A stretch of DNA of 64,000 nucleotides from Macrostomum hystrix (taxonomy: Eukaryota > Animalia > Platyhelminthes), in the NCBI GenBank assembly GCA_950097015.1, contig CATNEN010000007.1, forward strand, positions 3,348,001-3,412,000, in the 5' to 3' direction. Made by a program: the position numbers and the translations under genes. Of the stretch, positions 1 through 64,000 are shown piece by piece. A model generated the notes under the pieces. That model was given only the letters and a program-made list of their open reading frames with translations, was not told the DNA's origin and did not search any database. Positions within the stretch are counted from its first letter, which is position 1. Every line of letters starts with the position of its first letter.

Positions 1-3000
1 CCCCGTTGTCCCCAGTCGAGCCTCATCGGCAAGGGCTTCTACAACCTCACCAAGCTGGAGCTGCTGGACTGTCTGCTGCAGCCGGACACGCTGCGAACGT
101 TTGGCGACTCGACCCGGGCCTGCCGCACCCTCACTGAGATTGTGCTGGACTTTAATGAGTAAGTGCGGATGTGATTTCTTGCCCATTTTAACAAGTCCGT
201 TATAACAAATATTTTCTCTTAAAAATTCAGATTCTCAGATGAGGGATGCAAAGAACTCTGCCTTGGCTTAATTGGCAATAAATACTTAAAGACACTCAGC
301 TTGTGCTACTGCGATCTCACCTACCTCAGCGGGAAATGCCTGGGTACTTTGGTGTCTCAGTCGGCTGTAGTGTAAGTCGCATTTTCATTGCCCTTCAACT
401 TGCCTTTTTAGCAATTTTTTTACGAACGACTTTTCATATTAATCACCATAAAATTCACGGACAGTGACCTCTTTCTTGACGGCAACGAATTGGAAGCTGA
501 GGGAGTCATCTATCTGGTGGATGCTCTCGCCGACTACGCTGAAGACGAGGCCAAGCGACGAGAAGAGGAAGCTCAGCGCAAGCTTCAGGAGGCCGCCGAG
601 AAAGCCCTGCAGAGTGAGCCGCCCGGGTTGGGAATTAAATGATTTTATAAATAGTTTTCAGGCTAGCTTGTTTTTTTCAAGGTCTTTCTTGCCCCTGATT
701 GGCTGGAATCCCTGGCCTAAGTATGGGTTCTTTTTTCAGACCTGTATCTAGCCGCTGATTGGCTGGCACTTATGCGCCACCTAGCGCTTTCTTTTCTGTG
801 CTCTATCTAGCCGCTGATTGGCTGGAATCCCCGGCATGGGCGCATATTGTTTTCTGAGCCCGATCTAGCCTCTGATTGGCTGGCACCCTTCTCGTAAAGT
901 AGGGCATTCACTTGACTATTATAACCTGCTGATTGACTAACCCTGGCGTATTTATTAGTCTGGATTAAGGGTAGCCTTATTTAGCCGCAAACATTCTGAC
1001 ACCCTGCCAGGAATTGGTTTGTTACCAGTCCTTATCTTGTCCCCCAATTAGCTGGTAGCCTATTGTTTTCATCAGACTGGAATAAATTAGCCCTGTTTTC
1101 CCGAGAGGCATTGAGGTTTTTCTAACTGGATTATTCGCTGGCTAAACTGCTAGATAGCCACTCATGCCTAAAACAAACAAAATTGCTTCTATTAAAGAAT
1201 AAGGGGACTAACCATGCAACAAATAATATATTCTTGCACTTTCAGCCACAAAGAATCCTTACCACTACGAAACATCCAGGCGTAGCATTGGCAGTGCGAG
1301 TTTTATCTGTTTTAATTTCATGTTTTGTTTATCATTTTCAGTTATTTTTGTTTTATTCCTTTCAACAAATAAGTTTTTTATTAGATTTTTTGCCGGACGT
1401 GTCTAAAAGTCAGCTGGAACTCCTTTACTAAAAATATTTTAGTTTTTGCAACTTGAAGTTATGCAAAAGTTATGCACGCCAGGAATTTTCAAAGATTTTT
1501 CTTTCATGCTACTGCAAGTAGCAATAAACTAATTAATTGGTCCATTGTTCAATGAATGCCTTAAAAACCGTTTTCAGGCGCCTCAGAGGCGAAGCCCGAT
1601 TCCGCTGCGTCATCCAAGAAGGGCGGCAAAAAGGGCGGCAAAAAGGGCGGCAAAAAGGGCGGCAAAAAGGGCGGAAAGAAGGGCGGAAAGAAGAAAGGAA
1701 AGAGAGGTGAGTGAGGCGTTTCCTGGGTGTTTTTTTACTTTCTCGGAATGCTTGATTCGTAAAATTCTCGCCAACCTGGACGATTCAAATCTGATAATCC
1801 CGAATTCCTTATTTGAGTCCTGACACCCTGAAATTCCCGACATCCTGAAAGTCCCGACACTCTAAAAACCCTGACACCCTGAAATTCCTGACACCCTGAA
1901 AGTCCTGACACTCTAAAAAACCTGACACCCTGAAAGTCCTGAGACCCTGAAAACCCTGACACCCTGAAAGTCCCGAGACCCTGAAAGTCATGACACTCTA
2001 AAAACCCTGACACACTGAAATTCCTGGCACCCTGAAAGTCCTGACACTCTAAAAACCCTGACACTCTAAAAACCCTGACACCCTGAAAGTCCTGACACTC
2101 TAAAAACCCTGACACCCTGAAAGTCCTGACAACCTGAAATTCCTGGCACCCTGAAAGTCCTGACACTCTAAAAACCCTGACACCCTGAAAGTCCTGACAC
2201 TCTAAAAACCCTGACACACTGAAATTCCTGGCACCCTGAAAGTCCTGACACTCTAAAAACCCTGACACTCTAAAAACCCTGACACCCTGAAAGTCCTGAC
2301 ACTCTAAAAACCCTGACACTCTAAAAACCCTGACACCCTGAAAGTCCTGACACTCTAAAAACCCTGACACCCTGAAAGTCCTGACAACCTGAAATTCCTG
2401 ACACCCTGAAATTCCTGACACCCTGAAAGTCCTGACACTCTAAAAACCCTGACACCCTGAAAGTCCTGACAACCTGAAATTCCTGACAGCCTGAAAGTCC
2501 TGACAAAATTCCATTTCTTTGTTTATATTGAACATCAACGGACAAAATGGATTCAGAAGACGATGATAGTGACATCGAAGACAATGGTAATAAATGTGGA
2601 AATAATTAACAGGAGATCATTTATAGAAATTCACTTTCGTTGCTTTTCTTTTTCTTGTATTACAAAGACAGATTTCTGAAAATTCTGAGCGTGACTGACT
2701 AAATGCATGTATTAACTTCTATCGATCTTTCGCCCTATTCATATGAACGCAGAGTAATTTTGTTTAAATTAACATTTCAGCCGTTTAAAATTCGAAAAAG
2801 GTGAACTATAAAATATAATTTATTTTGCACTTCTATTGCGTGCAACTCGCGATAGAATTTCCTACATAATCAACAGCATCCAATAATCGAGTAATCAGTT
2901 AGTATCCTTAAGTCGGTCAGTTAGCGTCACGTACAATGAGTTCACCATCCAGTTACAAAGCAGATTTATTTACATTTTCAGTTTTTTTTTAAATTCACTT

Positions 3001-4454
3001 GGCCTTTTGCAGCAGGTCCCAATGCATCTTCTGGACTGGTTTCAGATAGATGAAAAAACCTTCTCAGTTTTGTTTTTCTCCAATTATTTTTAATAGAATT
3101 GCAATTTTTGACGTTCGAGATACTACTTATAGTAGGCGAATAGAAAACATTTTTTAATATGAAAACATTTTAATTTAAATAAATTTAATAAAAATAAAGC
3201 AATTTCCATTGCGAGCAGGCCGTCGGAAGAAGCCAGTTGAGCGGCCCGCCATCGAGCCGGTGATTCGCAAGCTGCACCTGGCCGACAACGGCATCGACCA
3301 GGTCGGCAGGGGCGCCAATTTTGTCTGCTTGAAATGCGTCATTCGGCTGGGAAAGTGAGTGCCACGGCCTGCCGGACTGTGTGCTCAATGCATTTTGGGG
3401 AATCTATCGGGAGATGAAGCTAGAAAGGAATCCCAAAAAACTTAAGGTAATCCCAACAAACTTAAGAGGAAATCCAAAAAAAAATTTAGGGTAATCCCTA
3501 AAACTTAAATGATATCCCAAAATGCTAAAAAAGAAACCAAGAGGGAATCCAAATAAACTTAAGGGAATCCAAACAAACTTGAGGGAATCCAAACAAACTT
3601 GAGGGAATCCAAACATACTTGAGGGAATCCCAACAAACTTAAGAGGAATCCAAAAAATCTTTAGGAGAAAAAAACACAGGGAAATCCCAACAAAGTTGAG
3701 GAAATCCCAAAAAATTTAAGGAAATCCCAACAAAGTTGAGGAAATCCCAACAAAGTTGAGGAAATCCCAACAAAGTTAAGGAAATCCCAACAAAGTTGAG
3801 AAAATCCCAAAAAGTTTAGCGAATCCTGACAAACTTGAGGGGAATCGCAAAAAACTTAAGTAGAATCCCAAAAATAGGAAATCCCAAAAAATTACATTTC
3901 CAAATTATGTTAAAATTACTTGAAATTTTTTGAAGTTTTCTTTGAAGCTGTCCTAAAAAACTGACTGAAACAATGAGTCCTATGCTACATATCAAACAGC
4001 GTCGTGAGCTGCTCCAAGACTCTGGAGGAGCTGGACCTGTGGGGAAACGACATTGGCGACGTCGGCGGTCGGCTTGTATTCGAGTTCCTGCAGGCCCGCA
4101 AAGAAGGTGAGCTTGGGAGAGAGAACGTCAGTTAAAAACCGGATGCACCTTCTGCACTTTCTACCCCTTCTACCCCTTCTAACCTTTCTACCCCCTCTAC
4201 CTTTTCTACCCCTTCTACCCCTTCTACCCTTTCTGCCCTTTCTACCCGGTTTACCCTTTCTACCCCTTTCTACCCCTCTGCCCCTTCTTCTGACCCATAT
4301 TTCCATCATCGGTTCCCTTTCAGCCAAGCTGCCCTCGATGTCGCTGCGTGTTGGACCACGAATGAACTCGGAGACATTCTCCAACATTCAGAAGCTCGGC
4401 TCCGGCCTCAAGAAGAGGAAGCGAGCCAGACGGGGCCGCAAGAAGAAGAAGTGA
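1..4454 (+). CDS. RNI-like leucine-rich-repeat protein, 3' part (5' end outside window), with (KKGG)n and a basic C-terminal tail
   Basis: Exons 1-158, 231-371, 465-613, 1246-1293, 1578-1706, 3219-3354, 4000-4106 and 4324-4454 have GT-AG boundaries and consistent phases. The translation shows LRR motifs: LTKLELLDC, LTEIVLDFNEFSDEGCKEL, LKTLSLCYCDL, DLFLDGNELEAEG, IRKLHLADNGI, LEELDLWGNDIGDVGG. It ends GLKKRKRARRGRKKKK*. Confidence 0.85.
1820..2505. repeat. Intronic minisatellite, 17-19 bp units (cctgacaccctgaaagt / cctgacactctaaaaac)
   Basis: Tandem copies visible directly, within an LRR gene intron. Confidence 0.95.
3420..3880. repeat. Degenerate ~20-bp minisatellite (gggaatccaaacaaacttga)
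   Basis: Tandem copies visible directly, within an LRR gene intron. Confidence 0.85.
4160..4290. repeat. 9-bp pyrimidine-rich repeat (ttctacccc)
   Basis: Tandem copies in the last LRR intron. Confidence 0.9.
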
Positions 4455-4739
4455 CCAATGAGTATCGCAGAACCTTCTTGGTAGCCTTGGTTGTCACACT
4501 TTCCTTTAGAATATCATTTGAGAATATTACTAGAATATTACTTGAGTCCACCTATTAACTGCTATTCTATGTACGTAATTTACTGACGCAAACGTTTATG
4601 TAAAGATAATACTTCGAGCCGTGAAATTTAATTTTTCTGACCTCACATTCCAAAGCAGCAGTACAACATTCATTATCAACCTATGCCGACCAAATCACAC
4701 CCCATCATCCACTACCATCCTCCTCCTTCTTGTCCATCT

Positions 4740-5186
4740 TCTCCCCTCTACCTTCTGCCCTCTACCTTCTCCCCTCTACCTTCTCCCCTCTACCTTCTGC
4801 CCTCTATTTTCTCCCCTCTACCTTCTGCCCTCTACCTTGTCCCCTCTACCTTCTGCCCTCTACCTTCTGCCCTCTACCTTCTCCCCTCTACCTTCTGCCC
4901 TCTACCTTCTGCCCTCTACCTTGTCCCCTCTACCTTCTGCCCTCTACCTTCTCCCCTCTACCTTCTCCCCTCTACCTTCTGCCCTCTACCTTCTCACCTC
5001 TACCTTCTGCCCTCTACCTTCTGCCCTCTACCTTGTCCCCTCTACCTTCTGCCCTCTACCTTCTCACCTCTACCTTCTCCCCTCTACCTTCTGCCCTCTA
5101 CCTTCTCCCCTCTACCTTCTGCCCTCTATCTTCCCCCATTTACCTTCTCCCCTTTATCTTCTCCCCTCTATCTTCTCCCATCTACC
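4740..5186. repeat. 14-bp minisatellite (tctaccttctgccc / tctaccttctcccc), left of the Gypsy element
   Basis: Tandem copies that end exactly at the LTR TG. Confidence 0.95.
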
Positions 5187-5341
5187 TGTTGTGCAGTTGA
5201 TTAATGCACGTACATAGTTCGTACATGTACACCTCTGATATCGATTGGCGCAGAATATATATATTCCAAATACTGAGAGCCAACTTGGCGTGAAAGTTTC
5301 GGATACTAACTTGGCTGACTCGCTACTATTCATTTACAACA
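5187..5341 (+). mobile_element. 5' LTR (155 bp) of a Ty3/Gypsy element
   Basis: Begins TGTTGT and ends ACAACA (inverted termini). It is followed after 1 nt by a PBS-like TGGCATCG (5343), and gag starts at 5473. Confidence 0.8.
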
Positions 5342-5472
5342 TTGGCATCGCAAGCTCAAGCGAACACCCACCCCAATAAGCCGGGGTCGGAGTAGACTGA
5401 AGTGAAGTGACTGCAAGCCTGCCAAGCCAAGAGTAAACAACAGCGCCAAACTGCAAAAGTGCAAACTGAAAC

Positions 5473-8455
5473 ATGACGAGTGACAGCAACTCAGCAGAAG
5501 CGCCGCGGATCAGCGTATCGCCGCCGGATCAATTCCTGCCGCAGCCGGGCCGACCGGCGAGGCCGTGGAAAGAGTGGAAGGCCCTCTTTGAGAACTACTT
5601 ACTTGCGGCCGGCTACGACACTTTGCCGGAAGCGAGGAGGCGCGCGCTGTTGCTGCACTGCCTTGGCGCGGAAGGGCAGCGAGTCTTTGCGGCTGTGGCA
5701 GCAACGAAGAGGCCGAGTCCGACAGAACTCGCGGCGACAGTCGCGATTCTGGACGAGCAGTTCGGAGCCAAAGTCAACGTGGTGGCGGAGCGCCACAAGT
5801 TTCGGCAGCGCAGTCAGCGTCCGGGTGAAAAGATTGCGGACTTCGTGGCGGCTCTGTATGCTCTGGCTGGCTCATGTGAGTTCCGCGACATGATGGAAGA
5901 AATGATCCGCGACCAGATCGTGGAGAAGGTCAGCGACAGGCGAATTCGAGAGCGCTTGCTGATCGAGGACGGCCTGACGCTGCAGAAGGCAGTGACGCTG
6001 AGCCAGCAATGGGAGACCAGCATCGCTGAGGCCAGCGCGATAGAGACGGAAGGCGCAGCCGCGGCCGGAGCACAGCTGGAAGAAGAGGTGAAGAGAGTCC
6101 GACTACAACCAGACAGGAAGAACACAGGACAAGGGCGACCAGATCGAGAGTCATGCTCCAAGTGCGGAGGCGGGCACAACAGACGAGCCCGGTGTCCAGC
6201 TGAAGGCAAGTGTTGTCATGTCTGCGGGAAGGCGAACCATTTCGGCCGGATGTGCAGGTCGCAGGGCGCCAAGGTCGCCGAGGTCATGGACGAGAGCGGC
6301 CAAGCCGTGTACATGGTGCGCGGCGCCTCCAGTCCCGACATCCGCTGCCGGCTGAAGGTGCATGGCATCTGGCTGAATCTGCTTGTAGACTCGGGAGCCA
6401 AGGTGTCCATCCTGTCAGAGAGGACCTTAAGGAAGCTCGGAAACCGGTCGCCACTCCAGCCGTCGACCAAGAAACTCATCGCGTACAACGGCAAGGCAAT
6501 CGATGTCGTCGGCGAGGCGGTGCTGTCCGTCAGCTATCGCGGCCAGCTGGTGCCATTTTTCTGCTTTACCGTGGTACGGCAAGGCTCCGACATCATGGGA
6601 ACGGATCTGATGCAGCACCTCAGCTTCCAGGTGGTGGACAAGGACGGCGACCTCGTGCGCACAGTCGAAAAAACGGCAGAGCTACCGGTCTGGCTGGCCG
6701 AGCGCTTCAAGCCACTGACGCAGGGACTCGGGCGGATCCGAGGATTCGAGCACCGGCCCAGGCTGAACCCCGCCGTGCCCCCGGTGGCGCAATCGCTACG
6801 CCGCATCCCACTTAGCATCAAAGACAAAGTCCAGGCGGAGATTGACCAGCTGCTGGAGGATGACATCATCGAGGAGATCCAGGCTTCAGAGTGGATTTCG
6901 AACCTGGTGATCGTCCCGAAGTCTGATGGCAAAATCAGGGTCTGCAATGACCTCAGGTGCCCAAACAAGGCCATAGTTCCGGATAAGCAGCCGCTGCCGA
7001 CATTCGAGGAGCTGACAACGGAGTTCAAGGGCTCGACCGTGTTCACTAAGCTGGATTTAAATTCTTCGTATCTGCAGTTGGAGCTAGCAGAAGATAGGCG
7101 GGACTTAACGGCCTTCATTACGGAGAAAGGGCTGTACCGGTACAAGCGCGTATGCTATGGCCTAAACAGCGCCCCGGCGGCCTTCCAGAAAGTTCTCAGC
7201 AAGATTCTCCATGGCTGTTCCGGGACGCTGCACTACATCGACGACATAGTGGTGCACGCTGCCAACGAGGCGGAGCACCTGCGGCGGCTCACGACAGTGC
7301 TGGACAAGCTGCTCGCCCATGGCGTCACGCTCAACGCCTCAAAGTGCCAGTGGGCTGCAGAGACAGTGCAGTTCCTGGGCTACATCGTCTCCGCGAGAGG
7401 ACTTCAGCCGATGCAGTCTAACGTTGAAGACATCGAGGTGGTGCCGGAGCCCCAGAACGCCGAGGCAGTGGCCTCATTTCTGGGAATGGTTAAATTCTAT
7501 TCCAACTTTCTGCACAACCTGTCCGACATCGCCGAGCCGCTGCTGCTGCTACTTCGCAAAGAGCAGCCCTGGAACTGGACAACAGATTGCCAAAAGGCCT
7601 TTTGGAGGCTCAAGAAGATGGTGGTGTCCCCAACATGCTTGCGATTCTTCAGTCCCGACGACAAGATCATCGTGGCCTGCGACAGCTCCGCGCACGCTCT
7701 GGGGGCCGTGCTGATGCAAGACGACAGCGCCGGGGTTCGAAGACCAGTCGCTTTTGCGTCAAGGACCCTGTCAGCGACCGAGCGGCAAGTACTCCGCATC
7801 AGAGAGAGAGGCTCTCGCGTGCATCTTCGCGTGCGAGAGATGGCACTATTTCCTGTTCGGCCGGAGATTCGAGCTGCACACGGACCACCAGGCTCTGACG
7901 ACGCTGCTGACGGCTCAAGGCAGCGGCCACCGGCCTCTGCGGCTTCATCGATGGGCCGACCGCCTGCTCGCGTACGACTTCCAAGTCTGCCACGTTCCTG
8001 GCAAGAAGAACATCGTGCCAGATTTTTTGTCGCGCCACGGCGCTCTCGAAGGAAAATGCCCAAGGCAAAGCGAAGAGGACTCGACCGAGCTCAAAGTGAA
8101 TGCCGTACTGCTATCGGGCGCGCTGGAGATTGTCAGTCCAAGCGAACTGGCCGAGGCATCCCTGCAGGACCCGGTGATCAATGATGCGGTCACAATGACG
8201 CTCCAGGGGTGGCCTAACTCCATCAAGCAGCTGAAGCCGGAGCTGCAGCCGTTCTGGAGGATGCGGACGCAACTGGCGCTCTGGAATGACGGCAAGTGCC
8301 TGGCCAACGGCACCCGAGCAGTAATCCCCGCATCCCTGAGGGAGAAGACGCTGCAGCTGGCGCATTTCGGGCACCTCGGCGTGAGCAAAATGAAGCAGCA
8401 TTGCCGGGACGCAGTCTGGTGGCCGCAAATCGATCAGCATATCGAGGAATTTGTG
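5473..8455 (+). pseudogene. gag-protease-RT-RNaseH-(partial integrase) polyprotein with a +1 frameshift at ~7783-7786
   Basis: Two Cys/His knuckles (CSKCGGGHNRRARC, CHVCGKANHFGRMC), protease LLVDSGA, RT YIDD, RNase H ACDSS. The second frame continues KYSASEREALAC...TDHQAL and LAHFGHLGVSKMKQHCRDAVWWP. Confidence 0.92.
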
Positions 8456-8760
8456 CTTCTCCTTCTTCCCTCTACCTTCTCCCCTCTACCTTCTGCCCTC
8501 TACCTTCTCACCTCTACCTTCTCCCCTCTACCTTCTGCCCTCTACCTTCTCACCTCTACCTTCTCCCCTCTACCTTCTGCCCTCTACCTTCTCCCCTCTA
8601 CCTTCTGCCCTCTATCTTCCCCCATTTACCTTCTCCCCTTTATCTTCTCCCCTCTATCTTCTCCCATCTACCTTCTCCCCTTTATCTTCTCCCCTCCATC
8701 TTCGTCCCTCTATCTTCTTCACTCTATCTTTCCTTCCTTGTCTCCCTCCATCTTCTCTCC
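8456..8760. repeat. 14-bp minisatellite, right of the Gypsy element (same family as 4740-5186)
   Basis: Same units as the left array; 8527-8672 is identical to 5041-5186. Confidence 0.95.
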
Positions 8761-9403
8761 TCCATCTTCTCCCCCACCTTTAATCTTGTCTGAACTGCTC
8801 CAGCTAAGCAAAGGCAGTTCAACAAAATGCAGTTTTTTCTTCAGATTCAAGAACTACCTTCTTGAAATAGGCTGAAAATAAAATAATAAAAGTACGATCC
8901 GCTTTCTGCGAAACACAGAGGCCAGACAGGCTCGCATGTCAAGGTGCCAATTTAATTTCATTGTCGCAGAGCCAATGGATTTTATGATCCAAAAAGATTT
9001 TCAGTGGTTTAATCAAACCACTCGCTAAGGTCTTAGGGCTAAAAAAGTCTACCTGGAATCCACAGGTACTACAATTTAACCCAATAAAGATAATCTAAGA
9101 AACTTAAACTTAGATAAAAGTTTAACGACTAAATCAACGGCGGCAGTGAGAGACAGACAGGACAGAGACACGGAGAGAGCGAGGACCGCGTGGCGTGGGC
9201 CGACACAGAAATAACTGGCCCACCGAGTAACTTCCCGGTTGCTGGCTAAGCTAAACTGGGTGGAGAGAATAAGAACTGCTCACAAATAGGAGCTTGCATT
9301 TCTGCTCATGACCAGGCTTGGTTGAGCAGAAACTGGTTGAGAGGTCATTGTGAGCCAGCGGGTCACTGACAAGTCCATCTCGACAGCTCATGACTGATTT
9401 GGA

Positions 9404-11694
9404 ATGACGGCGAATGAACTTGATAAGGTAGGTGATTTTTCTGTCCTGGCGGGGAAGTGAGGGTCATGCAGTCAGGTCACAGTGAGGGTCATGCAGTCAG
9501 GTCACAGTGAGGGTCATGCAGTCAGGTCACAGTGAGGGTCATGCAGTCAGGTCACAGTGAGGGTCATGCAGTCAGGTCACAGTGAGGGTCATGCAGTCAG
9601 GTCACAGTGAGGGTCATGCAGTCAGGTCACAGTGAGGGTCATGCAGTAATAAGTCACAGTGAGGGTCATGCAGTCAGGTCACAGTGGGGGTCATGCAGTC
9701 AGGTTACAGTGAGGGTCATGCAGTCGTACGTCCTAGTGAGGCTCATGCAGTTAGGTCATAGTGAGGCTCATGCAGTTAGGTCATAGTGAGGCTCATGCAG
9801 TTAGGTCATAGTGAGGCTCATGCAGTTAGGTCATAGTGAGGCTCATGCAGTTAGGTCACAGTGAGGGTCATGCAGTCAGGTCACAGTGAGGGTCATGCAG
9901 TCAGGTCACAGTGAGGGTCATGCAGTAATAAGTCACAGTGAGGGTCATGCAGTCAGGTTACAGTGAGGGTCATGCAGTCAGGTTACAGTGAGGGTCATGC
10001 AGTCAGGTCACAGTGAGGGTCATGCAGTAATAAGTCACAGTGAGGGTCATGCAGTCAGGTTACAGTGAGGGTCATGCAGTCGTACGTCATAGTGAGGCTC
10101 ATGCAGTTATGTCATAGTGAGGCTCATGCAGTTAGGTCATAGTGAGGCTCATGCAGTTAGGTCATAGTGAGGCTCATGCAGTTATGTCATAGTGAGGCTC
10201 ATGCAGTTAGGTCATAGTGAGGCTCATGCAGTTAGGTCATAGTGAGGCTCATGCAGTTAGGTCATAGTGAGGCTCATGCAGTTAGGTCATAGTGAGGCTC
10301 ATGCAGTTAGGTCATAGTGAGGCTCATGCAGTTAGGTCATAGTGAGGCTCATGCAGTTAGGTCATAGTGAGGCTCATGCAGTTAGGTCATAGTGAGGCTC
10401 ATGCAGTTAGGTCATAGTGAGGCTCATGCAGTTAGGTCATAGTGAGGCTCATGCAGTCATTTACGCAGTCATTCGTAATTTTGAGATTTTCCTTTCTTTC
10501 AAAAGTAAGAAAGTGAAAAGTTTTATCTGAACTCAACCAGGAGAATCGCAAACGAGTGCTGCTGCTGCTGCTGTTGCTGTCAGTGCTTCTGCTGCCCTCG
10601 CTGATGCTAACATTAAAGCTGCTCTCGGTGCAGAGAAGCTCAGCTGTTGAGGAGCAGCGCAGAGAGCTGGCAGGCGAGTCACGTGACTCGGAGCAGCGCG
10701 CGTGGCTCGTCTGCAAGGAGCGCTCGAACCGCACTGCGGCTGAAAGATTCGGTCGGCTGTTTTCTGAACTGGATGAAATAGTGTACGCGAACCATGCCAA
10801 CCTCTCAGCCGCAGACATGTTTTTGCACATTTGCGATGAAAACATAATAAGAAAAAGTGCCTATCAGCTGTGTCCGACTGTCGCTGTACTGGAATCCAGG
10901 CCACACGAACTGCCGGCAGCACAGATTCAGTACAACTGCCATTGCAAAATGGTCGATACGATCATTAGGAACCAAGTCTATCGGGGCAGGTGCACCCAGG
11001 TGAGCCTGCATTAGGCTCAAATAGCCCCAACGCACTCTACCACCCTAAGCAGCACTGACCTTACTCCAGTCCTTCACACCAGATACAACCTCATTCCAGT
11101 CCTCCACCGCCACAGCCACCTCACTCCAGTCCTTTACACCCGCACCAACTTTACTGGGTCACTCCAGTCCTCCACAGCCTCAGCCATCTCGCTCCAATCG
11201 TCCACCGCACCACCCACCTCACTCCAGTCTTCTACATTCACAGCCATCTCGCTCCAATCGTCCACCGCACCACCCACCTCACTCCAGTCCTCTACATTCA
11301 CAGCCATCTCGCTCCAATTGTCCACCGCACCACCCACCTCACTCCAGTCCTCCACAGCCTCAGCCATCTCGCTCCAATCGTCCACCGCACCACCCACCTC
11401 ACTCCAGTCTTCTACATTCACAGCCATCTCGCTCCAATCGTCCACCGCACCACCCACCTCACTCCAGTCCTCTACATTCACAGCCATCTCGCTCCACTCG
11501 TCCACCGCAGCACCCACCTCACTCCAGTCCTCTTACTCCGCCGCCCGCAGGAAACCCAGCTGGTCAGAGTCGTCCGCCTTCACGCTGATTCAAATATGCA
11601 AAACAGGTGTCCTGCAGGCACCTCTGCATTCGTCGGCGAGTGGGTACAGATTTCGGTCAACAAGAGTTGCACTTTTAGCACATTCCATCCCTAG
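9404..11694 (+). CDS. Secreted or signal-anchored cystine-knot protein, IL-17/PTTH/trunk-like (208 aa)
   Basis: Exons 9404-9427, 10541-10999 and 11551-11694 (all phase 0, GT-AG). A Leu-rich hydrophobic N-terminus precedes RKSAYQLCPTVAVLESRPHELPAAQIQYNCHC...CTQETQLVRVVRL...C...EWVQISVNKSCTF, which follows the IL-17 pattern (CPW...P.R.P......C.C...VLRR..C...V..GCTC). The family call is by motif recognition only. Confidence 0.7.
9467..10455. repeat. 25-bp minisatellite (agtgagggtcatgcagtcaggtcac; variant agtgaggctcatgcagttaggtcat)
   Basis: About 40 tandem copies in intron 1 of the IL-17-like gene, with the two variants in blocks. Confidence 0.97.
11060..11530. repeat. 60-bp minisatellite, intron 2 of the IL-17-like gene
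   Basis: Tandem copies; the repetitive 20-aa period in the overlapping ORFs matches a 60-bp unit. Confidence 0.93.
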
Positions 11695-12249
11695 CTTGAT
11701 CTAAAGAAATTGAACCTCTGCAAGCAAACTTATCAGCCAAGCCCAATTTTTATTTCTACGCTCGTAATATATAACTAATATAAATAATATAGAACACAAG
11801 TTCATTTCGTCATAATTTTAAATTTTTATATATTCACTAAAGTTTCTACTTTTAGTAAGAAATAAACTAGAAAATTATGCGTAAGTATTTTTGAGCAAAG
11901 CACAGAGCTATCCGCATCCTTCAAGTGGCCTCGTGTGGCAATGGCTGGTCCCACTCAGACCTGTCAGTCACGACTGTTTGAGAAAGCCAGAAGTAGCTCT
12001 TCATTCAGCACGCAGAAAAATTTTGGCTTCTTGAATTTTCTGGAGCTGGAAAGTCGAAATTTCAAGTGCGACTAGATATTTCCTGTCGAGTGAAAGAAGT
12101 GAACAAAACTTAGCCTCTGGGTTGTATTTTTTAGCTTAGAAAACATTTCGTGGTGCTCATTGCAAGGCCATTCCAAGATTTTGATAAATCTGAGCAGAAA
12201 GACAATTTTGGAACTTTATGAGATTGAAATACGAGCGTAGCCTCGTGCA

Positions 12250-13450
12250 GGGAGAAGGGTGAGAGTGGAAGATAGACGAGAGAGAGAAGGGTGAGAGTGC
12301 AGAAGATAGACGAGAGAGAGAGAAGGGTGAGAGTGGAAGATAGACGAGAGAGAGAAGGGTGAGAGTGCAGAAGATAGACGAGAGAGAGAGAAGGGTGAGA
12401 GTGGAAGATAGACGAGAGAGAGAGAAGGGTGAGAGTGGAAGATAGACGAGAGAGAGAAGGGTGAGAGTGCAGAAGATAGACGAGAGAGAGAGAAGGGTGA
12501 GAGTGGAAGATAGACGAGAGAGAGAAGGGTGAGAGTGCAGAAGATAGACGAGAGAGAGAGAAGGGTGAGAGTGGAAGATAGACGAGAGAGAGAAGGGTGA
12601 GAGTGGAAGATAGACGAGAGAGAGAGAAGGGTGAGAGTGGAAGATAGACGAGAGAGAGAGAAGAGTGAGAGTGGAAGATAGACGAGAGAGAGAAGGGTGA
12701 GAGTGGAAGATAGCTTAGAGAGAAAAGGGTGAGAGTGGAAGATAGAAGAGAGAGAGAAGGATGAGAGTGGAAGATAGATGAGAGAGAGAAGGGTGAGAGT
12801 GGAAGATAGATAAGAGAGAGAAAAGGGTGAGAGTGAAATATAGATATGAGAAAGAAAAGGGTGAGAGTGGAAGATAGACGGGAGGGTGAGAGTGGAAGGT
12901 AGATGAGAGAGAGAAGGGTGAGAGTGGAAGATAGCTTAGAGAGAGAGAGAAGGGTGAGAGTGGAAGATAGATAAGAGAGAGAGAAGGGTGAGAGTGGAAG
13001 ATAGATAAGAGAGAGAAAAGGGTGAGAGTGAAATATAGATATGAGAAAGAAAAGGGTGAGAGTGGAAGATAGATGTGAGAGAGAAGGGTGAGAGTGGAAG
13101 ATAGATGTGAGAGAGAAGGGTGAGAGTGGAAGATAGATGTGAGAGAGAAGGGTGAGAGTGGAAGATAGACGGGAGGGTGAGAGTGGAAGATAGATGGGAG
13201 AGAGAAGGGTGAGAGTGGAAGATAGACGGAAGAGAAAAGGGTGAGAGTGGAAGATAGATAAGAGAGAGAAAAGGGTGAGAGTGGAAGATAGATAAGAGAA
13301 AGAAAAGGGTGAGAGTGGAAGATAGATGGGAGAGAGAAGGGTGAGAGTGGAAGATAGACGGGAGAGAAAAGGGTGAGAGTGGAATATAGATATGAGAAAG
13401 AAAAGATTGAGAGTGGAAGATAGACGGGAGAGAGAGAAGGGTGAGAGTAA
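12250..13450. repeat. GA-rich ~30-bp minisatellite (gagaagggtgagagtggaagataga...)
   Basis: Tandem copies between the convergent 3' ends of the IL-17-like and kinase genes. Confidence 0.95.
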
Positions 13451-13934
13451 GATGCAGGGACACTAAAGCTGAGATGGTCGAGCAGACAAGGCATAAAATG
13501 GGATTGAATCTAAGTTCTCAAACGAACCTCCCGCAGTGAAAAACAGCTCACATTTCGTTGCGACGAAATATTGCGACAAAACAGAACTTTTTACAACAAC
13601 AAAAGCGAGAAGCTAAATTTAAGAAAGGCAGCAAGCAAAACAGAACAAGAAAAGTAAATTTCTTACAAAAGTGACGCGGGCAGAGCAAAGTTAAGGCGCT
13701 TATAAAATACTCGTACGACGTAAACTAAATTTCTTAGAATTCTACGAAATTCAAACGAAGGAAATACCACCGTATATTGCTGAAACATTGCTGACACATT
13801 GCTAAAACAGTGCTCAAACTGTGCTCAAGCAGTGCTCAAACTGTGCTCAAACAGTGCTCTAACATTTCTTAAAGACTGTTTAAATATTGCTCAAACATGA
13901 CTTCAAGAGTCCTCAAAGAGTGCTCAAACAGTGC

Positions 13935-15420
13935 TCAAGCCGGCTTGGGTTTGTTCATTTTGCGCATCAGTTCAAGGATGCTGCCGGGGCCGCAGTCAGA
14001 TTCAGCTAGGCTGGCGCCCCGACACCAGGCCGACTCCATGAACTCGGCGGCGGAACAGCGATCCACCTGAGCATAGGGTGAGCGGATTGGGGATGATAGA
14101 AAGCTGGGGAGAGGGAATCCCAATGCCACAGACTCAAGAATCCCATTAACTAAGAATCAAGATTCAAGCAACGCAACCTCACACTAAATAATCTCATAAT
14201 CCCACTCTCAAGAATCCCATTTCCAAAACTCAAGAATCAAAAACCACACACTCAAAATCCCAAAACCCCACACTCTATAATCCCAAAACCCCACACTCAA
14301 TAATACCAAAACCCCACACTCAAGAATCCCATTTCCCAAACTCAAGAATAAAAAAACCACACACTCAAGAATCCCATTTCCCAAACTCAAGAATAAAAAA
14401 ACCACACACTCAATAATACCAAAAGCCCACACTCAAGAATCCCAAAACCCCACACTCAAGAATCCCAAAACCCCACACTCAAAATCCCAAAACTCCACAC
14501 TCTATAATGCCAAAACCCCACACTCAATAATACCAAAACCCCACACGCAAGAATCCCAAAACCCCACACTCAAAATCCCAAAACTCCACACTCTATAATG
14601 CCAAAACCCCACACTCAATAATACCAAAACCCCACACGCAAGAATCCCAAAACCCCACACTCAATAATCCCAAAACCCCACACTCAAGAATCCCATTTCC
14701 CAAACTCAAGAATAAAAAAACCACACACTCAATAATACCAAAAGCCCACACTCAAGAATCCCAAAACCCCACACTCTATAATCCCAAAACCCCACACTCT
14801 ATAATCCCAAAACCCCACACTCAATAATCCCAAAACCACACACTCTATAATCCCAAAACCACACATTCAAGAATCCCAAAACCCCACACTCTATAATCCC
14901 AAAACCCCACACTCTATAATCCCAAAACCACACATTCAAGAATCCCAAAACCTCACACTGAAGAATCCCATTACCCGAAACGTATCAATCCCTTAAAACC
15001 GCACTCCAGAATCCCCAACCGCCCACCTGGCAGGCCTGCAGCAGTCGGTGAAGGCAGTCGCGGCATTCCCTGCTGAGCCGCAGGCAGATCTTGCAGTTGG
15101 CGCAGGCCTCGGCATAGCTGAAGCTGCGAATCGCGTCAGCGAGGTCTGCCGACTCTGAATAGGGGCAGCGGCCGTGGAGCATGCTGTAAGCAATGATCCC
15201 TAGCGCCCAGACATCGCACTTGTAATTGTAGCTGCTACCGTTGACTATCTCTGGGGCCTGGTAGACAGGGGTGCCGACATTGTCTACTAGTGAGTGCTCG
15301 ATGCACCTGAGCTCGATTGACAGGCCGAAATCGGTGAGCTTCACTGAGTAGGGACACGATACTGCCAGATCCTCTTCTGCGAGACTGCGATAACTCTGGA
15401 CCCGTCTGGCTTGTCGATGC

Positions 15421-15456
<36 letters not shown>

Positions 15457-17891
15457 GGTCGCTCATTTTCATGACGAGTTCTAAGCAGGCAGTTCTGCAG
15501 CTTCAGATCCCGATGGACGATGCGGCATTTGTGAAGAAAAGTCAACGCATTGCCAACCTGATTAAAATAACAAATTCAGTAGATGAGGGGTCTGCGTGAG
15601 TTCAGCTAGGGGGCTGATTGAGTACAGTAGGGATCCGGTTGAGTAGAGTGGGATCTGCATGAGAACAGTTGGGATTTGATTGAATACAGTTGGGATCTGA
15701 TTGAGTACAGTTGTGATCTGATTGAGTACAGTGGGGATAAGATTGAGAGGAGTGGGATTTTAATGAGTAGAGTGGGATCTGAATGAGTAGATTGGGATCT
15801 GAATGGGTAGATTGGGATCTGAATGAGTAGATTGGGATCTGAATGAGTAGAGTGGGATCTGAATGAGTAGATTGGGATCTGAATGAGTAGATTAGGATCT
15901 GAATGAGTAGAGTGGGATCTGAATGAGTAGATTGGGATCTGAATGAGTAGATTGGGATCTGAATGAGTAGAGTCGGATCTGAATGAGTAGATTGGGATCT
16001 GAATGAGTAGATTGGGATCTGAATGAGTAGAGTCGGATCTGAATGAGTAGATTGGGATCTGAATGAGTAGAGTCGGATCTGAATGAGTAGATTGGGATCT
16101 GAATTAGTAGAGTCGGATCTGAATGAGTAGATTGGGATCTGAATGAGTAGAGTCGGATCTGAATGAGTAGAGTGGGATCTGAATGAGTAGATTGGGATCT
16201 GAATGAGTAGAGTCGGATCTGAATGAGTAGATTGGGATCTGAATGAGTAGAGTCGGATCTGAATGAGTAGATTGGGATCTGAATGAGTAGAGTCGGATCT
16301 GAATGAGTAGAGTGGGATCTGAATGAGTAGATTGGGATCTGAATGAGTAGAGTCGGATCTGAATGAGTAGATTGGGATCTGAATGAGTAGAGTCGGATCT
16401 GAATGAGTAGAGTGGGAGGGATCGGATTGAATACCTGTCTGAGGAGACATCTTGCGTCGGTCTCATCAAAGCTGCCACGCCTGTCCAGCTCGTCTCCCAG
16501 GGTGCCAGCGTCGCAGAGCTCCATGAACAGATAGCAATTGTTCTCAGACTCATAAATGATCTCCAGCTGAACAATGTTCTCATGTTGGAATCGTCTCAAA
16601 ACTCGAATTTCATTCTCCCACGACTTGCCGTATGTCGACTTGGTGTCCTTGTTCTTTGCCAGCTGCATTAGGGAAGCGATTTGACAGTCAGTAGATCTTA
16701 CATCTGTCTGTATGACTGTATGTCTGTCTGTCTAAACTTCAAACTTTCCAATGTTGAACACTTTCTCAAGCAAATAGTGAGTAGGAGTGCTTCAAGCATC
16801 TCGCCAAGCTACTCAAGCTGAGCACAGTGACTGCAACTACATCTACTGTACGATTCAGAAAAAAAACTGAGCTTAATTTGGGGTCCAAAAGAGAGCAGGG
16901 TCGTGAGCTCAGGCAAAGCTAACTGGCCATTCTGGGCATTCAAAGCGCAGTTTTTTATTTATTTGAGTGACAGCTAAGCTGCCAAGTGGGCAAAGAATTT
17001 TTTGGCCTTTAAGCTAAATGCAACTGAGTGCAAAGACTTAGCAAAACATCATCCTTTGTATAATACGAGCGTAGCAGTCATTGCAAGCTTTCGAGAGTAG
17101 CTTTCAATAACTAAACTTTGAGCATAATAAACTGCACTTTGAGTAGATTAAACTACAGTTTGAGTAGATTAAACTACAGTTTGAGTGGATTAAACTACAG
17201 TTTGAGTAGATTAAACTACAGTTTGAGTAGATTAAACTACAGTTTGAGTAGATTAAACTACAGTTTGAGTAGATCAAACTACAGTTTGAGTAGATCAAAC
17301 TACAGTTTGAGTAGATCAAACTACAGTTTGAGTAGATCAAACTACAGTTTGAGTAGATCAAACTACAGTTTGAGTAGATCAAACTGCAGTTTGAGTAGAT
17401 TAAACTACAGTTTGAGTAGATCAAACTACACTTTGAGTAGATCAATTGAAACTTTGAGCAGTTGAATCAAAGGTTTGAAAAGCTATCAGTCAGTCAGAAG
17501 CCTGTCAAACCTTTTTCACAGCGAATCGCTCCCCGTCTCGCTTTCGGACCGCCAGCAGCACGTGCCCGAAGGCGCCTTTGCCAAGCGTCTCGCCGAATTC
17601 AAAGTCGGACTCCAGCTGCAGCGAGCTGTCAATCTTGACATAGTCAACACTGAGTACAGTCTGGCGCTGCTGCTGATAATGCTGATGTCGCTGCTGGTGC
17701 TGCTGTTGGCTGGCGTCGTCTGTGGCAGTTGCCGACGAAGTCGACAAGGACCTGCCGTGCGGAGCACCTGGAACAGGTTGAGTGCGGCATTTTGATAATG
17801 CTTTACATCTGCCATCATAAGCGCATTGCTTACCCTTGTCGAGCTGTCGACTGTGATGCATTTGAATAGAATTTGATTGTGAAATTCGCAT
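13935..17891 (-). CDS. STK33: CAMK-group Ser/Thr kinase, STK33-like (~423 aa)
   Basis: Exons 17891-17511, 16662-16435, 15557-15027 and 14066-13935 (all phase 0). Catalytic motifs are intact: GKGAFGHV, AVKK, ENE, HRDLKLQN, DFG, APE, DVWALG. The C-terminal SILELMRK resembles the STK33 tail. The kinase call is secure; the orthology and start codon are less so. Confidence 0.8.
14170..14960. repeat. ~23-bp minisatellite (cccaaaaccccacactcaagaat)
   Basis: Tandem copies in kinase intron 3. Confidence 0.93.
15625..16415. repeat. 20-bp minisatellite (gaatgagtagattgggatct)
   Basis: Tandem copies in kinase intron 2. Confidence 0.97.
17130..17455. repeat. 21-bp minisatellite (gagtagattaaactacagttt)
   Basis: Tandem copies in kinase intron 1. 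Confidence 0.97.
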
Positions 17892-20384
17892 CAGCAAGGT
17901 AAAACACTACTTATACAGAGTCTCAGGGCCTACTAGTAACTCAACAGAGCATGCCTGGCTGCCGCCAGAGAGGGTTGCTGGGGTATGGCCTGGGTAGGGT
18001 GTGGAGCCCTTGATTGGGTTGCCACGATGAGGTGGAGGGTAGGTGGTGACGGCTGGCGCTTTCGGAGTCTGGGACGCATAGGAAAATATTGTTCGCGTGG
18101 AGTGTTGGGCGATTGCATTGTTGGGGGGGGGAGCGGCTAGAGGCGGGAGAGGAAAACCCAGAGGGGAAGAGAGTGAGAGACGGGGAGAGAGAAAGGTGAC
18201 TGCCTGGCATTGTTGGTCGAGAAGCTGCAGACAGATTCGTGTCGGATAGATTGACTTGAATATCCAATGCGGCCAAACTGAGAGTACACGCAATACCACC
18301 ACAATGAGCTGCTCTGGGGGAAGGTAAAAGTGCACAGCAGCTCTCCACGGGCTTAAAAGACAGGCCCAAATGTCAATGAAATGTCAACCTACCATGCTTC
18401 CAAACTGGCATTAGCAACGCTGCTGAATTGATTTACAAATATTACTTGCAAATCAATTAATAATTCAACCAATTGAGACGGCGGCCTTGAAAGCCTTAAG
18501 ACTCCAGGTGTTGGGAATTCCGAGTCTGTACGCTTTTATACTCGCCTAGATACTAATATTGTAGACTGCAGCCCAATTCTTATCTGTGAGCACTGGGGCT
18601 GCTCTGAGCGGCTAGTGGCGGGGTGGGTGCCTCACACATTTTCAGCGCACGGTGTGCTCAGAGTCAAATATTTGCTCAGAATAAATGCCGACCGGGTTTA
18701 ACTGCGCAAATCCTTTGCCCGGTATAGGAGAAAATACTCTAGCCTAATGGGTGCGCGATTCTGTGAGCATTTTACGCATTTATCGGCAATAACTGCGAAC
18801 ATTACACTATACACTATAATAAGAGTAAATTCGTTTCAAACCCTATTAATTAACGCAAATCGTTAATTAACGAAGTTAAAAAACTAAAATTTCCCGGTGC
18901 CTAGCACAATCTGCGTGCATTAATTACATGCAATTCTCAGATAACAAGGCAGATATATTCTGCTGACGACCGCGAAACACTGACTATTAGGCTAGTATGT
19001 GGCCTAATCTGAGCTACCGTGCGCTGCACCGAGTCGCTATCTGCGCCACTCTCGGCGGGTGACAAATTAAATTTTAATCCTCAATAATTAAATACTCGGG
19101 TCAGCGAGTTTGGTTGGCACTTTACAAAATAGAAAACAGCAACAGCACACGCCTCAACTCACCGCAGCCGCAAATGCGTGACCTGCCAGACAGTTCCCAA
19201 GACATTCAGCTGGCTACTAGTGCAGTGTTTGTTTATCTAGACTGGCCCTCTTAACTATTATGAGCTTGATTAACTAGGGATTAAAGGAAACCCTAGAGGA
19301 CTAAGAGGGGCTAGTTGAGCTGAGCTGAGCATGCCAACTCTGTGTGTGTGAGAGCGGAGGCCGCAGAGCATTTTATAGACAGCCAGACAGAGAGAGAGAC
19401 AGAATGAAGAAGTGAGAAGAGAGATGGATGAGAGCAAATACCATTGTGCCGGCCAACGCACAGACCACAGCCAACTCAGCGGGGCGCCGCAGAAGCAGCT
19501 TCCCAAAAGAGGAGCTGATGAATTCCCAGACCCGCTTCAACAGGGACGGGAGCCCGCAGCGGCAGCAGCAATAATTCAAACTGCTCAGTTAATGCTCAAA
19601 AAAATGTATTTTATGAGTTTCAAAAGCTGCAGCAAGCTTGAGTAGCTAGCCATTTCACCAGACAGCGGAGTACAGTTTCATAGCCTCTTATTAAAACCGC
19701 AGTGACGGTACATTTGACCTTTGTACTACAGTAGAGCTGTGAGACGGCTTTGTCTTACAATCCTACAAGTGTGTGTCTGAGCTGCAACAGGTCTATCTGC
19801 CTTGTAATACAAAATAATGATGCCAATTAGCACTAAGGTGCTTTGAATCTACAAGCTGCGAGGCTGTGGGTATAACAAAAACAATTGCGCATAGCTTTCT
19901 ACTGATGTAATTTAACAAATGCATTACCAACGATTGAGTTAATAAACTAAATAATACAATAAAAACTAACTATTTGTATTTCAATTGGTGACTAAGACAA
20001 TGCGTAAATGGGATCATATTCAGTAACAAACGTTCAAGACAAAAACAGATGAAACAGCATTGCTTAAGTTCTGTATATTTCTGTAAAAGCTTGTCACATA
20101 GTTAATAGAATGTGAATAGCCAGAAAAACAAATGCAACATTTCCTTATTCTCAAAAAGTTGATAGTTTTAGGAACAAAGTCGCGAAGGCCAATAAAAGCA
20201 GAAATCAGCACAACCGTCTGATCGAATCTTTTTAAAGAAATTGACTGGCTTCATGAAACTATTTTTTAAAACTAAAAACAACATTTTAAAAGGCAAAGTT
20301 AGGATAAATTTCGGGATCAAAATCAAAAGCATTACTTCCAGATCAGAACTAACACGCGGATGCCACTCCTACGATTCATGATAA

Positions 20385-20730
20385 AATCCTGGGAACTAGG
20401 ATCCAGATTACCGAATTCTGGATAAAGACTCTGGAGCTAAGGATAAAGATCCTGGGATTCAGGATAAAGATCATTGGATTCGGGATAAAGATCATTGGAT
20501 TCGGGATAAAGATCATTGGATTCGGGATAAAGATCATTGGATTCGGGATAAAGATCATTGGATTCGGGATAAAGATCATTGGATTCGGGATAAAGATCAT
20601 TGGATTCGGGATAAAGATCATTGGATTCGGGATAAAGATCATGGGATTCGGGATAAAGATCACGGGATTCAGGATATAAAGATCAAGGGATTCAGGATAA
20701 AGATCAAGGGATTCAGGATAAAGATCCTGG
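20385..20730. repeat. 21-bp minisatellite (ggattcgggataaagatcatt)
   Basis: Tandem copies downstream of the URB1 stop. Confidence 0.95.
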
Positions 20731-20847
20731 GAGTCGAGGAATAACCATATGATTTAGGGACAACTAAATATGTGAAATAGTTAAGGATAGTCGCTACGCT
20801 GACGCGATAGGAAGCCGAATATCTAACGCCTATCTTATCTGCCGCAG

Positions 20848-23800
20848 TCAGGAATCGCCTACAGTCAGCTCAGCCGAGTCGTCCACCTCGGTTGTCCATT
20901 CGCCGACCTGCTGCCGGACGCAATGCAGTTCGGCGCAGTCTGTAGCGGCAGCAAAGGCTGGCAGCTGCAGCAGGCAGCGCATCTGGCCCACAAAGTGGAC
21001 CGGCAGGCTGTCCGCTGGCCGGCAGCCGAGCAGGCAGCGCCACAGCACGCGGACGAGGCGGCGACAGATGGCCAGCTGGCGAGCCTCGGCGTTGCAGACG
21101 ACCCCGGACAGCCAGACAATGAGCTGGTGCCGGTTGACCATGCTGACAGCGGCCGGACGCAGCGAGGCCAGCCGGCAGAGCAAGCGCAGGGTCAGACACT
21201 TGGCAGTGCCGTCTAGAGCCGGGTAGATGGCCAGCAGCGTCTTGACGGCGAAGCTGCGCTCCAGCAGGCGATAGTCTTCCAGATCTCTGGCACCCTGAGC
21301 GAATAGCTGCAGCAGCCACTGGCGTTCAACTCGATGATCGACGTGGTCGGACATAAGGAAGCGCCAGAGCTCCGGGGCTGCGTTCAATGGCAGAGCGGAT
21401 CGGGCGGTCAGGAAGCGCCACAGAAGGCCGTACATCCGCTGCTGCGGCTTTAGCAAGGCCTCGGCGCAACGGGCTAGAAACAGGGCGATCAGGCAGGGCA
21501 GGCGACGATTGGCCGATGTCAGAGTCGACCGGACCACGCCGATGAGGTAGCAGGCCTGATCCCGCTCCGGGAATCGCTGGGACTGGGAATCGCAGCCGCG
21601 GTACAGATTGGCTAGCACAGTCAGGCCTAGCAGGCGGATCCGCTCGGAGTGGCTGGCCAGAGAGGCGATGGCCAGGGACAGGCAGTGGTGCCGGATGGCG
21701 GCGCTGGCCTCCAGGCCGGCTGGCAGCAGGCGGCAGAGCAGCGGCAGCAGCCAGCACGGATCGTACAGGCCGGGTCTGGCCGGCTGCAGCAGCGGCTTTG
21801 GGTGGCTCAGCCAGGCCCGGTCCAGGGGAAAGTGCACCGCGGTGTACAGTACGCGCCTGGTGACAATTTAGTTTTAATAATATAGAATTATTCTTAGTTC
21901 CTAGCCGATGCGTTGCTGATAAGAAAAGTTATACTGCTGTATGATGCACACTACTGAGTACGAGTAGTCAGTAAGAACATGCAAACAGTTATATTATCCC
22001 CACGGTCATTTAAAAAAATAGGACACATTTATACCCACTGTCATTGTGAAAGAAGACAAAATTATCCCCACGGTCATTGTGAAAGCAGACAAAGTTATCA
22101 AACGGTCATTAATTGGGTCATTAAAACATCAAGGGCATTAAAACATTAAGCCTACAATTGCAATTATCTGCTCAGCCTACAGCTGGCGGCCTCACCTGGG
22201 CTCCAGCTGAGCCAGAATGCCGGCCGGTGGCGGCGCGGCAAACAGGCGGCTGCTGAGGTCGGGCTGGAAGCGCCGGCATTCGGCAAGCCGGCCAGACCAG
22301 CAACACTGGCTGAGGTCGCCAGGTAGGGCTCGCCTGAGCTGGTGCACAGCGGCAATGATCAGCTGGTCGCGGCCAGACAGGCTGGCCCCGTAGTGCAGCA
22401 TCAACGCGCCGGACAGTCGGATGGCGAAAGCCGACTCTGGCGGCGCCGATAATCGACGAGCGAGCGAGGCGAGTAGGCGAAGCACGGCGTCCAGCAGTCG
22501 GGGACAGTTTGAAGATACATCCGCGTTGACATTTGACAGCAGAAGGCGACGCAATGCCGGATGGTCCATTGCTAGAGCCAGAACACTGACAATGGCATCG
22601 TCGACATTTTCGTGACCTGGAGTCAGGACACTGGCGCAGCCAGCAGCAGCAGCATCCACTACTAGGCAGACAATCTCTGACTTCGGCTGGAAGCTCTTGC
22701 GGCAAAAGCGCTGCCAGGAGCTCGGCGACAATTGCGTCTCCGCGTCGGGAGAAATCATCTGCTCGGCTGCGGTTCTGCGACGATCGGGCAAGTCGGCAAG
22801 GTCGCAGACGCAGGCCGGAAGCTGGTCGGCGACGACGCCACCGGCTTCAAAATCCTCGTCTGGGTCCTGATCCTCAAATGTGGCGGTTGCAGCGGCAACT
22901 TCGTCGATGTCAATTGCTGCCGGAGCTGCCGCGGTGGTCGTCAGCAGCTTCGGAATGTCGACGCCACCGCCGTCTAATGCGGAAGCAGCAGCGAGCGCTT
23001 TAGCAACCAGAGCCTCGGCCTCGGCATCAGACGCGGCAGCCTCGGCGTATTCCGTTGCCTTGTCAACCAGGCCAAGCGGATCGCCAGCTATGACAGCCTC
23101 GGCGAGTGCTGCGTCAAGGACTGTGGCGTCCCTGCCGCCTTTGCTGTGGAGGCAGATTCGCCAGGCGCGTATAACGAAGGCCAGGCGTTGAGCCAGAAGT
23201 CGCCGGATGCGTCGACAACGCGAACGAACAGCGGCAACAGTGTCGGTAGAGACGCCGGTGTCTGCGAGAGTCAGGCCGGAGGCGAGGTGCGCCTGGACAT
23301 CGCTGTTCGGCAACAGTAGCCCTTTCATAGTGAAACTAGCTGTCTCATCATCCTTAGCAACCATGGCGGCGTCCCTAACAACGGCCGCCAGAGCGATCCT
23401 AGCCGCCTCGGCGTCGCCTTCCTCTTCCGCTTCGCCAGCGTCGCCGTCGTCAACACCCCAGAGAGCGGCGAGGCAGTCGGCCGCGGCCAGCCAGCTGGGT
23501 CCCGGCCGCGGGGGCAACAGCGGCTCCAGTGCCTCGCCGGTTAGCCGGGCCGCCAGCTCCGGGCAGCGTCGGCCAATGCTGGCTGCCAGCCGTCGGTAAC
23601 GCCCGCTGGCCACCAGCCGGCTGGCCAAACAGTTGACCAGCAGGTGGCACAGGAGGGGATTCTCGCCTCGACGAAATAGAATGCCGTCACGCCTGGAGGC
23701 GCCCAAGCCGCGGAGCAGCCGGTAAGCCGCTTCGCGCACAGCCAATGCCGCCTCGCTGACGCTGCTCTCGGTGCCGCCTTCGTCGTCTACCTCGCCGATA

Positions 23801-24934
23801 GTCGAGTCGTCAGCTTTAGCAGCTCCTGGCCGCCTGTGCTGCTGAGCCTGCTGTAGCGGCGCCGAGTAGGCCAGCAGGCGAGCTAGACAGCTCAGCTGCC
23901 GCCTGCCGAACAGGCGGGCCTTCTGCGTCTTACTGACACCGCTGCCCGACGCTAGGAGTCGGTCAGTCAGCGCCGGCAGGAGCAGCAGAAGCGTGGCCGG
24001 CTTGTCCTGGTCCAGGCGCTCCAACAGCTGGCCGGCAAAGTCGGCGCCTCGCTCGAGAAAGGCGCGAACTACAGTACTGCCCGATTTGCCTAGGATAAAA
24101 GTGCATAGTTAATTTAGTTAGGGAATCCTATAAATGAATTTTGAATAGATAGAATAATTGAAGAACGAGGATCAGAAGGAGTTCAGACTAAGGGATCAGT
24201 GCTGGGAGAATGACGATCATAAGCAGTCCTGAATTAGGGATCAGCGATGGGAGAATGAGGATCATAAGCAGTCCTGAATTAGGGATCAGCGATGGGAGAA
24301 TGACAGTTATAAGCAGTGAATTAGGGATCAGCGATGGGAGAATGAGGATCATAAGCAGTCATGAATTGGGGATCAGTGATGAGAGAATGAGTTAGCTAGT
24401 TGGCTAACCTGCTCCAACTAGAAAGGCCACGCCGAGCTGCACGCAGCAATGCCGGATGTCGTCCTGATCGGCCGGATTTCGCCGCCTAGCCAGCGCCTGC
24501 CAGCGTCTGGCGCTGAAGTCGACAGCGTGCAGCAGAGTCTTGGCCGAGGTGGCGTCGCAGCTGGCCATTGCGGCGAGGCAGCGGAGGGCAGACTTGACCA
24601 CCGCGCCATTGTTGGCCGGATCCAGCGCCCGATAGACGCTGCCCAGGTGATCGTTGATCAGCGACTCGACTAAGGCCTGGCAGAGTCGGTTGCTAGCCAA
24701 GCTCTTCCTGGCCAGTGCGGCCAGGCAGTGGGTGGCAACAGTGAACACTACGCGGAGCTCCTGTGGCCGACGATGGCCCTCGTCAGTGGCCAGGTGATTC
24801 AATAGCTGGGAAGGCTCGGCGTTGCCCAGATCGACCAGGTCCTCGATGTGGGAGCTGGCATCGCCGGAGTCGAGATCGGCGCCTAGGGCCGATAGGCGAT
24901 CAAAGTCGCTGCAGATTTCTGACCACTCGTACTT
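20848..24934 (-). CDS. URB1: Nucleolar pre-ribosomal-associated protein 1 (URB1/Npa1); start codon not found in the exon
   Basis: Exons 24934-24409, 24089-22196 and 21856-20848 join in frame (3429 nt). The N-terminal region is Npa1-like (SALRCLAAMASCDATSAKTLLHAVDF...RRRN...DDIRHCCVQLGVAFL, KTQKARLF). The C-terminal region is NopRA1-like (YDPCWLLPLL, RRLPCLIALF, LPLNAAPEL, ERQWLLQL, EDYRLL). Confidence 0.9.
24190..24395. repeat. ~45-bp tandem repeat in the first URB1 intron
   Basis: About 4 copies of gggatcagcgatgggagaatgaggatcataagcagtcctgaatta. Confidence 0.88.
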
Positions 24935-26673
24935 CTGAAGATTATTGGGAGCAGTTATAAACAAAGCTAAAATATAACAAACAAACAATAGGAACACACA
25001 GCAATAAATTTTTTAAATGAAAACTGTTTAAAGAAAAGCATATTATAAAATATTAGTGCACATATATCAACAGTCTAAAACATAGATACTGCATGATCAA
25101 CAGTGTTAAATGCATCTTATACAGCTTACAGAGCTAGAAAATTGGGAGTAATTTTTGTCAGTATACATGCCGGTGTTCATTACATCATTGGGGAGTATTG
25201 GCTATAAGATAATCTTGCATAAGTTTAGACTGAAACAGCCAGTATCTAAAATTGTAGATCTTGGGCTCATTGCAGTGCACAATGACCACACTTTAAAAGA
25301 AAAAAATTTAAGAACTGCAGTTTTTTCATTTTCTATATGCAATTTTAAAGCTTGTAAGTACATAAAAATTAGACAAAAGTTTTGTGAAGCTATTTAATTA
25401 CTTTTTTGCCCAGATTGTCAATTAACTTTATGGTATATTTAAGGAGAACTACTTGCTGAGAATTTTAAAACAAACTTAAGACAGGATGTATCTTAGGAAT
25501 TATATATTTAATCTTTAAAAGCTATGGCTCACATAAATGAACCTAAAGGATACAACCTTGTTGGAATCAGCTATTTATATATCAATTAAAAAGTAAAAAA
25601 TATTAGATTTAAAATAGCCTATTACAGTATTAGGAATTTAGGAAAATAGCCAAGAGGCAAGAAAAGCTAGGCCAAGCTACATCTTAACTTAGATAATGTT
25701 GGGCCTATTTACTTTTTTTGTCTGAATTAGTAGGCCTAATAATAAAACTCCACCAAACTTTAAAGTCTACATTCTATGCCAGTTTTGTTTAATGTAGAGG
25801 GTCCTAGACAAGGGGGTGACAAACTACTCATTTCTATTTGTTAGGAACATGGCAATAACAATAAACAAAAAGCTGCTATTTATACAATTATAGTACAATT
25901 GAGTGAAATTGACCACTTCCACCAAGAACTGATATAAAAAACAATAAAAACTTTTTTATAGGTGAGTACCACGAAGGCTCATAGCACAAGGCTCATATAG
26001 AACAAAGGGTAAAATTCTTGAAATTTGCTTAAAACTGTTTTAATGTTCTAAATGTTGTACCAATTTTATGTTCCTTGTGGCTAAAAGCATATGCTTAAAT
26101 TATTATGAATAGCATTCTAAAAGCTACTAAGACTTAAGGTAAGCATTTTCTGTGAATCAACTCAATACTCAGTTAGCCTAGGCTTGTGGCTAAAGGTAGT
26201 TATCGCCTTATGTACCTAGCCAAAGTTTCAGGAAATTTGGGTCTTGTCTTTTATATGGCGGGATGGGTTGACTCTTAATAAATCGCTTAAAACACAAAGT
26301 AATATAGCCTAATGGCAAGTCAGAGTTACACAAGATATTGTACATATTGTATTGCCATGTTATACAAGACCGGCCTGTTATACAGGACCACTAGACCGGC
26401 CTATAATCTTCTAGTGGCGGCCTTGATGGCTTGATGCTATAGTTTTCCATTTATTGTTGAACACGCTTTTCAAACGTGCTGCTCGCGTGATGCGTTTTTG
26501 TCGTTAAAAATATATTTAAAACAAAAAGCCATGTCGTGACGAATACTTCCATATATATTTTTTTGCTTTTTATATAAATCACTTCATATAACCAATTCTG
26601 CCAACAAAGGCAAGACATATGCAAGGATATATTTTTATTGATTGCTGATATCAACTACTTTTTCATGAGTGGG

Positions 26674-27170
26674 TCTTTCACCGCATTGTTTTCCGCATGG
26701 TTTTCCGCATGGTTTTCCGCACGGTTTTTTTCCGTGTAAAAATAAAAATTTTTTTGTATGGTGTAAAAATTACTGTGAAACTGTAATTTAATTTAATGGA
26801 TGGTATGATATGACCTGGTATAGTATTAATCTTGTATGATGAAGTAGTCTATATGTTAGCATATGACATGATCTGGTATGATATGGTATAATATGGCATA
26901 ATCTGGTATGTTATAGCATGATTTTGTATTATATGGCATGATATGGTATAATATGGCATGTTATGGTATGATATGGCATGATCTGGTAAGATATGACCTA
27001 GTATCATATAATCTTGTATGATATAGTTGTTAGAATCTCTTTCATATGTTTGCTAAAAATGTTACCAAGGATTATTGCAGCACATGAGTGCTTTATTCAA
27101 GTCAGCATGATGCAAAAATACAGGAAAAAAATCATGCGGAAAACCATGCGGAAAACAATGCGGTGAAAGA
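26674..27170. mobile_element. Foldback/MITE-like element 1 (~500 bp)
   Basis: Perfect 38-bp inverted repeat: tctttcaccgcattgttttccgcatggttttccgcatg at 26674, with its reverse complement ending at 27170. It contains an 11-bp sub-repeat. The interior is AT-rich with degenerate atatggtat repeats. No TSD is evident. Confidence 0.7.
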
Positions 27171-27189
27171 TGTATACGTACTTTTTCAC

Positions 27190-27656
27190 CCGTGTTGACA
27201 GAGATAGGGTCTAAGAAACGGTAATCGAACATGCGCGACGGTTGCCTAATGGGCAAATCAGAACATGTTATTTGTTCCGAGAACATGTTCTTTTTAATTC
27301 ATAAGGCTTCGTAATGTAAAATATATATATGGAAAAGATATAAAGAAAAAGCGATGGCCTTTACAGGCCAAAAAAGAAGACATAATGGTAAAGATAACTG
27401 GGGCTTACAACGTCTGTAATTTACTGTAAAGTCTGCAAAATATACATACCAGCATTTAGCCTAAATATGAGCCACCAATATATCTTTTTTTCAACAGCGC
27501 ATATTATCGCGTGTTCAGTACCTAGCGGTATTTAATATACATTAAGTAGCCTTATTAATTTAAAAGAATATGTTCTCGGAACAAAGAACATGTTCGGAGT
27601 TGACTATTAGGCGACCGTCGCGCATGTTCGATGTAGCCTAAGAGTCGTCAACACGG
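27190..27656. mobile_element. Foldback/MITE-like element 2 (~470 bp)
   Basis: Imperfect ~100-bp inverted repeats, 27190-27294 vs 27562-27656 (shared ccgtgttgac, atcgaacatgcgcgacggt.gcctaat, gaacatgtt.tttgttccgagaacat). Confidence 0.7.
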
Positions 27657-28587
27657 CTGACTTTTTACAAATCATCAAAATAAACAAAATACCACCAAAG
27701 TAGTAATATACAACTTCGTAGTACATAATACTTTTACATGCGGATCAGCATAGTTAAATTACTATCTTTATTTTAAGTATGAGAATGGCACATATTTACG
27801 ATGAGAATGAAAATAGACATCGCTTCGCCCTCAACCAGGTCGCCTTTAGTATTTATTTTGGAGCTTGAGACAATAATTAATGTGCTCCAGTGTTGGATAA
27901 CACATTGAACAACAAAAAACGAAAGCATGCTGGCATGACGATTTATTCACAGCTGATTGACCTCGAATAAGTAGCTAATATTCTGTACGATAGCATTCAC
28001 ACATATTGAGCTATTTTTATACGCACAGAATCACATGTTGATAGATAAACCAATAACCACTAGGACTAGACTACTACTACTTCTAGTGTTCCTTAAGATA
28101 AAGTATAAGGTCACCCGGTCAAATCAGTTTTCGAGAGAAGGCTTTTAAGTAGTCGTCGAGTGTTTTATTCCTTTAACGGATAGCAAAATGCGGGGTTTTA
28201 GTGTTCTTAAAACCGGCGAAGAAATTTAAAGGCAGAAGCGATTTTATTTATAACAATAAATAGAGCCAACTTTTTGACAGACTTACGTCGTATAAACAAG
28301 ACAGAATTAAACAAATTTTTCAATGCAAAAAACTTATGCAATCATAGGTACTTTAATTAGAGCGATATAAAAAATATAGATTTATGTCAAGTTTGAAAAA
28401 AACGTAACAATAACTGACATTGCAGACGTTAATTAATAAGCAAACATGCGTTAGACAAAAAAGTTAACATTTTTCATAATTTTAATGAGTTCTTTTATCG
28501 TAATAGATAAACTGGAACTTGAAATTGCAAATGCATTATAACAGCATAGTCAGAATGAAACGGTTCAAGGATTCCAGTTAAAAAGCG

Positions 28588-31500
28588 CTACAGGATAGCA
28601 TACTGACTGTAGACCAACTCTCGAACTCGGAAATAGTCCTCGCTGCAGGCGCCTTCAATCAGCAGCCGGCCGGCCTCCGTTCGTTTGACCGCCACCCGGC
28701 CGTTGACCACCAGGACGCCGCCCTGGAACTCAGCAGTCATGCCGATCTCCTGCAGCCGCTGTTTGACGCCGTGCAGTTTGGGCTCGCCGATGAACACAGT
28801 CTTGTGATCAGGCGGTCGGTCGTTTTTCCACGGGACCAGAGTCGGCTGTTCAGTCGGACCCTCCAGGTGAATGCTGGCGTCAACCCAGGCCAGCTCGTAT
28901 TCTCCCAATGGGAAGAATTGCAGACTGGAGATTAGGGAGTCCTTCACGCGCGCCTGATAGATGTGAGCCTCCTTGGTGACGTCGACCGTGTCGCCGTTGG
29001 CAGGCGTGTGGATTCTCTCGGGCGCCAGACCCATGTTGGTGCGGCAGTACTCGGCCAGGTAGTCGGTGGCCTCCCGACTGCCCATTACTAGCACGGTCTC
29101 GCGAGGCTTCAGCGTTGAGATGATCTTCTTAACAGCTTCGCCGTCCGAGCGACCTTCAAAGTCAATGAAGGCGACGGTGCAACGAATTTCGACGTCGACC
29201 TGTTCAACGATGCACTTCGAGGGCGGCTCCGAGTCGCGAGCGGCGCGTTTTGCTGCCGTAGCGGCGGCCGCTGCGGCTGCGGCAGCAGCGGCGACTAGAG
29301 CAGCCGTGGTACGACCGCGGCCGCCTCCTTCGTCAGCGATGGCCGACGGCGCGAAGAGAGCGTTGAATACGGTTGGATCGACCGGTTCTCCGTAGTCGTC
29401 GAATGTTGGCCTAGAAAAATAAATTTTAACTTAGGACCTGGAAGCTTCGTGAATACAAACTGAGGATCTGAAGGGTTGGTGGTTAAGAACTGAGGATCTG
29501 AAGGGTTGGTGGTTAAGAACTGAGGACCTGAAGGGTTGGTGGTTAAGAACTGAGGACCTGAAGGGTTGGTGGTTAAGAACTGAGGATCTGAAGGGTTGGT
29601 GGTTAAGAACTGAGGACCTGAAGGGTTGGTGGTTAAGAACTGAGGACCTGAAGGGTTGGTGGTTAAGAACTGAGGACCTGAAGGGTTGGTATTTGGAACT
29701 GAGGACCTAAAGGGTTGGTGGTTGGGAACTAAGGATCTAAAGTTTCAGTTTAAAACTCAGAAACAATAGTTTTTGAGTGGCTTAAAGGGCGACACGGGAC
29801 CAGTCGCAGCTGTACCTTGACTCCACCATGGGGTAGACCAGCTGCTGCTGCTGCTGCAGCGGGTGATGATGGATCTGGCTCAACTGGCGCTGCTGATGCT
29901 GGGCGGCGCGTTTCGCAACGCTGGGATTCGGCAGGATGTCGTGCGGAGACGCAGTCAGCATCGCGGAGATCTGACCGATTCCACTGACCCCGATGCCGGC
30001 CCCACCGCCGCCGATGACTCCGAGACCGCCGACGCTGCCGTTCATCGGGTCGTCCTTTTCAAGCTCCTCGTCATCGCTTGACTCGTCGACATTGTCGTCG
30101 ATGTCGGCTAAACTGTCGGCGACGCCGGCGATGGAGGAGTCGACGGCACCAGTCGGTGCTGCCCCATGCGAGCGCTTGGCTCGTTGGAAGGCCTCGAGTT
30201 CGGCGCCCTCCAGGCGAACCTTTCGCTTGACCTCCAATTGTACCTATTGAGTGATGCGCGATTGATTTGTTTATTAAGCTAAAACAGAGATGAGAGTGGG
30301 AAAGTTGCACGACAGGGGGGTACAGGAGAGGGAGAGATAGGAGAGGTAGAGACAGGAGAGAGTGAGGGAGAGACAGGAGAGAGTGAGGTAGAGACAGGAG
30401 AGAGTGAGGTAGAGACAGGAGAGAGTGAGGTAGAGACAGGAGAGAGTGAGGTGGAAACAGGAGTGGGTGATGGAAGTCACCCTGTAAAAAATTCGGCTGC
30501 TTCTTCGGCGGGTTTTTGTGCAAAATAGGAGTGGAATCTACCAAAATCCCCCCTATCTCGCAAGAGTTAAAGAAACCACCCAGGAAACCGCTGAAGAATC
30601 ACCCAAGCCAGTGGCCCATGGGACAACCAGAGAATTATTTACGGGCGATTCCTCTGCGTTTTCTGAGCATGGAATCTTCCGAACTGGAGGATTCTTTGGG
30701 TGATTCCATTTCGCCACCAAGAAGCACCGAGAAAACGCCCAGTTGGGTAGATTCTAAGCATGGAATCATCCGATTGGTATGTTTCCAGCGTTCGGCTGTT
30801 TCTTTTTCTGGAAACACCGCAGATTCCAACTGGAATCACCCAAAGAAACATCCCTATTTTTTAGCGGGCAAATCCAGACCCTTTGATACAGCACAGGTAG
30901 ATGCAAAGTGGACTCACCTGTCGCACATTCTTATTATCGATGAGGTAGCGGGCAAGACTGCCCGGCACGCTGCGCTGCGTCAATATAATGGCGTTATTCT
31001 CAGCGCCGGCCCACTGTTGAAACAGCTGCCTGGTGAAGCCCCAGTCCAAGTCGGCCTGCGAGGCTAGAACTACGCGCGGCTCGCGCACTCTGGCCAAATC
31101 CTGGTTAGAGTTTAATGTTCAAGTCATATTACTTTCAGTAGGTGAAGTTGGCAGCATTTCTTAACTCACCTGCAGACTGTGACAAACGTGAAGATAGCGA
31201 AAATTGAACGGATTATCGCGACTCAATTCGAACTGCTTAGTGACCCGATCGCTCATCCATTCCACCTGAGACTTGGCGTGCTCCACCACATTGTGAGCCA
31301 CGCAGTTGAGCAAGGCCAGGCTGTAGGCCATGAGACCGGATTGCTGATTCTGCCAGAGCTGCTCAAGCAGGTGAGTGAGCTCAAGACAGCGGCCGGCTGT
31401 GTCCGTGGCAATCAGCACATTGCCGCCGTCGCGCAAAGTGCCAAGAATGGACGTCATGAGCTGCTCGTCGCGAGCTCGACGCCGGCGCTGATTGTACAGC

Positions 31501-33311
31501 ACGTTCGCGCAGTCCGTGATGAGCAGAGACGGTCGGAAGGTCAGGTCGAAGCTCGCGCCGTTCAGATGGCGCTCCTTCTTGTGATTGTAGCCCAGGGCGT
31601 ACACGATCTCCTCTTCGCCGTCGACAATTTTCCAGAGGGTGGCGCCCAGACTGTGACCAGCCGGGAGCGGCGTGATGGCCATACCGTGGCCTGGGTGATG
31701 GGACACATTTTTGGATAGCCGTGAGCAAATAGTACTACTGACAGAGTAGTACTGACTGAGTAGGGAAAATTCTGTCTCAAAGGATTGCTTTCTATTAGGT
31801 ATGACACCCGCGAAGACCTAATTCTAAGACAATAAACGTGGGTACAATTATCTCTGGGACGATACCCATGCGGATAATAATCTCTGTGACGATACCCATG
31901 GGGATAACAATCTCTTGGACGATACCAGTGAGAATAATAATCTCTGGGACGATACCCATGAGGATAATAATCTCTGGGACGATACCCATTGGGATAATAA
32001 TCACTGGGACGATACCAGTGGGAATAATAATCTCTGGGACGATACTCATGGGGATAAAAATCTCTTGGACGATACCAGTGGGAATAATAATCTCTGGGAC
32101 GATACCAAGGGGGTATAATAATCTCTGGGACGATACCCATGAGGATAATAATCTCTGGGACGATACCCATTGGGATAAGAATCACTGGGACGATACCAGT
32201 GGGAATAATAATCTCTGTGACGATACCCATGGGGATAAAAATCATTGGGACGATACCAGTGGGAATAATAATCTCTGGGACGATTCCCATGAGGATAATA
32301 ATCTCTGGGACGATACCCATTGGGATAATAATCACTGGGACGATACCAGTGGGAATAATAATCTCTGTGACGATACCCATGGGGATAAAAATCTCTTGGA
32401 CGATACCAGTGGGAATAATAATCTCTGGGACGATACCAAGGGGGTATAATAATCTCTGGGACGATACCCATGAGGATAATAATCTCTGGGACGATACCCA
32501 TTGGGATAAGAATCACTGGGACGATACCAGTGGGAATAATAATCTCTGTGACGATACCCATGGGGATAAAAATCATTGGGACGATACCAGTGGGAATAAT
32601 AATCTCTGGGACGATTCCCATGAGGATAATAATCACTGGGACGATACCCATGAGGATAATAATTTCTGGGATGATAACAGTGGCCGGGGACAATCAACTT
32701 AAGACCATACCCGTTGGGACGATTCCAGGTGGGCCGATACCCGCCGGGAAAATTTCTGTTTGGACGATACCCATTGGGACGATTCCTGGGAGCGATTTCT
32801 GGTATGACAGTGGGGAAAATTAGATGAGACGATTCCGGAACGCAAAGACAGTTTCCAGACGAAACCCCAACCCAGTAAAGCACGCACCCTTGCCATCGAA
32901 GGTGACAGTCTGCTGATACTTGAGCTGGTGAACCCGATCGAACGCCGCGTCGATATCGTCCAAGCTGAACAGATTGAAGTCCTCGGCTGTGGCGTGGGAC
33001 GCGTGCAGATCGTAGAGCATCATCTGGCCCATGCGCCTCACAGGCACAGTGGAGTAGATCGGGCAGGACAGGCCGCACTTGCCCACTAGATATGGCAGGG
33101 CGCCAATGTAAAATGGATCCGAATGGCTTAGCAACACGGCGTCAATCTCCTTGGCAACGAGTTTCAATTGGTCAACATAATCAGCTTTGAAGCTGGAGTC
33201 CCAGCCGCAGTCCAGCAGCACTTTGAATTCGTCGATTTGCAATAGGAAACAGGGCGGCGACTCCGATTGGGCGCCGGAGAAGGCGCGAAGCTTCACTATG
33301 CAGGTTGCCAT
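28588..33311 (-). CDS. CPSF2: Cleavage and polyadenylation specificity factor subunit 2 (CPSF100), 792 aa
   Basis: Exons 33311-32888, 31690-31170, 31100-30918, 30243-29816 and 29410-28588 join in frame (2379 nt). Diagnostic motifs: [59 protein letters not shown], and the C-terminal [22 protein letters not shown]. Confidence 0.97.
29455..29745. repeat. 30-bp minisatellite (aactgaggatctgaagggttggtggttaag)
   Basis: Tandem copies in CPSF2 intron 4. Confidence 0.96.
30330..30470. repeat. 21-bp repeat (gagacaggagagagtgaggta)
   Basis: Tandem copies in CPSF2 intron 3. Confidence 0.9.
31850..32810. repeat. 30-bp minisatellite (gggacgatacccatgaggataataatctct) with higher-order variants
   Basis: Tandem copies in CPSF2 intron 1. 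Confidence 0.96.
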
Positions 33312-33684
33312 GGCAACTGGCGCGGATGTGCGAGGAGCGGGGACTTGGGACGAGACAGATCGAAATAAGATTGGCCTGGTTGCAGTAGCTGAAAAGTTAA
33401 TTGATGGTAATTTAGTACTTTCTTGACAACTTCAGTTAAAATACTGACTGGGATGAAGTACACTTGGGATTAATAAAATTGAAAATCGATAAAATATCGA
33501 AAAATTATAACATAAAAATCGAGAAGAAAAATCGATAATGTCGAAAAACAGATACTACATAGAAATGCAAGAATATAGAACCTAACAATTTCGCAAAAAT
33601 ATAAGACTATTAATATTCCACTTTGAATATGCGTCGATTTATAAATAGCTCGTATCATACAAGCTAATCAATATCATCATCAAT

Positions 33685-34495
33685 GGGGAGTCATCATCAA
33701 ATGAGGGATCATGGTCAACTGGGGGATCATTGTCAACTGGGGGATCATTGTCAACTGGGTGATCATTGTCAACTGGGTGATCATTGTCATCTGGGGGATC
33801 ATTGTCAACTGGGGGAACATTGTCAACTAGGGGATCATCATCAAATGGGGGATCATGGTCAACTTGAGGGGATCATTGTCAACTGGGTGATTATTGTCAA
33901 CTGGGGGATCATTGTCAACTAGGTGATCATTGTCAACTGGGGGATCATTGTCAACTGGGGGATAATTGTCAACTGGGGGATCATTGTCAACTGGGGGATA
34001 ATTGTCAACTGGGGGATCATTGTCAACTGGGTGATCATTGTCATCTGGGGGATCATTGTCAACTGGGGGAACATTGTCAACTAGGGGATCATCATCAAAT
34101 GGGGGATCATGGTCAACTTGAGGGGATCATTGTCAACTGGGTGATCATTGTCAACTGGGGGATAATTGTCAACTGGGTGATCATTGTCAACTGGGGTAAC
34201 ATTGTAAACTGGGGGATCATTGTCAATTGGGTGATCATTGTCAACTGGGGGATCATTGTCAACTGGGGTAACATTGTAAACTGGGGGATCATTGTCAACT
34301 GGGTGATCATTGTCAACTGGGTGATCATTGTCAACTGGGGGATCATTGTCAACTGGGGATCATGGTCAACTTGAGGGGATCATTGTCAACTGGGGGATCA
34401 TTGTCAACTGGGTGATAATTGTGAGCTGGGGGATCATTGTCAACTGGGTGATAATTGTCAGCTGGGGGATCATTGTCAGCTGGGGGATCATTGTA
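33685..34495. repeat. 18-bp minisatellite (ggggatcattgtcaactg)
   Basis: Tandem copies between ENOX and CPSF2. Confidence 0.96.
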
Positions 34496-35224
34496 GTTTT
34501 TAAAAACTACAGCTGCTAAAAAGTATATACTGGACGAATTAAAAATATTTCTGCTCCCCGAAGGGGGGCAAAACTTGCTAGTACTAAGCTAAACATTGGA
34601 TAAAAAACGAGAAAGCCTTTTATGTGCTGTATAGTTTCACTAAATTCGCAAACATTGCGAAATCAGCTCATCTGTTTATATTTGGCCTTTAATGTGAGTA
34701 GAAAGTATAAATTCACAGCAAAAGAAAGTATCCAAAAAGTTTACATTTGTAAATTTTCTTTTGATAAAAATTTCATTAAGAAAGAGAATATAAAGCAGAT
34801 AGAGAAAATGCTAGCAGACAATGACTAGACAAAAACTGAAAGGAATATATCAGTTTTAATCATCTAAAAAGATATATACGCACTTTAACAAGTAACAACA
34901 AAAGAATAGCTTTGCTAGAGAACAGGAATAGTAGTAAAGTTTAAAGAAGTCCTTTTTAGCATTGCGATTGGACAGCAAAGTACATCAAACGATGTTCCTT
35001 AAAAAGCTGTAAAAAGCCATGGGGAGACATACACAATTTCCGCTGTTACGATACCTTTCTTCAAGGGGGTACAATTTGGTTGGACGATACCTGTATGAAT
35101 AGTTTTGTTGGGACGATACCGGACCTGTGGGTAAAACTTTGTTCCGACGATACCGGAACACTGGGCAAAATTTCGTTGGGACGATACCGGACCTGTAGAG
35201 ACAATTGGGCTAGGATGATACCGT

Positions 35225-35510
35225 AGATGTGCGGCGATTACCACTGGGACGATACCTGTGGGCTAATACCACTGGGACGATACCTGTGGGCTAATACCAC
35301 TGGACGATACCTGTGGGCTAATACCACTGGGACGATACCTGTGGGCTAATACCACTGGGACGATACCTGTGGGCTAATACCACTGGGACGATACCTGTGG
35401 GCTAATACCACTGGGACGATACCTGTGGGCTAATACCGTTGGGACGATACCTGTGGGCTAATACCACTGGGACGATACCTGTGGGCTAATACCGTTGGGA
35501 CGATACGGCT
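35225..35510. repeat. 28-bp minisatellite (gtgggctaataccactgggacgatacct)
   Basis: Tandem copies just downstream of the ENOX stop. Confidence 0.96.
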
Positions 35511-35596
35511 GGGGAAAACGCCTGAGGAGACGAATTAGCAAAAATAAAAAAGACTCAACAGATTGGCATGATTTGATTAACAGCATCAAGGAGTGT

Positions 35597-38500
35597 CTAA
35601 TCTCGAAATTGTGCGAAACCGCAGAAGAACCATTTTGTCTGCAGATTGGCGCCTTCACCTGCGCACACCGACTCAAACAGGTTCGGATTGTCCTGAAAAA
35701 AAGGTGAAAAGGTTGAAAAGCTGATGAATAAACACACCAAGTAGGAAAGGAGAACAAAGCAGTACTCACGTTGAGCACAGAGTCCAACTCAGCTAGGCGG
35801 CACGGACATCCCTGTGAGGATAAATAATTTTGAATGTAGGCCAAACTGGCCCCCCTGGGGTGTGCGTGCAGGAAGATGCCAATCAGACAGGCTAGGCGGG
35901 CTCCTTGGTTGCTAATAGCAACGCCGGCACCAGTAGAGACGCTAGGTTCGTCGTATCTAAAACGTTTAGCATCACTAACGTTGCTAGGCGACCCGACTGT
36001 CTGTACGGCCTGATCGACAGTTAAGGGTCGGATTGGCGGAATGGCGACTGCTGCAGCCGCCGCTGCTGTTGCTAGGGGCAACGCGGCGTCGCCGTCTCGC
36101 TCGGTGTCTGAGTCCAGGTCCATTTCGTCCTCTTCTCGCTCAGACAGGAATTGAGACTGCTCACGCTCGTGAATGCGCTGAGAAGGGCAGAGGAATTAGG
36201 CAGGTCCAACCTCAGTCCCAATCCAAGTTCAACCTCAGTCCCAATCCAAGCTCAACCTCAGTCCCAATCCAAGCTCAACCTCAGTCCCAATCCAAGCTCA
36301 ACCTCAGTCCCAATCCAAGCTCAACCTCAGTCCCAATCCAAGCTCAACCTCAGTCCCAATCCAAGTTCAACCTCAGTCCCAATCCAAGTTCAACCTCAGT
36401 CCCAATCCAAGCTCAACCTCAGTCCCAATCCAAGTTCAACCTCAGTCCCAATCCAAGCTCAACCTCAGTCCCAATCCAAGCTCAACCTCAGTCCCAATCC
36501 AAGCTCAACCTCAGTCCCAATCCAAGCTCAACCTCAGTCCCAATCCAAGCTCAACCTCAGTCCCAATCCAAGCTCAACCTCAGTCCCAATCCATTCTGGG
36601 ACTAGCCTAGCAACCTCACCCCCCAATTTCAGCCCCATATGCCCAATAATAAGATAGAGCAAAAGTACACGCGCAACAACTAACCTTGACCTCGGCCAAC
36701 CAGGTGAGCAGATTCTTTCTCTGGGCCTTGCTGAAGTGTTCCAAATGCTGCTGCTTGCTGGCCTGCTCCAGAACCAGTCTGATTTGGTACACTGTGTGAT
36801 TGGGGATGGCGACGATAGAATTGGGTGGGAGATGCTTTGCGGAGTGATGGGATTATGGTTCATTTCATAAAAGTGCATTCTATTCACTAAAAAGGTGCAT
36901 CCGATAAAAGTGCATTTCATTGACGATAAAAGTACATTAAAAAGGCCACAAAGGAAACTCACACAATTTAATAATAATATCCAGCCTGAGCCGGTGCAGC
37001 TGAACAGCATTCTGAAGCTCGGCAGACAGCCTCGTCTTGTCCTGCAACAGACGGCGCACGTGACCGTGGGCGGTCTGCAGCAGCGTGTGAAACAACGCCG
37101 CCCGATCCTTGTCCAGAAGGTCGCCTTCCTCTAGCCAGACGCTGAGGCAAGCGCAGGCTTCGGCCACGGAGTCCAGGTTGTTGCGCCGAAATAATTCGGA
37201 AATGTAGACGACAGCTTCGCCTTGGCTCTACGGAATGGGTCATACCAGTGATAGGCCTTGAGAAACGGCTTTGAGAACGGCGAATCAACAGATCAAATTG
37301 CGAATTTAGGTTGCCATGGAAACAGACGCGGATATGCGAGGAACTAAGGACTCTTAGGACTAGACAGATAGAAATAGAGTGGCTGGTTCTAAATGCTGGA
37401 GTACATAATTATGATAATTAGGCGTTTTTAATGCAACATCAGTTTTTTACTGACTGGAAGAAAATACTTAAAGGATATAAGAAAGATAACAAGCGTTCCC
37501 TGTACAGCCCAATGAGCAGATCAGGGGCCAAATGTTAGGATGCGAGTACACACTGATTTGGTCTGTGCCTTCACTTGAATTCGGTTTCTGGTTTTTAGTG
37601 TACATAGATTCGAGTATATATTGAGCTTATAGTCAGTGCTACCGCGATCAATAATTTTGAATTGCTGAGTTTGCCGACCTTTTTTAACCAATGCTCTCTC
37701 ACTCTGGTGTACAGGTGCCGTTTTGGTTTGGTTTTTGCTATATAGGAAACGTTCTGGTCAACAGAACACGCAAACTTAAATTACACAACACCTGCAGCCA
37801 AGTCTGCTAACGTATTGACCGACCTTGGCAGTGCAGAAAACAATTTTAATAGGCGTGTTGAAGTATCTACGGGAACTTTTCTCTATTTTCTTCTTCAGCC
37901 GGTTAGAGCAGCTACGGTACGCAGCGAATCAGGCTTGCGTCCGAAGTTTAGCATCAAATTCGTGAAAGTCAATGAAAGGGAATTTCCTGTCACCAACTTC
38001 AACAGTGAACAGGATGTGTTTGTTGAGGGAGTTCAGAGCTCTATGAAAATCTATGAGTTATTATTCCTCTGAGGGAGTTCAGAGCTCTATGAAAATCTAT
38101 GAGCTATTATTCCTCTGAGGGAGTTCAGAGCTCTATGAAAATCTATGAGTTATTATTCCTCTGAGGGAGTTCAGAGCTCTATGAAAATCTATGAGTTATT
38201 ATTCCTCTGAGGGAGTTCAGAGCTCTATGAAAATCTATGAGCTATTATTCCTCTGAGGGAGTTCAGAGCTCTATGAAAATCTATGAGTTATTATTCCTCT
38301 GAGGGAGTTCAGAGCTCTATGAAAATCTATGAGCTATTATTCCTCTGAGGGAGTTCAGAGCTCTATGAAAATCTATGAGTTATTATTCCTCTTTGAAAAT
38401 AGCGAACGTGTCGAATCGACAAAATTATAAAATCAAAAGAAGGCCAGAATATTTCGAAATTACCTGAAATGACGAGAAAAGTCTCGGCTGAGCTCGCTGA

Positions 38501-39300
38501 CATCGTCCGTCTCCGCCGTCGGCGGCCACCGCCAGCCGGCCGCCAGTGAGCACCTCGTGACGCGAACGCAGCTCGAACTCGGCGCCATCGTTGGCATTCT
38601 CAGCGAAGTCGATGTGCAACCAGCCGGAGCAGTCGGCAGAAATGTCGCGAGCGGCCAGGACGCTGTCAACATCCGAGCCGGCTTCTTTGGCGACTACGAG
38701 GCGACACTTGGATAGGCCGAGAGCCGAATCAACGGCCGTCTCGGTTTCGAATCGAATGTGAGCAAATCGACGCCGATTTGGGCGGACCTGCGACACGGGC
38801 CCGCACATTGAGAACAGGTCCATTAGAATGGACTGGGCTCGCAGAGTATCAGTAGACAGTAGCACCGGCAGGCCTCCGCAGAAGATGGTCTTGCAGCCAT
38901 CCGGGCGAGGCCTTAAATTGATCGGAGCGAAGGCGGCGGCGGCGGCTCCGGAAGAGCTAGGAGCCGGGGGCAGCAGAGCCCAGTCGAGGCCCTTTAAAAT
39001 TGTGGCCCCGATGGCCTCGGCGTCGGGCGGCGGAACAAAACGAGACGCTAACTGGCGCGAAAACGGAGGCGGCGGAGGCGGGGGCGGCGGGGGCGGCTGC
39101 TGGAAGGGCGGATACGGCGGCGGCGGGGGCGGATGCTGGAAGGGCGGATACGGAGGTAAGGGCGGAGGTAAGCTTTTAGGAGTCCGCGGCGGCGGCTGCG
39201 CAGGTTCAGTGCCCGGAGGAGGCGGCTGAGAAGTCGACGTCAGAGGCAAAGCCGGGGTGTTGTTGCCGTATGACACACCGCTACGGTCCGATTCGGACAT
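35597..39300 (-). CDS. ENOX1: Ecto-NOX disulfide-thiol exchanger (ENOX1/2 family, RRM protein), 570 aa
   Basis: Exons 39300-38464, 37227-36963, 36791-36685, 36177-35770 and 35692-35597 join in frame (1713 nt). ENOX motifs: PDGCKTIFCGGLP, RFAHIRF, GWLHIDFAE, TAHGHVRRLLQDK, HFSKAQRKN, IGIFLHAHPRGASLAYIQNYL, and the C-terminal KWFFCGF. Confidence 0.92.
36205..36592. repeat. 23-bp minisatellite (tccaagctcaacctcagtcccaa)
   Basis: Tandem copies in an ENOX intron. Confidence 0.97.
38030..38392. repeat. 46-bp tandem repeat, ~8 copies
   Basis: Head-to-tail gagggagttcagagctctatgaaaatctatgagttattattcctct in ENOX intron 1, with no spacers. Confidence 0.97.
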
Positions 39301-40759
39301 GGCCAAAGGGTCTCCTGAAGGACTGTAGCTGAAGCGATAATGAGCAGTCATCTATCATTAGATATGGGATATTCGTACTGCTGACAAAATCCCTAACGTT
39401 TTCATTTCTAGGCCACGATTAGACAATACTAGACCTAAGCAGGGGCGATCAGATAGAGACCGTCTGGATTGAGTCAGAAGCCTAAGGTTGAGCACGGATT
39501 GGGACTGACCTTGGATTGAGATAAAAATGTATGTTAGGATTAAGAGGGGACTGAGACTGAGCGGTTATGGAGACTGAGTGGGGATTAAGACTGAGCGGGG
39601 AATAAGAAAATGCGGGAATGCGGGTATTGAGACCGAGCAGGGATTAAGATTGAGAAGTGATTGAGCTTGAGCTGTGATTGAGACACTGATAGACACTTTG
39701 AAATGAAACCAAGTGAAAGGGTTAGTCACTAGTTCACACTTGCAATGAGATTTACAGTGCACACTTTTTCAGTAGAAAATATTCCAAGAGAAAAACCATA
39801 TCAGTTGCTTAAAGACACACTGTTCGTGTGCCTGCGTCTAAAAAGCGACAAAAACGAATAATATATATTTTTTAATGAACCAGGCGCATATAAAATGGAA
39901 GGAACAAAACACAAAAGATTATAACAAATTTGGTAAAGCTGAAAAATCACTCACGGTCCCTAGTACGTGTAGTTATAATAATTTAATAACTACATCTGTT
40001 TCTAAGAAAAAAACTGTAGCTGAGAGTCATAGAGAAGCATGAATCATAATTTGTTTATTTACCAAAATAAGCACAGCCAGGAGTGGTCTCAGATATGAGT
40101 ACGATAAAAAATCTGGTTTGAAAGTACGCGAAACTGACCTAATAATGTCACTAGCAGGTAAAATATAAGCGAATTATAGCATCTTGAAAACAACACACGA
40201 TTACATAATCACGGATTTCATTAAATAGGATTTTACATTTAAAATAATCTCATTCAAAAACAGTGAAATGGGATGTAGGGAAAATTCTGTTTAAAATCGT
40301 TGCGTAATTTGACTTTTAACTAAATGATAGAACTAATTTCAATTGCAAAAGCAAGCATTCGATTTTTTAAATACAACTTGTATTCTTAGTAAAATGATTC
40401 AAATCATAAAAGTACATTTCATTGCGGGAGTACTTTTACTTAAAAGTGCAAGGCGCGGGTAGAGTACGGATTTGTTTTTCTAAGAAAAAGCTCGAAAAAT
40501 GTGAGAAATATCAATAACAAAGAACACGTAAGATGAAACTAGAAAATCGCCTTGTAAATCAGACCCGGAGGTCTGAGGTTCGAGTGACAGTCCGATGGGA
40601 AAATATCATGAAGCAAGAAGATAATTCCCCATTTGGATTCAGTTTACCCCCTAAGCTCTGCAATGGGCATTACAAGGCGATGAGGACAATGTGATATTCT
40701 ATTCTATTTTACTAACCCAAATAGTTCACCCTTATATGCATATAAGCAGACAAACGGTA

Positions 40760-43700
40760 TTAATAAGCGCTGACCGAGCTGTACCAGTCGGCCTTAGCGG
40801 CATTGGCCGTGGCGGCTGCTGGCAAGGGCCGAGCGGACCTGTTGACAGCGTCGCGAAGCTCCTCCAGCTGGCTGGCTAGGCTGCGGACCAGATCGTTAGT
40901 CAGGCTCAGCTTCTCCTGTAGTTGGCGCAGCTCCGCGCTCTGCTGGTCGGCTCTGCCGCCACCTCCACCGTTGCCGCCGCCGCTGCTTCCGTCAGCTTCA
41001 GCGGCATTCATAGAAGCGGACTCTTCAACCTGACTGTCGGCGCCAAGAGCCATGGTTCGCATTCGCGGGAACCAGTCCAGATTTCTGGCCCGCATCATCT
41101 GGCTGACGTAGGACTCCGGACCGGTGAACTCCGTGGGATCCTTCACCCGGACTAGGATCACAAAGTACAAATAGTGCCACAGATTGTGGTCCCGTTGCAC
41201 GTGCTGCTCGAAGCTAACTTCCCGATTCTCGAACCTGTTCCTATTCAGGCCGCAGATGAAGCAGGTGTTGCGCAGGATCACTTCCTTCTCTTGCTTCTCC
41301 TGGCGCAGATCGGCGAAGGTGTCAATGATGACACCGAAGATTAGGTTCAGCACAATGATGATCACAATGAAGTAGAAGCAGAGGTCGTACAGAACGCGCA
41401 GCAGGAAGCGGCTCTCGGTCATGCTCGGTTTGCGCAACAAATCTCCAATGCCGCCGCCGTTGCGCAGGCCCTCGTTCAGTGTGGTCACAATGCACATGAT
41501 TAGCGAGTCGCAATGCCGCTCTTTGCCTCCGCCTCCATCGGCATCAGCAGGCGGCTTGGCGGCTTCTGCAGTAATCTTACCCGGATTACTCGCTGCTGGG
41601 TCAGCTTCCTCTTCTTTTTGGCCGTCTGTTTTCGTTGCGGAAGAATTGAAATTTGAAGAAGCAGACAGTTTGTTTGCGGTGGCGGCAGTGCCGTTCGGCA
41701 GGTTGGACACATTCAGCGCCAGCTGAAAATGTTTGCCTGGCTCGGCTGTGTCAACAGCGGCAGCCGGTTTGGCGGCTCCGGCCAGGCCCTGGATGAGGTT
41801 GTCGCCGAAGCTCAGCCGATTCAGGCCCTGCAAGGTGGCGGCGGCCAGGGTGAAAGCGGAGGCGGCAGCGGCGGCGGCGGACCCGTCGGCACCGGCGGCT
41901 GCAGCCTCGGATACGCCGGCAGCGGCTCCGAGGGCTGCGCCCGATGACGATGAGACGGCGGCGGCGGCGACCTCGAGGGCGTCCACTTCAACCAGGAAGT
42001 CGTCTTGAAAGAATAGGTAGCCAACTATGGAGAACAGGTAGATAAGAATGACAGCCAGCAGGGCCGTGAGCAGTATAGATTTGCCATTCTTGGTCACGGA
42101 TCGAATGACATTGAGCAGCATCTCCTCTCTATAGACCAGGTCCAGCAGCAGAACGCTGTAGAGAAACGGGTGCAGACAGAGGCCGCCTAGGCAGATCAGC
42201 AGGTAGGCGACGTGATAAAGAAAGTCGCCATCTAGTAATAAATCTTTCAGTGGCCGATTAAATAGGCCTCTATTGCCGCACAGTGAGACTATGAATACCA
42301 GCTTGTTGCCGATGTCTATGCAGCCGAGCAGCTGCAGCACGGGCCCAACGCTAGCGTAGAATATCAGGCGCATAATGACGCACAGAAAGAACGCTTTCAG
42401 GCTAGTCGGCCTAGGCCAGATCAGCAGCACCACCAGGCTGAGGAACACAGTCAGCCAGCTGAGGCCGGAGATGCTGCCGACATTGCTGACACCGCTGCCA
42501 GGGCCGAACGGGTACCAAACAGCAATGAGCAGATTCATCAGCACAATCAGATGGAATGACACGGAGCTCCACAGCTGCATCTGGCAGCTGACGCGGTACA
42601 GCAGTGGCTGACGACGGAGCTTCCGCTGCCAGACCATCTCTTCGTGCAGCTGGTCGATGCGGCTGACGAGGTCCGCTACCTGAGAGAGTTTAATTGTGCG
42701 GGAATTCGGGTCGCGGTTAGTTAGTCTGGATCCTTCCAACGTGAAAAAACAATCGTACTATCCTCATCCTACTCAAAACAAAAAGCGAACCTAGACCCTA
42801 TCCGACTCAAAATAAGAATCGAACCTGGGATCTTACCCAACTCAGAATAAGAATCGAACCTGGGATCCCACCCAACTCAAGATAAGAATCGAACATTAGA
42901 CCCCATGCTACTCAAAATAGGAATCGAACCTTAGACTCCATTCAACTCAAAACGAGAATCGAACCTTGGATCCCATCCTACTCAAAACAAGAATCGAACC
43001 TTAGATCCCTGCTCGTCCCGTTCGGCCGTGTGAAAGACGCGCCACTTTGTATCCTCGGTGAGGTACTCGCAGATTTCAGGAATGGGAAAGACAATCTTCT
43101 CCAGCGACCTGTCGGCTCGCACAATCTCAATCTGGGCCGTATGTCGACTATAATAGTCCAAGGCCTGGTCGGTGAAGCCTTCGCTGCTGCAGCCGACGGC
43201 GCGAAGAAGATCGGCCAGTTCGCGATTGTGGCTGGACAGCTGGTGGGCCAGGATGTAGATGTTGTGGCCGACCTCGCGCGGATTCATGATCTCGTCAGCT
43301 AGGTCGCTGCGCAACTGGATGTCATTAGTGATTCAAAATTTTGACTATGACATCATTCTAAATGTATAACCTGCTGAGAAAGTTTTTTCTTCAGGCACCT
43401 CAGTAATACAATCTTCTATTCCTTCAGGCACCTCAGTAATACAATCTTCTATTCCTTCAGGCACCTCAGTAATACAATCTTCTATTCCTTCAGGCACCTC
43501 AGTAATACAATCGTCTATTCCTTCAGGCACCTCAGTAATACAATCTTCTATTCCTTCAGGCACCTCAGTAATACAATCTTCTATTCCTTCAGGCACCTCA
43601 GTAATACAATCTTCTATTCCTTCAGGCACCTCAGTAATACAATCGTCTATTCCTTCATGCACCTCAGTAATACAATCGTCTATTCCTTCAGGCAGACAGG

Positions 43701-46700
43701 CACCTCAGTATTACAACCATCTATTCCTTCAGGCACCTCAGTATTACAACCATCTATTCCTTCAGGCACCTCAGTATTACAACCATCTGTTGCTTCAGGC
43801 ACCTCAGTATTACAACCATCTGTTGCTTCAGGCACCTCAGTATTACAACCATCTGTTGCTTCAGGCACCTCAGTAGTACAACCATCTATTCCTTCAGGCA
43901 CCTCAGTATTACAACCATCTATTCCTTCAGGCACCTCAGTATTACAACCATCTGTTGCTTCAGGCACCTCAGTATTACAACCATCTGTTGCTTCAGGCAC
44001 CTCAGTAGTACAACCATCTGTTGCTTCAGGCACCTCAGTATTACATCCATCTATTCCATCAGGCACCTCAGTATTACAACCATCTATTCCTTCAGGCACC
44101 TCAGTATTACAACCATCTGTTGCTTCAGGCATCAGGCACCTCAGTATTACAACCATCTGTTCCTTCAGGCACCTCAGTAATACAACCAATCTGTTCCTTC
44201 AGGCACCTCATTGCTATTCTGATCAACACGAATATATAATTTCTGAAAGTGATTCTCTCACATCCTGCTGCTGCTGCTGTGCCTTGCTATCCAGAAACGA
44301 GTCCTCATAATAAGCTGACTTGGCAATGTCAACCAGCTGTTTGACTGGGGCCATTGTGAACATGATTCTCTCCGCTGTTTCGCTGTCATTCCTAGACTCC
44401 ATGACCGCCAGCAGGGTCTTGGAGGCGTTGTTCTTCAACTCCAGCACAAGGTCCATGCGCTGCTCGCTCAGCGGCGAGATGTCGTTGAGAATGAGCGCAA
44501 TGATGATGTCGATGCCGTTGCTCTCGTGAAAGGCGATGCTTGATTGGTTGAGCTGGCAGGGACCCTGGCAGTACTCGGTAAGGCTGATCAGAGCCTGATT
44601 CACTAGGCCCACATTGGACTCATTAATATAGAGGCCCAGTAGGCCTAGGCCGCCAGTAGTGGAGCCACAGATGCAGTCAAGAAACTGCAGGGTCTGGCTG
44701 ACCAGGTTGTAGTTGGTCTTGCCGCCCTGCGAGAGGTTTTTTGTAAATATTTATGTAGGTTAGAGACACGATAGGGTAGGATAGAGACTTGATGATTTAG
44801 GATAGAGACTTGATGATTTTGGATAGAGACTTGATGATTTAGGATAGAGACTTGATGATTTAGGATAGAGACTTGATGATTTTGGATAGAGACTTGATGA
44901 TTTAGGATAGAGACTTGATGATTTAGGATAGAGACTTGATGATTTAGGATAGAGACTTGATGATTTTGGATAGAGACTTGATGATTTAGGATAGAGACTT
45001 GATGATTTTGGATACAGACTTGATGATTTTGGATAGAGACTTGATGATTTAGGATAGAGACTTGATGATTTAGGATAGAGACTTGATGATTTAGGATAGA
45101 GACTTGATGATTTTGGATAGAGACTTGATGATTTAGGATAGAGACTTGATGATTTTGGATACAGACTTGATGATTTAGGATAGAGACTTGATGATTTAGG
45201 ATAGAGACTTGATGATTTTGGATAGAGACTTGATGATTTAGGATAGAGACTTGATGATTTTGGATACAGACTTGATGATTTTGGATAGAGACTTGATGAT
45301 TTAGGATACAGACTTGATGATTTTGGATAGAGACTTGATGATTTAGGATAGACTAGAATATGTAGGGTAGAGACTTGATGATTATTACTAGGGTTCTAGG
45401 ATAGAGACTTAATGATTGATAGTGAAGAATTGATAGGGACATAATATAAACGAAGTTGTTGAACTTATAAAAAACACCTGAAATCGAAAGCGAGACTTGA
45501 AAATTTTAGGCTTAAAAAATCGTAAAAAAGAGCTCCGAGTTCAGTTCGAGAGTCGCATTTGAAACGCACCTGAGTGCGCAGGAAATTCTGCATCTCCAAG
45601 TTGTGATTCTCGCACAGCAGCTGCAGCAGTCTTAGAATCGGCTGCACCATGGCTAGCTCCGGACTGTCGCTATCCTGACCGCTGCCACCGCCGCTAGCCG
45701 ATGCTCCGCCTGCGCCGCCGCCAGTGCCGCGGCCATCTCGTTCGCTGGAGGCTGCAGCAGCGGCGGCCGCCGCGGTGCCACCGGCACCTCCGGCCGCGTC
45801 GCCCGAAGCGGACAGCAGGTCGGACATAGGCGGCTCTCGCTCGTCCTCATTCTTGATTTTGTGCTTGATAAAGTGCATGGCCTTAGACGTAGCCAAAGCG
45901 GCGTCGTCTAGTTCAGTCTTGAACTCCGGGCTCAGCTCCATCAGCAGGCGTTGTCGATGATGCTCGGCGTCCGGATCGTCGGAACCGGCGAAGTAGTTCG
46001 CAGCAGAGCCGTTGGTCAAAGATCGATCATCTGGTTTAGCCGCCTTCGAAGCTTCCCCGGCGGCTGACGTGGCCAAAGTGCTGCTGTTGATGCGCACTGA
46101 AGCCATGGCCTTGCTTAGCAGGTCGTGCAACAACTTCACAAACTTCTCCGAGCGCTCTTCGTCTCTGAGGCGCGCCAGCACGGACGCCTGCACGCCGGTG
46201 TTGCCGCCTTCCAGCAGAGCGATCCCCAATTCAACAGCTTCGAGTAGGATGCGCTGGTTTGGCCGCTTGATGATTATGTCAACAACTAGATTAGAGGCGC
46301 CCTCCTTGTCCAGGAAGGACTGTTAAACAAGAAATGTATCGCATTTTAGACAGAAAGCAGTTCAATGCCATACCGGGTACAAAAACTCAATAATTTACCT
46401 GCACGTCATGAAGCGACATGCTAGCCCGGGACTGAAGCACGCTTCGCTGCTGCTGCTGCTGTTGCTGCTCATTAGAAGAGGCGCCAGGAGAGGCGGGAGT
46501 GGCTGCGGCGGCCATTTCCGTTGGCCAATTAATTCTGTGCACCTCTCGATTAGAGAAGTAGCGGACTAGAAGATTCCAGCGCAGCATCTCGCCCTTCTCA
46601 CTATAATTGGCATTCATCAGCATCATCTCGCGCAGTGTCTGCATCACTTTCACGCACAGATTCTCTTCTTTGTCTTCTAGTAGAGGCTCGGTGTGTTTAA

Positions 46701-49700
46701 TTAGGCGCGATATGAAGCCGCCGCGTTCGCAATTTCTGCGAACCTCTGAGTCAGGAGTGAACAGCAGCTCCGGATTGTGCAGCACATCGACCAAAACTGA
46801 GAACTCCGCCTTCACCAGCGGCTTCAACTGCTCCTCCAGTAGCTGAACAACTGACTGCCATTTGGACACGATCAGTCGGGTGCGGTCCTTGTTAGTCTGT
46901 TCCGCCGAGCGTTGAGCCATGCCAATTGCTGAGCTCTTCTTTCGCGATCTGAGCCAAGTTTGGGCCTGGCGAAATGTCAATGCGTTTGCTTTATATTATC
47001 TGCCTACGAGCTTTATACATTCTAACATGTTCTAGAGATGTGTTCTAGTGATGTGTTCTAGTGATTTGTTCTAGAGATGTGTTCTAGTGATGTGTTCTAG
47101 TGATTTGTTCTAGAGATGTGTTCTAGTGATGTGTTCTAGAGATGTGTTCTAGTGATTTGTTCTAGAGATGTGTTCTAGTGATGTGTTCTATAGATGTGTT
47201 CTAGAGATGTGTTCTAGTGATGTGTTCTAGAGATGTGTTCTATAGATGTGTTCTAGAGATGTGTTCTATAGATGTGTTCTAGAGATGTGTTCTAGAGATG
47301 TGTTCTAGTGATGTGTTCTAGAGATGTGTTCTAGAGATGAGTTCTAGTGATGTGTTCTATAGATGTGTTCTAGAGATGTGTTCCAGTGATGTGTTCTAGA
47401 GATGTGTTCTATAGATGTGTTCTAGAGATGTGTTCTAGTGATGTGTTCTAGAGATGTGTTCTAGAGATGTGTTCTAGAGATGTGTTCTAGTGATGTGTTC
47501 TAGAGATGTGTTCTAGAGATGTGTTCTAGAGATGTGTTCTAGTGATGTGTTCTAGAGATGTGTTCTAGAGATGTGTTCTAGAGATGTGTTCTAGTGATGT
47601 GTTCTATAGATGTGTTCTAGAGATGTGTTCCAGTGATGTGTTCTAGAGATGTGTTCTATAGATGTGTTCTAGAGATGTGTTCTAGAGATGTGTTCTAGTG
47701 ATGTGTTCTAGAGATGTGTTCTAGAGATGTGTTCTAGAGATGTGTTCTAGTGATGTGTTCTAGAGATGTGTTCTAGAGATGTGTTCTAGAGATGTGTTCT
47801 AGTGATGTGTTCTAGTGATGTGTTCTAGAGATGTGTTCTAGAGATGTGTTCTAGTGATGTGTTCTAGAGATGTGTTCTAGAGATGTGTTCTAGAGATGTG
47901 TTCTAGAGATGTGTTTTAGAGATTTGTTCTAGAGATTTGTTCTAGAGATGCGTTCTAGAGATGTGTTTTAGAAATATGTTGCTGAAATGCTCACCTGTTT
48001 GAGCACAGTGTCAGTCTTCTGAACCAGAGCAGACACCAAAGATTCCAAATCCACCGGAATAGCCACAGCCCGATTCTTTGCAATGTCAAACAGAGCCCTG
48101 ATGGCCTTCTCAACTCGACGCTTCTGACCGCCGGAGAGCCAGTCGCACTGGGAGGCCAGCTTGTAGAATGACCAGAGCAGACGGACAAAAGTCTCCTGTT
48201 TGGAGCGCTGCTTCTCAATGGATGAGCTCTGCTCACTGTAAGGCGAATTGAAGAATGTTGTAACCACACTGGTGACTGTCTCAGTTACGTAGTGCTCCAA
48301 AGCTTTGTCGGCGTGAGCTCGATCGTGAGTACTGCTGCAGACCAGGGCCATGTCAACCAGGAAGTTGTCGAATAGAGTCCACATGTGGGCGCTGGTGTAG
48401 ATCTCTTTCATCTCAATCTCCGTGTCGATGTAGCAGTGATTCAGAAAGTGCACGTAGGCGTCCTTCACCTGGCGCGGTTGGGGAGGAGAATGATGGCGAA
48501 AATATCGCTGTGGTACTGCGGGGAATCACTTTATCGAATCTGCCTTATCCCCTGTCTCCCTGTTGGATTGTGCTATGTCGACCAGTCTCCGTGCCACCCG
48601 CCAATCCGGTTCCTCCCGCGTTTGGTGGTCAAACTGAATTGGTGGGCTGTGGGCAATGGCACATCATTTGGTGACACTAAGACCTGCAGACAACGAGGAG
48701 GCAATTCTGTATGTTTCGCTGACTCCTGAGCACACACGCACACAGATACTGTACGCTGGCACAGGGTGTGTATAACTGCCCCAACTTTCTCATCGTCAGG
48801 CAGTGTACACTCTTACTGTGCCTTGGAGCTTGGCACTCAAGGGCGTGAATTGCACGAAAAGCCCCCCAAGCCTTCTCAAATGAATGAATGTGGCCTCGCC
48901 GTGGAATCGAGCTCGGGGACATTGGTGCGAGATGCAACCCCCGTATAAAACGGAATGGTCACAAAAAGGGGCTGTGACCGTTGTTGTGACTGTCATGGTC
49001 ACATGTTACCGTTAGTGACCACGTTTTGTGACCGCCATGGTCTCATGTTACCACTTGGTGTCCATAAAATTTGACCATTTGTCCGGGTCACCATGTGACC
49101 GTTCACTGTGACCGTATTTTGTGACCGTTATGTTCAGGGTCACCATGTGACCGTTCACTGTGACCATATTTTGTGACCGTTATGTTCAGGGTCACCATGT
49201 GACCGTTCACTGTGACCGTATTTTGTGACCGTTATGTTCAGGGTCACCATGTGACCGTTCACTGTGACCATATTTTGTGACCGTTATGTTCAGGGTCACC
49301 ATGTGACCGTTCACTGTGACCGTATTTTGTGACCGTTATGTTCAGGGTCACCATGTGACCGTTCACTGTGACCGTATTTTGTGACAATACCTTCTACTTG
49401 CTCCCAGCTTGTCCTTTAAATATTAGACTTTAAATAGGACTCAATAAACTGCCACGACTTCTTTATTTCGGAATGTGGCGTTACGCACATGTTTGTTGTC
49501 AGCATTGCATGAATTTATTCTGAAAAGACCGAGAAATTTTAGATAGTACACGATTTTAGGTACAGCACACATTTTGTTTGAATTCAGTATATAGTGAGAA
49601 GTAGCAATAAGTTTTATTTCCATCATTTTCAGCTCATTTATAGATCATGGACGAAGAATTGGTGCCGGCGGCTGAGCTACGCAGCGCCGTGATGAATCGT

Positions 49701-52700
49701 TTACGGTAGCGGCGCTTTCGAGAGCGTAGCAACGTGCAGCTTTTGCTGCAAAGGCGGCAACAATGGTTGCAGAATGGCACCATTACAGTTGGCGCCGTCG
49801 TAAAGAATCCACGGACGAATCGTGGTAGTAAACGCAATCATCCGGGCGACGACTCTGAAAGCGAATCTGCCAGCGAAGCCGCCAGCGAAGCCGCCAGCGA
49901 ATCTGCCAGCGAAGCCGCCAGCGAAGCCGCCAGCGAAGCCGCCAGCGAAGCCGCCAGCGAATCTGACAGCGAAGCCGCCAGCGAAGCCGCCAGCGAAGCC
50001 GCCAGCGAAGCCGCCAGCGAATCTGACAGCGAAGCCGCCAGCGAAGCCGCCAGCGAAGCCGCCAGCGAATCTGACAGCGAAGCCGCCAGCGAAGCCGCCA
50101 GCGAGCCGCCAGCGAATCTGACAGCGAAGCCGCTAGCGAAGCCGCCAGCGCAGCTGCCGACGACTATGCCGACTTCAACGATGACGGCGACGGCGACGGC
50201 GACGATAACAATTCAAACGCTGCTAAACTGCATGACTTCTGCCAGCTGGCCGCATATCGTGACGCAACTGTGTCCTATGCTACAATTGGCACTCTAGCTC
50301 AGTGTGCAACTGGTGCGCACATCCAATTTGAGTTCGGTCGCGTGGAGTCGATTCGCGTTGCAAACGGCACCGCCAAATTGGTTGTGCGTCGGTTATTGAC
50401 CGAGAAGCATGTCGAGCCACGTGACAATCCGCTTTACTGCTTCTCGGGACGGCGCCTGCTGGGCGGTTGTGCGCTAGCGCACGTACGTCGATTGCAACGA
50501 AGCCCATTCGAGGAGGTGTCCAAGTTCTATTTCGATTTGGACCCTGTTGTCACCATCGTCAAGGCCTGCGCCTTGTCGGACTCTCATGTGGCGTTTTTGC
50601 CGCATGAACAGTTTTCTTTCGCTGCGTAAGGGTGTTGTCTCCTGTCTGACAGTTGCTGTAGTGTTTATGAATGTAAGCCATTGAATTATGTCAGCCCAAG
50701 TTGTTCAACATTATTGCCTAAAACCTTTTTGGTTTGCTAGACTCGCTTTGGATCTCCTCGTCTACGTTTGTTATATATTATCTGTGTACGAGCGTATCTG
50801 CACTGTGTTTCATTGAATTTTATATTATCTGTGAAGAACTATAATTTTAAGCTGTACTTTTAAAAACAAATGCGCAAGCACAGTATATTTGGTAGGCCAT
50901 GCCGTGTGAGAAACACCTTCGTGCTACGAATTTTATTCGTAATTTGTAAATAATTGACGCTTTCCAGATTTTTTCGGGGCACTGCGGAATTCAGATATAG
51001 ACAGAAGGGTTTTGGCGGTCAAGTTGAAGTGCGGGCGATATACTCGTAGGAAACCCTTTTATACGAGCGTATTTAATTTTATCTATCGTTTCTGAAGGCT
51101 CTAGGAATTAACGTAAAAGTTTGCAAAGTTCCCACCCTTCACCCTCACATACCTTAGTCCTCTACTCCCTCAATTGCTGCATTACAGCAGCCTCTCCGAG
51201 CATTTTGAAAATGTCCGGCAACAAGCCTTCGGATTTTATTTCTAAAAATAAGTGGCTGTCCAAGTCACCTTCTGACCAGGAGATGGTTCGGAAGTCAGTG
51301 GGTCGGCCTTACCAGCCCAGACCGCCTTCTGGTTTCCAGCTAGAGTGTCAGGAGGCTGCTAAGAAGATGCAGCGGGAAATAGACAAGGAGCGCGAAATGA
51401 TTCGGATCGCAGGTGAGGCTGCCTCGCGACAATGCGCCAAACCATTTCATGGACCTTGGCTTTCCAAGCGCACTCCGGTGACCAGGGGCATTCCGTTATT
51501 TCCGGCCGATCTAAGTAGTGCCTCTGGAACGTCTACTTCCTACGGGACCCCGGCGGCTCTGTCGGAGAACCCGGTGACTCTGCCGGAGAACCCGGTGACT
51601 CTGCCGGAGAACCCGGTGACTCTGCCGGAGAACCCGGTGACTCTGCCGGAGAACCCGGTGACTCTGCCGGAGACCTCGGCGACGCAGGAGGATGATTTGC
51701 AGCGCATTAAGAAGGACCTGCAAGATAGATGCGCCGCCGCTCTTATGCGTGCGGAAAAAGAATTGGAAGAAGCAGGCTTGCTGCTTGATGAGCTGAACGA
51801 ATACAGTCGCCCTCCATCGCCAATATTTGAGTAATACAGCATTTTCAAGCTAGTAGAAAGTGCATGGAAGTAAATAATCGAATCAGAAGTAGAGAATAAT
51901 TCTAATAATTCTAATAGTTGTAATAATAATACCAACCTCAGAGCAAGAATGTTAGCAACAGCTCAATCAAGAAATTGAAGAGTAGTTAGAAAGTAAAGAT
52001 TAATTTCCTTATAGAGAAAGCTGTAGCATTTTGTCAAAATCGAAAGTAAAAAATATTAATCTGAAAGTATTCGACTTACTTTCCTGTAAAAATATGGTTC
52101 CTGTAATTTTATGACAAGACACATTAACACTCCAAGCTACTAATTGTAGCTTAAACAGACAAACGTGTACCACGCAGCCTGTAAAACTATGAAAACCTGC
52201 AATTTTATGGAAATCGTAATAATGTGTTAAATATCGATTCCCACAAAAGTATGCATAATTTTTCACGGGCCAAAAACTATGTTTCGTTGTCAAATTTTCT
52301 ATCCAATGAGGACAGTTTTCAGTCTTTTTCTGCACTTCTATAATAATTGTGTAATATTGGTAGTTCCCAGCGCACCGCCCAAATAAACAGGCCAGACCAT
52401 TCATTACGAGTACTGCTATTGTCATTGATGAGGCTTGTGTGCTTTTTCTGATCTCTTTCTCTTGATGGACTTAATTTTTTTTAACTAATTTTACGAATTG
52501 CATTTTTCAAATAGTTTTTCAGATAAGAGGTATTCGCAGGTCTCCAATTGCCTACCAGAAACCAATAAATCAATCAGTCATTGTTGGTCCCAGATCTCTC
52601 TGCGACCTAGATCACTTTGTTCCAGGCTTATCTGCTTCCATGCCCCATCCAGCTGAGAAATGATCTGAGAGAGAGGGGGAGTACTAACCAATTTCTCATG

Positions 52701-55700
52701 CATCTGTACCACTTTTGCAGAAACGTCATTAAAAAGGAATGGATGCGAAAAAATTGCGGAAGAGTACCGCAACGGAACAAAAGTCTTCTTCAAAGAATGC
52801 ATCGAATACAATGAAAAAGCACGTAGCTTTTAGGGCCCCGATAAGAAAGCGCAAACCCGCCTCTGCCACTGCTGGCGCTTCTGCCGCGTCTGAAGGTGGC
52901 GGTGCTGTCGCCGCTGACGCCTCTGCCACTGCTGACGCTTCTGCCGCGACTGAAGGTGGCGATGCTGCCGCCGCTGACGCCTCTGCCACTGCTGGCGCTT
53001 CTGCCGCGACTGAAGGTGGCGGTGCTGCCGCCGCTGACGCCTCTGTCACTGCTGGCGCTTCTGCCGCGACTAAAAATGGAGCTGCTGCCGCCCCTGCCGG
53101 TCCTGGCACCTCTGCCACTGGCGCGTCTGCCACTGCTGGTAAGAAGGTCTCGGGTGGCCCTACAGCATGCCGCTACTGGGTATTCGAATACGCGCCGGAA
53201 GACGGCGGTCAGCTTGGCATCTACGCCGACAAGTGCATCGTTACTGACGGCTCAGTCGACCCAAGCCGACTGTCAGTGGACGACGAGGTCACCATAAAAC
53301 CAGGAAAGACCTCCAGCGGCAAGGCCTACCGCGTGCGTGTATGCAAAGGGCCATACCGCACAAAGGCGGCTGCAGAGGCTGGTGCCAGTGCCTGTCAAGC
53401 GGTGCAGAGGCCGGCAGGTATCAACCTTCCTAACAGCTGCACCACCTGCCAGGCGCTCCGGCAGGAGGTTTTGAACCTCTGGACAGCAGCAGAGTTAGCG
53501 CAGCAGACTGCCGACGGCTACAGAGAAAGCCAGGGACGGCAGATCGAAGAATTGAACCACCGGCTTGACGATGCTGAATATAAGCGGACTGCGTATAAGG
53601 AAAAATGGGAAGCCGCCGTCATCAGAATCCGTGAGCTGCAGTGTGAGCTGGAGCATGCCCAGAGCGGGGTCGAACATTCGAGGTCGGGAGAAGGCGGTGC
53701 TGTTGCTAAGTACACCGTGGTGCTGCAGGACGCCGTGTTTTCTGCCATTGAGGTACTACAACGCGCAATTTCTACCGGCATCAGTGGCATGGATGTCACG
53801 GTTGAAGACAGTACTGGCGTGCTAGGCAGCAGTACTGCTGGCAGCGCTTCTGCCGCGGCATCTGTTGGCGGCGTCTCTGCCGCGGCGTCTGTTCCGTTGC
53901 TGGACGATAGAGAACTTCGCGCCCAGATCCAATTGGCGTCAGCAAAGCAGCAGAAGCGTGCACCCGAGACAAGGGCTTTGACAGCGCGCTGCCCCGACGT
54001 CGTTGTGTCGGCCGCCGACTATGAACAGATCAAGCGTGCGGTGTCTGTCTATGTGAAGGGAGGTTTCAGCAGTACAGACGGCGATAAAATGCTCCGGACC
54101 CTGTACCGAGCAGTCTTCTCAACCGAGGAGCTAACGACCCGTTCCTACACCGGCCGCAAGACAAAAAAGGATGGTCCGCCGCCGAAGCCGGAAGTATCTA
54201 AGAAGAAAAAGTTCGCCATTAAGGCTTTTATAAGTGGGCTAAAGTTCCCTGAGGAATTTCCGAAGAAGTCCTATGCCACGATTTTCAAGCGCACTGCCTT
54301 CTGTGCTGCCCGAAAATTGAAGTCACCACTCAAAGTGACACCCAGCGGTCGCACTGGAAGGAACAAGGGCGGAAGGAAGGAAGCCGGTGATGAAGAAGGC
54401 GGCGGTGACCTTGACAGAGCCAAGGAACTTGACCTTGACGGCGGTGACGTTGACGCCAAGGAGGACGACGACAGTGGCGACGACGACGAAGCCGCAGCCT
54501 CTAGCGACTCTTCCGGCAACCCATCAGCGGAGGCGAAGTAGAGACTGAAATTAAGCCATTTGAACATTATTATTTTTCAGTTTTTTTGTGACGGATCACT
54601 AAACTAAGTGCGAAATGCACTACAATTGTATGCCAAATTATATTATGTTTTAATGACAATATTATGTTTTTTCTTAATAGTTACTGGCTATGGCCTTCCT
54701 TGGACTGGCTTTGGTGTGCAGAAAATTATGAAGCATGACACGGCCAACAATAGTTGCTGAACATAGCAAGACAAGTGATGCAAAGTGTCCAGTGAAAGCT
54801 GGCTGGAAAGCAGGTAGTGCCAGTAACTAATTACACCTTGTACCTTTATATGTTTCCTAAAATTGCTTATAACCATCGATACCAATATTTACATATAAAA
54901 AGTTATGGCATTTGATGCGCGGGCAGTTTGCCCATACAAATACAGCGACTTTTTACTAGCTATATTTTACTGGCTATTTTTGCTACTGCCACTACTGCCT
55001 TTTTATCAATATAAAGAAAGTCATGGCATTTTACATTTGATATAATTCATAATAAATATTAAGTATATTCAGATGTATAGATTTTTTTCTTGTTACTATT
55101 TTCTGGTGCTACTGCCAGTCACACAACGGACACACAGAATGGTCACACAAAATATGGTCACAGTGAACGGTCACATGGTGACCCTGAACATAACGGTCAC
55201 AAAATATGGTCACAGTGAACGGTCACATGGTGAACCTGAACATAACGGTCACAAAATATGGTCACAGTGAACGGTCACATGGTGACCCTGAACATAACGG
55301 TCACAAAATATGGTCACAGTGAACGGTCACATGGTGACCCTGAACATAACGGTCACAAAATATGGTCACAGTGAACGGTCACATGGTGAACCTGAACATA
55401 ACGGTCACAAAATATGGTCACAGTGAACGGTCACATGGTGACCCTGAACATAACGGTCACAAAATATGGTCACAGTGAACGGTCACATGGTGAACCTGAA
55501 CATAACGGTCACAAAATATGGTCACAGTGAACGGTCACATGGTGACCCTGAACATAACGGTCACAAAATATGGTCACAGTGAACGGTCACATGGTGACCC
55601 TGAACATAACGGTCACAAAATATGGTCACAGTGAACGGTCACATGGTGACCCTGAACATAACGGTCACAAAATATGGTCACAGTGAACGGTCACATGGTG

Positions 55701-58700
55701 AACCTGAACATAACGGTCACAAAATATGGTCACAGTGAACGGTCACATTGTGACCCTGAACATAACGGTCACAAAATATGGTCACAGTGAACGGTCACAT
55801 GGTGAACCTGAACATAACGGTCACAAAATATGGTCACAGTGAACGGTCACATGGTGACCCTGAACATAACGGTCACAAAATATGGTCACAGTGAACGGTC
55901 ACATGGTGACCCTGAACATAACGGTCACAAAATATGGTCACAGTGAACGGTCACATTGTGACCCTGAACATAACGGTCACAAAATATGGTCACAGTGAAC
56001 GGTCACATGGTGAACCTGAACATAACGGTCACAAAATATGGTCACAGTGAACGGTCACATGGTGAACCTGAACATAACGGTCACAAAATATGGTCACAGT
56101 GAACGGTCACATGGTGACCCTGAACATAACGGTCACAAAATATGGTCACAGTGAACGGTCACATGGTGACCCTGAACATAACGGTCACAAGTGGAACGGT
56201 CACAGCCCTTTTTTGTGACCATTTCGTTTTATACGGGACCGCGTTAGACCGTTCTGCCACTCTATTCTGCAATTCTGCCACCCCTGAGTGTGATAATCAA
56301 CCAGCGACTCACCTCTGGGCAGCAGAGTTCGTGAGTAACAATCTTGACTAGGTCATCCAGCGGCAGCAGGGAGTGGCACTTGATCTCAGTGTAGACATTC
56401 TTACCCTCAGTGCAGCTAGCCAATAGGCGCACCAGTTCAATGTGATAGCGCAACGGCCCGGAGACATCTACTCGGCTGCGCTCCGAGCACATTAGCCGGA
56501 GTAGCTCGTCGAATGCGGCGCCTTCGTTGAAGAACAGCAGGACTTCGTCGCCAACGGAGACTAGCTCGGACATGACCAGATCCTGGGAGCGCCTGATGTA
56601 CTGGCCGTCGCAGCGGACCAGGGTCTGCAAGAACTGCAGGTATGACACGTGGCGACCCTGCGACTCGATGGCCCGCACAAAGTGTTGAATCAGCCGGTCC
56701 GGAACCTCCAGGCAGAGGCGCTTGTTGTCGCGAAAGATGGCAGTGCAGGTCTCGGCTTCGTTCACGCCGTTGCCTAGAAAGGCGTCCAGCTGCTTGAAGA
56801 GCAGCGCCTGGTTGGCCGAATTGTTGAAGCAGAAGGCCTGCAGGAACTTGTGCGCCAGGCCGATCAGCTCCTTCATGCGAAGGTCCATCTGGGTTGGAAG
56901 GGCCGGCAAGCGGAGTAATTTTAGGGCGTCTGGAGACAAGGTCTTGTGGACCTCAGGATCTGGGGATAATTTATTGTGCGTCTGAGGATCTAAGGATAAC
57001 TAGGTGAGTTCGAGTATCTGGGGATAATTGGAGTTGAGTCCGAGGATATGGGGAATATTGGAGTTGAGTCCAAGGATCTGGGGATAATTGGAGTTGAGTC
57101 TGAGGATCTGGGGATAATTGGAGTTGAGTCTGAGGATCTGGGGATAATTTGAGATGAGTATGAGGATGTGGGGATAATTGTAGGTGAATACTAATATTTA
57201 GAGAAAATTGCAGGTGGCTTGAGAATCTACGGATAATCGTTGATGAACCTGGGATCTGAAGTGTGTCTACTGAGGATCCTGAGGATTTGGAAGAGGCACG
57301 CGTAAAGGTACAAACCTTTTTATCATAGGGTATCTGCAGGAGGTCCATCACGAACTTGTTAGCTCCCAGATTCTTAAGCAGCCGCTGCTGATGCTTATCA
57401 TTGGTGACGCTGCCATCCGGCTGTTTGGCGCAGCAAACTTCAGCCAGGCGTTGCAGAATCTCCTTCATGATGACGTAGTTGCGTCTGGAGTTTTCGTCAA
57501 TGTCCGGCCCGAGATTCAAATCGATGGCGGACTGGTCCGGCAGCAGCTTGACCGGCTTCTTGTTCGTGGCTGCTGTCGTCGGCGTAGAACCCGCTGCAGC
57601 CAGAGAGCCGGGCTGGCTAGTGGAGTCGCTGGCTGTCGCACCTTCTTCTCGAGGTTGCTGCTGCTGCTGCTGCGAACGGTTGCTGCTGTTGCGGCTTTTA
57701 TACACCTGTAAGCCCAGTGAACACGTTTAGACAATTCAATCTGCTACTTGATACCCTCCGATCTGTCAGTTGATACCCTCCGATCTGTCAGTTGATACCC
57801 TCCGATCTGTCAGTTGATACTCTCCGATCTGTCAGTAGATACCCTCCGATCTGTCAGTTGATACCCTCCGATCTGTCAGTTGATACCCTCCGATCTGTCA
57901 GTAGATACCCTCCGATCTGTCAGTTGATACCCTCCGATCTGTCAGTTGATACCCTCCGATGTGTCAGAGTCAAATCCAACCAGACCCAACTCACCCACAA
58001 TTCGGATTTCTCAACAAGCATTCGAATTTCGTCCAGATCCAGCCGAATCCGCTTGTAGGTGTTCACATCGTTGGTGGACACCAGCAGTTGCACCTGACGA
58101 AATGCTTGCAGAACTTCCTGACGCTGACTAAAATGGCGAAATAACAACTGCAGAGCGCCGCTCACCACCTGGGCATGATTGTGCATGATGAGGTACAGCA
58201 GCACTCTGAGGAACAGCCTGCCGCCCTGACCGTCCAGATCCAGCGCGTGCCCGGAGGCGGAGTCGGAGCTTTCGCAGAACATATCCTCAGCCTGGGCTGC
58301 GATGGCTTCAACGTCCAGATTGTGACTAGGCGGATTGCGAAAGCAGAGGCCGTAGCCATCGCTGTCATTGCCAGTGTAGATAGTGTCGAACTCGGATCTG
58401 AACACGCTCAGCAGATAGGTGATGCGGTAGTCCAGTCTTACATTGAGAATATAGTGCAGAATCTCCAAGATTCGCTGCTTAGTCTCCATCACAATGTTTT
58501 CCTCCTGTCGGCTGCGATTAATCTGACGGTTCTCTTCTGTGACGATGGCTTTCGGGCCCTGACCGCGACCCGGCTGCGTCTGCTGCTGTGACTGCTGCTG
58601 CTGCCCGTTGCCTGCTTCAGATCCGACAGGTTCCTTCTTTCCAGCGGCCGCAACGCCGCCCCCGCCAACCTTAGTCCCGATGGGAATGCAATCCAAAATA

Positions 58701-61700
58701 GCTAGCAGCATCTTCATGAGTCTGAGCAGATCCTCGAACGTGTAGAAGCCGAAGTACACCAGATTGCGGGCTAGGCTGACAATCTCGTAGGTGAGGCTGT
58801 TTTGGCCAGTGTCGTGCGATGACCAGCCGTTGTCGGCAATCGTTTTCAGGTAGCGCTCAACGTAGGCGAGGGTTTTGGCGAAGCGCGGCTTGATGCTTTC
58901 ACGAAGAGGATTCTCCATCTGCGGTGCATCGATGGGGACATTGTTAGAAAATAGAAAGCGAGCAGATAACTATCAGGGAGGTTCACAAAATGAAACCCAG
59001 GACATATCATAATGGATCAGAAAGCAAGGACCAATCAGAATGGATCAGAAAGCAAGGACAAATCAGAATGGATCAGAAAGCAAGGACAAATCATAATGGA
59101 TCAGAAAGCAAGGACCAATCGGAATGGATCAGAAACCGAGGACAAATCAGAATGGATCAGAAAGCAAGGACCAATCGGAATGGATCAGAAACCGAGGACA
59201 AAGCAGAGTGGATCAGAAAGCAAGGACAAATCAGAATGGATCAGAAAGCAAGGACAAATCAGAGTGGATCAGAAAGCAAGGACAAATCAGAATGGATCAG
59301 AAAGCAAGGACAAATCAGAGTGGATCAGAAAGCAAGGACAAATCAGAATGGATCAGAAAGCAAGGACAAATCAGAGTGGATCAGAAAGCAAGGACAAATC
59401 AGAATGGATCAGAAAGCAAGGACAAATCAGAATGGATCAGAAAGCAAGGACAAATCAGAATGGATCAGAAAGCAAGGACAAATCAGAGTGGATCAGAAAG
59501 CAAGGACAAATCAGAGTGGATCAGAAAGCAAGGACAAATCAGAATGGATCAGAAAGCAAGGACAAATCAGAATGGATCAGAAAGCAAGGACCAATCGGAA
59601 TGGATCAGAAACCGAGGACAAATCAGAATGGATCAGAAAGCAAGGACAAATCAGAGTGGATCAGAAAGCAAGGACAAATCAGAATGGATCAGAAAGCAAG
59701 GACCAATCGGAATGGATCAGAAACCGAGGACAAATCAGAATGGATCAGAAAGCAAGGACAAAGCAGAGTGGATCAGAAAGCAAGGACAAATCAGAATGGA
59801 TCAGAAAGCAAGGACAAATCAGAATGGATCAGAAAGCAAGGACAAATCAGAGTGGATCAGAAAGCAAGGACAAATCAGAGTGGATCAGAAAGCAAGGACC
59901 AATCAGAATGGATCAGAAAGCAAGGACCAATCAGGGTGAATCAGAAAGCAAGGACAAATCAGAATGGATCAGAAAGCAAGGACCAATCAGGGTGGATCAG
60001 AAAGCAAGGACAATTTAGAGTGGATCAGAAAGCAAGGACCAATCAGAATGGATCAGAAACCGAGGACCAATCAGAGTGGATCAGATATAAAGGACCAATC
60101 AGGGATCTTAAAATCGAAGACAAGTACGAGTGAATCAGATACCGGAACCTGTCAGAGTGGATCAGAAACCGAGGATCAATCAGAGTGGGTCATTAAGCAA
60201 GGTCTAATCAGAGTGAATTCTCACCTGGTCCATGTGCATATCAGAGTACTCGGCCACAGTGAGCACACTGGGAATCTCGCTCCACAGTCTGGCATACTTG
60301 ACCGGCTTAATCTCCTCGTTTGGATCGCGATCAACGTGCAGGTGCAGCATCAGACGGCAGAATGACGCGCGCAGGTCGAACGGCAAGCTGTTCTTTTTAA
60401 TACACTTGTGAATGAGCTCTATGCTCAAATTGGGCGATATGAAGTTAATAGCGATGTACTGTCGAGACATGCACATCTTAGAAAACAGATCCAGCTGGTG
60501 CTTGTAATAGTCCAACAGTTGGGCATCCTCCTTGCTGCCGCTAGCCGCGTCGTGAGCGATATCCTCAATGCTCTTCATCACCTGGAAGGATATTCAACAG
60601 CTAAGCATGAATAATAAGGCCATGACAATTACCTGAGGATAAAGGAGAGTGATCTGGGAATGTTTTGGACGACTCTGAGTATCTGGGAGTGTGGAAGACC
60701 TACTCTGAGTATCTGGGAGTGTGGAAGACCTACTCTGAGGATCTGGGAGTGTGGAAGACCTACTCTGAGGATCTGGGAGTGTGGAAGACCTACTCTGAGG
60801 ATCTGGGAGTGTGGACGACCTACCCTGAGGATCTGGGAGTGTGGACGACCTACTCTGAGGATCTGGGAGTGTGGAAGACCTACTCTGAGGATCTGGGAGT
60901 GTGGAAGACCTACTCTGGGGATCTGGGAACTTGAAATATCCCATGAGAATCTTACTGTCAATAAAGCCCATCAAAGACCTCACCTGTTCCCGCTCCCTGC
61001 CGCTGTGATTATACTTCTCAAACGACAGCATGACAACCATTCGTTCAGTTTTGGACTCAACGTCGCCTTCCTCTTCTTCCACTTGTTTAACCAGTTCGGT
61101 GTTGATCAGGATGTCTTTGTTAGCCTCGTTAAGCACACAGCGACAGATGTGCTCCTGAAAGTTTTTGGCAATGTTGGTTCAAATCAATCTGTGGTTTTTT
61201 TAGTTTTAATCTCACACAAGTTTAGCTGCTACCCACCTGTGTGACAGCAATAGCTTCGTTATTGCAGACGCACAGGTCGGCCAGATAATCCAGGAAGCGG
61301 CTCTCTCGATTCTCTCGAACCAGAGCAACAAAAGTGTTAATCTCCTGATCAGTGATGTGCTTCTCCAATAGTTTTCGGTTGCTATGCAACAGGGCGGTGA
61401 TGGTGTCCTCGGCTAGCACTCCGTAGCCAATCTGCTTCTGCATAAATGGAAACTGCTTAGCTATGTACTCTTGATTCTTGCGATAGGACTCCTGCGACAG
61501 TTTGATCAGGTGGTAGCAGAGGCGGCACACGTGCCTGTACGGCTGGTGCTTCGGGTCTAGGAGGTCCGACATCTTCAGGGGACCTCCGTGCGAGTCGCTG
61601 TTGGACTGTTGCGTTGGCTGCTGCTGCTGTTGCGGCTGGGGTTGAAACGGCGCTTTGAGGATTTTGAAGACCTCTTTGAGGATGTTCTGCTCGCGGATCA

Positions 61701-64000
61701 GTTTCTGCCGATCGCGATCGATCTCTTTGCCCATCTCGACCTGCGAGTCGGTTGGCGCGGTTGCTTTTGCATTAAAATAATAGATATTATAAGTATATAG
61801 TCTAGTCTAAACAGGACAAAGACCTAGTCTAATTAGGACAAAGACCGAGTCTAATTAGGACAAAGACCGAGTTTAATTAGGACAAAGACCTAGTCTAAAT
61901 ACGACAAAGACCTAGTCTAAAAATGACAATGACCTAGTCTAATTAGGAAAAAGACCCCGTCTGTATATAACAAAGACCTAGCCATTGCATAACAAATGAT
62001 CTCTAGAAAACAATGTCCAGGTCTATATAAAGCCAGATAATTTTTATCTGGGTGTCCCAAAACAAAATGCCCCTACGCTCGACTCACCAGCAACGGGTCG
62101 CCTCCATTGTTTTCTTGGCTAGCCAAGAAGAATATAATGTCTCCTAGCAGGTTGGTAAGAAATTTTCTATCGTTAGGTGCCATGCCGAAGCGTTCCAGCT
62201 TGCGCACTAGCAGGTTCAGATAGCGGGCCGAGTCGGTGGCGAAGTCCAAGTCGCGAACCTCCTGAGGCGAGACCTGGCGGCGTAAAGGCGATATAGAATG
62301 TTTATCCTATGGATATTGGAATCTTAGGGATTTTGGAATCTTAGGGATATTGGAATCTTAAGGATATTGGAATCTTAAGGATATTGGAATCTTAGGGATA
62401 TTGGAATCTTAAGGATATTGGAATCTTAAGGATATTGGAATCTTAGGGATTTTGGAATCTTAGGGATATTGGAATCTTAGGGATATTGGAATCTTAGGGA
62501 TATTGGAATCTTAGGGATATTGGAATCTTAGGGATATTGGAATCTTAGGGATATTGGAATCTTAAGGATATTGGAATCTTAGGGATTTTGGAATCTTAGG
62601 GATATTGGAATCTTAAGGATATTGGAATCTTAGGGATATTGGAATCTTAAGGATATTGGAATCTTAGGGATTTTGGAATCTTAGGGATGTTGGAATCTTA
62701 TGGATATTGGAATCTTAGGGATTTTGGAATCTTAGGGATATTGGAATCTTAAGGATATTGGAATCTTAGGGATATTAGAATCTTAAGGATATTGGAATCT
62801 TAAGGATATTGGAATCTTAGGGATTTTGGAATCTTAGGGATATTGGAATCTTAGGGATATTGGAATCTTAGGGATTTTGGAATCTTAGGGATATTGGAAT
62901 CTTAGGGATATTGGAATCTTAAGGATATTGGAATCTTAGGGATATTGGAATCTTAAGGATATTGGAATCTTAGGGATTTTGGAATCTTAGGGATATTGGA
63001 ATCTTAGGGATATTGGAATCTTAAGGATATTGGAATCTTAAGGATATTGGAATCTTAGGGATTTTGGAATCTTAGGGATATTAAAATCCTGGAAATATTG
63101 AACTCTTGGGATATTTGAATACTCAAATTAAAGTATTTTCTATAATAATTTTGTTATTATCTAGTGATCAAGATACTCTTGAAGGTTAGAACACAAAAGC
63201 AAAACCTGCTATAATATAACTAAACAATAAATTTAACGAGGATACTAAATGAGATTTTTGGAGAAAAAACACATGCGCCATTGTGTAGGAAAATGAAAAC
63301 CTATAAGGCCAACCGCTAAAAAATACTAACGAGACAAAGTGGCATTATGAATTGAACATATTTTCAAGATATTTTCTACACCAAAAAACTATTATTATCA
63401 AGCGCAAAAATGCAAATCTAATAAAATGAAATGAAGAAAAAGAAAAACAAATGTTTTCGAGGAAATCAAATAAATAAAATTTAATTAGGGTTCACACCTT
63501 ACCACAATCTCGATTCCTTAGGTGACTGGCTGAAAACATTTGTACAATAACATTTTTACCATGAAAATATGACCTGAGTTCAGCTTGAAGCAGTCCTAGA
63601 GGAACTTGCCTGAGCATGAAAATATGACCTGAGTTCAGCTTGAAGCAGTCCTAGAGGAACTTGCCTGAACATGAAAATATGACCTGATTTCAGCTTGAAG
63701 CAGTCCTAGAGGAACTTGCCTGAACAATGGCGAACGCTTCGTTATCCTCGCGCAGACTGGCGCAGCCAACTTTATTCATAACAGGCAAATCTTCGGCCTT
63801 ATCAATCGGTATACCGGTGGCGTGCACCCAGGTACCGGTGCACAGGTGTTTCAATCGGACGAAGCTAGACCTGGGCACCAGATTATCAGGCCTAGTAACT
63901 GAGGTTGGATCCAGCTCAAAGATGGAGCCGATATCGTGACCGTGAGGCACAAAGACCAGCTGGCACACGCCGCGGCTGGGGTCGCCTCTGAGTTTATTGC
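40760..64000 (-). CDS. ITPR1: Inositol 1,4,5-trisphosphate receptor (partial; N-terminal part beyond window end)
   Basis: Exons >=64000-63720, 62273-62088, 61740-61237, 61154-60984, 60581-60225, 58918-57995, 57705-57316, 56888-56313, 48468-47995, 46965-46399, 46319-45570, 44726-44262, 43314-43000 and 42679-40760 (all phase 0). Motifs: [56 protein letters not shown], pore [10 protein letters not shown], and Zn-finger CFICG...HNLWHY. The paralog number cannot be assigned. Confidence 0.98.
42770..43010. repeat. 35-bp repeat that includes the IP3R exon/intron junction
   Basis: atcgaacc recurs at 42818, 42853, 42888 (atcgaaca), 42923, 42958 and 42993, with a partial copy near 42787. The last copy overlaps the true donor. 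Confidence 0.9.
43390..44210. repeat. 33-bp minisatellite (caggcacctcagtattacaaccatctattcctt and variants)
   Basis: Tandem copies in an IP3R intron. Confidence 0.97.
44775..45415. repeat. 21-bp minisatellite (gatagagacttgatgatttag)
   Basis: Tandem copies in an IP3R intron. Confidence 0.97.
47030..47970. repeat. 13-bp minisatellite (ctagagatgtgtt)
   Basis: Tandem copies in an IP3R intron. Confidence 0.97.
48480..48939 (-). mobile_element. Body of a putative tRNA-derived SINE, split from its A-box by the TIR transposon
   Basis: B-box-like GAGCTCGATTCC (- strand) at 48903-48914. The A-box part lies at 56241-56260. The 3' extent is uncertain. Confidence 0.5.
49091..49387. repeat. Left subterminal 52-bp array (~6 units)
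   Basis: ccatgtgaccgttcactgtgaccgtattttgtgaccgttatgttcagggtca; the reverse complement of the right array. Confidence 0.97.
49647..50629 (+). pseudogene. Transposon ORF1, disrupted (reconstructs to ~327 aa; acidic EAAS repeat; possible transposase remnant)
   Basis: ATG at 49647 and an in-frame TAG at 49707-49709. A 1-nt deletion at ~50104 in the 12-bp gcgaagccgcca array shifts the frame; restoring it joins the track ORFs 49734..50297 and 50270..50629 without further stops. Confidence 0.6.
51211..51834 (+). CDS. Transposon ORF2, 207 aa, unknown function (LPENPVT repeats, C-terminal coiled coil)
   Basis: Intact GC-rich ORF in AT-rich surroundings, with an acceptor-like ttacagcag about 20 nt upstream of the ATG. 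Confidence 0.6.
   Translation: MSGNKPSDFISKNKWLSKSPSDQEMVRKSVGRPYQPRPPSGFQLECQEAAKKMQREIDKEREMIRIAGEAASRQCAKPFHGPWLSKRTPVTRGIPLFPADLSSASGTSTSYGTPAALSENPVTLPENPVTLPENPVTLPENPVTLPENPVTLPETSATQEDDLQRIKKDLQDRCAAALMRAEKELEEAGLLLDELNEYSRPPSPIFE
52739..54541 (+). CDS. Transposon ORF3, 600 aa, coiled coil plus putative C-terminal BEN domain
   Basis: Intact ORF with Ala-rich 20-aa repeats and [10 protein letters not shown] followed by a coiled coil. [47 protein letters not shown] matches the BEN pattern (L...vF..eEL...S.tG....k..Ld..k..aI). Confidence 0.75.
   Translation: MDAKKLRKSTATEQKSSSKNASNTMKKHVAFRAPIRKRKPASATAGASAASEGGGAVAADASATADASAATEGGDAAAADASATAGASAATEGGGAAAADASVTAGASAATKNGAAAAPAGPGTSATGASATAGKKVSGGPTACRYWVFEYAPEDGGQLGIYADKCIVTDGSVDPSRLSVDDEVTIKPGKTSSGKAYRVRVCKGPYRTKAAAEAGASACQAVQRPAGINLPNSCTTCQALRQEVLNLWTAAELAQQTADGYRESQGRQIEELNHRLDDAEYKRTAYKEKWEAAVIRIRELQCELEHAQSGVEHSRSGEGGAVAKYTVVLQDAVFSAIEVLQRAISTGISGMDVTVEDSTGVLGSSTAGSASAAASVGGVSAAASVPLLDDRELRAQIQLASAKQQKRAPETRALTARCPDVVVSAADYEQIKRAVSVYVKGGFSSTDGDKMLRTLYRAVFSTEELTTRSYTGRKTKKDGPPPKPEVSKKKKFAIKAFISGLKFPEEFPKKSYATIFKRTAFCAARKLKSPLKVTPSGRTGRNKGGRKEAGDEEGGGDLDRAKELDLDGGDVDAKEDDDSGDDDEAAASSDSSGNPSAEAK
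55149..56189. repeat. Right subterminal 52-bp array (~20 units)
   Basis: aaaatatggtcacagtgaacggtcacatggtgaccctgaacataacggtcac repeated with a 52-bp period. Confidence 0.98.
56241..56260 (-). other. tRNA A-box-like head of the split SINE
   Basis: The - strand reads GTGGCAGAACGGTCTAACGC, resembling a tRNA D-arm (GTGGCCGAGCGGTCTAAGGC). Confidence 0.5.
56950..57290. repeat. 30-bp minisatellite (tctgaggatctggggataattggagttgag)
   Basis: Degenerate tandem copies in an IP3R intron. Confidence 0.9.
57750..57965. repeat. 22-bp minisatellite (tgataccctccgatctgtcagt)
   Basis: Tandem copies in an IP3R intron. Confidence 0.96.
59010..60210. repeat. 28-bp minisatellite (ggatcagaaagcaaggacaaatcagaat)
   Basis: Tandem copies filling an IP3R intron; the unit has no stop codons on the + strand, hence the long spurious ORFs. 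Confidence 0.98.
60665..60930. repeat. 30-bp minisatellite (tctgaggatctgggagtgtggaagacctac)
   Basis: Tandem copies in an IP3R intron. Confidence 0.97.
61805..61985. repeat. ~22-bp degenerate repeat (aggacaaagacctagtctaatt)
   Basis: Tandem copies in an IP3R intron. Confidence 0.85.
62305..63110. repeat. 17-bp minisatellite (tagggatattggaatct)
   Basis: Tandem copies in an IP3R intron. Confidence 0.97.
63560..63725. repeat. 55-bp x3 repeat that includes the IP3R GC splice donor
   Basis: Copies at 63560-63614, 63615-63669 and 63670-63724; the last overlaps the exon end at 63720. Confidence 0.95.

What the first reader, a model, noticed from the sequence alone, without database searches (positions are those of the whole stretch)
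24900..25000. URB1 may take its start codon from the spliced leader's terminal AUG
Seen: the first recognisable URB1 exon opens at a T-rich acceptor (…caataatcttcag|AAG TAC GAG TGG, 24934) in phase 0. It has no in-frame ATG until about 120 codons later, inside the conserved Npa1 domain. The track's start at 24997 is a GTG in intron-like sequence. I found no coding-like upstream exon in the AT-rich, MITE-filled 3.6 kb up to the CPSF2 stop. Established: flatworm SL exons end in AUG, which can act as the initiator Met. Inference: the mature mRNA is SL-AUG-AAG-TAC..., so an essential ribosome-biogenesis gene would be strictly dependent on trans-splicing.
Basis: partly seen in the sequence, partly recalled or inferred. 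Interest (0 to 1): 0.75.

Follow-up and report, generated by a model that had tools for sequence, protein, structure and literature searches.

The report
Spliced leader supplies URB1 start codon
In this Macrostomum flatworm the ribosome-assembly gene URB1 has no start codon of its own, and RNA assemblies show the AUG-ending trans-spliced leader joined in frame directly before its first codon; this is a well-supported new example of a mechanism already known in flatworms.

Summary
URB1 lies on the minus strand. Its first exon (24409-24934) opens at ...cttcag|AAG TAC GAG TGG. The frame has no genomic ATG before codon 123, which is inside the Npa1 domain. Upstream, the frame closes at a TAA (25013-25015) with no ATG in between. 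The 3.65 kb up to the CPSF2 stop averages 33% GC, carries MITE-like repeats and has no coding-like island.

In three runs of one study, a spliced contig (intron 24090-24408 removed) ends at the acceptor and continues with 24 non-genomic letters. With the shared G, these give CTGCGAAGACTCAATTTATTGCATG|AAGTACGAG. That is the exact 3' end of the published Macrostomum spliced leader, which has no match in the window. Its AUG is in frame, giving M-K-Y-E-W.

Use of that AUG by ribosomes is inferred. Codon-position GC shows coding from the exon's first base, and two out-of-frame AUGs precede the only internal in-frame one. Strict dependence on trans-splicing is plausible but not proven, because contigs cannot exclude rare isoforms or a second gene copy.

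The mechanism is known (Cheng et al. 2006). This scan has already confirmed it for CHMP6, NDUFA5, SFMBT and PPP2R3C elsewhere in this genome. This is a new member of a known kind, of modest interest.

The parts
24935..24937 (-). Trans-splice acceptor cag (AG at 24936-24935), preceded by a pyrimidine-rich tract
   Evidence: Sequence. RNA contigs of X2, X3 and X4 leave the genome here and continue with spliced-leader letters (tables 7 and 8).
24409..24934 (-). URB1 exon 1 (526 nt). It codes from its first base (K-Y-E-W...), has no initiator of its own, and holds Npa1 domain profile positions 14-140.
   Evidence: Codons 1-53 have GC3 0.75 and GC2 0.40, like the rest of the exon.
24566..24568 (-). 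First in-frame genomic ATG (codon 123), inside the Npa1 domain
24859..24861 (-). First genomic ATG of exon 1. It is out of frame and opens a 20-codon ORF. A second out-of-frame ATG lies at 24609.
25013..25015 (-). In-frame TAA in the outron, 27 codons upstream of the exon, with no ATG between it and the acceptor
24090..24408 (-). URB1 intron 1 (319 nt, GT..AG), removed in the RNA contigs
   Evidence: table 5: the joint 24088/24408 (cut +1) appears in X2, X3 and X4.
22196..24089 (-). URB1 exon 2, holding Npa1 profile positions 146-330
   Evidence: The reading phase is continuous with exon 1.
20848..21856 (-). URB1 exon 3 with a complete NopRA1 domain; stop TGA at 20850-20848
   Evidence: (PF16201, E 1.9e-38).
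24938..28444 (-). Outron and intergenic stretch. It is AT-rich and holds MITE-like repeats. No URB1-linked RNA contig and no coding-like island were found.
28588..29094 (-). Last coding stretch of the upstream same-strand gene CPSF2 (CPSF100_C domain); stop at 28588-28590. RNA contigs reach down to about 28445.

Best explanation
URB1 pre-mRNA is SL trans-spliced at the AG acceptor 24936-24935. The Macrostomum spliced leader, which ends in ...UUGCAUG, is joined directly to AAG at 24934. The leader's terminal AUG becomes codon 1 of a protein of about 1143 residues that starts M-K-Y-E-W and carries Npa1 and NopRA1 domains. The genome offers no other in-frame initiator ahead of the conserved domain, so the full-length protein can only be made from trans-spliced mRNA. 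Shown here: the junction, its frame, and the lack of a genomic ATG. Inferred: that ribosomes initiate at the SL AUG, and that no other isoform or gene copy bypasses it.
For:: in X2, X3 and X4 one contig per run is spliced over intron 1 and ends at 24935 with the loose end ATGCAATAAATTGAGTCTTCGCAG on the + strand. In sense this reads CTGCGAAGACTCAATTTATTGCAT, followed by G and then AAGTACGAG; these 25 nt are identical to the 3' end of the published SL of M. lignano, M. cliftonense and M. hystrix; the 25-mer has no match in the window at up to 3 mismatches, so it is not a nearby cis exon; the SL ATG is in frame. The first in-frame genomic ATG is codon 123, and two out-of-frame ATGs precede it. 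An upstream in-frame TAA has no ATG after it; the Npa1 domain starts at exon residue 54 and continues into exon 2; codons 1-53 show coding-type GC periodicity (GC3 0.75), and the other two frames carry stops; the 3.65-kb upstream stretch has no coding-like island. Literature: all reported flatworm SLs end in AUG, and in Schistosoma mansoni more than 40 cDNAs require that AUG for initiation (Cheng et al. 2006, as cited in PMC9851317 and PMC12582326).
Against: All three supporting runs belong to one study and are assemblies, not raw reads, so minor isoforms would be dropped. The fourth run (X1, another study) covers exon 1 only internally and says nothing about the 5' end. No protein-level or ribosome-profiling evidence shows that the AUG is used. 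No orthologue N-terminus could be recovered for comparison. The rest of the genome was not searched for a second URB1 copy.
Confidence: 0.85

Rival explanations
1. A cis-spliced upstream exon, coding or 5'-UTR with an ATG, is joined to the same acceptor in some or most transcripts. The SL form would then be only one isoform.
For: Contig assemblies drop rare variants (caveat stated). Flatworm acceptors can be shared between cis- and trans-splicing (PMC12582326).
Against: No contig in any of the four runs links 24934 to upstream sequence. The only upstream contig pieces (27062-27659) have 3-8 mismatches, run at higher depth than URB1 (15.8-56 against 7-13 for the main pieces), have loose ends on both sides, and fall on inverted-repeat arms, so they are copies of repeats from elsewhere. 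No 90-nt window exceeds 50% GC, against 61-65% in the exons.
Confidence: 0.07
2. The SL is added, but translation starts at the internal in-frame Met123. The first 122 codons would then be 5' UTR.
For: The SL AUG has a U at -3, which is not an optimal context (seen in the sequence; this is inference).
Against: Met123 lies inside the Npa1 domain, which begins at residue 54. Codons 1-53 show coding periodicity, and only this frame is open. Two out-of-frame AUGs (24861, 24609) would intercept scanning ribosomes first. The M. lignano orthologue fragment aligns from residue 78 onward at 78% identity.
Confidence: 0.05
3. The SL letters on the contigs are an assembly chimera caused by shared k-mers, not a real junction.
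For: All three contigs stop after the same 25 SL letters. That is a de Bruijn graph effect: the graph branches where other SL-bearing mRNAs share the word (my inference).
Against: Three separately assembled runs give the same junction. It sits exactly at a canonical AG acceptor with a pyrimidine tract, at the sharp 30% to 63% GC boundary, and in frame.
Confidence: 0.03

Closest known systems
Flatworm mRNAs that take their initiator Met from the SL 3'-terminal AUG (Cheng, Cohen, Ndegwa and Davis 2006, J Biol Chem 281:733; Schistosoma mansoni)
   Same: The SL ends in AUG and is joined at an AG acceptor in frame with a conserved ORF that has no initiator of its own.
   Different: The organism is a free-living macrostomid and the gene is URB1. 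Translation from the SL AUG was tested experimentally in schistosomes but not here.
Macrostomum SL trans-splicing (35-43 nt SL; 20-30% of genes; PMC8629364, PMC10468722)
   Same: The SL 3' end has the identical sequence. The target is a conserved housekeeping gene, the class reported as enriched among SL targets in M. lignano.
   Different: Those papers catalogue the sites. In the passages I read they do not single out genes that depend on the SL for their start codon.
Other SL-AUG cases confirmed by this scan in the same genome (CHMP6, NDUFA5, SFMBT, PPP2R3C)
   Same: The mechanism and the kind of RNA-assembly evidence are the same.
   Different: The locus and gene differ. Those reports are AI notes that I did not re-test.
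URB1/Npa1 (nucleolar pre-60S assembly factor; Pfam Npa1 PF11707 and NopRA1 PF16201)
   Same: Both signature domains are present in the usual order.
   Different: The three-exon model gives about 1143 residues, roughly half the length I recall for human URB1 (my own knowledge, not checked here).

Membership tests
SL-AUG-initiated flatworm mRNA (Cheng et al. 2006 class) | The spliced leader is joined to the mRNA at a canonical AG acceptor. | tested here: met
   contigs of three runs carry 25 nt of SL at 24934. The acceptor is cag|.
SL-AUG-initiated flatworm mRNA (Cheng et al. 2006 class) | The SL exon ends in AUG. | tested here: met
   The junction reads ...TTGCATG|AAG. The published SLs of M. 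hystrix, M. cliftonense and M. lignano end in GCATG.
SL-AUG-initiated flatworm mRNA (Cheng et al. 2006 class) | The SL AUG is in frame with the conserved ORF, with no stop in between. | tested here: met
   ATG AAG TAC GAG... translates as MKYEWSEICS and runs into the Npa1 domain.
SL-AUG-initiated flatworm mRNA (Cheng et al. 2006 class) | The mature mRNA has no genomic in-frame AUG ahead of the conserved region. | tested here: met
   the first in-frame ATG is codon 123, inside the domain, and two out-of-frame ATGs precede it.
SL-AUG-initiated flatworm mRNA (Cheng et al. 2006 class) | Translation actually initiates at the SL AUG. | not testable with these tools
   This needs ribosome profiling, N-terminal proteomics or a reporter assay. 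Coding periodicity from codon 1 is only indirect support.
URB1/Npa1 family | N-terminal Npa1 domain (PF11707) | tested here: met
   Exon 1 gives E 8.5e-9 over profile positions 14-140. Exon 2 gives E 2.4e-11 over profile positions 146-330.
URB1/Npa1 family | NopRA1 domain (PF16201) | tested here: met
   Exon 3 gives E 1.9e-38 over profile positions 1-199 of 199.
URB1/Npa1 family | A role in early pre-60S ribosome assembly | not testable with these tools
   Inferred from homology only.

The most novel reading that the evidence does not exclude
URB1 is single-copy and has no bypass isoform, so production of this 60S-assembly factor is obligatorily coupled to SL trans-splicing. If so, it would belong to a conserved set of housekeeping and stem-cell genes in macrostomids whose translation is gated by SL supply, making trans-splicing a control point for ribosome biogenesis.
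Probability: 0.12. Interest if true: 0.5.

Novelty: new member of a known kind. Interest (0 to 1): 0.3.

Why it matters
The finding gives the correct start (M-K-Y-E-W) for a gene that ORF-based and many automatic annotations will truncate or mis-start. The mechanical track starts it at a GTG in the outron, and the M. lignano UniProt model is an N-terminal fragment. It adds an essential ribosome-biogenesis factor to the list of flatworm genes whose initiator codon is not in the gene but in the SL RNA. That is useful for annotation pipelines and for transgene or knock-in design in Macrostomum. It is not a new mechanism.

Tried and rejected
- Rfam scan of the whole window: no match and no SL RNA gene here.
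- Word-based protein search with exon 1 (175 aa): no hit in the allowed length range.
- The same search with exon 2 found only an N-terminally truncated M. lignano model (A0A1I8IJ79, P0001) and one Logan fragment (P0002). Neither reaches the N-terminus.
- The contig carrying P0002 (L001) starts in an intron, so it says nothing about the 5' end.
- P0001 is not on record in the contig collection.
- PDB sequence search with exon 1: nothing significant.
- Earlier-findings look-ups by sequence and by the words URB1/Npa1: blank.
- I did not run the large representative search, because the protein's identity was not in question.
- I did not search the joined three-exon protein with any tool. Exons were searched one by one by reference.

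Full report
**Orientation.** The feature is on the minus strand. Read in sense, the sequence is ...ttgtttataactgctcccaataatcttcag|AAG TAC GAG TGG TCA GAA... The AG is at 24936-24935 and the first exon base is at 24934.

**Gene identity**
- The exon translates as KYEWSEICSDFDRLSALGADL... and stays open to the donor at 24409|gt.
- Pfam places the Npa1 domain (PF11707) on exon residues 54-172, profile positions 14-140, E 8.5e-9.
- The next open stretch continues the same domain at profile positions 146-330 (E 2.4e-11).
- A third stretch holds a complete NopRA1 domain (PF16201, E 1.9e-38).
- An M. lignano protein fragment (UniRef A0A1I8IJ79, P0001) aligns collinearly to all three stretches.
- The splice sites were read from the sequence. 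They give a three-exon model of about 1143 codons once the leader's Met is counted:

| Part | Coordinates |
|---|---|
| Exon 1 | 24409-24934 |
| Exon 2 | 22196-24089 |
| Exon 3 | 20848-21856 (stop TGA at 20850-20848) |

- So the gene is URB1/Npa1.
- The upstream gene on the same strand ends in a CPSF100_C domain, with its stop at 28588-28590.

**Checking the observation**
- Every element holds.
- The first in-frame genomic ATG is codon 123 (24568), inside the Npa1 domain.
- Two out-of-frame ATGs precede it. One at 24861 opens a 20-codon ORF and one at 24609 opens a 63-codon ORF.
- Going upstream from the acceptor, the frame meets TAA at 25015-25013 without any ATG.
- The ORF track's GTG at 24997 lies in sequence that is 30% GC.
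- The 3653 nt up to the CPSF2 stop average 33% GC. No 90-nt window exceeds 50%, while the exons are 61-65%.
- This stretch contains MITE-like inverted repeats and a 10-nt tandem array. One repeat, at 26674-27172, has 43-nt arms that are 98% complementary. The other, at 27224-27632, has 104-nt arms that are 87% complementary.

**RNA evidence**
- The run search gave four runs of one study that hold the exon, and one run of another study.
- I laid contigs of X2, X3, X4 and X1 on 23300-29200.
- In X2, X3 and X4 one contig per run skips 24090-24408 (319 nt, GT..AG in sense). These contigs are therefore RNA-derived.
- Each aligns up to 24935 and then carries 24 letters that lie on nothing in the stretch: + strand ATGCAATAAATTGAGTCTTCGCAG, which in sense is CTGCGAAGACTCAATTTATTGCAT.
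- The next contig letter is a G that happens to match the acceptor's G at 24935. By the AG rule that genomic G belongs to the outron, so the G in the mRNA comes from the leader.
- The mRNA therefore reads CTGCGAAGACTCAATTTATTGCATG|AAGTACGAGTGG.
- These 25 nt are identical to the 3' end of the 35-nt M. lignano SL (PMC8629364). They are also identical to the SLs assembled for M. hystrix and M. cliftonense (PMC10468722, supplementary Table S3).
- The 25-mer has no match in the window at up to 3 mismatches. It is not a nearby cis exon, so the junction is a trans-splice.
- All three contigs stop after the same 25 SL letters. That is what a k-mer assembly does where thousands of SL-bearing mRNAs share the word (my inference). 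It is not the true 5' end.

**No sign of an upstream exon**
- No contig covers 24936-27060.
- The pieces at 27062-27659 carry 3-8 mismatches. Their depth is mostly higher than URB1's (15.8-56 for the main pieces, against 7-13). They have loose ends on both sides and coincide with the inverted-repeat arms.
- They are therefore transcripts of repeat copies from elsewhere.
- CPSF2 contigs end near 28445, about 140 nt past its stop.

**Is the SL AUG the initiator?**
- It is in frame and gives MKYEWSEICS....
- Codons 1-53, which lie before the recognisable domain, have GC1/2/3 of 0.66/0.40/0.75. The rest of the exon has 0.68/0.50/0.76.
- The other two frames carry stops there. The exon therefore looks coding from its first base, in exactly the frame the leader's AUG sets.
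- Without that AUG, a scanning ribosome would meet two out-of-frame AUGs before Met123, and a start at Met123 would delete a third of the Npa1 domain.
- Established knowledge: all reported flatworm SLs end in AUG. In S. mansoni the AUG is in frame in 28% of trans-spliced transcripts, and more than 40 cDNAs need it for initiation. This is from Cheng et al. 2006, which I read only through its citations in PMC9851317 and PMC12582326.
- Actual initiation at this AUG on URB1 remains inference.

**Strict dependence**
- The genome offers no contiguous initiator, and no cis exon was seen, so full-length URB1 should require trans-splicing.
- Three things remain open:
  - Contigs cannot exclude rare isoforms.
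  - All junction evidence comes from one study.
  - I could not search the rest of the genome for a second copy.
- Attempts to recover orthologue N-termini failed, so conservation of the arrangement across the genus is untested.

**Species**
- Earlier notes of this scan name the genome as Macrostomum hystrix.
- The SL match is consistent with that.
- The M. lignano orthologue is only 47-79% identical, so the window is not M. lignano.
- I did not verify the species independently.

**Comparison and novelty**
- The mechanism is the known flatworm SL-AUG initiation.
- No paper in the library links URB1 with a spliced leader in flatworms.
- The scan has already confirmed the same mechanism on other DNA of this genome: CHMP6, NDUFA5, SFMBT and PPP2R3C. 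I did not re-test those reports.
- This is therefore a new member of a known kind, mainly of value for annotation.

- The joined three-exon protein was never sent to a search tool. Exons were searched separately by reference.

Noticed in passing
window 26674-27172 and 27224-27632: Two MITE-like elements lie in the URB1 outron. One has 43-nt terminal inverted repeats (98% complementary) built from CCGCATGGTTTT-type units and encloses a 10-nt tandem array at about 26800-27044. The other has 104-nt arms (87% complementary). RNA contigs with mismatches, mostly at higher depth than URB1, map to their arms, so copies elsewhere are transcribed.
   Followed up: partly
window 24090-24408 (URB1 intron 1): The intron consists largely of a tandem repeat of roughly 36-45 nt. 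It shows up as reiterated ...ILPSLIPNSGLLMI... in the mechanical translation.
   Followed up: no
window 20379-20753 (just 3' of the URB1 stop): A tandem array of units of about 18-20 nt (gatctttatcc(t/c)gaatccc...) appears in translation as reiterated DLYPES. It may lie in the URB1 3' UTR.
   Followed up: no
window 20848-24934: The URB1 model is only about 1143 residues in three exons, carrying Npa1 and NopRA1. This is about half the length I recall for vertebrate URB1, and the stop comes less than 90 residues after the NopRA1 domain. The middle of exon 2 is only 47% identical to M. lignano, while exons 1 and 3 are about 78%.
   Followed up: partly
L001:1-192 (Logan contig of SRR31628394): A related flatworm's URB1 contig has an intron and acceptor (…ccccatcccag|GCACTGGTGGAA) at a position that is uninterrupted inside exon 1 of the window, at about residue 88. 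This is an intron presence/absence difference between species.
   Followed up: no
P0001 (UniRef A0A1I8IJ79, M. lignano): The public M. lignano URB1 model is an 850-residue fragment that lacks the first 77 or so residues and is named 'DUF2428 domain-containing protein'. That would fit an annotation pipeline failing to find a genomic start codon.
   Followed up: no
window 28445-29094 and 24934: CPSF2 and URB1 lie on the same strand, about 3.5 kb apart. URB1 is SL trans-spliced. The contigs cannot show whether the outron is transcribed from its own promoter or by read-through from CPSF2 (an operon-like arrangement with an unusually long spacer).
   Followed up: no

Follow-up and report, generated by a model that had tools for sequence, protein, structure and literature searches.

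A CMC-type transposon family of a Macrostomum flatworm with two accessory genes, one of them encoding a candidate binder of the element ends

Introduction

The window analysed here, a stretch of 64,000 nucleotides from the flatworm Macrostomum hystrix, contains a DNA transposon of 7,298 bp (positions 48940-56237) inside the gene of a calcium channel, the IP3 receptor. An initial annotation had described a non-autonomous element without a DDE core, carrying three cargo genes between large inverted arrays of a short repeat. This raises the question to which superfamily the element belongs, whether the genes between its ends are cargo or its own, and what the arrays are good for.

Results

Structure of the element ends

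The positions of all features are compiled in Table 1. The terminal inverted repeats (TIRs) match at 41 of 43 positions (95% complementary) and are flanked by a 3-bp target site duplication (TSD); both had been annotated and were borne out by inverted-repeat and flank comparison. The size of the inverted arrays, estimated at about 6 units on the left and about 20 on the right, agrees with the measured copy numbers. Both arrays show 98% matches, and the longest inverted arms comprise 304 nt with 97-98% identity. Three unit variants with 11, 7 and 2 copies were distinguished in the right array.

The 52-bp unit consists of four 13-bp sub-repeats with the core TGTGACCGT. As described in the annotation, each unit has four GTGACC/GGTCAC motifs, among them the palindrome GGTCAC-CAT-GTGACC. 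The hexamer GTGACC occurs 133 times in the window, where 22.5 occurrences are expected and the richest shuffle had 40; about 105 of the 133 fall in the ends of the element. As the 9-mer TGTGACCGT the motif is also present as an inverted pair inside each TIR.

Table 1. Positions of the element features in the window and of related loci in the genome
Feature	Position	Strand	Remarks
Host IP3R intron with element	48469..56312	-	GT 56312-56311; pyrimidine tract and CAG ending near 48470
Left TSD copy, ACC	48937..48939	.	identical triplet beyond right end
Left TIR, 43 nt	48940..48982	+	starts CCCGTATAAAACGG; inverted pair of GTGACC motif inside
Left subterminal region, degenerate motif copies	48983..49084	+	confined to left end
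Left subterminal array, 52-bp unit x5.8	49085..49385	+	tandem repeats
Transposase N-terminus remnant	49647..50304	+	ATG 49647; ends at deletion junction
Transposase C-terminus remnant	50305..50629	+	last ~108 codons and stop
ORF2, 207 aa from first ATG	51211..51834	+	no known domain
ORF3, 600 aa, intact	52739..54541	+	
BEN-like domain of ORF3, about aa 415-530	53981..54328	+	sub-threshold Pfam BEN and structural matches
Right subterminal array, 52-bp unit x20.1	55146..56190	-	inverted relative to left array
Right TIR, 43 nt	56195..56237	-	
Right TSD copy, ACC	56238..56240	.	
Transposase and accessory-frame locus	C1:8.378-8.382 Mb		
Transposase and accessory-frame locus	C38:33.675-33.679 Mb		
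Transposase and accessory-frame locus	C24:5.006-5.010 Mb		
Transposase and accessory-frame locus	C7:13.229-13.234 Mb		
Transposase and accessory-frame locus	C31:3.395-3.400 Mb		
Transposase and accessory-frame locus	C1:20.972-20.975 Mb		
Transposase and accessory-frame locus	C3:7.054-7.056 Mb		

Related copies in the genome

At least ten family members with both ends and identical CCCGTATAAAACGG termini were found in the Macrostomum assembly. The left end matched 32 sites, eight of them at 99-100%; the terminus of the left TIR is identical across ten genome copies and the adjoining subterminal region is 99% identical among eight. Termini and TSD are consistent throughout the family: every copy ends CCCGT...ACGGG, and nine of the ten copies compared have a perfect 3-bp TSD (TAG, CTA, CTA, TGA, GTG, TTA, CAG, TAT and ACC). 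These copies constitute a young DNA-transposon family of this flatworm, and the insertion of the window copy is recent. The left-right asymmetry of the arrays is peculiar to the window copy; in other copies the left array has 3-20 units and the right array 1-3.

The copies on contigs C38 and C5 have two deletion junctions in common, and their flanks and TSDs differ. Similarly, the copies on C2 and C1 carry a nested LINE at one and the same 13-bp site, again with different flanks. Because junctions and LINE site are shared by copies with different flanks, and because the TIRs and arrays have been retained, we infer that deletion derivatives are mobilised in trans.

The window copy lacks the transposase core

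The first open reading frame of the window copy is the stump of a transposase gene. Its N-terminal remnant is interrupted by an in-frame TAG (49707-49709) and a frameshift inside a Ser/Glu/Ala 12-bp repeat (49860-50158); the counterpart in the locus on contig C11 is an intact ORF of 204 aa (L031:1060-1674). The C-terminal remnant aligns with the C-termini of full-length paralogues. At the junction 50304/50305 the positions 1299 and 3194 of the C11 element are joined, and in comparison with the C11-type element about 1,894 bp are absent, among them the whole catalytic core; window positions 50305-51620 correspond to 3194-4500 of the C11 element. Judged from this alignment, the window copy is a non-autonomous derivative with a 1.9-kb internal deletion and without the catalytic core.

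The C11 copy (9,015 bp) carries the transposase, followed by ORF2 and ORF3 in the same order as in the window. For its core ORF of 547 aa the genome yielded at least 86 paralogous matches. The annotated lack of a DDE core therefore applies to the window copy, where the deletion explains it, and not to the family. The autonomous partner that the annotation had proposed to look for was obtained in part: the C11 copy bears a transposase, but this is also broken, by an in-frame TAG at L031:1672-1674 and, further on, by a frameshift around L031:3280-3345. Transposase pieces were searched separately and never joined across a stop or frameshift. The C11 copy is the sole transposase copy of the family, and no intact autonomous copy was found in the assembly. 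The 6.2-kb copy on C2 was considered as autonomous partner and discarded; its ORF of 1,279 aa is the nested LINE with reverse transcriptase and endonuclease domains. An extra 737 bp in the C11 copy, considered as a further exon, turned out to be a separate repeat of about 740 bp with at least five near-full-length copies elsewhere. The full-length element would have comprised about 8.2 kb before later insertions, with three genes on one strand and a predicted transposase of about 900 aa, in which a CxxC zinc ribbon is combined with a DDE core of the Transposase_21 type.

Placement in the CMC superfamily

Neither the window ORFs nor the full-length Macrostomum paralogues gave anything significant in direct Pfam scans, and a PDB sequence search with the transposase core gave no relevant match. 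An alignment of 13 transposase paralogues revealed invariant DGF, DAPxR, GC.xCY and RGHE blocks and, upstream of the core, a conserved CxxC...C block. The profile search with these paralogues yielded 11,441 representatives, and proteins were hit at E values of 1e-60 to 1e-76. Of the ten profile matches scanned, six exceed the gathering score that Pfam sets for PF02992 (Transposase_21); Plavaka or DUF1258 is matched in addition by some. The protein-atlas neighbours of the transposase are PF02992 clusters as well. Because these relatives score above the PF02992 threshold, we place the family in the CMC (CACTA/Mirage/Chapaev) superfamily, a membership by transitive homology.

The annotation as a CMC/EnSpm-like transposon is thus upheld by the Transposase_21 relatives together with the 3-bp TSD, which lies within the 2-4 bp of this superfamily, and the subterminal repeats inside short TIRs. 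A Transposase_21-type DDE domain is predicted for the family and is absent from the core-deleted window copy. None of the known lineages fits in every respect. CACTA termini, as in strict EnSpm/CACTA elements, are absent, and Pfam scans of ORF2 and ORF3 for a TnpA-homologous second protein listed no plant transposon family, only the weak BEN match described below. Chapaev termini are invariably CAC...GTG (PMC4079192), whereas the family has CCC...GGG; the TSD length fits Chapaev. CCC termini have been reported for animal CACTA-superfamily elements (PMC1636069), and they are shared with Mirage/SmTRC1-like elements, but the 2-bp TSD of the latter is not.

A 3-bp TSD and a two-protein architecture with a second DNA-binding ORF would also be expected of another superfamily such as PIF/Harbinger. 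Since the transposase relatives carry PF02992, Plavaka or DUF1258 and not DDE_Tnp_4, and since the TSDs show no TWA consensus (TTA is the only instance among the ten copies), we give this placement hardly any credit.

ORF2 and ORF3 are accessory genes

ORF2 contains six 7-aa ENPVTLP repeats, encoded by a 21-bp array (51549-51673), and has neither a Pfam family nor a protein-atlas neighbour. ORF3 is composed of a low-complexity N-terminus, a conserved region of about 80 aa, a coiled coil (aa 234-349) and a C-terminal BEN-like domain. We considered two alternatives for the origin of these genes. First, they could have been picked up from the host by a non-autonomous element of the Pack type; the window copy is without a transposase, and BEN-domain proteins are common among host chromatin factors. 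Second, they could be genes of the transposon itself. Frames similar to ORF3 or ORF2 were found 0.1-3 kb downstream of diverged transposases (about 40-67% identity) at seven loci (Table 1), the ORF2 homologues at C1:20.974 Mb and C3:7.054 Mb. Because homologues adjoin diverged transposase paralogues at other loci, ORF2 and ORF3 are, on sequence evidence, integral accessory genes of the element and not cargo. The same observation, the presence of both genes in the transposase-bearing C11 copy and the lack of any stand-alone host-like homologue among those seen make a capture very improbable. Of the three supposed cargo genes, one is thus a broken transposase stump and two are accessory genes; the annotation was right in that these two are intact.

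Each gene would be expressed via a splice acceptor that precedes the ATG by 14-23 nt. ORF2 is preceded by a pyrimidine tract and a predicted CAG acceptor (51185-51187), ORF3 by TACTAAC (52682-52688) and a predicted CAG acceptor (52718-52720). Release of each gene could possibly occur by spliced-leader trans-splicing. The M. lignano predicted protein P0151, which joins the transposase N-terminus to ORF3, suggested En/Spm-style alternative splicing of an N-terminal transposase exon to ORF3. Two observations speak against this idea: the would-be donor is weak (GTGTCC), and the 5' region of ORF3 contains no in-phase acceptor with a pyrimidine tract. P0151 may have originated in a deletion derivative instead of by alternative splicing.

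A BEN-like domain in ORF3

Pfam BEN (PF10523) matched at the same place in three ORF3 homologues of 35-65% identity with E values of 0.12, 0.026 and 0.05; the scores of 13.0, 15.2 and 14.2 bits lie below the gathering cut-off of 23.2. The M. lignano protein with 65% identity is named 'BEN domain-containing' in UniRef. A profile search of PDB sequences with ORF3 gave no relevant match. The single-sequence AlphaFold model of whole ORF3 was poor (pLDDT 44), with only the coiled coil being confident, whereas aa 400-560 modelled separately reached a modest confidence (pLDDT 61, pTM 0.52). With this model the top six rows of VIA-align were all BEN-DNA complexes (NACC1, Bsg25A, BANP, Insv and two entries of BEND6), with Z 5.3-6.8, which is middling for a helical domain, and 90-106 residues aligned; the first non-BEN row had Z 4.8. 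Foldseek probabilities were 0.63-0.72. The model is all-helical, as is the BEN fold. The C-terminus of ORF3 therefore looks like a BEN-like DNA-binding fold at the level of predicted structure. It has the helix pattern and conserved motifs of the BEN factors Insv, Elba/Bsg25A, BANP, NACC1 and BEND6; these are host transcription or chromatin factors with other targets, whereas ORF3 is transposon-encoded.

The conserved 9-mer and its possible reader

What stays constant at the ends across subfamilies is the 9-mer TGTGACCGT and not the longer unit of 52 bp. The lineage at C1:8.38 Mb, in which the transposase is about 60% and ORF3 about 40% identical, terminates in CCCGTATAGAAAA and carries about 25 copies of ACGGTCACA beyond its ORF3. 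In a further subfamily, units of 42 bp and of 12/13 bp occur with unchanged core. The higher-order unit thus varies between subfamilies (52, 42, 24 or 37 bp) while the core is kept, which suggests from the sequences compared that the 9-mer is under selection. The arrays are plausibly a protein-binding platform.

The arrays could, on the other hand, be a functionless satellite expansion, with only the 43-bp TIRs being of relevance for transposition. Near-identical copies have 1-20 units, the asymmetry flips between copies, and unit variants are interspersed as slippage or unequal exchange would give. The length variation may indeed be due to slippage, and a large array is not required because copies differ over this range. 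Every copy, however, has retained several motif copies at both ends, and the core is constant where the unit length is not, so that we regard a lack of function as quite unlikely.

Which protein could read the 9-mer? By analogy with En/Spm, ORF3 is the predicted binder of TGTGACCGT: it would dimerise via its coiled coil, bind the 9-mers and bring both ends together for the transposase, which is the part that TnpA plays for TnpD in maize. Alternatively, the transposase itself could read the arrays via its N-terminal basic region or zinc ribbon, and ORF3 could have another job, e.g., repressing or activating the element promoter or countering host silencing. The motif lies inside the TIR, where the transposase must bind, the CxxC...C block is conserved upstream of the core, and the common N-terminus in P0151 could serve for targeting. 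Yet those BEN domains whose structures have been solved bind DNA sequence-specifically, ORF3 and the motif have been retained jointly even at about 40% ORF3 identity, and in En/Spm a separate protein binds the subterminal repeats (PMC1636069). We therefore favour ORF3 as the candidate binder and consider reading by the transposase rather unlikely, though less so than functionless arrays.

The insertion in the IP3 receptor gene

The host gene on the minus strand encodes RIH and RIH_assoc domains, and its best PDB match is IP3R type 1 (E 2.7e-57). The ORFs of the element lie on the plus strand, so the annotated position inside the IP3R gene with three antisense ORFs is correct. The insertion is intronic and follows the 5' splice site of the minus strand (56312/56313) at a distance of 75 nt downstream, with the 3' splice site near 48469; without the element the intron comprises about 540 nt. 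No empty site was found in the assembly. The left flank is a high-copy repeat and the right flank is unique. Because 400 bp of right flank, including exon sequence, match nowhere else, this looks like the only copy of the IP3R gene in the assembly. tRNA and Rfam scans of the region were blank. The computed pairing of both arrays amounts to -586 kcal/mol versus about -90 per arm alone; the arrays could form a predicted RNA duplex of about 295 bp if both are transcribed in the IP3R pre-mRNA.

Discussion

Taken together, it is quite probable that the element is a CMC deletion derivative from a three-gene family, with ORF3 as candidate end binder and movement in trans. The closest parallel in architecture is maize En/Spm (TnpD and TnpA). 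Both share the transposase superfamily, here by transitive homology, a TSD of 3 bp, short TIRs adjoined by arrays in which a motif of about 12-13 bp occurs in both orientations, and abundant internal-deletion derivatives (dSpm-like), whose mobilisation in trans is deduced for the Macrostomum family. Both have a second element-encoded protein, which is needed beside the transposase in En/Spm and would be so here by analogy. In contrast to En/Spm, the family has CCC...GGG termini instead of CACTA, an animal host, a coiled-coil BEN-like partner without similarity to TnpA, and ORF2 as third gene. Moreover, its genes give the impression of separate cistrons with one predicted acceptor each, and not of alternative splice forms.

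Among animal elements, SmTRC1 of Schistosoma mansoni ('TRC', Mirage-like) shares the flatworm host, a Transposase_21-type transposase, TIRs starting with CCC, internal tandem repeats and many truncated copies (PMC1636069). It was described with a 2-bp TSD, a 54-bp TIR and a single ORF (DeMarco et al. 2006, PMC1636069), whereas in the Macrostomum family the TSD measures 3 bp, two further genes are present and the subterminal arrays are long. Chapaev (Kapitonov and Jurka 2007; Zhang et al. 2014, PMC4079192) is likewise an animal CMC lineage with TSDs of 3-4 bp; Chapaev3 makes TWA duplications, which only one of the ten copies fits.

For the IP3R gene, the insertion means that an intron now holds three antisense genes and about 300 bp that could become dsRNA; the effects of intronic transposons could be studied on this natural example. 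For the window copy alone, the result is a clarifying one: the supposed cargo element is an ordinary CMC deletion derivative. The family furthermore supplies a testable pair of protein and site for end recognition by animal CMC elements. In the literature searched we found no element in which a CACTA-type transposase is combined with both a BEN-like partner and an array of a conserved 9-mer.

It is conceivable, at somewhat less than even chance, that an animal CMC lineage has swapped the TnpA-type end binder for a coiled-coil BEN protein that reads TGTGACCGT, in a three-cistron element whose genes are released by acceptors and possibly trans-spliced. If this is true, transposons would hold a stock of BEN-domain DNA binders along with the target arrays that match them. 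Host BEN transcription factors and ready-made clusters of binding sites could then plausibly stem from this stock, and both may enter host genomes by this route.

Structure of the element and of its family

Recomputation of the extent, the TIRs, the TSD and the inverted arrays of a 52-bp unit confirmed the anatomy of the element as described in the initial annotation (see table). The unit consists of four 13-bp sub-repeats, three of them direct copies of TGTGACCGT plus a spacer and one inverted and degenerate. An inverted pair of the same motif is situated within each TIR. In the window, 133 GTGACC sites were counted, compared with 22.5 expected, and nearly all of these lie within the ends of the element. 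A 25-bp tandem repeat at 9456-10197 (29 copies, higher order of 102 bp), which overlaps a gene, happens to include GGTCAC and is unrelated to the unit of the transposon.

Coordinates of the element, its genes and related loci (window positions unless a contig of the same assembly, C1 to C38, is named)
Feature	Position	Description
Whole element	48940-56237	7,298 bp
TIRs	both ends	43 bp; 41/43 complementary
TSD	either side of the element	ACC
Unique left region	between left TIR and left array	100 bp
Left array	49085-49385	5.8 copies of the 52-bp unit
Right array	55146-56190	20.1 copies of the left array's 52-bp unit, inverted
Transposase C-terminal tail	50305-50629	
ORF2	ATG at 51211	207 aa; intact in window and C11 copies
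ORF3	52739-54541	600 aa; intact in window and C11 copies
Putative CAG acceptors	49630-49632, 51185-51187, 52718-52720	last with TACTAAC at 52682-52688
9,015-bp copy (L031)	C11:1377488-1386502	ORFs of 204, 547 and 158 aa
ORF2 homologue loci	C1:20.972-20.975, C3:7.054-7.056 Mb	
ORF3 homologue loci	C1:8.378-8.382, C38:33.675-33.679, C24:5.006-5.010, C7:13.229-13.234, C31:3.395-3.400 Mb	

The genome (220 Mb, 42 contigs) was searched with the leftmost 145 bp of the element, which gave 32 matches, eight of them at 99-100%. From these left-end matches 13 loci were retrieved and 10 copies with both ends were obtained, measuring 0.4, 0.6, 1.7, 1.7, 2.0, 2.2, 2.8, 6.2, 7.3, and 9.0 kb. The terminal 14 bp are the same in all ten or differ by one base, and nine copies are flanked by perfect 3-bp TSDs (TAG, CTA, CTA, TGA, GTG, TTA, CAG, TAT, and ACC). 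The family therefore withstands the test proposed in the initial annotation, according to which inconsistent termini or TSDs among other copies would refute it.

The family copies are 98-99% identical. The copies on C38 and C5 have two internal deletion junctions in common and differ in their flanks and TSDs; the copies on C2 and C1 carry a nested LINE at an identical 13-bp site, again with different flanks. Near identity together with common junctions or a common nested LINE in unlike flanks shows that transposition of this family was recent and took place in trans. Across the near-identical copies the left array has 3 to 20 units and the right array 1 to 19; thus, the large asymmetric array is an unstable feature of the window copy.

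The nested non-LTR retrotransposon (L032:1323-5162 in the C2 copy; also in L037, the copy at C1:17895307) has a 13-bp duplication common to both copies. Its ORF is open over 1,279 aa in the C2 copy and encodes an endonuclease, a reverse transcriptase, and C-terminal zinc fingers. The composite of transposon and nested element appears to have moved as one unit.

As far as the sequences of diverged lineages indicate, the conserved unit of the ends is the motif. A lineage at C1:8.38 Mb, with a transposase about 60% and an ORF3 about 40% identical to those of the window family, has the terminus CCCGTATAGAAAA, a TIR with an equivalent inverted motif pair, and about 25 copies of ACGGTCACA past its ORF3. 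In the subfamily at C38:29.72 Mb (L013, C38:29718111-29721202) the core ACGGTCACA is kept within 42-bp units at one end (13 copies) and 12/13-bp units at the other (about 56 copies); this element comes close to being a small satellite.

The transposase and its superfamily

The initial annotation saw no DDE core and counted the first of three ORFs as a cargo gene. Compared with the C11 copy, in which the core is present, the window copy lacks positions 1300-3193 of the C11 element, i.e., the entire catalytic core. The first ORF is an N-terminal stump of the transposase, interrupted by a TAG (49707-49709) and by a frameshift within a 12-bp repeat.

Taken together, the three ORFs of the C11 copy align with paralogues that each have one open frame of 900-1,000 aa; the transposase pieces were queried separately and not joined over a stop or frameshift. 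Two lesions break the C11 transposase, a TAG in frame at L031:1672-1674 and a frameshift close to L031:3280-3345. No transposase was found in any other family copy, and the next best match is a broken fragment of 78% identity. Consequently, the assembly contains no intact autonomous copy. Between ORF2 and ORF3 the C11 copy harbours a nested repeat of 737 bp (L031:5818-6554), which has at least five near-full-length copies elsewhere in the genome (96-98% identity) and no obvious TIRs.

The paralogue alignment contains invariant DGF, DAPxR, GC.xCY, and RGHE blocks and a CxxC...C block, which we take to be the signature of the CMC (CACTA/Mirage/Chapaev) superfamily. Neither the window ORFs nor the paralogues gave a direct Pfam match for the transposase. 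Its neighbours in the protein atlas are clusters of PF02992 (Transposase_21) and DUF1258. When 1.84 billion representatives were searched with a profile, 11,441 matched; six of the ten scanned (E 1e-56 to 1e-76 to the profile) exceed the PF02992 gathering score, and weaker Plavaka and DUF1258 matches also occurred. The named closest relatives (E below 1e-150) are all from Macrostomum lignano, and two more of equal rank are unnamed metagenome proteins. Protein relatives from M. lignano show 49-65% identity, which places the genome in a Macrostomum flatworm other than M. lignano. Since the relatives pass PF02992 where the family itself has no direct match, its assignment to CMC is made through transitive homology.

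ORF2 and ORF3 are components of the element

The two intact genes had likewise been regarded as cargo. By comparison of coordinates, their homologues were located shortly downstream of diverged transposase paralogues (these of about 40-67% identity), at seven other loci in all. ORF2 and ORF3 are therefore element components and not captured host genes.

ORF2 belongs to no recognisable family. ORF3 contains a long coiled coil (aa 234-349), confident in the structure model, and a conserved C-terminal block. At this block the Pfam BEN domain, a DNA-binding domain (PF10523), matched three homologues below threshold, each time at one common position (E 0.12, 0.026, and 0.05), and the M. lignano homologue is named BEN domain-containing in UniRef. 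A model of aa 400-560 was built from four sequences (pLDDT 61). Its best Foldseek matches are BEN-DNA complexes, as are all top six rows of VIA-align (Z 5.3-6.8), where unrelated helical proteins follow from Z 4.8. The C-terminal block is thus very probably a BEN domain.

Upstream of the coiled coil a stretch of about 70-80 aa is conserved (window 53174-53390, ORF3 aa ~146-217), and distant genes of the ORF3 type that lie next to other transposases also match this region (query 142-270). In P0151, a predicted M. lignano protein of 616 aa, the first ~145 N-terminal residues of the transposase are fused to the ORF3 body; this could reflect a deletion derivative that was taken for a gene, or else alternative splicing of the En/Spm kind.

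The host gene and the insertion site

The minus-strand host gene encodes RIH and RIH_assoc domains, and among solved structures IP3R type 1 is its best match (E 2.7e-57); by this homology it is an IP3 receptor gene. The element sits in an intron, whose minus-strand 5' splice site (56312/56313) is at a distance of 75 nt; a pyrimidine tract with a CAG acceptor is found near 48469, and the intron measures about 540 nt without the element. The right flank (400 bp) is single-copy in the genome. The left flank (300 bp, 48641-48937) consists of an interspersed repeat of high copy number, whose end falls within 0-2 bp of the insertion point; 40 copies were scored at 81-84% identity among 2,710 first-look candidates, and neither a tRNA nor an Rfam match was found for it. 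A further tandem repeat (43657-44310), located within or next to the IP3R gene region, has long open frames on both strands with units of the GTSVLQPS type.

The computed pairing of two 304-nt array arms comprises 295 bp at -586 kcal/mol, compared with -98 and -88 kcal/mol for the single arms, so that double-stranded RNA in the IP3R pre-mRNA is thermodynamically plausible in this calculation.

Comparison with known elements and proposed mechanism

The element resembles En/Spm in its presumed working, but falls outside CACTA in the strict sense, both in its termini and for want of a TnpA homologue. Its CCC termini also occur in SmTRC1 and other animal elements (PMC1636069), whereas its TSD is 3 bp instead of 2 bp. 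Chapaev (PMC4079192) is alike in TSD length, but its CAC...GTG termini and TWA target are absent here. In the literature searched, no paper described a CMC transposase accompanied by a BEN protein.

All three genes are preceded by a pyrimidine tract and a CAG 14-23 nt 5' of the ATG, which fits separate processing of the three cistrons. The genus Macrostomum uses a spliced leader, which may perhaps be involved.

The family has a CMC transposase, 3-bp TSDs, and deletion derivatives mobilised in trans, and its BEN-like partner and the 9-mer motif are both conserved. In En/Spm, TnpA binds the ends and brings them together for TnpD (PMC1636069). By analogy, ORF3 as the BEN-like partner would bind the 9-mers, dimerise via its coiled coil, and gather both ends for the transposase.
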